A DNA stretch of 32,000 bases from Verrucomicrobiaceae bacterium E54 (GCA_022548915.1 JAKZES010000030.1:22207-54206), one strand, 5' to 3'; shown: positions 1 through 32,000, counted from the stretch's first letter. Notes: a model not told the origin generated them from the letters alone. Numbers and translations are program-made.

Positions 1-86
1 AACCGCGCCGCGTGGGCCGGGGCCGTCAACACGAGCCCCACCACCACGATCAGCCACAGCCGCCAAAGTACCGTTGTCCCCCTCAC
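1..86 (-). CDS. 5' end of an unidentified exported protein (partial, runs off the window)
   Basis: The minus-strand frame is open from about 104 to the window edge. GTG at 84-86 gives MRGTTVLWRLWLIVVVGLVLTAPAHAAR..., a typical signal peptide (basic n-region, hydrophobic core, AHA site). It is absent from the ORF track because it is open-ended. Confidence 0.3.
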   Translation of the reverse strand, partial: MRGTTVLWRLWLIVVVGLVLTAPAHAAR

Positions 87-140
87 AATGCCGAACGTAA
101 ATGATTAGGAAACCTTGATCAAAAACTTTTTAAAAGTTTT

Positions 141-1001
141 TCACTGGATTTCCTCTCCTTCGACGTCAGGGGGATTCACTTCTTCAATTTCTTTTCGAAG
201 TTTCTTCGAAAGGAAGGGCCGCACCAGCAGCCCGTAGACGAGGTAGGCGCTGAAAAGCACCACCGGCATGATGTAGCGGTAGCGCACGGTGGCGACGATC
301 ACCACGGCGACGATGACGATGAGCATGGGGGTCGCCCGGGTCCGCCAGTCGACCTTTTTGAAACTCGGATACCGGACATCGCTGATCATCAGGAACGAAA
401 GCCCGAGCATCGCGCCGGCGATCACGAATTTCCAGGCGCCCAGATCGCGGTCGGTGTCCTCGAGGTAGATGATGAGGAAGGTCAGCGAGGAGATGAAGCC
501 GGCCGCCATCGGGATGGGAATCCCGCGGAAGTCGTGGTCTTCCGGATCCCTCTGCGGCATGGCGGCCAGGCAGTTGAAGCGGGCGAGCCGGATCGCCCCG
601 CAGAGCACGTAGATGCAGGCCAGGACCCATCCCAGGCCCTCGACCACGGAGTCGAGCGGGAACAGCACCGCCTTGGCCATCAACAGCGAAGGCGCCATGC
701 CGAAGGAGATGACGTCGGCCAACGAGTCGAACTCCCGACCAAAGGGAGACTCCTTGCCCCCGAGTCGCGCCAGGCGGCCGTCGAGCAGGTCGAAGATGCA
801 GGAGCCGAAGATCAACAGAATGGCCCGTTCGTAGTACGGCTTGGCGAGGGCAAAGGCGTACCCCCCATCCTGCCCGGTCGCCTCGAGAATGCCGTTGAAG
901 ATGCTGAGCACCGCAAAGAACCCACACGCCAGATTTCCCGCCGTCATCAGGTTCGGCAGCAGGTAGATCTTCGGTTCGTCGGGTGACTTGGGCTTGAGCA
1001 T
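141..1001 (-). CDS. pssA: CDP-diacylglycerol--serine O-phosphatidyltransferase (CDP-alcohol phosphatidyltransferase family)
   Basis: Carries the motif DLLDGRLARLGGKESPFGREFDSLAD (D-x2-DG-x2-AR...G-x3-D-x3-D) and multiple TM helices. The N-terminus is PssA-like (IYLLPNLMTAGN). The track start at 1025 is GTG; the ATG at 999-1001 (MLKPK...) is preferred. Confidence 0.8.
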   Translation of the reverse strand: MLKPKSPDEPKIYLLPNLMTAGNLACGFFAVLSIFNGILEATGQDGGYAFALAKPYYERAILLIFGSCIFDLLDGRLARLGGKESPFGREFDSLADVISFGMAPSLLMAKAVLFPLDSVVEGLGWVLACIYVLCGAIRLARFNCLAAMPQRDPEDHDFRGIPIPMAAGFISSLTFLIIYLEDTDRDLGAWKFVIAGAMLGLSFLMISDVRYPSFKKVDWRTRATPMLIVIVAVVIVATVRYRYIMPVVLFSAYLVYGLLVRPFLSKKLRKEIEEVNPPDVEGEEIQ

Positions 1002-1126
1002 CGTCGGGCCGACGGTATCGCCCACCCCGCCCCGGCGACAGACGAAAATCGATCCCGGCCTTTCTCCCTCTCCCGGGGATCGACGCGGTTCTTTTCATTT
1101 TCCGCAGCGTGTCGATACTTCCCGCC

Positions 1127-1675
1127 ATGGATCCGACCACGCTCACCCCCGACACGCCGATGGGCGCGATCCTCGAGGCCCTTCCCGGTGCCCGGCGTGC
1201 GCTGTTCGCGCGCTATCACCTCGGTGGCTGCCAGAGCTGCGGGTTCCCGCCGGAAGAAACGCTGGCCCAACTCGCCCGCCGATCGGGGGAGCTGGATCCG
1301 GACGAAATGCTCGCGCACCTGCTGGAAAGCCACCGCCACGATCAGGCGATGCTGGTCTCCGCCGTCGAGGCCGACGAAGCCCTCCGCTCAGACGAACCGC
1401 CGCTGCTGGTCGACACCCGGACCCGCGAAGAGCACGAGGCCGTGGCCATTCCCGGCTCGGAGTTCATGACCGGGGAACTGCAGCAGAAGCTTTTCGCCGG
1501 CGATCCCGGGCGCGCCATCCTGCTTTACGACCACACCGGTCGACACGTGCTTGATCACTGTTCGTGGTTTCAGGGACACGGATTGAAGAACACCCGCGCC
1601 ATCGAAGGCGGGATCGATGCCTGGTCCCGGCAGGTCGACCCCTCCCTCCGCCGCTACCGACTGGAAATCGAATGA
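1127..1675 (+). CDS. DUF1858 (redox-disulfide CxxC) domain fused to a rhodanese-like domain
   Basis: N-terminal segment ILEALPGARRALFARYHLGGCQSCGF is DUF1858-like with CxxC. The C-terminal segment LLVDTRTREEHEAVAIPGSEF...LYDHTGRHV...GGIDAW has a rhodanese fold, with Asp where the catalytic Cys loop normally sits. The track start at 1109 is GTG; there is an ATG at 1127. Confidence 0.6.
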   Translation: MDPTTLTPDTPMGAILEALPGARRALFARYHLGGCQSCGFPPEETLAQLARRSGELDPDEMLAHLLESHRHDQAMLVSAVEADEALRSDEPPLLVDTRTREEHEAVAIPGSEFMTGELQQKLFAGDPGRAILLYDHTGRHVLDHCSWFQGHGLKNTRAIEGGIDAWSRQVDPSLRRYRLEIE

Positions 1676-2598
1676 AACGCCGCCACTTCCTCAGCACCGC
1701 CTCCCTCGCTGCGCTTCCACTTTCGGCCCGTGCCGAAGACGCGCCGCCCGCCGCCCGACCGCTGCGCTCCGCGAATCCGATCGGCGTTTCCTCGTATTCC
1801 TTCTGGGGCTTCCGGCGCGACGACTTCCGCGACCTGCACGTCTGTCTCGATCACGCGGCAAGGATGGGCTTCGACGGCTTCGAGATTCTCCAGCGGCAGC
1901 TTGTCGAGACCGACAACGCCACCCTGCAGAAGCTCAAGCGCCACGCCTTTGTCAACGGCCTCGACCTGATGGGCTACTCCACCCACCAGGGCTTCCTCTC
2001 GCCGGACAAGGACAAGCGGCAAAGCAACATCGACCACACCATCGAGTGCATCGAGCAGGCCCACGCCCTCGGCATTCCCACCATGCGGGTGAATTCCGGC
2101 ACCTGGGGCACCTCGAAGGACTTCAACGACCTGATGGCCAAGCGGGGGGTCGAAGAACCGCTGGAGGGCAACACCGAGGAAGAGGCCTTCGGCTGGGTGA
2201 TCGACGCCTACGAGAAGATCGTGCCGGTCGCCGAGAAATGCGGGGTCGTGCTCGGCCTCGAGAACCACTGGGGGCTCGGTGTGACTCCGGAAGGGGTCCA
2301 ACGGGTGGTCGACGCGGTCGATTCGCCGTGGCTCCGGGTCACCCTCGACACCGGCAATTTCCTTGAGGACCCCTACGACCGCCTCGCCATGCTGGCACCG
2401 GAAACCGTCCTGCTGCAGGCCAAGACCTACTTTGGCGGTGGCGTCTGGTACACCCTCGATCTCGATTATCCTCGGATCGCGAAGATCCTCCGCGGGGCCG
2501 GCTTCTCGGGCTACGTGTCCCTGGAATTTGAAGGCAAGGAAGACCCGCTCACGGCGATCCCGAAGAGCCTCGAGCTTCTCCGCAAAGCCTTCGCCTGA
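1672..2598 (+). CDS. Tat-signal sugar phosphate isomerase/epimerase (xylose-isomerase-like TIM barrel)
   Basis: MKRRHFLSTASLAALPLSARA is a twin-arginine signal. The body is typical of the AP-endonuclease-2 / xylose-isomerase-like TIM barrel family (GFDGFEI, GLENHWG, VSLEFEG). The ATG at 1672 overlaps the upstream stop (ATGA). The track ORF 1564.. is an in-frame upstream extension. Confidence 0.7.
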   Translation: MKRRHFLSTASLAALPLSARAEDAPPAARPLRSANPIGVSSYSFWGFRRDDFRDLHVCLDHAARMGFDGFEILQRQLVETDNATLQKLKRHAFVNGLDLMGYSTHQGFLSPDKDKRQSNIDHTIECIEQAHALGIPTMRVNSGTWGTSKDFNDLMAKRGVEEPLEGNTEEEAFGWVIDAYEKIVPVAEKCGVVLGLENHWGLGVTPEGVQRVVDAVDSPWLRVTLDTGNFLEDPYDRLAMLAPETVLLQAKTYFGGGVWYTLDLDYPRIAKILRGAGFSGYVSLEFEGKEDPLTAIPKSLELLRKAFA

Positions 2599-2611
2599 GT
2601 CCCTGACGAGC

Positions 2612-2920
2612 TTAGAAAAGGCGTCCGCCCGCCCAAGCCATCAGGACCAGAAGGACCACGGCGGTCAGCCACCAGTACCACCGGATCGGCACCCGGCGGT
2701 GAGGAGCCTTCCCGAATTCCCTTTTCACGAAATCATCGTAGTCGAAGTCGTCGTCGGGCAGGTCGAGGCCGTCGTGGGCGGCTTCCTGCTCCCAGGACCG
2801 CCGGACTTTCGCCGCCTTCGGCTTGCGGCGGCGGGACGGCTTGCTGCAAGTCGGGCAACCCTTCACTCCCACGCGGAGTTCGGCGCCACACCCGGGACAA
2901 ATCCACTTTTCTTCGGCCAT
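2612..2920 (-). CDS. small zinc-ribbon protein with acidic linker and C-terminal TM anchor (hypothetical)
   Basis: Contains CPGC...x11...CPTC (a four-Cys ribbon), a basic stretch, the acidic DLPDDDFDYDDF, then the hydrophobic WYWWLTAVVLLVLMAWAG. It starts 9 bp after the stop of the upstream HNH gene. Confidence 0.5.
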   Translation of the reverse strand: MAEEKWICPGCGAELRVGVKGCPTCSKPSRRRKPKAAKVRRSWEQEAAHDGLDLPDDDFDYDDFVKREFGKAPHRRVPIRWYWWLTAVVLLVLMAWAGGRLF

Positions 2921-2929
2921 GCCCGGACC

Positions 2930-3544
2930 TCAGGCGGAGAGTTTGACGGCCTTGCGGTCGGGTTCGAGGAAATGGCTCCAGCTCTCGTGCGGGGTTCCGT
3001 GATAGCCCCGGAGTCCGAACACCGGCCGCCAGCGGGGAGTCGCCGGCTTTCGCAGCGGATGCATGTTGGCATCCTTCGGGAGCTTGTTGGCCTTGCGCGT
3101 GTTGCAGCGGATGCACGAGGTGACGATGTTTTCCCAGGTCATCTCACCGCCGCGGGCCCGGGGCAGCACGTGATCCAGATTCAGCTCCGGCTCGGGAAAT
3201 TCCTTCGCGCAATACTGACAGGTGAACTGATCCCGGAGAAAGACGTTGCGGCGGGTCAGGCGCACTTCCAGCCGCGGGTACTTGTCGAAGACGGAGAGGA
3301 TCACGATCCGTGGAACCCCGAGCGCGATGCGGACCGAGCGGATCACTTCGCCGACTGCGCCGGTGGCCGAATACTCGAGCCAACTCTGGAAATCGTGGGT
3401 CTGGAATTTGGCCTCGCCCTCGGTCTGGAGCACCTGGGCGTGGCCCAGGCAGAGAAGCTTCAGCGCCCGCTTCGCGGAGCAGGTGGAAACCGGCTGCCAG
3501 AAGCGATTGAGAACCAGAACCGAACGATTCAGCGTGCTCTCCAT
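2930..3544 (-). CDS. HNH endonuclease family protein
   Basis: The C-terminal CQYC...LNLDHVLPRARGG...WENIVTSCIRCNTRKAN is an HNH nuclease/zinc-finger core. The N-terminal LVLNRFWQPV region matches the widespread ~180-200 aa HNH family seen in Actinobacteria and PVC. The track start at 3580 is GTG; the ATG at 3544 (MESTLNRS) is preferred. Confidence 0.7.
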   Translation of the reverse strand: MESTLNRSVLVLNRFWQPVSTCSAKRALKLLCLGHAQVLQTEGEAKFQTHDFQSWLEYSATGAVGEVIRSVRIALGVPRIVILSVFDKYPRLEVRLTRRNVFLRDQFTCQYCAKEFPEPELNLDHVLPRARGGEMTWENIVTSCIRCNTRKANKLPKDANMHPLRKPATPRWRPVFGLRGYHGTPHESWSHFLEPDRKAVKLSA

Positions 3545-3642
3545 CTCCTTTCCCAGATTGCCCGGGAAATTAGCAGACACCCCGGGGCTGCCAAGATTGA
3601 AATTCAGCTCTTGTCTGAAGTCCGGCCGCCTTCGGCGATCGG

Positions 3643-4356
3643 CTACAGGTCCGGATCCTCGTCCTGGATCTCGGCAGCCCGCTTTCTGGCGTAGCGGATG
3701 TCCTCGGCCCGGTCGAGGAACACGGCGTCCTCGCCAATGTTCACCGCCAGGTCGCCGACCCTTTCCAGGGAGCGCACGACGAAGATCAGGTGCAGGTAGG
3801 CCTCCGTCGTGTCCCCGCCCTGCTCGATGCGCTCGCTCAGGGTGCCGATGACCCGCTTGTGGGCCCGGTCCAGTTCCAGGTCCCGCTCGCGCAGCGACGC
3901 GCCGAGCGAGCCGTTGCGGTCGGTGTAGGCGAGGAAGGCGTCCTTGAGAATTCCGTCGGCAATCGTGTAGACCGGTTCGATCAACTGCGTTTCGGGCACT
4001 TCCTGCTTCTGCAGCATCTTCTTCGCCCGCTTGGAAATGTTCACCGCGTGGTCGGAGATTCGCTCGAGTGCGGCCGCGACCTTCATCGAGCTGATCACCT
4101 TCCGCAGGTCGGTCGCCACCGGATGAAAGCGCACGAGGATGTCGAGGCCCGCGGCGTCGATCTTGCGCTCCGCCTCGTCGACGTCGTCATCATCGGCGAT
4201 GACCGCCCGGCACAGGTCGAGGTCGCGGGTCATGAGCCCGGAGACCGCCCGCTCGAGGTTGAGACGGGTCTGACCGGCCATCACGCTGACGGTGTTCCCC
4301 AGCGAGTTGAAGGCCGCGTCGAACTCGCGGATGATGTGGGGTGATTTCGATTCCAT
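3643..4356 (-). CDS. phoU: phosphate signalling complex / transport regulator PhoU
   Basis: Two PhoU repeats are present with ERISDHAVNI and LERVGDLAVNI motifs. The size is ~237 aa and the gene lies immediately downstream of pstB. Confidence 0.9.
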   Translation of the reverse strand: MESKSPHIIREFDAAFNSLGNTVSVMAGQTRLNLERAVSGLMTRDLDLCRAVIADDDDVDEAERKIDAAGLDILVRFHPVATDLRKVISSMKVAAALERISDHAVNISKRAKKMLQKQEVPETQLIEPVYTIADGILKDAFLAYTDRNGSLGASLRERDLELDRAHKRVIGTLSERIEQGGDTTEAYLHLIFVVRSLERVGDLAVNIGEDAVFLDRAEDIRYARKRAAEIQDEDPDL

Positions 4357-4376
4357 GTTAGGGTGTGTCTTCTGGT

Positions 4377-5180
4377 TCAGCCGAACCGGCCGGTGATGTA
4401 GTCTTCGGTCTCGACTCGCTCCGGGTTCGAGAAAATCCGCGAGGTCTCGCCGTATTCGATCAGCTTTCCGAGGTAGAAGAACGCCGTCTGGTCGGACACC
4501 CTTCTGGCCTGCTGCATGTTGTGCGTCACGATGACGATCGTGTAGTTCTTCTTCAACTCAAGGATCAACTCCTCGACCTTGGCGGTCGCCACCGGGTCGA
4601 GGGCCGAACAGGGTTCGTCCATCAGGACGATCTCCGGCTTCACCGCGATGGTGCGGGCGATGCAAAGGCGCTGCTGCTGTCCTCCGGAAAGGCCGAAGGC
4701 GCTCTCCTCGAGCCGGTCCTTGACCTCGTCCCAGAGGGCCGAGCCGCGAAGCGCGGACTCCACGATCCCGTCCAGCTCGCCCTTGTCCTTCACGCCGGTC
4801 AGTCGCGGTCCGTAGGCGACATTCTCGTAGATCGAGCGGGGAAAGGGGTTGCTCTTCTGGAAGACCATCCCGATGCGTCGGCGAAGCTCGACCGGATCGA
4901 CCTCCGGGCTGTGGATCTCGACCCCGTCGATGTGAATCGTTCCGCGGGTCACCCGGGCGCCCGGGACCAGATCGTTCATCCGGTTGAAACAGCGCAACAG
5001 CGTCGATTTGCCGCAGCCCGAGGGACCGATGAAGGCGACGATCTGGCTGCTTGGAATGTCGAAAGAGATGTCTTCCAGCGCCAGCGAGGAGCCGTAGCAA
5101 AAGTCCACGTCCCTCACCTCGACGGCGGCTTGGCTCACCCTCTCGTCAATTCTGTCGGCAGTGGTCACCATCTCATGCAT
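4377..5180 (-). CDS. pstB: phosphate ABC transporter ATP-binding protein (distal copy)
   Basis: Walker [10 protein letters not shown], signature LSGGQQQRL, Walker [13 protein letters not shown], and the PstB-typical C-terminus YITGRFG. Its start overlaps the stop of the upstream pstB copy (TGATG-type 1-nt overlap at 5180). Confidence 0.9.
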
Positions 5181-5941
5181 CAGCTGAATCTCCCCGAAAT
5201 GTAGGCCTCGGTATCCTCCTCGCTGGGATTCTCAAAGAGTTGCTTGGTGGGGCCGTATTCAACCAGGCGCCCCATGTAAAGGAATGCCGTGCGATCCGAG
5301 CAGCGGGACGCCTGCTCCATGTTGTGGGTCACGATGACGATCGTGAACTGGGACTTCAGGTCCCGGATCAGCGATTCGATCTTGAGCGTCGCGGTCGGGT
5401 CCAGCGCCGCGCACGGCTCGTCCATCAACAGGATCTCCGGCTGGTTCGCGATCGCCCGCGCGATGCAGAGCCGCTGCTGCTGCCCGCCGGACAGCCCGAA
5501 GGCGCTGTCGTGGAGCCGGTCCTTCACCTCGTCCCACAGGGCGGCGGAGCGCAGCGAACGCTCGACCACCTCGTCGAGTTCCTTCTTCTTGTTGCGGCCC
5601 GCGACCCGGAGGCTGAAGATGACGTTCTCGTAGACCGTCTTGGCGAAGGGATTGTATTTCTGGAACACCATGCCGACCCGCTTGCGCAGGGAAATCACCT
5701 CGATCCTGGGGTCGTAGAGGCTCTTCCCGTTCAGCCGGATGTCGCCCCGGTGACGCACCCCCTCGATCAGGTCGTTCATCCGGTTCATGTTTCGCAGCAG
5801 GGTCGACTTGCCGCAGCCGGACGGCCCGATCAGCGCGGTCACCTCCTGCTGGGGAATCGCCATGTCGATGTCATGCAGCGCCTGCTTCTCCCCGTAGAAG
5901 AAGCTGAACTTGTCGACGGCGATGAAATCTTCGCGGGGCAT
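5180..5941 (-). CDS. pstB: phosphate ABC transporter ATP-binding protein (proximal copy)
   Basis: Walker [10 protein letters not shown], signature LSGGQQQRL, Walker [14 protein letters not shown]-terminus YISGRFS. Its start overlaps the pstA stop at 5941. Confidence 0.9.
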
Positions 5942-7581
5942 CAGAAACTACTGGTGGCGTACTTCTTGCGGAGGCGGTTGCGGATGATGATGGCCGCCAG
6001 GTTCATTACCACCACGATGGTGATCAGGAGCAGGGTGGTCGCGAAGACCATCGGCTTCGCCGCCTCCGAATCGGGCGACTGAAAGCCGAGGTCGTAGATG
6101 TGGAAGCCGAGGTGCATGAACTGCCGCTCCGGATGGATGAAGGGCGCGGTCACGTCGATCGGAAGGTCGGGCGCGCTCTTGACCACGCCGACCAGCATCA
6201 GGGGCGCCACCTCCCCCGCCCCCCGGGCCATGGCGAGAATCACACCTGTGAGAATCCCGGGCAGCGAGGCCGGGAGCACCACCCGCTGGATGGCCTGCCA
6301 TTTCGAGGCCCCGCAGGCCAGGGCCGCCTCGCGGACTCCGCGCGGCACGGCGGCCAGGGCTTCCTCGGTCGCGACGATGACCACCGGCACGGTGAGCAGG
6401 GCCAGAGTCAGCGATGCCCACAGGATCCCGCCACTCTTGTAAACCGGCTCCTCCGCGTTGGGGAAGAAGACGCCGTCGACGACGCCGCCGACGAAGTAGA
6501 TGAAGAACGCCAGGCCGAAGACGCCGAAGACGATGGACGGCACCCCGGCCAGGTTGTTGACCGAGATCCGGACCGCGCGGACGAACGGACCCTGCTTGGC
6601 GTATTCGCGCAGGTAGATCGCCGCGATCACCCCGAAGGGCGTAACGAAGAGGCTCATGACGATGGTCATGATCACCGTTCCGAAAATGGCCGGATAGACG
6701 CCTCCCTCGGTGTTCGCCTCGCGGGGGTCCATGGTGAGGAAATTCCAGATCCGCCGAAGCATCTCGCCAAGGCGCCCGAAGAAACCCACCTCGTTCGGCC
6801 TCAGAACGTGCAGCAGGCTTTCTCCGGAGATGACGATCTCCCTTCCATCGACCGCCTCGATGTAGAGGTGCCGGGCCTTCATGAGTTCCTCGATCTTCAC
6901 CTTCTCGGCGAACAGTTCCTCGTACTCCGCCTGGAGCTTCTCCAGCTCCGCATCGATCTCCGGAATGGATCCCCCAACCTTGCCATCCGCGATCAGCCGC
7001 TTCTTAAGCTCGAGTTCCTTGATCCGCTTCGAGTTCTTGCCGATCTGGAACTTCTCCACGTCCCGCAATTCGTCGCGGCGGTCCTCGTTGACTTCGATCA
7101 GGGCTTCAAGCTCGTCCTCGAAGGACGGATCCTCCGGGCCCATCCTGCTGCCGTCGGCCAGCTCGATCGCCTTGGCCCGGCCGATCACGTTGCCGCCTGC
7201 GAGACGCTCGACGAGCAGCAGGTCATCGGCCTGCTCGCGACTCACGATGCTGGACGAGTCGAGAAACACGAACTTCTCGCCGTACAACTCCACGTTCCCG
7301 CGAAACAGCTGCACTTCGTGATGGAGGTTTCCGTCGCCATCCCGGCGATCGCGGTCCAGCACCTCGTAGCCGGCCACCTTCTCGGTTCCCGAGTCGGTCT
7401 TCACCTCGAAGACCTGCAGCCGGTCGGGCCAGAAAGTCTGGCAACCCTTGTAAACCACGAGACCGAGCAGCCACAGGGTCATCAGCACACCCAGCGTGAG
7501 GCCGAGCGCGGTAAGCCACACCAGCGGCTCCCCCTTGCGGGAGCGCCCGGTCGTCGCGAATGCTTTGGGTGGTTTCGCCAT
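5941..7581 (-). CDS. pstA: phosphate ABC transporter permease PstA, long form
   Basis: The C-terminal permease core includes [20 protein letters not shown] (EAA-type loop). After the N-terminal TM there is a ~250-aa extra domain with a charged coiled-coil-like stretch ([22 protein letters not shown]...[21 protein letters not shown]). Confidence 0.85.
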
Positions 7582-7588
7582 GGTTGGT

Positions 7589-9865
7589 TCAGACGAGCTT
7601 GTTCTTCTCCCTCAGCCGCTGGCGCAGGATCTCGGCGACGGAGTTGAGCGTGAAGGTGAGGACGAAGAGGACAAGGGCACCGAGGAACAGGGTCCGGTAG
7701 TGGGTCGAGCCGGGTGCCGCTTCGGGGAGCTCGACGGCGATGTTCGCCGCCAGCGTGCGCATGCCATTCATGATGTTCCACTCGGTCACCGGCGTGTTTC
7801 CGGTCGCCATGACCATGATCATGGTCTCCCCGACCGCGCGGCCGAACCCGATCATGAGCGCGGAGAAGATGCCCGGCGAAGCCACCGGAATGATGATCGA
7901 GCGGACCACCTGCCAACGGCTGGCCCCGAGCGCCGACGACGCCGCGGTCAGGGTCTTGGGAACATTCGAGAGGGCATCCTCCGAAATGGTGAAAATGACG
8001 GGAATCACGGCGAAGCCCATCATGAAGCCGACCACGACGCAGTTCCTCTGGTCGTAGGAAAGACCGGTCGCCTGCGGCCACCAGAGCCGGAAATCGGCGA
8101 TGGCACGCCCCGTCGCGGGGTCCTCGTAAACGAAGGCGAGCCTTTCGAGGAGGGGACCCAGCGACCAGGCCGCCCACGAAACCCCGAGAACGACCGGCAC
8201 CATGACCATCCACTCCCGTCCCCCCTCCAGCCAGCGCCGGACCTGCATCGGCTGGCGGCACCAGATCACACCCATCAGGAGCGCCGCGACCGGCAAGGAC
8301 AGGCAGACCAGAAGGATGGAGGGGATCTTGTCCTCGATGATGGGTGCCAGCCAGATGCCGGCGAGGAATCCCAGCACCACCGAAGGAAGAGAAGCCATGA
8401 TCTCCATCGCCGGCTTGACCACCTTCTTCATGTCGTGGGGAAGGAACGACGCCGAGAACACCGCGGCGAGCAGGGCCACGGGAACCGAGAACAGCAGGGC
8501 GTAGAAGGTGCCCTTCAGCGAGCCGATGATCAGCGGGACCAGGGAAAGCTTGGGCTCGAAGTCGTCGGAGCCTCCGGTCGACTGCCACTGATAGACCGGT
8601 TCCGAGCCACCCTCGTACCAGACCTTTCCGAAGAACGCGGTCCAGCCGGACTCCGGGTGGGGGTCGTCGAAGGTGTAGCGCTGGATCTGTCCTTCGGCAC
8701 CGGCGATGAAGAAGTGCTCGGTTTTTCCGTCGATGGCGGCCGCCACCGGCTCGAAGGATGCCTCGCCCTCCCAGCGGGTCTCGCCGGAGGTCAGGTGGCG
8801 CAGCGAGAGCCGTCCGCCGGCACCGGTGAGGAAGCTCTTGTTGCGCAGGCTCGGCGCGAAGATCGGCAGTCCGGCCCCCACTGGAGCAAACTCCTTGATC
8901 TGGCCGAACAGGCGGTCGACCGAGCCCTCGGGGCGGAACAGGCTGAAGATCTTCTGGTCACCACTGGCATCGGTCATGGCGACCGACACGCCGCCGAAGA
9001 GGTAATCCATCTGCACCGGCGGATCGCCATCGAAGGGCTTGAAGGTCTGCTTCAGGACGGCCTCGCCGCCGTCGATCAAAAAGTAATAAACCGCCCCCGA
9101 CTGCGTCGCGATCAGCGCCTCCTTGCCGTTGTTGGAAGCCACCACCGAACTCACGTCCGAGCCGAGTTGATCCCCAACCGCGGTCTCTCCGGCGCGGGTC
9201 AGCTTTTCACCACCGATGAGCCCCCGCTTCTGCCGGAGTTCGATGAGACTCGTGCCCAGATCCCGGGCGACCACCACGATGCGCCGGCTTCCGCCTTCAC
9301 CGTAGGCAAGCTCCCTGACCGGTCCGGCACCCTCCTCCACCTCGAACCACGGCTCCTCCTCCACCGACGGGACCACCGTGCGCCGCCCTTCCTCATCGAA
9401 CTCCGCGCCGTAGGTGACGACGAACGATCCCACCCGGCCATCCGCCGTGCCGACGGCAATGCGCCGCTTCACCGGATCGGACGAGACCGCCGTGACTTCG
9501 ACGCCCTCGAGCATTGGGACCGGCAGTATCTCGCGAGCGCCGGTCTCGACATCGACAATCGTGATTGCCGACCCGCCCTGATAGAGAAAGGGCTTCTCTC
9601 CCCACTCATCCACACCCAGGGCCAGCGAGTTGCTGTTGGAGTTCTCCGGCCCCGGGGCCTCCATCAAGGCCTCAACCTCGACTTCGGCCTTCGAGAACAG
9701 CGGGATGATCTCCTTGAGAATGAAGAAGAAGATTCCGAAGACTGCCAGAATCACCGCCAGACCGCCCACCCGGATCAGGTGGGTCATCGCCCGATCGAGC
9801 AGCAGGGTGCCCTTGGACACCTCGAATCGCTGGGGATCGGGCTCTGGAGACTTGGTCGGACTCAT
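7589..9865 (-). CDS. pstC: phosphate ABC transporter permease PstC, long form
   Basis: The C-terminal permease core includes SSALGASRWQVVRSIIIPVASPGI. One N-terminal TM (GGLAVILAVFGIFFFIL) is followed by a ~400-aa non-membrane, beta-rich domain. The track start at 9880 is TTG; the ATG at 9865 (MSPTKS) is preferred. Confidence 0.85.
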   Translation of the reverse strand: MSPTKSPEPDPQRFEVSKGTLLLDRAMTHLIRVGGLAVILAVFGIFFFILKEIIPLFSKAEVEVEALMEAPGPENSNSNSLALGVDEWGEKPFLYQGGSAITIVDVETGAREILPVPMLEGVEVTAVSSDPVKRRIAVGTADGRVGSFVVTYGAEFDEEGRRTVVPSVEEEPWFEVEEGAGPVRELAYGEGGSRRIVVVARDLGTSLIELRQKRGLIGGEKLTRAGETAVGDQLGSDVSSVVASNNGKEALIATQSGAVYYFLIDGGEAVLKQTFKPFDGDPPVQMDYLFGGVSVAMTDASGDQKIFSLFRPEGSVDRLFGQIKEFAPVGAGLPIFAPSLRNKSFLTGAGGRLSLRHLTSGETRWEGEASFEPVAAAIDGKTEHFFIAGAEGQIQRYTFDDPHPESGWTAFFGKVWYEGGSEPVYQWQSTGGSDDFEPKLSLVPLIIGSLKGTFYALLFSVPVALLAAVFSASFLPHDMKKVVKPAMEIMASLPSVVLGFLAGIWLAPIIEDKIPSILLVCLSLPVAALLMGVIWCRQPMQVRRWLEGGREWMVMVPVVLGVSWAAWSLGPLLERLAFVYEDPATGRAIADFRLWWPQATGLSYDQRNCVVVGFMMGFAVIPVIFTISEDALSNVPKTLTAASSALGASRWQVVRSIIIPVASPGIFSALMIGFGRAVGETMIMVMATGNTPVTEWNIMNGMRTLAANIAVELPEAAPGSTHYRTLFLGALVLFVLTFTLNSVAEILRQRLREKNKLV

Positions 9866-9913
9866 CGCGGGTCGCGGCAATCAAGGGAAGAGCCCGCCGC
9901 GGGGCAATCCCAC

Positions 9914-9929
9914 CCAGGTGACAACCTGG
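9914..9929 (-). other. short hairpin in the pstS-pstC intergenic spacer
   Basis: CCAGGT-GACA-ACCTGG gives a perfect 6-bp stem with a 4-nt loop. It lies between the pstS stop (9974) and the pstC start. It could modulate the pstS:pstCAB transcript ratio. There is no U-run. Confidence 0.3.
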
Positions 9930-9973
9930 TCGCGGTCTTGCTGCCCACGGACGGGCTCGGGGTCAATCCGTGA

Positions 9974-10933
9974 TTATTTCGAGAGGGAGGTGACGACCTC
10001 CTCGGCCAGCTCCGCCGGCATCGGGAAGTAGCCGTCCTTCTCCACGATCGCCTGGCCTTCCTTGGAAAGGACGAACTTGAGGAACTCGAGCGGGGCCTTT
10101 GGCAGCGGCTCGCCCGGCTTCTTGTTCACATACACGAGGAGGAAGCGCGCCAGCGGGTAGTCACCGGAAAGCGCGTGTTCGTAGGTCGCGTCGTAGAACT
10201 CACCGCCCTCGGTGGAAAGCGGCACGGTGCGCACCCCCGAGGTCTTGTAGCCGATGCCCGAGTAGCCGAGCGCGTAGAGGTCGCCACCCACGCCCTGGAC
10301 CACCGCCGAGGATCCCGGCTGCTCCTTCACGGTCGCCTTGTAGTCGCCCTTGCCGAGCACGTGCTCCTGAAAGAATCCGTAGGTGCCGGAGGCGGAATTG
10401 CGGCCATAGAGGGAGATCGAGCGTCCCTTCCAGGCATCGAGGCCGAGCTGGCCCCACTCCTTGATGTCCTCGCCGCCCAGCTTGCGGGTGCTCGAGAAGA
10501 TGCCGTCGACCTGCTTGAGGCTGAGACCCTTGATCGGGTTGTCCTTGTGGGCGAACACCGCGAGCGCGTCGATGGCGACCCTCACCTCGGTCGGCTTGTA
10601 GCCGAACTTCTTTTCGAAGGCATCGATCTCCTCCGCCTTCATCGGGCGGCTCATCGGACCGAACTGCGAGGTGCCTTCCATCAAGGCCGGGGGCGCCGTG
10701 GATGAACCCTTGCCCTCGATCGAGATCGTGACGTTCGGGTAGGCCTTTTTGAAGCCCTCGGCCCAGAAGGTCATCAGGTTGTTGAGCGTGTCAGACCCGA
10801 CCGATGTCAGACTGCCGGCCACGCCCGACACGGGCTCGTAGACGGCGAGATCGGGGTCGAGATGCGACTCCGCGGCGGTGGCGGTGGCGGTGGCGAGACT
10901 TGCGGCGAGGATGCCGGTAGCAATGGATTTCAT
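9974..10933 (-). CDS. pstS: phosphate ABC transporter substrate-binding protein PstS
   Basis: Has a signal peptide (MKSIATGILAASLATATATAAE) and a PstS-family PBP body (GSDTLNNLM, GSSTAPPAL, SGTYGFF). The true ATG is at 10933. The track ORF reaching 11161 is an upstream in-frame extension that overlaps the porin gene. Confidence 0.9.
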   Translation of the reverse strand: MKSIATGILAASLATATATAAESHLDPDLAVYEPVSGVAGSLTSVGSDTLNNLMTFWAEGFKKAYPNVTISIEGKGSSTAPPALMEGTSQFGPMSRPMKAEEIDAFEKKFGYKPTEVRVAIDALAVFAHKDNPIKGLSLKQVDGIFSSTRKLGGEDIKEWGQLGLDAWKGRSISLYGRNSASGTYGFFQEHVLGKGDYKATVKEQPGSSAVVQGVGGDLYALGYSGIGYKTSGVRTVPLSTEGGEFYDATYEHALSGDYPLARFLLVYVNKKPGEPLPKAPLEFLKFVLSKEGQAIVEKDGYFPMPAELAEEVVTSLSK

Positions 10934-10968
10934 GTGCTTGTGGTAACTAGTGATGTCGTGTTTGAGGT

Positions 10969-11024
10969 GCGCGGGTAGGCGCGGAAGAGAGATGGGAAAT
11001 GATGCTGCTCTTGCCCACCCGCGC
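10969..11024. repeat. 12-bp inverted repeat in the pstS leader/promoter region
   Basis: GCGCGGGTAGGC (10969-10980) and GCCCACCCGCGC (11013-11024) are complementary at 11 of 12 positions and are separated by 32 nt. The repeat lies 36-91 bp upstream of the pstS ATG. Confidence 0.4.
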
Positions 11025-11027
11025 TTG

Positions 11028-11043
11028 GTGACGGAGCCGTCAC
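11028..11043. promoter_or_regulatory. palindromic candidate operator GTGAC-N6-GTCAC upstream of pstS
   Basis: The sequence GGTGACggagccGTCACT is a perfect 5+5 palindrome. The same architecture occurs at 12481-12498 and 12582-12599. A GTCACCCGG element follows at 11073-11081. Confidence 0.4.
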
Positions 11044-11133
11044 TCAGAGGGCGGGCGGACCCTGTCGAACCCGTCACCCGGCGGTTCCGCGCGATGCGCG
11101 GCGCGGCCGCCGGGATGGGGCTCGCAGGCGGGA

Positions 11134-12405
11134 TCAGAAATAGCTGCGGAAGGCGAACCATGCCGTGAGAGCATCGGCCTCGCCGGTCGTACCCACTTGC
11201 GGGGCATTCAGCCAGTCATACTCAAGTCCGGCCTGGACCTTGAGATTGTGACCGCAGAGCAACCAGTTGACTCCGGCGTAGAGCGTCTGGTGCGTGTCGC
11301 CACGACCGCCGGCAACGTTGACGGTCGGTCCGTGGTTGCGGCGGAAGTAGCGGCTGTAGGTGCGGATGCCCTGCCGCTCCGAAGAACCCTGGTATTGGTA
11401 GCGGACCACGAACTGGACCTTGTCCTCGACCACCCAGTAGTAGGGCATGATGACCGCCCCCCAGAAGTTCCCCTGGCGATTCCGGTTCCCCTGGCCGTTC
11501 CGCAAGTCCCCGTTGTCGCCCAGGTAGTAGTCGGTATTGACCCCCCACCGGCCCTGTGAGTAGGCGGCGGTGAAGACGGTGGCCCAGTTGTAGGCAAACA
11601 AGCTGTCCTCCCCGCTGGTCACGTCCGCATCATTGTAGATGAAGTCCCAGTAAAAGGACCACTCATCGGTGGGCGAGTATCCAAGGCCGAGATAAAAGGC
11701 CAGGCCATCGTTCCATCCACCCAGCATCTCGACATTGCCACCGGTCACGCTGGCATCGGTGCTGTAGATCCGGGCCACCATCTCCCACGGACCGCGTGTC
11801 GCCTCGAGGCCAAGGCCGGTCACCCGGTAGCTGTTGAAGACCTTGTTGGCGATGCTGGACCGCTCGACCGTCAGCAATTTCTTGGAAGACTCCCGGGCCT
11901 CGGATCCGAGCACGAACTTGAAGCGGCCGTAGGCGATGTCGAGCGAGTCCAATCCGTCGATACCGAAGGCCTTCTTGGCATTGAAGATCAGAAGGGCCTC
12001 GTCGAAGTCCTCGTAACCCCACCCGAGCGAACCGCCCGAGGGGCGTTGGTCGCTCACCACGTTCACGTTCGCCTTCAACTGGAAATACTGCAGAAACTTC
12101 AGCGACGCTCCGAGTCGGGCACGCCGGAACTCCGTGTAGTCGTCTCCGAACTCGTAGCCATTGACATCATCACCCCAGATGTAGGCCGCCTGCCATTGAA
12201 GCCGACCGAAGACGCCGAACTCCTGGATGAACGGATTCTCCGGATTTTTGTAGAGTGTGCCGGGCTTGTTCGAAAGCCACTCGCACCAGTCCCCCTGATT
12301 GATGGATTCCAAAATCGAGGACTCGGACTGCGCGGTCTCAGCGTGAGCGGTTCCGATCATCACGACCGGAAGGGCGATCCGCAGGGCATGGGTCAGTTGT
12401 TTCAT
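11134..12405 (-). CDS. phosphate-selective porin O/P family outer-membrane protein
   Basis: Has a signal peptide (MKQLTHALRIALPVVMIGTAHA), a beta-rich aromatic-alternating sequence and a C-terminal ...AFRSYF. It sits directly upstream of pstS on the same strand. ATG at 12405; the track start at 12465 is an extension. Confidence 0.7.
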   Translation of the reverse strand: MKQLTHALRIALPVVMIGTAHAETAQSESSILESINQGDWCEWLSNKPGTLYKNPENPFIQEFGVFGRLQWQAAYIWGDDVNGYEFGDDYTEFRRARLGASLKFLQYFQLKANVNVVSDQRPSGGSLGWGYEDFDEALLIFNAKKAFGIDGLDSLDIAYGRFKFVLGSEARESSKKLLTVERSSIANKVFNSYRVTGLGLEATRGPWEMVARIYSTDASVTGGNVEMLGGWNDGLAFYLGLGYSPTDEWSFYWDFIYNDADVTSGEDSLFAYNWATVFTAAYSQGRWGVNTDYYLGDNGDLRNGQGNRNRQGNFWGAVIMPYYWVVEDKVQFVVRYQYQGSSERQGIRTYSRYFRRNHGPTVNVAGGRGDTHQTLYAGVNWLLCGHNLKVQAGLEYDWLNAPQVGTTGEADALTAWFAFRSYF

Positions 12406-12460
12406 GTTGGTTTCAGGTTTGGTCCCCAAAAAGGACGAGGCGGATCTATCTGACGGTTCC

Positions 12461-12469
12461 GTCACCCGG
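12461..12469. promoter_or_regulatory. GTCACCCGG element (second copy)
   Basis: This 9-mer is identical to the one at 11073-11081 upstream of pstS. Here it is followed by AATTCCCG. Confidence 0.3.
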
Positions 12470-12480
12470 AATTCCCGATA

Positions 12481-12498
12481 TGTGACATTCCCGTCACA
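12481..12498. promoter_or_regulatory. palindromic candidate operator TGTGAC-N6-GTCACA
   Basis: aTGTGACattcccGTCACAt is a perfect 7+7 palindrome when the flanking bases are included (12480-12499). It lies 76 bp upstream of the porin ATG, inside the divergent region. Confidence 0.45.
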
Positions 12499-12581
12499 TT
12501 CTCAGGATTCCGCCGCCTCCCCTCGAACCCATTGGTTTTGAGGGCCTCAGGCGCGGCGCGTCCCGGAGGTCCTGGGGCCAT

Positions 12582-12599
12582 TGTGACAGAGTCTTCACA
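12582..12599. promoter_or_regulatory. palindromic candidate operator TGTGAC-N6-TTCACA
   Basis: TGTGACagagtcTTCACA has the same spacing as the 12481 site with one half-site mismatch. It lies in the porin/RND divergent region. Confidence 0.35.
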
Positions 12600-12807
12600 C
12601 AGGCGAGCCAGTGTGCCGGAGGCGATCCGAGAAGTCGCCCAAGCCGGGAGAAACCTTGGCCTTCCCCGGCGTGCGTGTGGGCCGCGCCGAACCCACATCA
12701 TGAAACGCCCCGCAGCCCTTGAATCTCCGGGAACCGAAAGAATTTGTCGGCCGACTGGAACTCGGTGGACAACTCGGGTCGATTCACAAAAGCTCCCAGC
12801 GCGTCTC

Positions 12808-14253
12808 ATGAGTTCCTTCCGTCTCAAGCTCCGGTTCACCGCGTCCCCCGCCCTCGCCCTGCTGATGACCAGCTGCATGCTCGTCGGCCGCAACTACACC
12901 TCGCCGTCTGCCATCACGCCGGACTCCTGGAATCAGAGTCTGAGCGCGGACCTGAACTCCGGATCGTCCAGCCTGGAGAAATGGTGGACGCGCTTCAACG
13001 ACCCGACCCTCAACCGCCTTATCAAGACGGCCAGGGAATCGAACCGGGATCTCGCCATCGCCTACGAGCGGATCAACCAGGCCAGGGCCGCCCGCGGAGT
13101 CGCCCGCAGCCAGCTGTTTCCCCAACTCGATTTCAATGGCGGGGTCAGCCGCAACCGGATCAGCGAGAACATCGGCAACCCGGGCGGCGGGAAGACCAGC
13201 GACTTCTGGACGACGGGCATCGATGCCGGATGGGAGCTCGACTTCTTCGGCGGGGTCCGCCGCGCCGTCGAGTCGGCCGACGCCTCGGTGGAGGGAACCG
13301 AGGAACTCTACCGCGACACCATGGTCAGCCTCTTGGCCGAGGTCGCCTTCGCCTACATCCAGATCCGGACCCTCGACGAGCGGATCCGCCTCGCGAGCCG
13401 CAACATCAAGAATCAGGCCGACTCGGTGCAGCTCACGCAGGACCGGGCCGATGCCGGCCTCGCCCCGGATCTCGACGTCTCCCAGGCCCAGACCAACCTG
13501 GCCACCACCGAGGCGGCCATTCCATCCCTTCGAAATCAACGCGACATCGCCCTCAACCGGCTCGCGGTGCTCATCGGGCGGTATCCCAGCGCCGCCGAGT
13601 CCTTCATCGGCAGCGCGAAGGGCATCCCCACGCCCAACAAGTCCGCCAGCGTCGGCATTCCGTCCGACCTCGTGCGCTCGCGCCCGGACATCCGCGCCGC
13701 CGAGCGCAACCTCGCCGCGCAGACGGCCCGGATCGGCGTCGCCGAGGCCGATCTATTCCCGCGCTTCACGCTCTCGGGAACTTTCCAGCTCCAGTCGCTC
13801 GCTTTTTCCAGCCTGCCCGAGTCCAACTCCCGAAACTACGCCTTCGGGCCGACCTTTCGCTGGAACATCTTCAACGCCGGACGCATCAAGAGCCAGATTG
13901 CCATCGAGGAGTCACTCACCAAGCAAGCCTACCTGAACTACGAAAACACGGTCCTCAAGGGCGTCGCCGAGGTCGAGGACGCCCTCTCGTCGGTCCGCAA
14001 CGAGCGCGACCGCTACGACGCCCTCGACAAGGCCGTCACCGCCACGGAAAAGACCGTCGAACTGGTGAAGTCGAACTACAAGGAGGGCCTGACGGACTTC
14101 CAGAACGTGCTCGACGCCGAGCGCACGATTTTCGCCAACGAGGACGCGCTCGCCGTTTCGCAGGGCCAGATTGCGGCCGCCTACGTGTCGCTGTTCAAGG
14201 CGCTCGGCGGTGGCACCCGCATGCGATCCGCCAAGTCCGCCGAAACCCCGTAA
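12808..14253 (+). CDS. RND efflux outer-membrane factor lipoprotein (NodT/OprM family)
   Basis: Has the lipobox ALALLMTSC and then a typical OMF sequence (WWTRFNDPTLNRLI, two TolC-like repeats, LFKALGGG near the C-terminus). ATG at 12808; the track start at 12532 (TTG) is an extension. Confidence 0.85.
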   Translation: MSSFRLKLRFTASPALALLMTSCMLVGRNYTSPSAITPDSWNQSLSADLNSGSSSLEKWWTRFNDPTLNRLIKTARESNRDLAIAYERINQARAARGVARSQLFPQLDFNGGVSRNRISENIGNPGGGKTSDFWTTGIDAGWELDFFGGVRRAVESADASVEGTEELYRDTMVSLLAEVAFAYIQIRTLDERIRLASRNIKNQADSVQLTQDRADAGLAPDLDVSQAQTNLATTEAAIPSLRNQRDIALNRLAVLIGRYPSAAESFIGSAKGIPTPNKSASVGIPSDLVRSRPDIRAAERNLAAQTARIGVAEADLFPRFTLSGTFQLQSLAFSSLPESNSRNYAFGPTFRWNIFNAGRIKSQIAIEESLTKQAYLNYENTVLKGVAEVEDALSSVRNERDRYDALDKAVTATEKTVELVKSNYKEGLTDFQNVLDAERTIFANEDALAVSQGQIAAAYVSLFKALGGGTRMRSAKSAETP

Positions 14254-14266
14254 GCCCCGGCTCCGC

Positions 14267-14313
14267 GTCGAAGGTCCGAAAGTCAAAGGCCTGAAAGCCC
14301 GAACTGACAAAGC
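14267..14313. repeat. purine-rich ~8-bp periodic array (GAAAG units)
   Basis: The sequence gtcGAAGGtccGAAAGtcAAAGGcctGAAAGcccgaactgacAAAGcg is the inverted counterpart of the array at 14348-14390. Confidence 0.5.
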
Positions 14314-14347
14314 GCCCTTTCCCGCAACCACCCGGCCCGAACCAAGA

Positions 14348-14390
14348 GACCTTCGACCTTCCGACTTTCAGACTTTCCGACCGCCTTTCC
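14348..14390. repeat. pyrimidine-rich ~8-bp periodic array (GACTTTCN units) abutting the MFP start codon
   Basis: The sequence is GACCTTC GACCTTCC GACTTTCA GACTTTCC GACCGCCTTTCC, followed by caccATG. GGTCCGAAAGTC (14273-14284) pairs with GACTTTCCGACC (14371-14382) at 11 of 12 positions. Confidence 0.5.
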
Positions 14391-14394
14391 CACC

Positions 14395-15594
14395 ATGAAA
14401 CGCCTCGTCCTCATCCTTCCCCTGCTCCTGCTCGCCGGCTGCGGCAAGAAAGCCGAAGCCCCGACCCCGCAACCGCTCCCGGTCACCGTCGCCCCGCCGT
14501 CGAAGCGCGAGGTGGTCGTTTACCGCGAGTTTCCATCGACCCTCGTCGGTGCCCAGGAAATCGAGATCCGGGCCCGGGTCCGCGGGACGCTTTCGCTGGC
14601 TGCCGATGTGCCGGACTTCGCCGGCAAGCGTGTCCAGAAGGGCGCCCCGCTCTTCGTCATCGAGCCCGAGCCGTACGAGCAGCAGTCGCTCGCCGCCCAG
14701 GCTGCCGTCGACCGGGCCGTGGCGGCCCGCGACCTCGCCAGGAAACGCTACGAGAGGGTCCAGCGCGCGGCACAGACCAATGCCGTGTCGGAGATCGACG
14801 TCGAGATCGCAGCCGCTGAACTCGCCGAGACGGAGGCCGCCATTTCCCAGGCCGAGGCCTCCCTCGAGGAAGCCAAGATCAACGAAGGCTACACCGCCAT
14901 CGAAGCGCCCATCTCGGGTCGCATGTCCCGACTTATGGTCGACCCGGGCAACCTGGTCGGTGCCACCGATTCGACCCTCCTCGCCACCATCATCGACGAC
15001 TCCGAGATCCTCGCCTACTTCGAGGTGCCGGAGCGGGAGGCCCTCCGCTACTTCGAACTGCGGGACAGCGGGGCTGCGGAAAAGGTCTATCAGAAAGAAA
15101 TCCGGCTGAAGCTCGCCGACGGCAGCATCCACGCCCAAACCGGTCGCATCGACTACATCGAGAACAAGGTCGATCCCGCGACCCGCACGGTGAAGGTCCG
15201 CGCGGTCTTTCCCAATGAATCGGGCGCCCTCAACTCGGGAATCTACGGGTTGATCGGCTATCCGGCCGGCCCTGATCCGACCAATCCCACCGCCACGGAA
15301 GCCCTGCTCGTTCCCTCCGCCGCCATTCTCCGCGATCTTGGCGGCAACTACGTCTGGGTCGTCGATGAAGACAACATCGTCCGCCGACGCCCGGTCGACG
15401 CTGGCGATGCCGTGGAGAAACCGGTGACCGACCCCAACATGCCGCGGACCCTGGAAACCGTGGTGACCAAGGGCCTCGATGGGACCGAGAAGGTCATCAT
15501 CTCCGGCCTCCAACGAGCCCGAGAAGGCGCCCCGGTGACCCCGGTCCCGGCGGAACCCATCCCGAAGGCCGAACCGCCGTCCACCGATCGCTGA
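14395..15594 (+). CDS. RND efflux periplasmic adaptor (membrane fusion protein), lipoprotein
   Basis: Has the lipobox LLLAGCG. HlyD/AcrA-like features are present: an alpha-hairpin heptads region (AQAAVDRAVAARDLARKRYERVQ...), IEAPISGR and a barrel-sandwich domain. Confidence 0.85.
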   Translation: MKRLVLILPLLLLAGCGKKAEAPTPQPLPVTVAPPSKREVVVYREFPSTLVGAQEIEIRARVRGTLSLAADVPDFAGKRVQKGAPLFVIEPEPYEQQSLAAQAAVDRAVAARDLARKRYERVQRAAQTNAVSEIDVEIAAAELAETEAAISQAEASLEEAKINEGYTAIEAPISGRMSRLMVDPGNLVGATDSTLLATIIDDSEILAYFEVPEREALRYFELRDSGAAEKVYQKEIRLKLADGSIHAQTGRIDYIENKVDPATRTVKVRAVFPNESGALNSGIYGLIGYPAGPDPTNPTATEALLVPSAAILRDLGGNYVWVVDEDNIVRRRPVDAGDAVEKPVTDPNMPRTLETVVTKGLDGTEKVIISGLQRAREGAPVTPVPAEPIPKAEPPSTDR

Positions 15595-15614
15595 TCACTG
15601 CTCATTTCCTCCCG

Positions 15615-16001
15615 ATGTTCAGTCACGAAAGACTCGACGTGTATCGGAAAGCGCTGGAGTTCATCGAGTGGCTCGCCCCACTGCTTTCTCGACTCGCAGA
15701 GGCACCCACACCGACGGGCGAACTAAGGAGCCAGCTTGACCGCGCAAGCCTTTCCATCCTGCTCAACATTGCCGAGGGAAACGGAAAGCGTAAGCCAGCA
15801 CTCCGGGCGAGGTTCTTCGATGATGCCCGGGGCTCCGGCACCGAGTGCGCTGCGTGTCTTGATGCCGCCGTTGCCAAAGGGCTCTGCAATCCCTCCGAAG
15901 TGCGTCCGGGAAAGTCCCATCTCGACCGAATCGTGGCAATGCTGACCAAGCTCATCGCCCTGAACGACTCCGTTTCCGCTCCTCCAAAATCCCCATCGTA
16001 A
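15615..16001 (+). CDS. four-helix-bundle protein (23S rRNA intervening-sequence protein family, TIGR02436-like)
   Basis: The 128-aa product carries the hallmarks of this family: RLDVYRKALEF...SILLNIAEGNGKR...F...ARGSGTECAACLD. By eye, GC and third-position bias are lower than in the flanking efflux genes. Confidence 0.75.
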   Translation: MFSHERLDVYRKALEFIEWLAPLLSRLAEAPTPTGELRSQLDRASLSILLNIAEGNGKRKPALRARFFDDARGSGTECAACLDAAVAKGLCNPSEVRPGKSHLDRIVAMLTKLIALNDSVSAPPKSPS

Positions 16002-16035
16002 TCCCCATCGTAATCCCCATCGAAATCCGATACCC
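15988..16035. repeat. 12-bp tandem repeat, three copies plus a degenerate fourth (AATCCCCATCGT)
   Basis: The units are aatccccatcgt / aatccccatcgt / aatccccatcga / aatccgataccc. The array overlaps the stop codon (15999-16001) of the four-helix-bundle gene. Confidence 0.8.
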
Positions 16036-16068
16036 GCCTCAATAGCCCGCACTTCCTTTCACCGTCTT

Positions 16069-16096
16069 CGATTGCGATCCCGATTGCGATTGCGAG
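16069..16096. repeat. 12-bp tandem repeat, about 2.3 copies (CGATTGCGATCC)
   Basis: The units are cgattgcgatcc / cgattgcgattg / cgag. GAUUGCGAU is complementary (with one G-U pair) to AUCGUAAUC in the 15988 array, so the two arrays can form a bipartite stem. Confidence 0.7.
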
Positions 16097-16117
16097 TGAA
16101 TCGCCATTTGTCACCCC

Positions 16118-19100
16118 ATGTTCAGCCTCTTCTTCATCAAGCGACCGGTCTTTGCCGCGGTCATCTCGATCGTCATCACGGTGATCGGCGCGGTGTCCCT
16201 GCTCAACCTGCCGGTTTCCCGCTACCCGAATCTCGCGCCGCCGACGATCTCGATCTCCGCCTTCTACCCCGGTGCCGACGCCCGGACGGTTTCCGACACG
16301 GTCGCCGCGACCATCGAGAAGGAGGTCAACGGCGTCGAGGGCATGATCTACATGTCCTCGGTTTGCGGCAACGACGGCAGCATGAGCCTGACCGTCACCT
16401 TCGAACCCGGCACCGATCTCGACACCGCCAACGTGCTCGTCCAGAACCGCGTCGCCAAGGCCGAGCCACGCCTGCCGGAGGAGGTCAAGCGCACCGGCGT
16501 GACCGTGCGCAAGCGCTCGACCGACACGGTGATGTTCATCGGGCTGACCTCGCCCAGCGGCGTTTACGACGCCGCCTATCTCTCCAACTACGCCAACCTG
16601 CGAATGCGAGACGAACTGTCGCGCGTTCCCGGCGTCGGCGACGTCACCGTGTTCGGCGTCGGTGAGTTCAGCATGCGGGTGTGGCTCGACCCCGACCTCC
16701 TGCGCGCGCGGAACCTCGCCGCCACCGACGTGCTCGCGGCGATCCGCGAGCAGAACATTCAGGTCGCCGCCGGCCGCATCGGCGGTGCGCCGACCACCCC
16801 CGGCACCGCCTTCGAGTACATCCTCTCGACCCAGGGCCGGCTCTCCGAGGTCGAGGAGTTTGAGAACATCATCGTCCGCACCGGCGACGAGGGCGGCACG
16901 ATCCGCCTGCGCGACGTCGCCCGCGTCGAACTCGGCTCCGACACCTACTCCTTCAGCTCCAAGCTCAACGGCGTGCCCGGCACCACCTTCGCCATCTATC
17001 AGATTCCCGGTACCAACCTGATCGACGTCGCCGCCGGCGTGCGGGAGAAGCTCGCCGAGTTGGCGAAAAGCTTCCCCGGCGACCCCGAAGCAGAGGTTCG
17101 CGATGTCGAGGCCAAGGTCGTTTACGACGCCACCGATGTGATCACGGCCTCGATCAAGGAGGTGGTGATCACCCTCTTCGCCACCCTCATCCTTGTCGTC
17201 CTCACCGTCTTCCTCTTCCTCCAGAACGCCCGCGCGACCCTGATTCCCACCATCACCATCCCGGTGGCTCTCATCGGCACCTTCGCGGTGCTGCTGGCGA
17301 TGGGATTCTCGCTCAACATCCTCACCCTCTTCGGCTTGGTGCTGGTGATCGGCATCGTCGTCGACGACGCGATCATCGTCGTCGAGAACACCTTCGTGCA
17401 CCTCGAAAAGGGGCTTTCCGGCAAGGAAGCCGCCGCCGCCGCGATGAAGGAGGTTTCGGGTCCGGTCGTCGCCACCACCCTGGTGCTGCTCGCCGTCTTC
17501 GTGCCGACCGCCACCATGACCGGGATCACCGGCACGATGTTCAAGCAGTTCGCCGCCACCATCGCCATCGCCACCGTCTTCAGCTCGATCAACGCGCTCA
17601 CGCTCAGCCCCGCCCTGTGCGGCATTCTGCTCAAGCCGGGCAACAAGGAGCCCCGCGGCCTCTTCAAGGCCTTCAACCGCTCGATCGAGGCGTCCAACTC
17701 GGGCTACCGCAAGGTCGTCCGCCTCGCGCTGCGCTTCGCACCGATCGGTGTGGCCGCCTTCATCGCCATGACCGGTGGCTCGATCCTCGGGCTCGGCAGC
17801 CTGCCCACCGGCTTCGTCCCGCAGGAGGACGAGGGCTACTGCATGGTGGCGGTGCAGCTTCCCGACGGTGCCACGCTCGACCGGACCCTGGACGTGATGG
17901 CGAAGGTCGAGAAGATCGTCGCCGACACCGAGGGGACCGTCGACTGCCTCTCGATCGCCGGCTACTCGGTCATCGACGGCGCCGCCGGGGCCAACAACGG
18001 CTTCTGCGTGGTGACCTTCAAAAACTGGAGCGAACGCGGCGATCCCGAACTCCACCAATCCGCCATCCTCCAGAAGCTCCAGCAGAAGCTGTTCTCGATC
18101 CAGGAGGCCGGGGCCTTCGCCTTCGCCATGCCCTCGCTCCCCGGCGTCGGCGTCTCGGGTGGCTTCACCTTCATGCTCCAGGACAAGGAGGGCGCGGGTC
18201 TCGACCAGCTGCAGGCGGTCGCCGGCGAACTCATTGCCACCGGCAACGCCGACCCGGGCCTGGCCGGCGTGCGCACCACCTTCCGGGCCAGCGTGCCGCA
18301 GATCTACGTCGATATCGACCGCGAGCAGGTCAAGCGCTCCGGCGCTTCCATGACCGAGGTTTTCAACACGATGCAGGTCCACCTCGGCTCGGCCTATGTC
18401 AACGACTTCACCCTCTTCGGCCGGGTGTTCAAGGTCACCGCCCAGGCCGACGCGCCCTTCCGCGACCAGCCCGACGACATCGATGCGCTGCAGGTGCGGG
18501 GGAAAGACGGTCGCATGATCCCGCTCGGTGCCGTCGCCGAACTGAGGGACACGCTCGGTCCGCAGAGCGTGACCCGCTTCAACATGCTGCCCGCTGTGAA
18601 GATCCTCGGGGATCCCGCGCCCGGCTTCAGCTCCGGTGAGGCGATGAACCGGATGGAGACCATCGCCAACACCACCCTGCCACCCTCGATGACCTTCTCG
18701 TGGTCGGAACTCTCGTTTCAGCAAAAGCAGGCGGCGGCCGGTCTCGCAGCCATCTTCGGCTTCGCCATCCTCATGGTCTATCTGGTCCTCGCCGCGCAGT
18801 ATGAGAGCTGGACGCTGCCGATCTCGGTGTGCCTTTCCGTCCCGACCGCTCTGCTGGGGGCCGTGGTCGCGATCAAGATGCGCGGCATGGAGAACAACGT
18901 CTATACCCAGATCGGGATCATTCTCTTGATCGCGATGGCGACAAAGACCGCCATCCTGCTGACCGAGTTCGCCAAGGTGAAGCGCGACGAGGGCCTCAGC
19001 ATCTTCGACTCCGCCGTCGAATCGGTCCGGTTGCGCTTCCGCGCGGTCATGATGACCGCCCTCTCCTTCGTCCTCGGCGTCATTCCCCTGCTCATCGCCT

Positions 19101-19252
19101 CGGGTGCCGGTGCGGAGTCGCGCAAGGTGCTCGGCACCGCCGTCTTCGGCGGCATGCTCGCCGCCACCGCCGTCTCCCTCGCCGCGGTGCCGATGCTCTA
19201 CTACGTCGTCCAGAGCATCAGCGAGCGCCTCGGCAGGAAGAAGGAATCGTGA
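16118..19252 (+). CDS. RND multidrug efflux transporter permease (HAE1/AcrB family)
   Basis: The 1044-aa product has an AcrB-like N-terminus (MFSLFFIKRPVFAAVISIVITVIGAVSLLNLPVSRYPNLAPPTISI), 12-TM architecture and two large periplasmic loops. Confidence 0.9.
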   Translation: MFSLFFIKRPVFAAVISIVITVIGAVSLLNLPVSRYPNLAPPTISISAFYPGADARTVSDTVAATIEKEVNGVEGMIYMSSVCGNDGSMSLTVTFEPGTDLDTANVLVQNRVAKAEPRLPEEVKRTGVTVRKRSTDTVMFIGLTSPSGVYDAAYLSNYANLRMRDELSRVPGVGDVTVFGVGEFSMRVWLDPDLLRARNLAATDVLAAIREQNIQVAAGRIGGAPTTPGTAFEYILSTQGRLSEVEEFENIIVRTGDEGGTIRLRDVARVELGSDTYSFSSKLNGVPGTTFAIYQIPGTNLIDVAAGVREKLAELAKSFPGDPEAEVRDVEAKVVYDATDVITASIKEVVITLFATLILVVLTVFLFLQNARATLIPTITIPVALIGTFAVLLAMGFSLNILTLFGLVLVIGIVVDDAIIVVENTFVHLEKGLSGKEAAAAAMKEVSGPVVATTLVLLAVFVPTATMTGITGTMFKQFAATIAIATVFSSINALTLSPALCGILLKPGNKEPRGLFKAFNRSIEASNSGYRKVVRLALRFAPIGVAAFIAMTGGSILGLGSLPTGFVPQEDEGYCMVAVQLPDGATLDRTLDVMAKVEKIVADTEGTVDCLSIAGYSVIDGAAGANNGFCVVTFKNWSERGDPELHQSAILQKLQQKLFSIQEAGAFAFAMPSLPGVGVSGGFTFMLQDKEGAGLDQLQAVAGELIATGNADPGLAGVRTTFRASVPQIYVDIDREQVKRSGASMTEVFNTMQVHLGSAYVNDFTLFGRVFKVTAQADAPFRDQPDDIDALQVRGKDGRMIPLGAVAELRDTLGPQSVTRFNMLPAVKILGDPAPGFSSGEAMNRMETIANTTLPPSMTFSWSELSFQQKQAAAGLAAIFGFAILMVYLVLAAQYESWTLPISVCLSVPTALLGAVVAIKMRGMENNVYTQIGIILLIAMATKTAILLTEFAKVKRDEGLSIFDSAVESVRLRFRAVMMTALSFVLGVIPLLIASGAGAESRKVLGTAVFGGMLAATAVSLAAVPMLYYVVQSISERLGRKKES

Positions 19253-19330
19253 TGCAGCGCGTCTCCGGTCGCCCCCCGGCATGCCGGGAAGATCCGGACA
19301 GACAACCCGTCCCGGCCCCACCCGCGGCCC

Positions 19331-19376
19331 GGTCCCGAAGGGACCACCCATCCCAGCCGGGGCGCTTCAGCCCCCG
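19331..19376. repeat. REP-like element, left copy, flanking the RAYT gene
   Basis: GGTCCCGAAGGGACC forms one hairpin and GGGGCgcttcaGCCCC forms a second. 42 of 46 positions match the reverse complement of 19950-19995. Confidence 0.75.
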
Positions 19377-19438
19377 TGAACACGGCCTCGCACCGGATTT
19401 TCGTCGCGATGCGACGACCCAACTCTGTATGCTTCTCC

Positions 19439-19891
19439 ATGGCTTCAACCCTCACGCAGCTTCTCTATCATGGCATCTGGTCAACCAAGGACCGTGCACC
19501 TCTCATCACCCGGGCAATCGAAGAGAATGTGTGGAAGATCCTCGCATCCGTCGCCACCCACAACGAGATACATGTCATCCGCGCCGGAGGCATCGACGAC
19601 CACGTCCATGTCTTGATGCGAATCCCGAAGACGATGTCCGTGGCGGACGCGATGCGCCGGATCAAGGGAGGCTCTGCAAAGTACATCAACGAAGAACGCC
19701 TGTGCCAGGGCCGGTTCGGGTGGCAGGATGGATACGGCGCGTTCAGCGTCAGCGCATCGTCGGTTCCAGCGGTGACTGCCTACATCGCCAGCCAACGCGA
19801 TCACCACAGAATGCGGGGATTTCAGGACGAGTTCCTCGACTTCCTCGAGAAGCACGGCGTCGAATACGATGAACGCTACGTTTGGGGCTGA
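19439..19891 (+). CDS. REP-associated tyrosine transposase (IS200/IS605 TnpA-like Y1 HUH enzyme)
   Basis: Shows the IS200-like fold signature LLYHGIWSTKDR, the HUH motif HVHVL and a catalytic Tyr context YIASQ (Y-x3-Q). ATG at 19439; the track start at 19376 lies inside the left REP. No tnpB is adjacent. Confidence 0.8.
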   Translation: MASTLTQLLYHGIWSTKDRAPLITRAIEENVWKILASVATHNEIHVIRAGGIDDHVHVLMRIPKTMSVADAMRRIKGGSAKYINEERLCQGRFGWQDGYGAFSVSASSVPAVTAYIASQRDHHRMRGFQDEFLDFLEKHGVEYDERYVWG

Positions 19892-19949
19892 GCCGGATTG
19901 CCACGGATGTCTCGTCGGTTCCCGACGAAAATGCCTCTACCGACTCGAC

Positions 19950-19995
19950 CGGGGGCTGAAGCGCCCCGGCTTGGATGAACGGTCCCTTCGGGACC
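19950..19995. repeat. REP-like element, right copy (inverted)
   Basis: CGGGGGCTGAAGCGCCCCGGCTTGGATGAACGGTCCCTTCGGGACC is the inverted partner of 19331-19376. Confidence 0.75.
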
Positions 19996-19996
19996 A

Positions 19997-20017
19997 CCTC
20001 GGCTTGGAGCGCCGAGG
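19997..20017. terminator. GC-rich hairpin between convergent genes (possible bidirectional terminator)
   Basis: CCTCGGC-ttggagc-GCCGAGG gives a 7-bp stem. It lies between the RAYT gene (+) and the GT4-phosphoesterase gene (-). There is no clear U-run. Confidence 0.3.
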
Positions 20018-20083
20018 CACCAAGGATCCCTCAAGGCATCAGATCGCCTCGGCCCGCTCACACCCTGACGGCTCCTCCCCCAC

Positions 20084-22048
20084 TCACGCGGGAAGGCCGA
20101 TCTTGAGGTCCGGACCCACCCTGCGTTCCTCCCGACTCCCCTCCCGTGCCTCCCTCGCCAACTCCTCAATGAAGTCCTCGTAGCGAAGGAGCTCGAGGCG
20201 CCCGTCGTGGTGCTCGACGATGGCGGTGAGACTTTCGACCCAGTCGCCCGAGTTCAGGTAGCGCACCCCCTCGATCTCCTTGTCCTCGGGCGTGTGGATG
20301 TGTCCGCAGATGATCCCATCGCACTGTCGCCGCCGCGCATACTGCTGGAGCTGCTGCTCGTAGTTGTCGACGAAGCTCACCGCCGACTTCACCCGCGCCT
20401 TCACCTTCTTGCTGAGCGAGAAGTAGTCCTTCCCCATCCAGGCCCGGTAGCGATTGTAGCCCCGGTTGATCTTGAGCAGCGTGTCGTAGCCGATCGCTCC
20501 GAGCCACGCCAGCCAGCGGTGGTTGGTCGAGACGCTGTCGAAGCCATCCCCGTGGACCACCAGATAGCGTTTCCCGTCCGGTCCCTGGTGGATGTGCTCC
20601 TTGACGAACTGGATCCGCCCGAAACCCAGCGGCAAAAAGCGGTCGAGGATGTCGTCGTGATTGCCGCGGCAGTAGATCACCTGGGTCTCGTCCTTTTCCA
20701 TCTTCTTCAGCACCTTACGGATGAAGCGGCTGTGGCGCTTGCGCCATTTCGACCCGCGGCGCAGGGCCCAGCCGTCGATGATGTCGCCGTTCAGGACCAG
20801 CTTGTCGCAGCGGGTGTGCTTGAGGAAATCGGTGACCTCGTGGACCTTGGAGTCGGGCGTGCCGAGGTGGATGTCCGATAGGAAGATCGTGCGGTAGTCG
20901 CGACGCTTGAAGCGACGCTTCAGCTTCCGTGTGACCGGGGATGGACCCGCCGCTTCGGAAATCTCCCGGAGCTTGCCTTCGAAGACATCGATCACCTGGT
21001 CCCAACCGAGCGACAGGACCGAGTCCCGCGCACCCGCCCGCATCTCACCCCGCCAGTGCCTCAGGGCATCCACCGCGAGCTCGGCATACTGGGTCGAATC
21101 ACCCTTCACGGCCTTGAGCCCGTTGCTGCCGTGCGCGACATACTTTGCCGCTGCGGCATAGTCGTAGCTGACGGTCACGAGACCCGACGCCATGCCCTCG
21201 AGCAGGACATTTCCGAAGGTCTCGGTCTCACTCGGAAAGAGCAGGATGTCGGCCGAAGCGTAGTGCCGCGCCAGGTCCTCACCCGTGCGCACACCCGCGA
21301 AATGGACGTGCCGGTTCCGCGCCTCGAGTGCCTCGCGACTCGGGCCGTCGCCGACGCAGACGCAGCGGAGATCGGGGACCTTCGCCCGCATGCGACGGAA
21401 GCACTCCATCGCCAGCGAAAGATTCTTCTCCGGAGCCAGCCGTCCGACGACGATGGCCACCGGCGATCCCTCCCGCACACCCCATTGCGCGCGCAGGGCC
21501 GCGCAGCGTTTGGAGGGAGCATAAAGTTTGGTGTCCACTCCCCGACCGAGAAGCGTCACGTTGTTGAAACCCTCGTGGTCGAGCATTTCGACCACATCAG
21601 CGGTCGGAGCCATGGTGACCGCCGCCCGACGATGGACCCGCTTGAGGTAGCTCATGGTCGCCGGTTGGAGACCGCCGAGGCGATACTGCTCCATGTACTG
21701 GTGGAAGTTGGTGTGAAAGCCGGCGGCAACGGGAATGCCGAGCAGGTTGGCCGCCTTGATCGCCGACATTCCCAGCGGACTCTCGGTCGCCACGTAGATG
21801 GCATCCGGACGCCGCTTCAGCCACCGGCGGCGCAGCTTGAAGGGCCCCGGCAGTCCGATTCGCACCTCCTTGTATCCCGGCAGGCGAATCGACCGCGCCC
21901 GGGTCTCGCCCTGTCTGCCCTCCCCGCCGGTGCGGATGATGTGGACCAAGTGGCCCCGGCTCCGCAGCCCCTCGCAAAGCCTGCCAAGGGTCATCGCGAC
22001 TCCATTGACGTCGGGAGCGAAGGTGTCCGTGACGATGTCGATTCTCAT
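20084..22048 (-). CDS. fusion protein: N-terminal GT4 glycosyltransferase (diacylglycerol glycosyltransferase-like) + C-terminal LpxH/PlcP-like metallophosphoesterase
   Basis: Residues ~1-365 start MRIDIVTDTFAPDVNGVAMTL (GT4 N-terminal domain) and include the E-x7-E motif ETFGNVLLE. Residues ~385-625 carry all calcineurin-like motifs: SDIHLG, NGDIIDG, RGNHDD, VVHGD, CGHIHTP. It is a single uninterrupted 654-aa ORF. Confidence 0.75.
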   Translation of the reverse strand: MRIDIVTDTFAPDVNGVAMTLGRLCEGLRSRGHLVHIIRTGGEGRQGETRARSIRLPGYKEVRIGLPGPFKLRRRWLKRRPDAIYVATESPLGMSAIKAANLLGIPVAAGFHTNFHQYMEQYRLGGLQPATMSYLKRVHRRAAVTMAPTADVVEMLDHEGFNNVTLLGRGVDTKLYAPSKRCAALRAQWGVREGSPVAIVVGRLAPEKNLSLAMECFRRMRAKVPDLRCVCVGDGPSREALEARNRHVHFAGVRTGEDLARHYASADILLFPSETETFGNVLLEGMASGLVTVSYDYAAAAKYVAHGSNGLKAVKGDSTQYAELAVDALRHWRGEMRAGARDSVLSLGWDQVIDVFEGKLREISEAAGPSPVTRKLKRRFKRRDYRTIFLSDIHLGTPDSKVHEVTDFLKHTRCDKLVLNGDIIDGWALRRGSKWRKRHSRFIRKVLKKMEKDETQVIYCRGNHDDILDRFLPLGFGRIQFVKEHIHQGPDGKRYLVVHGDGFDSVSTNHRWLAWLGAIGYDTLLKINRGYNRYRAWMGKDYFSLSKKVKARVKSAVSFVDNYEQQLQQYARRRQCDGIICGHIHTPEDKEIEGVRYLNSGDWVESLTAIVEHHDGRLELLRYEDFIEELAREAREGSREERRVGPDLKIGLPA

Positions 22049-22234
22049 CTGATTACTTAAGATTGCTTAACCAACGGATTCGTTTATCTCCCCAAGCACC
22101 CGTGCGTCGCATCCCAAAGCGGGGGCGATTTCGTCACATCCGGAATTTCGTGCCGGCCCGGACTCCCGTCGTTTCGGGCGGCGCGGATGGAATTCGCACT
22201 TCGCAGATTCAGCACCCCGCCTACACTACGCGCC

Positions 22235-23320
22235 ATGTCCTCCAGCTTCGGTCAGCTCTTCCGCATCCATACCTTCGGAGAATCCCACGGAGGCGGTGTG
22301 GGCGTGATCATCGACGGCTGCCCGCCCCGGGTGCCGCTCAGCGTCGAGGACATTCAGCGGGAGCTCGATCGGCGCCGGCCCGGCCAATCGGAGATCGTCA
22401 CCCCGCGCGACGAGGCCGACTCGGCAACCATCCTCTCCGGCGTGCAGGACGGCATCACCCTGGGCACCCCGATCGCGGTGGTCGTGGCCAACAAGGACCA
22501 GCGCCCGGGCTCCTACGATGAGATGGCCGTCAAATACCGCCCGTCGCACGCCGACTACACCTACGACGCCAAATACGGAGTCCGCTCCATCTCCGGTGGC
22601 GGGCGCGCCTCGGCACGGGAAACGATTGGCCGCGTCGCGGCGGCGGCGGTTGCCCGCAAGGTGATCGCGAGTCTCGTGCCCGAGTTGGAAATTCTCGCCT
22701 GGGTCAGCCGGATCCACGACATCGAGGCCCGGGTCGATGCCTCGTCCGTGACCCTCGACCAGATCGAGTCGAACATCGTCCGCACCGGCGACCCCGAGGC
22801 CGCCGAACGGATGATCGAGCGGATCAAGCAAGTCCGGTCGGAGGGAAATTCGATCGGCGGTGTGGTCGAGTGCGTCGTGCGCCACTGTCCGCCGGGCCTC
22901 GGTGAACCGGTCTTCGACAAGCTCGAGGCTGAATTGGCCCGGGCGATGATGTCCCTCCCGGCGACCAAGGGTTTCGAGATCGGTTCGGGTTTCGCCGGAA
23001 CCTACATGACCGGCAGCGAGCACAACGATCCGTTCCGAATCGTCGACGGCAGGGTCCGCACCACCAGCAACCGCTCCGGGGGCATCCAGGGCGGCATCTC
23101 CAACGGCGAGGACATCGTGTTCCGCGTCGGCTTCAAGCCCACCGCCACCATCATGACGCATCAGGACACCGTCACCAGCGGGGGTGAAAACACCGAACTC
23201 AAGGGCAAGGGCCGCCACGATGCCTGCGTGCTGCCCCGCGCCGTCCCGATGGTCGACAACATGGCCGCCCTCGTGATCTGCGACCACCTGCTCCGCCAGC
23301 GCGGCCAATGCGGGCTCTGA
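22235..23320 (+). CDS. aroC: chorismate synthase
   Basis: [32 protein letters not shown] and GGISNGE are canonical AroC motifs. ATG at 22235. Confidence 0.95.
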
Positions 23321-23336
23321 CCTCTGTCTTCTCCGC

Positions 23337-24116
23337 GTGGACTCCATTCCGCAAATCAGCCTCGGGACCGCCGCCCTGATCATCTTCGGCGCGATCGCCA
23401 GCCTCGCCATGCTGCGCGGACTCCTGCGGATCCTGTGGGGCACCTTGGTCCTGTGTCTCGCCGGCCTCGCCGCCTTCCTGTCATGGAAGTACGCGCCGGC
23501 GATCTCGCGCGAGGTTCTCGGGCACGAGGTGTCCGCGCTTTCATGGGTGCTGCCGCTGGCGGCGTTCGTTCTGTCGGCCGTGCTCCTGCGCTTGCTGGCG
23601 CAGGGTCTCTTCGCCCCCTTGCGAAAGCCCAACAAGGAGGTCGCCGAAAAGAACCGCCGGTCCCCGATCCGCTGGGCGTTCACCCTCCTCCTCAGTCTGA
23701 TCCCCACCGCCCTCCTGTGGTTTGGTGGCGCCACGATCCTGCGGCACGCGGGTTCGGTCGCCGAGATCCGCACCTTCGTCGAGTCGGGCGACATGCCGGA
23801 CCACACCGCCTTTCTCGCCGAGTTGAAGAAGAGCATCGATGTCGCCGTCCCCGCCGAATGGTTCTCGCGTCTCGACCCCCTCGCCGACGAAGCCCGGCTG
23901 AACCTTGCCAAGCTGATCTCCGTCGCCGATTACCCGCCACCCAAGGCGATCCCCGTCCTTGAGGAAACCCAGATCCGTGAACTGATCCTCGCCGATCCCG
24001 ACCTCCGCCAGCTCGCGAAGGATGGCCGCTATTCGGAGATCCTGCGCGACCCCCGCCTCGACCGCCTGCTCGAGAACGACAACCTCCGCCAGATCCTCTC
24101 CAACGCCGACCTCTAG
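23337..24116 (+). CDS. hypothetical integral membrane protein (about 4 TM helices + soluble C-terminal domain)
   Basis: GTG start. The hydrophobic segments are GTAALIIFGAIASLAML, LVLCLAGLAAFL, WVLPLAAFVLSAVLLRLL and FTLLLSLIPTALLWFGG. The N-terminus is possibly CvpA-like. The coding-strand choice is supported by codon bias relative to the antisense ORFs. Confidence 0.5.
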   Translation: MDSIPQISLGTAALIIFGAIASLAMLRGLLRILWGTLVLCLAGLAAFLSWKYAPAISREVLGHEVSALSWVLPLAAFVLSAVLLRLLAQGLFAPLRKPNKEVAEKNRRSPIRWAFTLLLSLIPTALLWFGGATILRHAGSVAEIRTFVESGDMPDHTAFLAELKKSIDVAVPAEWFSRLDPLADEARLNLAKLISVADYPPPKAIPVLEETQIRELILADPDLRQLAKDGRYSEILRDPRLDRLLENDNLRQILSNADL

Positions 24117-24135
24117 CACCCACCCAATTGTCCCC

Positions 24136-24183
24136 TTTCCCGAATTTCAGCGTTTCAGTCTTTCAGCGTTTCAGCATTTTCTC
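24136..24183. repeat. 8-bp periodic TTTC(AG) array abutting the gatB start codon
   Basis: The sequence is ctttcccgaa TTTCAGCG TTTCAGTC TTTCAGCG TTTCAGCA TTTTCTCC ccATG. Confidence 0.7.
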
Positions 24184-24186
24184 CCC

Positions 24187-25641
24187 ATGAGCTTCCTCGT
24201 CACCATCGGTCTCGAAGTCCACTGCCAGGTCAAGACGAACACCAAGATGTTCTGCGCCTGCCAGACCTCCTTCGCCGACGAACCGAACACCCACACCTGC
24301 CCCGTCTGCCTCGGTCTCCCCGGCGCGCTCCCCGTGCTCAACCGCCACGCGATCGAGAAAACCCTGCTCGCGGGACTCCTGCTCGACTGCGGGTCACCCG
24401 AGATCTCGAAGTGGGACCGGAAGAACTATTTCTATCCGGACATGCCGAAGAATTACCAGACCACGCAGATGGACCTGCCGCTGTGCCTTGCCGGAGAGGT
24501 CCCGGTGTATGAGTTCAACTACCCGACCGACGTGCGCAAGAAGATCGCCCGTCCCGACCTCAAGGTCCGCCTCAACCGCATCCACCTCGAGGAGGATGTC
24601 GCCAAGTCGACCCACCTCGGCAATTCATCGATCATCGACTACAACCGGGCCGGCACGCCGCTGATGGAGATCGTCACCGAGCCCGACATCGAGTCGTCGG
24701 CCGAGGCCTTCGCCTTTCTTCGGTCGTTGCAGATGATCCTCCAGCAGGGCGGCATTTCCGACGCCGACATGGAGAAGGGTCAGCTCCGCTGCGACGTGAA
24801 CATCTCCATCCGCCGCAAGGAAGACGACCCGCTCGGCAACCGCATCGAACTCAAGAACCTCAACTCGATCTCGGCCGTCCGCCGTGCCATCGACTACGAG
24901 ATCGACCGCCAGTGGGAGGATTTGCAGCAGGGCGTCGAACAGGTCCAATCGACCCGGCGCTGGGATGACGACCGCGGCGAATCCCAGCTGCTCCGGACCA
25001 AGGAGGATGCCCACGACTACCGCTATTTTCCCTGCCCCGACCTTCTCCCCATCCACACCGCACCGCTGCTGGAAAAGGTCCGCCCGCTTCTCACCGAGCG
25101 CCCGCATGAACGCGCCGAGCGCTACGAAAAGGACTACCAGATCACCAAATACGACGCCTCGGTGCTCGCCGCGGACGTGCCCCTCGCCAACTACTTCGAG
25201 GCGCTGGCCTCAAACGAGAAGGTTCCCGGCAAGAAGGCGGCCAATTTCCTGCTCAATGTTTTCCTCGGCCTGCTCAACGAGCGTGAGACCGCGATCGACC
25301 AATCTCCGGTGAGCGCCGGGAAAACCGGCAGCCTTCTCGAGCTGGTCGAGTCCGGCCAACTGGCCTTGAACCAGGCCAAGGAAGTTCTGCTCAAACTGCT
25401 CGAATCACCCGATGGCGAACCGGCGGCGATCGCCAGGGAAATGGGCTTCGAACCCGCCGACGCCGGCGAGCTCGAAGCCTTCTGCGACGAGGCCATCGCG
25501 GCCAATCCCCAGCAGGTCGCCGAGATCCGGGCCGGGAACGAGAAGTTGGTGAACTTCCTGACCGGCCAGGTGATGAAGCGATCGAAAGGCAAGGCCAACC
25601 CGAAGCAGGTCACCGAGATCCTGCGGAGCAAGCTGCTGTAG
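24187..25641 (+). CDS. gatB: Asp-tRNA(Asn)/Glu-tRNA(Gln) amidotransferase subunit B
   Basis: IGLEVHCQVKTNTKMFC...CPVCLGLPGALPVLN, YFYPDMPKNYQTTQ and the C-terminal GatB/YqeY domain are present. ATG at 24187. Confidence 0.95.
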   Translation: MSFLVTIGLEVHCQVKTNTKMFCACQTSFADEPNTHTCPVCLGLPGALPVLNRHAIEKTLLAGLLLDCGSPEISKWDRKNYFYPDMPKNYQTTQMDLPLCLAGEVPVYEFNYPTDVRKKIARPDLKVRLNRIHLEEDVAKSTHLGNSSIIDYNRAGTPLMEIVTEPDIESSAEAFAFLRSLQMILQQGGISDADMEKGQLRCDVNISIRRKEDDPLGNRIELKNLNSISAVRRAIDYEIDRQWEDLQQGVEQVQSTRRWDDDRGESQLLRTKEDAHDYRYFPCPDLLPIHTAPLLEKVRPLLTERPHERAERYEKDYQITKYDASVLAADVPLANYFEALASNEKVPGKKAANFLLNVFLGLLNERETAIDQSPVSAGKTGSLLELVESGQLALNQAKEVLLKLLESPDGEPAAIAREMGFEPADAGELEAFCDEAIAANPQQVAEIRAGNEKLVNFLTGQVMKRSKGKANPKQVTEILRSKLL

Positions 25642-25740
25642 GCAGGCGCCGGCTTCGGGCGGCAGCGACCACCCAGTGAAGCCTCCTCCCGCGGAGCATG
25701 GGCGGGCAATCTGAGGAAGCGGGTTCCACACTTCGTTCCT

Positions 25741-26595
25741 GTGCCGTCCTCCCTGCCCACCCACTCCAGAGTTGGCGCGGCACCACGAGGACCTCATTCT
25801 CTCCGGGTGTCCGACGCCTATCTCAGTCGCTTCTCCGGCATCGCCCGCCTGTATGGCGAGGCGGCTCTCCACCGTTTCCGCACCGCCCATGTTGCGGTGG
25901 TGGGGCTCGGCGGGGTCGGGTCCTGGGCCGCGGAAAGCCTCGTCCGCTCGGGCATCGGCCGGCTGACGCTGATGGACGCCGACGACCTTTGCGTCACCAA
26001 CACCAACCGGCAGCTCCACGCCGTCGAGGGCAATATCGGGAGACAGAAGACATCCACCCTCGCCGAGCGCCTTCGCACCATCAATCCGGGGGTCGAGCTG
26101 GAGGAAATCCACGCCTTCTACTCGCCATCAACCGCCGGCGACTTCTTCTCCACTCCTCCCGATGCGGTCGTCGATGCGATCGATGCACTTCGCGCCAAGT
26201 GCCACCTCCTCGCCGGCTGCCATGCACGCAATGTCCTGGTCGTCGCGTCGGGAGCGGCCGGTGGACGTCGCGATGCCACCTGCATCCGCATCGCCGACCT
26301 CGCGCAAACCAGCCGCGACCCGCTGCTCGCCGCGGTTCGCAAACGCCTGCGCACCGAATTTGGCTTTCCCAAGGCCCCGGAGAGGGGTGCCGTGCCCGAC
26401 TTCGGCATCGACGCTGTTTTTTCCGATGAACCCCCGGTCTTTCCGACCTGCGACGGCGGGATCAGCTCCGAGCGCCCCGAGGACCTCCCGGGCAGCATCG
26501 GCTGCGATGCCGGCTATGGATCGGTCACCCACGTCACCGCCACCTTCGGCCTCGCCGCGGCCGGCCGCATCCTGGAACGGCTGGCCTCCGGCTGA
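25741..26595 (+). CDS. tcdA: tRNA threonylcarbamoyladenosine dehydratase (ThiF/E1-like, TcdA/CsdL)
   Basis: FSGIARLYGEAALHRFRTAHVAVVGLGGVGSWAAESLVRSGIGRLTLMDADDLCVTNTNRQ closely follows the TcdA N-terminus. The start is uncertain: GTG at 25741 or GTG at 25807. Confidence 0.8.
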   Translation: MPSSLPTHSRVGAAPRGPHSLRVSDAYLSRFSGIARLYGEAALHRFRTAHVAVVGLGGVGSWAAESLVRSGIGRLTLMDADDLCVTNTNRQLHAVEGNIGRQKTSTLAERLRTINPGVELEEIHAFYSPSTAGDFFSTPPDAVVDAIDALRAKCHLLAGCHARNVLVVASGAAGGRRDATCIRIADLAQTSRDPLLAAVRKRLRTEFGFPKAPERGAVPDFGIDAVFSDEPPVFPTCDGGISSERPEDLPGSIGCDAGYGSVTHVTATFGLAAAGRILERLASG

Positions 26596-26790
26596 CCCAC
26601 CGCGCCCCCCCGGGAAACCGAAAAAGCCGGCCTGCAAAACGACGAACAGCCCTGATCCTCAGCCCATGATAGCGGATGCGATTCTGCAAAGGAGCGTGCG
26701 GAATCACAGGGGCGGCAAGCCGCTTGAAGTGGTTTCACGAGTGTCCGGGGACCAAAAAAGGCTCCAAGAGATCTCTGGACGGATGCGTTG

Positions 26791-27567
26791 ATGAAGCGTT
26801 CCTTGGTCGTGATGAAACTTCCGTTGCAATGGCTGTGGATCGCCATGGCCTCCGCCACCCTGATGGCGGAGGAGTCAACCGGGCGTGCCCCGGTGGAACC
26901 CGATCGGCTTCCGGCCCCCGACCAGGAGGTGGCGGAGGTCACTCCGGCGATCGAGAAACTCGAGGACGGGCAGATGAAGATCGGTCAGGTCACCTTCGAT
27001 CCCAGGAGCCGGCGGATCCGTTTTCCCGCCGCCATCAACCAGACCGAGGGTCTGCTCGAGTTCCTGATCGTTCACCAGAACGGCAAGATCCACGAGTCGC
27101 TGCTGGTCACCGACATTTCGGCGACGAACCTGAACCTCGCCTTCAAGCTGCTCCGCTACAAGGCGTCCCGCGAGCTCTACTACAAGCTCGAGGCGGACGG
27201 CACCCACACGAGCGAGTTCCAGGAGGCGACTCCGGAGGAAAAGCGGGAATCCCGGATCCGGATCCTGGTCGAACGGGAAGTCGACGGCCGGACGGAGTCC
27301 ATTCCGGTCCGGGAATGGATCAACCACGCCACAACCGAGCAGTCCATGCCCGATTCGCCGTGGGTTTATGGAGGTTCATTCCTTTACAACGGTCGATTCG
27401 TGGCCGAAAGCACTGGAGATCTGGCCGCAATTTTTCTCAGCAACACCGCATTGATCAATTTTTCCGGAAAAGACAACGAACTCGACGAAGTATGGCTTCC
27501 TCATCCAACCCGTGTTCCTCCCGAGGGAACTCCCGTCACCGTCATCATCGAACCCTACAAGTCATGA
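26791..27567 (+). CDS. secreted hypothetical protein
   Basis: Has a signal peptide (MKLPLQWLWIAMASATLMA). No catalytic motif was recognised. From memory it resembles PVC proteins labelled YdjY-domain, but this is a low-confidence recollection. Its stop overlaps the downstream ATG (ATGA at 27564-27567). Confidence 0.55.
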   Translation: MKRSLVVMKLPLQWLWIAMASATLMAEESTGRAPVEPDRLPAPDQEVAEVTPAIEKLEDGQMKIGQVTFDPRSRRIRFPAAINQTEGLLEFLIVHQNGKIHESLLVTDISATNLNLAFKLLRYKASRELYYKLEADGTHTSEFQEATPEEKRESRIRILVEREVDGRTESIPVREWINHATTEQSMPDSPWVYGGSFLYNGRFVAESTGDLAAIFLSNTALINFSGKDNELDEVWLPHPTRVPPEGTPVTVIIEPYKS

Positions 27568-28727
27568 AAAGCAGAACACTCCTTCCCCTTGTGACCCTGG
27601 GCCTCGCCGGCTTGGTTCCGGCCCAGGATCTTCCGCCCAATCCCTACCTTTCGCTGCAGAACGAAATGAAGCAGGCGATCGCCCGCGGCAACGCCTACCT
27701 GGTCGGCCAGCAGCATGAGGATGGCTACTGGGGCGATCCGGAGCTTCCCGCCCTCACCGCCCTCGCGCTCACCTCGGTGGTGCGCGATCCCAGCTTCGAC
27801 ATCGGCAGGCCGTTCCCCGACAACATCAAGAAGGGCTTCGAATGGCTGGTGGCCCAGCAGAAGGAGGACGGTGGCATCTACAACCGCGGACTCGCCACCT
27901 ACAACACCGCGACGGCCGTGACCGCCCTGGTCGCCTCCGGCCGGGACATCTACGAGCCCGCCATCGTCCGGGCCCGCAAGTTCCTGATCGGCGAGCAGTG
28001 GGACATCGGCAGCGAGGGCGAAGCCGACAACAAGAACGACGGCGGGATCGGCTACGGCTCCAAGAACGACCACACCGACCTATCCAACACCTACCTGGCC
28101 ATCGAGGCCCTGGCCCTTTCCAAAAAGGTGATCGAGGACGGGAAGTTCGGCGACCAGCCCGAGCTCGACTGGGACGCGGCGATCACCTTCCTCTCGCGCT
28201 GCCAGAACCTCCCCGGAACCAACGACCAGGACTGGGCTTCGGACAATCCGGAGGATGTCGGTGGGTTCATCTACACCCCCGGCAGCTCCAAGGCGGGTGA
28301 GCGGGACCTCGGCGACGGCCGCGTCGCGCTGCGCTCCTACGGCTCGATTTCCTACGCCGGACTGCTCTCGCTCATCTATGCGGAACTCAAGCCGGACGAC
28401 CCGCGTGTCGTCGCCGTGAAGAAGTGGCTCGGGAAGAACTTCACCCTCGATGAGAATCCGGGCATGGGTGCCGAGGGCCTCTATTACTACTATCAGGCCA
28501 TGTCGAAGGCCCTCTCGGTCGCCGGCATCGACCGCCTCGTGCTCGAAGACGGCTCCACCGTCGACTGGCGCAGCAAGCTCGCCTCCCGCCTGCTCACGCT
28601 GCAACGCGAGAACGGTTCGTGGGTGAACGACAACGGCCGCTGGATGGAGTCGAATGCGATCCTCGTCAGCTCCTACACCATCATGGCCCTCGAGCAGGTT
28701 TACTACTCGATTCCGGGCCGCCCCTGA
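27564..28727 (+). CDS. secreted prenyltransferase/squalene-oxidase-repeat (alpha/alpha-toroid) protein
   Basis: Has a signal peptide (MKSRTLLPLVTLGLAGLVPAQ). QW-like repeats recur: QQHEDGYWG, QQKEDGGIY, NDGGIGYG, QRENGSWV. The track ORF 26676.. is an in-frame extension. Confidence 0.7.
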   Translation: MKSRTLLPLVTLGLAGLVPAQDLPPNPYLSLQNEMKQAIARGNAYLVGQQHEDGYWGDPELPALTALALTSVVRDPSFDIGRPFPDNIKKGFEWLVAQQKEDGGIYNRGLATYNTATAVTALVASGRDIYEPAIVRARKFLIGEQWDIGSEGEADNKNDGGIGYGSKNDHTDLSNTYLAIEALALSKKVIEDGKFGDQPELDWDAAITFLSRCQNLPGTNDQDWASDNPEDVGGFIYTPGSSKAGERDLGDGRVALRSYGSISYAGLLSLIYAELKPDDPRVVAVKKWLGKNFTLDENPGMGAEGLYYYYQAMSKALSVAGIDRLVLEDGSTVDWRSKLASRLLTLQRENGSWVNDNGRWMESNAILVSSYTIMALEQVYYSIPGRP

Positions 28728-28753
28728 GAGGGCTTCCGGGCTGAGAACTCAGG

Positions 28754-28800
28754 CCGCCGTCGCGGGGATCGTTCACTCCTCGCCACGGCGGTCATTTTTT
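28754..28800 (+). terminator. intrinsic terminator after the secreted two-gene module
   Basis: CCGCCGT (28754-60) pairs with ACGGCGG (28785-91). An inner 7-bp helix (GCGGGGA/TCCTCGC, one G-U) closes an 8-nt loop. TCA and a T6 run (28795-28800) follow. Confidence 0.6.
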
Positions 28801-28814
28801 GATATGGGTCGGCC

Positions 28815-29411
28815 ATGACCCTCGCCAGCAAGATCACGCTGGGCCGGATCTTCCTGGTGCCGGTGTTCGCGGTACTGGCGATCTACTACGGAATCAGCAT
28901 CGAGGCGGGACACCCCGAGGAGTGGCTTCGCTGGTCGGCCCTCGCCGTGTTCATCGTCGCCTCGGCCAGCGACGGCGTCGACGGCTGGATCGCGCGGCGC
29001 TTCAATCAACGCTCCCGCTTCGGGGCGATCATCGATCCCATCGCCGACAAGTCGCTGCTGCTGACCGCGCTGATCACCCTGAGCCTGGTCGACTGGGGCC
29101 CGGATGGCTGGCGCATCCCACTGTGGTTCACCGCCGTGGTGATCGTCCGCGACATCATCATCGTCGGAGGCATTGCCTTCATTCATTTCATGAACGGCCA
29201 CGCCGAGGTCCGGGCCCAGTGGAGTGGCAAGGTCTGCACCTTCGCCCAGATGTTCGCCCTCGGCTGGGTCATGCTGCGGGTCGTCCCCTTCTCGCCGATC
29301 TACCCCTGCCTGTTCGCCACCTTCTTCTGCGTCTGGTCGGGAATCGCCTACTTCCGGGCAGGCCTCCGCCAACTCGGCGATGCCCACCACGAACCGGGAT
29401 CCGACTCCTGA
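28815..29411 (+). CDS. pgsA: CDP-diacylglycerol--glycerol-3-phosphate 3-phosphatidyltransferase
   Basis: ITLGRIFLVPVF... followed by DGVDGWIARRFNQRSRFGAIIDPIADK gives the CDP-alcohol phosphatidyltransferase motif. The size (~198 aa) and TM pattern are PgsA-like. Confidence 0.8.
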   Translation: MTLASKITLGRIFLVPVFAVLAIYYGISIEAGHPEEWLRWSALAVFIVASASDGVDGWIARRFNQRSRFGAIIDPIADKSLLLTALITLSLVDWGPDGWRIPLWFTAVVIVRDIIIVGGIAFIHFMNGHAEVRAQWSGKVCTFAQMFALGWVMLRVVPFSPIYPCLFATFFCVWSGIAYFRAGLRQLGDAHHEPGSDS

Positions 29412-29421
29412 GCACCGCTGG

Positions 29422-29477
29422 AATTTCGGGTTTTCGGTTTTTCAGCATTTCAGCATTTTGGTTTTTCAGCGTTTACT
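29422..29477. repeat. 8-bp periodic TTTC array (7 units) abutting the der start codon
   Basis: T-tracts begin at 29424, 29432, 29440, 29448, 29456, 29464 and 29472, which is exactly 8-bp spacing. The sequence is aaTTTCgg gtTTTCgg ttTTTCag caTTTCag caTTTTgg ttTTTCag cgTTTAct, then cccccATG. Confidence 0.7.
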
Positions 29478-29482
29478 CCCCC

Positions 29483-30868
29483 ATGCCAACCGTCGCCATC
29501 GTCGGACGTCCGAACGTCGGGAAGTCCGCCATCTTCAACCGCCTCGCGGGACGGAGGATTGCGATTGTCCACGATCAGCCCGGGGTCACCCGCGACCGCC
29601 TCTCCGCCCCGTGCCACGCCACCCAGCACCCCTGCACCATCATCGACACCGGCGGGATCGGCGCGACGCTGGACGACGGCTTCGCCGCGCAGGTGACGCT
29701 GGAGGCCGACATTGCCATCCAGACGGCGGACCTCATTCTTTTCGTGGTGGATGCCCATGAAGGGCTCACTCCCATCGATCAGTCCCTCGCCGAGAAACTG
29801 CGCAAGGCCGGCGTTCCGGTGGTGCTCGTGATCAACAAGGTCGACGACAAGAAGCACGAGAACGCCTTCGCCGAGATGAGCCGGCTCGGACTGGGTGACG
29901 GGATCGGCGTTTCCGCCGAGCACGGCAAGGGCTTCGGCAAGCTCACCGCCGAAATGGACCGGCGGATCGAACCGCTTGCCAGCGAAATCGAGGAAGCGGT
30001 GGAGGAAGCCGTTGAGAGCGGCATCCGCCTTGCGATCGTCGGCAAACCGAATGCCGGCAAGTCCTCGCTCGTGAACGCCATTCTCAAGGACGAGCGCACC
30101 ATCGTTTCCGAAATCGCCGGCACCACCCGGGATGCCGTCGACCTTCCGTACGAAGTGGACGGGCAGCTCTTCACGCTCATCGACACCGCCGGGCTCCGGC
30201 CCCGCTCGCGCCGCGACTCATCGGTCGAGGTTTTTTCCGCCATGCGCTCCGAAAAGGCGATCCGCCGGGCCGACCTCTGCCTCCTGGTCATCGACCTCGC
30301 CTCGGGGATCAGCGCCCAGGACCGGAAAATCGCCCGGCTCATCCTCGACGCGAAGAAGCCTTGCCTGATCGTGCTCAACAAGTTCGATCTGTTTCATCCG
30401 GACGGACGGATGAACGACCGCCGGAAGGAAGCCGAGGAGCAGGTCAAGCGGGAGCTGTTCTTCCTGCACTACGCGCCCTTCGTCAGCGTCTCCGCCAAGG
30501 AGGGCACCGCCGTGGAGCAGATTTTCAAGAAGACGCTGTGGATCCAGAAGGGAGCCCGGAACGTCCCCACCACCGGAACCCTCAACCGCTTCCTCCAGCA
30601 CGCCTTCGAGGCCAACCCGCCACCGACCGTCGGTCGCGGCACGCGCCGGCTCAAGCTCTACTACGCGACCTGCGCGGTGAACGAGCGCTACTCGACCATC
30701 CCGGTCCCGACCATCGTGCTTTTCGTGAATGACAAGACCCTGATGAACTCCAGCTACGAACAGTATCTGGCCAACCGTTTCCGGGAGTCCCACCCTTCTC
30801 CCGGGATCCCGGTTATCTTCTCCGTCCGCTCCCGCCGCCGCACCGAGCGCGAGCCCAACCACGGATGA
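29483..30868 (+). CDS. der: ribosome-biogenesis GTPase Der (EngA), two tandem GTPase domains + KH-like domain
   Basis: G1 motifs GRPNVGKS and GKPNAGKS; DTGG and DTAG; NKVD and NKFD. ATG at 29483; the track ORF 28799.. is an extension that overlaps pgsA. Confidence 0.95.
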   Translation: MPTVAIVGRPNVGKSAIFNRLAGRRIAIVHDQPGVTRDRLSAPCHATQHPCTIIDTGGIGATLDDGFAAQVTLEADIAIQTADLILFVVDAHEGLTPIDQSLAEKLRKAGVPVVLVINKVDDKKHENAFAEMSRLGLGDGIGVSAEHGKGFGKLTAEMDRRIEPLASEIEEAVEEAVESGIRLAIVGKPNAGKSSLVNAILKDERTIVSEIAGTTRDAVDLPYEVDGQLFTLIDTAGLRPRSRRDSSVEVFSAMRSEKAIRRADLCLLVIDLASGISAQDRKIARLILDAKKPCLIVLNKFDLFHPDGRMNDRRKEAEEQVKRELFFLHYAPFVSVSAKEGTAVEQIFKKTLWIQKGARNVPTTGTLNRFLQHAFEANPPPTVGRGTRRLKLYYATCAVNERYSTIPVPTIVLFVNDKTLMNSSYEQYLANRFRESHPSPGIPVIFSVRSRRRTEREPNHG

Positions 30869-30886
30869 ACGCGGATGGACACGGAT
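30859..30886. repeat. left 28-bp inverted repeat made of three 10-bp tandem units (NCGGATGNAC)
   Basis: CC ACGGATGAAC GCGGATGGAC ACGGAT. It overlaps the last der codons and stop (30866-68) and the first in-frame ATG of the GxxExxY ORF. Confidence 0.8.
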
Positions 30887-31282
30887 GATTCTCCAACCAT
30901 GGCAGCCGACGAATCCAACCTGCTTTTTGCAGACGAGACCCGGAGCATCATTGGAGCGGCAATGGCCGTCCACAACGAGATCGGACACGGCTTTCGAGAG
31001 AAAGCCTACGAAAACGCACTGGTCGTGGCCTTCAAAGACTCTGCCATTCCGTGGAAGCAGCAAGCTCGATTCCCCATCCATTTCCGTGAAGTGAAGGTCG
31101 ACGAGTTCGTACCGGACCTCATCGCCTTCGATAAAATCATCGTCGATACCAAGACCATCCAACGGATCGGATCCGTTGAAGTCGGCCAGATGCTCAACTA
31201 CCTGCGTGTCACCGGACTCCAACTTGCCATCATTTTGAACGTCAAGAACCCCAAGCTCGAATTTCGCAGAGTGATGCTGTGA
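30875..31282 (+). CDS. GxxExxY protein (PD-(D/E)XK nuclease superfamily, TIGR04256-like)
   Basis: IIGAAMAVHNEIGHGFREKAYENAL contains the G-x2-E-x2-Y signature (GFREKAY). Downstream, PDLIAFDKIIVDTKT resembles a D...(D/E)xK core. The alternative ATG at 30899 (MAADESN) lies outside the repeat. By eye, GC is clearly lower than in the neighbours. Confidence 0.75.
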   Translation: MDTDDSPTMAADESNLLFADETRSIIGAAMAVHNEIGHGFREKAYENALVVAFKDSAIPWKQQARFPIHFREVKVDEFVPDLIAFDKIIVDTKTIQRIGSVEVGQMLNYLRVTGLQLAIILNVKNPKLEFRRVML

Positions 31283-31300
31283 TGCCCGAGGGCAGAAAAA

Positions 31301-31328
31301 ATCCGTGTCCATCCACGTTCATCCGTGG
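31301..31328. repeat. right 28-bp inverted repeat (three 10-bp units)
   Basis: The reverse complement of ATCCGTGTCC ATCCACGTTC ATCCGTGG matches 30859-30886 at 27 of 28 positions. It ends 17 bp before the downstream ATG. Confidence 0.8.
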
Positions 31329-31345
31329 TTTCCATTCCAAAGACC

Positions 31346-32000
31346 ATGCCGCTTCTCGACGTTCAGAATCTCACCACCCGTTTCCACACCCGGAACGGAA
31401 TCGTCCATGCCGTGGAAGACGTGTCGTTCCAGGTCGAGGCCGGACAGACGCTCGGCATCGTCGGCGAATCCGGCTCGGGAAAATCCGTCACCTGCTATTC
31501 GCTGCTCGGACTCATTCCCCAGCCCCCGGGGCGCATCCATGGCGGCAAGGCCATCTTCGACGGCACCGACCTCCTGTCATGCAGCGCCCGCGAGCTGCGC
31601 CGGATCCGCGGCAAGCGGATCTCGATGATCTTCCAGGACCCGATGACCTCGCTGAATCCCTACATGCGGATCCGTGACCAGCTGGTCGAACCCCTCGAAA
31701 TTCATGAGGGGTTGCGGGGAGCGAAGGCCCTCGACCGGGCGGTCGAAGCCCTCGCCGAAGTCGGGATTCCGGAGCCGGAAAAGCGGATCGACGCCTACCC
31801 CCACGAGTTCTCCGGCGGCATGCGCCAGCGGGTGATGATCGCCATGGCTCTGATCACCCGGCCCGAACTGCTGATCTGCGACGAGCCGACCACCGCACTC
31901 GACGTGACGGTTCAGAAACAGGTGCTCGACCTCATCCGCGACCGCCAGCGGGATCTCGGCACGGCGGTCATCTTCATCACCCACGACCTCGAGGTCGTCT
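31346..32000 (+). CDS. oligopeptide/dipeptide-type ABC transporter ATP-binding protein (OppD/DppD-like), 3'-truncated by the window
   Basis: Hand translation gives [28 protein letters not shown]...GESGSGKS (Walker A)...[12 protein letters not shown]...FSGGMRQR (signature)...[12 protein letters not shown] (Walker B)...IFITHDL. It is absent from the ORF track because it is open-ended. Confidence 0.85.

Follow-up and report, generated by a model that had tools for sequence, protein, structure and literature searches.

The PlcP–Agt route is the main way in which heterotrophic bacteria swap phospholipid for glycolipid to spare phosphorus, and in Pseudomonas it also changes polymyxin resistance. 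In Proteobacteria, plcP and agt act sequentially (PMC8528852). The Phaeobacter and Sinorhizobium PlcPs hydrolyze PG, PE, and PC to diacylglycerol in a Mn2+-dependent manner, as cited in PMC8231724, and the glycosyltransferases Agt1 and Agt2 have been validated both biochemically and genetically (PMC8528852). Sugar donors differ within the Agt family, with Agt1 using only glucose and Agt2 mainly glucuronate (PMC8528852), and a Pelagibacter enzyme of the family uses three donors (PMC8231724). PlcP, also called LpxH2, can be told apart from LpxH by the third block of its signature, which holds a histidine in PlcP/LpxH2 and an arginine (GNRD) in LpxH (PMC3087551). We found no description of a fused Agt–PlcP protein in the literature searched. 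The one-polypeptide Agt–PlcP described here is a new architecture for a pathway that is already known.

The window, by which we mean the whole 32,000-nucleotide stretch analyzed from Verrucomicrobiaceae bacterium E54 (GCA_022548915.1 JAKZES010000030.1:22207-54206), carries the fusion gene at positions 20084–22048 on the minus strand, as defined by the ORF listing, retranslation, and full-length homologs. Retranslation yields 654 residues and a stop, with an ATG start and a single terminal stop codon, in agreement with the one uninterrupted ORF reported in the initial annotation. The protein begins with a GT4 glycosyltransferase domain of GT-B fold (residues 1–365; 20954–22048, minus strand), which is Agt2-like by Pfam, by its identities to Agt2 and Agt1, and by its model. 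A linker (residues 366–385; 20894–20953, minus strand), delimited by alignment and low pLDDT, connects it to a C-terminal calcineurin-like metallophosphoesterase domain of the PlcP ('LpxH2') type (residues 386–625; 20174–20893, minus strand), assigned from Pfam, identity, and motifs. Pfam matches to Glyco_transf_4 (residues 14–174), Glycos_transf_1 (185–332), and Metallophos (386–587) are all well over their gathering scores.

Each of the motifs earlier quoted for the two domains is found at its place in the retranslated ORF. In the GT4 domain, IVTDTFAPDVNGV corresponds to residues 5–17, and the E-x7-E motif ETFGNVLLE, located by retranslation and alignment, to residues 276–284 (21197–21223, minus strand), with E276 and E284 invariant in a 14-sequence alignment. 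The phosphoesterase domain contains DIH (392–394), GDIID (421–425), GNHD (462–465; 20654–20665, minus strand, from a position check and alignment to LpxH), HGD (499–501), and GHIH (582–585). Between the HGD and GHIH blocks sits a three-helix 'lid' insertion (residues 502–573; 20330–20545, minus strand), seen in a model of the C-terminal half and in a profile alignment to LpxH. The linker is variable in sequence and has low pLDDT in the full-length model, but its charge is constant: all 14 aligned homologs have 4–8 Lys/Arg against 0–2 Asp/Glu. A transmembrane segment is absent from the fusion protein (maximum Kyte-Doolittle 19-residue mean of 1.29), and this, together with the basic linker, suggests that the protein is cytoplasmic and membrane-peripheral.

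We think it very probable that the protein is a cytoplasmic, membrane-peripheral bifunctional enzyme for phosphate-starvation lipid remodeling under Pho control. At low phosphate, a Pho-type regulator, presumably, would work at an operator 90 bp 5′ of the gene, the same operator under which the pst transporter, a phosphate porin, and phoU would be placed. The C-terminal PlcP domain, using a two-metal centre, would cut the glycerol-phosphate bond of phospholipids, probably phosphatidylglycerol and phosphatidylethanolamine, so that the phospho-head group is freed for phosphorus recycling and diacylglycerol remains in the membrane. The N-terminal Agt2-like domain would then use a UDP-sugar to glycosylate this diacylglycerol, forming a phosphorus-free glycolipid; glucuronic acid appears the most likely sugar, with glucose possible. 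The fusion would impose a 1:1 stoichiometry and place both active sites on one membrane patch, which may keep less diacylglycerol free. The adjacency of plcP and agt in Proteobacteria and in sister Verrucomicrobia provides genetic linkage between the two activities.

The fusion is widely conserved. The best 120 database homologs are all approximately 640–690 residues long with both domains present, and an intact single ORF of 630–670 residues is found in 62 of 79 related loci, isolate and complete genomes included. The fusion is therefore not an assembly artefact, and the concern that a stop or frameshift might split the ORF into two genes does not apply. Carriers include Haloferula, Luteolibacter, Rubritalea, and Persicirhabdus, among them the cultured Luteolibacter luteus, Haloferula helveola, and Rubritalea marina DSM 17716, and the fusion is kept down to ~55% identity across several genera. 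It is nonetheless clade-restricted, as sister lineages retain two genes. Unfused, adjacent agt–plcP pairs occur in Brevifollis, Prosthecobacter, Opitutales, and other Verrucomicrobiota (L066–L070, L073, L075, L079, L085, L086), at 47–53% identity to the fusion and with gene order kept. They have a stop codon within the linker region and a separate plcP ATG; agt and plcP share one reading frame in 8/10 pairs, and some pairs overlap by ATGA, an arrangement of translational coupling. A neighbor-joining (NJ) tree of the glycosyltransferases is poorly resolved and carries no support values. Two stand-alone verrucomicrobial glycosyltransferase relatives, P0128 and P0129, have no plcP neighbor and shed no light on how the fusion arose. 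The presence of plcP beside any glycosyltransferase was rejected as evidence for an Agt, since a Parabacteroides plcP homolog precedes a glycosyltransferase unrelated to the N-terminal half.

It is quite possible, if somewhat short of an even chance, that the enzyme functions as proposed and yet the fusion is neutral or merely fixes co-expression, with the two domains working independently. Related lineages thrive with two genes, including the ATGA-overlapped ones; Proteobacteria and Bacteroidota have separate genes in the opposite order, plcP then agt; and some lineages have deleted the glycosyltransferase domain and kept PlcP. The existence of GT-deleted and two-gene lineages indicates that the fusion is dispensable for function. 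Weak conservation of the linker and its modeled disorder point in the same direction, and as diacylglycerol is membrane-resident, co-localization may suffice. On the other side, retention of the intact fusion in so many loci, over such divergence and in several genera, speaks against neutrality, and the shared reading frame of most unfused pairs hints that the joined product matters, although neither is proof. An unlikely elaboration is that the PlcP lid and the glycosyltransferase acceptor site share a membrane-embedded groove that hands over diacylglycerol before any can build up, and that the joined product is selected even in seemingly unfused lineages, where partial readthrough of the in-frame stop, in those 8/10 pairs, would give both separate and fused proteins. 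The full-length AF2 model, built from the 14-sequence alignment, has a pLDDT of 67.8 and a pTM of 0.50, with the C-terminal half and the packing poor; the inter-domain geometry is thus not confident and lends no support to a physical channel. Structural conclusions on the C-terminal half rest on a separate model of that half only.

Control of the bifunctional enzyme by phosphate had earlier been guessed from the distance between its gene and the porin–pst–phoU locus, and it now gains sequence support from a conserved operator common to the pst, porin, and phoU promoters. The Pho-box-like operator TGTGACGAAATCGCCCC lies 90 bp upstream of the fusion ATG (22122–22138, minus strand; located by position weight matrix, PWM). 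The consensus is a 17-bp element, TGTGAC-N5-YGTCAC, and the copy in the window, in which the second half-site is degenerate (CGCCCC versus CGTCAC), scores 22.8 bits with a PWM trained on fusion genes and only 14.3 bits with one built solely from pstS, porin, and phoU promoters. The operator sits ~80–100 bp before the ATG in 88% of orthologous promoters (66 of 75); the rates are 0.7% for shuffles and 4.4% for the upstream regions of other ORFs. De novo motif discovery restricted to pstS, porin, and phoU promoters recovered the same motif. The unfused pairs also have it, ~75–85 bp upstream, often with phoU next. The loose pattern TGTSAC-N5-TGTSAC with two mismatches is not significant alone (10 matches versus 5.7 expected), and PWM analyses were used in its place.

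Within the window, all PWM matches of at least 12 bits precede pstS, the porin, or the fusion gene. The PWM scan places three copies upstream of the porin/pst operon (12450–12466, 12482–12498, and 12583–12599, minus strand), of which 12482–12498 is an exact TGTSAC-N5-TGTSAC, and one upstream of pstS (11028–11044, minus strand). The porin–pstS–pstC–pstA–pstB–pstB–phoU locus itself (3643–12465, minus strand) was identified from Pfam and homology: PhoU, two ABC_tran, two BPD_transp_1, and PBP_like_2 matches, and a porin ORF 45% identical to proteins matching Porin_O_P. A gap of 7.6 kb, close to the 8 kb given in the initial annotation, separates it from the 3′ end of the fusion gene. Elsewhere, 9 of 10 tested genes next to other strong matches encode PstS, Porin_O_P, PhoU, or PstC. 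Pho genes lie within 6 kb in 18 of 83 loci, and in 10 cases phoU or pstSCAB follows immediately; weak PstB-like tblastn matches (22–35% identity) were generic ABC ATPases and were left out of this count. The operator thus supports a predicted place for the fusion gene in the Pho regulon.

We regard as improbable the view that the upstream motif serves another regulator, or has a structural role, instead of being a PhoB box, so that no phosphate-starvation induction would be implied. Classical PhoB boxes are direct repeats, and the motif is also a near-perfect inverted repeat, GTGAC-N7-GTCAC, so its binder need not be PhoB; phoB and phoR genes are, moreover, absent from the window. However, TGTGAC and TGTCAC recur at an 11-bp interval, much as in the Pho-box consensus CTGTCAT-N4-CTGTCAT (PMC8528852), and the genes bearing the motif are the core of the Pho regulon (pstS, porin O/P, phoU, and pstC). 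Whatever the binder, a site common to pst would most simply mean co-regulation with phosphate uptake.

Along its whole length, the glycosyltransferase half is homologous to validated diacylglycerol glycosyltransferases. Its identity to P. aeruginosa Agt2 (PA0842), a glucuronosyl-diacylglycerol synthase, is 42% over residues 1–378 (E = 1e-96), and that to Agt1 (PA3218; E = 4e-38) is 32%. The GT-B fold is modeled well, and its closest matches among solved structures are BshA, PimA, and MshA, all retaining GT4 enzymes. The earlier assignment to a GT4 of the diacylglycerol type is therefore upheld, while its 'UGDG-like' label is refined, as the nearest characterized enzyme is Agt2 and not a generic UGDG-like one. 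A second fusion, in Chromatium okenii (P0192/P0287, 659–664 residues), joins a glycosyltransferase of the same clade (42% identical to the N-terminal half) to a PlsC/OlsA-like acyltransferase, and this gives the clade another glycerolipid link.

For the phosphoesterase half, the evidence supports grouping with validated PlcP ('LpxH2') proteins, apart from LpxH. Over the whole domain it is 45% identical to P. aeruginosa PlcP PA3219 (E = 5e-74) and 42% identical to S. meliloti PlcP SMc00171 (E = 2e-71). These two are themselves only 47% identical by our alignment (46% in PMC8528852), a level comparable to that between the C-terminal half and each of them. Identity to E. coli LpxH is 20–23%. Against the LpxH equivalog models (NF003743 and TIGR01854), the C-terminal half scores 40.5 bits, under the cut-off of 134 and in the range of validated PlcPs (38–55 bits), and E. 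coli LpxH scores 364 and 389. The five-block signature D-x-H...GD...GNH(D/E)...H...GHxH is complete, with histidine in block 3, where GNHD occupies the column held by GNRD in E. coli LpxH. The motifs GDIIDGW, SLS..K.KVK.AV.F, and GDWVES are common to the C-terminal half and PlcPs and are missing from LpxH. A rough NJ tree without support values puts the domain among the PlcPs and well away from LpxH; the alignment and tree took in the Brevifollis, Prosthecobacter, and Opitutales split pairs, translated through the in-frame stop. The grouping with genuine LpxH that would have spoken against the initial annotation is thus not seen, and its 'PlcP/LpxH-like' domain can be named as PlcP. Family searches of both halves match the families that had been proposed, GT4/Agt and PlcP.

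The AF2 model of the C-terminal half (pLDDT 84) has LpxH as all eight of its best structural neighbors in Foldseek. Three helices (126–142, 145–161, and 169–197 of the half) form the lid, which has the topological position of the LpxH lid and is spanned by the profile alignment to LpxH. The lid is aromatic and basic in sequence, and it is likely a lipid and membrane-interface element. A sequence-profile search likewise gives LpxH as the nearest entry of known structure (E = 6e-11); a profile was needed, as a single-sequence search of the C-terminal half against PDB sequences gave no LpxH at E < 0.01.

A phosphate-starvation lipid enzyme of other chemistry is an alternative that we consider very unlikely. 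The glycosyltransferase might act on phosphatidylglycerol or another acceptor in the manner of GpgS, or the phosphoesterase on lysolipids, phosphatidate, or glycerophosphodiesters. Indeed, the top NCBIfam model for the N-terminal half is the GlcNAc-phosphatidylglycerol synthase GpgS (130 bits), above the monoglucosyl-diacylglycerol synthase Mgs (104 bits), and GpgS is a GT4 enzyme in the same CDD group (PMC12713373). Both scores are far under the curated cut-offs of 480 and 400, however, and validated Agt2 gives a near-copy of the profile (135 and 96 bits). The full-length identity to Agt2 weighs against this alternative, as does a C-terminal half about as close to validated PlcPs as those are to one another, and no GpgD- or GpgF-like deacetylase or flippase adjoins the fusion gene. 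That the C-terminal half is instead the cell's true LpxH, converting UDP-2,3-diacylglucosamine to lipid X beside a glycosyltransferase for envelope glycolipid or LPS, is barely credible: stand-alone homologs are annotated 'UDP-2,3-diacylglucosamine diphosphatase', IMG names the fusion 'LpxH/glycosyltransferase', and LpxH is nearest by profile and fold, but block 3, the model score, and the low identity all argue against it, P. aeruginosa LpxH2 (270 residues, equal to PA3219) fails to complement E. coli lpxH (PMC3087551), Opitutus terrae and Methylacidiphilum have LpxI and lack LpxH (PMC3087551 Table S1), verrucomicrobial methanotrophs lack PlcP entirely (PMC9239053), and a Pho operator would be unexpected on an essential housekeeping gene.

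As a bifunctional Agt–PlcP enzyme, the natural fusion offers a 'Rosetta-stone' confirmation that PlcP and Agt work as a unit, and it extends the reach of the pathway firmly into Verrucomicrobiales, an order plentiful in soils, freshwaters, and seas. A single transferable gene could give other hosts phosphorus-free membranes, and the fused protein would be a structural target for how a membrane-resident intermediate is handed over between peripheral enzymes. The operator TGTGAC-N5-YGTCAC also makes it possible to predict the remaining members of the clade's phosphate-starvation regulon. With fused, split-in-frame, split-overlapping, and GT-deleted forms among close relatives, the family is also a compact test case for gene fusion and fission.

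The closest relatives of the C-terminal half are the PlcPs of S. meliloti (SMc00171), Phaeobacter MED193, Pelagibacter HTCC7211, and P. aeruginosa (PA3219), with which it shares the five blocks, GNHD, the helical lid, the PlcP motifs, sub-threshold scores on LpxH models, and linkage to an Agt-type glycosyltransferase and a Pho box. Those PlcPs are stand-alone proteins of 250–290 residues, whereas here PlcP is the C-terminal domain of a 654-residue verrucomicrobial protein with the glycosyltransferase upstream. Members of the Agt family (A. tumefaciens Agt, Pelagibacter GTcp, Agt1 for MGDG, and Agt2 for GADG) resemble the N-terminal half in their GT-B GT4 fold, E-x7-E motif, and Pho-box promoter; they are unfused, and the N-terminal half, covalently joined to PlcP, is nearer to Agt2 than to Agt1. 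In P. aeruginosa the Agt2 gene adjoins plcH/plcR and not plcP, whereas in the fusion PlcP is attached. LpxH (5K8K, 5B49, and 6PH9) has the fold of the C-terminal half, with the helical lid in the corresponding position, but differs in GNRD, in the class of its substrate, and in being only 20–23% identical. The C. okenii fusion, known from sequence alone, has an N-terminal acyltransferase as the partner rather than a phospholipase. The split verrucomicrobial agt–plcP pairs share with the fusion the same two proteins, their order, and the operator, and are set apart from it by the stop in the linker and by plcP having its own ATG.

The fusion gene (window 20084–22048, minus strand) runs from ATG to stop as a single 654-aa ORF with a lone terminal stop on retranslation, which bears out the uninterrupted frame reported in the initial annotation. 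Pfam assigns residues 14–174 and 185–332 to the paired domains of a GT4 glycosyltransferase (GT) and residues 386–587 to a calcineurin-like phosphoesterase, all far above gathering scores, and every motif quoted in that annotation is present (residues 5–17, 276–284, 392–394, 421–425, 462–465, 499–501 and 582–585). The neighbouring genes in the window are unrelated to the fusion gene, with a divergent chorismate synthase (22187–23320) on one side and an RND efflux pump (16118–19252) on the other; a REP-type (REP-associated, IS200-like) Y1 transposase (19376–19891, plus strand) sits between pump and fusion. The transposase is missing at the syntenic spot in L006, the closest long contig, where the pump directly follows the fusion gene. 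Immediately before the fusion ATG (22049–22075, minus strand) there is no obvious Shine-Dalgarno sequence; this stretch holds an AT-rich element (TTAAGCAATCTTAAGTAATCAG in the window, TTAGTTAAYCAACCTTAA... in L006 and the related locus L005) that is kept in several genomes. The porin-pstSCAB-phoU locus (3643–12465), placed about 8 kb away at the outset, lies at a measured distance of 7.6 kb. Its pst operon (4377–9880, minus strand) has two tandem pstB-like ATPase genes (4377–5180 and 5180–5941) and unusually long permease ORFs (PstA-like, 546 aa; PstC-like, 763 aa), in which BPD_transp_1 is confined to the C-terminal portions. Elsewhere in the window, about 230 residues precede the first GTPase domain of a 689-aa Der/EngA-type double GTPase ORF (28799–30868, plus strand), which may reflect an N-terminal extension or an over-called start codon.

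The fusion is genuine, and its relatives conserve it. The host, so far undescribed, is related to Haloferula (Verrucomicrobiales), and the top named homolog is Haloferula helveola HAHE_35260 (79% identity). The best 120 matches in a collection of 5.8 billion proteins are all ~640–690 aa and carry both domain sets. Clustering at 50% places the full-length fusions in only about five groups, of which one comes from Akkermansia sp. MAGs, and the clusters ranked below these are all stand-alone GTs or stand-alone phosphoesterases. A scan of one genome per species yielded 568 relatives, and 62 of the 79 best loci with alignments beginning at residue 1 encode an intact single ORF of 630–670 aa with GT and phosphoesterase motifs; among the carriers are isolated strains of Haloferula, Luteolibacter (two complete genomes), Rubritalea and Persicirhabdus.

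The C-terminal half has stand-alone homologs in Pseudomonas aeruginosa and Sinorhizobium meliloti, found by tblastn of annotated records. Downstream of the former (270 aa) come first a GT and next an adenylate cyclase, the PA3219-PA3218-cyaB layout; the latter (281 aa) adjoins sinR/sinI, which we take to be the location of SMc00171. PA3219 and SMc00171 are validated PlcPs ('LpxH2'-type phospholipases C), and the identification is cross-checked by lengths equal to those of 'LpxH2' in PMC3087551 and by their 47% mutual identity, which agrees with the 46% given for PA3219 and S. meliloti PlcP in PMC8528852. LpxH, the lipid A UDP-2,3-diacylglucosamine pyrophosphatase, is the alternative to be weighed, as it is the closest solved structure by profile (E = 6e-11), supplies the eight top Foldseek matches to the predicted model (pLDDT 84), and has a lid at the position where the model inserts three helices. 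The sequence, however, sets the C-half apart from LpxH: across the whole domain it is 45% identical to PA3219 and 42% to SMc00171, but only 20–23% to E. coli LpxH. Its alignment with the PlcPs takes in each of the five metal/catalytic blocks, along with several motifs specific to PlcPs, and LpxH alone reads GNRD at block 3, the residue singled out by Opiyo et al. (PMC3087551) as an LpxH/LpxH2 difference. On LpxH equivalog models the C-half scores 40.5 bits (cut-off 134), the validated PlcPs 38–55 and E. coli LpxH 364–389. Given PlcP-level identity, the lack of GNRD and sub-threshold LpxH scores, the C-half does not cluster with genuine LpxH; such a grouping, with this domain as the genome's only lipid A pyrophosphatase, is what the initial annotation had named as fatal to its reading. 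In PMC3087551, P. aeruginosa LpxH2 failed to rescue an lpxH mutant, and two other Verrucomicrobia are listed with LpxI, another enzyme for the lipid A step, and without LpxH.

The best characterised relative of the N-terminal half is a P. aeruginosa GT adjoining plcR-plcH-cerN, presumably PA0842/Agt2 by PAO1 gene order (PA0843–PA0845). Identity is 42% over residues 1–378 (E = 1e-96), compared with 32% to Agt1/PA3218; together with the Pfam GT4 halves, this upholds the proposed diacylglycerol-type GT4. The predicted model has a GT-B fold that agrees with retaining GT4 enzymes. Genetics and purified protein show that Agt1 and Agt2 make glucosyl- and glucuronosyl-diacylglycerol under phosphate stress (PMC8528852). 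NCBIfam has no Agt-specific model, and its top-listed match, 'GlcNAc-PG synthase', reflects family-level resemblance only, since the N-half and Agt2 score almost alike, and below threshold, on its two closest models of glycerolipid GTs. A different, uncharacterised fusion occurs in Chromatium okenii (P0192 and P0287, 659–664 aa), where a GT of the Agt2-like clade, 42% identical to the N-half, follows a PlsC/OlsA-like acyltransferase; it is a second pointer to glycerolipid substrates.

Four orthologous promoters share a 17-mer ~90 bp before the ATG, and a position weight matrix (PWM) seeded with these sites converged on TGTGACGAAATYGTCAC in ~70 of 75 fusion promoters. Across the 32-kb window it reaches 12 bits or more in only three places, upstream of pstS, the porin/pst operon (three sites) and the fusion gene. 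There are 28 further strong matches in ~1 Mb of related loci, and nine of the ten adjacent genes checked by Pfam encode PstS, Porin_O_P, PhoU or PstC. To guard against circularity, an independent PWM was derived by de novo motif discovery from pstS, porin and phoU promoters only. The resulting motif, TGTGACGAATCCGTCAC, is found at 12 bits or more in 66 of the 75 fusion promoters, concentrated ~80–100 bp 5' of the ATG, against 0.7% of shuffles and 4.4% of the upstreams of other ORFs. The site in the window itself scores 14.3 bits with this independent PWM, its second half being weaker. True Pho genes lie within 6 kb in 18 of 83 loci, with phoU or pstSCAB directly downstream in ten. From the shared operator, its Pho-box-like spacing and these nearby genes, the fusion gene very probably belongs to the Pho regulon. 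Two Haloferula genomes have an extra same-strand gene directly 5' of the fusion (L005:8191–9876 and L050:4292–5887), one of 561 aa with a weak Metallophos match and the other of 531 aa without a Pfam match. In L050 the strong Pho-box-like site (4097–4113) lies before the extra gene and not before the fusion, pointing to a two-gene operon there.

Ten more distant loci (47–53% identity), from Brevifollis, Prosthecobacter, Verrucomicrobiaceae MAGs and one 'Opitutales' MAG, carry unfused agt-plcP pairs, in all of which the GT ORF stops after 373–388 aa and plcP has a separate ATG. In eight of the ten (L066, L067, L068, L069, L070, L073, L075 and L079) plcP keeps the GT frame, with a TAA, TGA or TAG ~1120–1170 nt past the GT start and stop-to-ATG distances of 6, 9, 15, 21, 21, 36, 36 and 42 nt, all multiples of three; L085 and L086 differ, one having an ATGA overlap and one another frame. 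As these sister loci hold adjacent genes, mostly in frame, the fusion most simply arose when an agt-plcP operon lost a stop codon; alternatively, the unfused pairs are recent fissions. The in-frame excess, a soft statistic because the carrier lineages are related, could reflect recent fission or stop-codon readthrough at these junctions. Neighbour-joining trees resolve too poorly for counting fusion and fission events. Two loci keep PlcP with most of the GT domain deleted (L083:3413–4360 and L081:5950–7185); in L083 only GT residues 1–32 are left, joined straight to PlcP. A Pho-box-like site is still found upstream in L083 (3321–3337). The Brevifollis/Prosthecobacter group has, ~40–120 nt past the plcP stop and apart from any pst operon, a phoU paralog that carries a Pho-box-like site of its own (L066, L067, L068, L070, L073, L075, L079 and L086).

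This single cytoplasmic protein lacks transmembrane segments and keeps both catalytic domains intact, one of the PlcP and one of the Agt family; the linker varies yet is basic in every case, and the lid is aromatic and basic. By analogy with the characterised families, under low phosphate the PlcP domain would cleave PG/PE to diacylglycerol and a phospho-head group, and the GT domain would use a UDP-sugar to convert diacylglycerol to glucuronosyl- and/or glucosyl-diacylglycerol. Fusion would set the stoichiometry of the two activities and co-localise both steps. Real hand-over of diacylglycerol between the domains is speculative, the predicted inter-domain geometry of the full-length model being unreliable.

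Our full-text literature search found no paper describing, naming or testing the fusion, and database entries carry no label beyond 'glycosyltransferase' or 'LpxH/glycosyltransferase'. In Sebastián et al. (2016), Rubritalea marina DSM 17716 is one of the strains listed with 'PlcP plus neighbouring Agt', with no mention of a fusion; its locus (L055) matches query residues 1–642 and passes the intact single-ORF test. The two-enzyme PlcP-Agt pathway is well established, and what appears to be new here is its one-protein architecture; the analysis incidentally defines a new clade-specific Pho operator. The operator resembles the classical Pho box in that its hexamers are likewise 11 bp apart (consensus from PMC8528852). 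Gene order differs between phyla, plcP preceding the GT in Proteobacteria and Bacteroidota and the GT preceding plcP in Verrucomicrobia.
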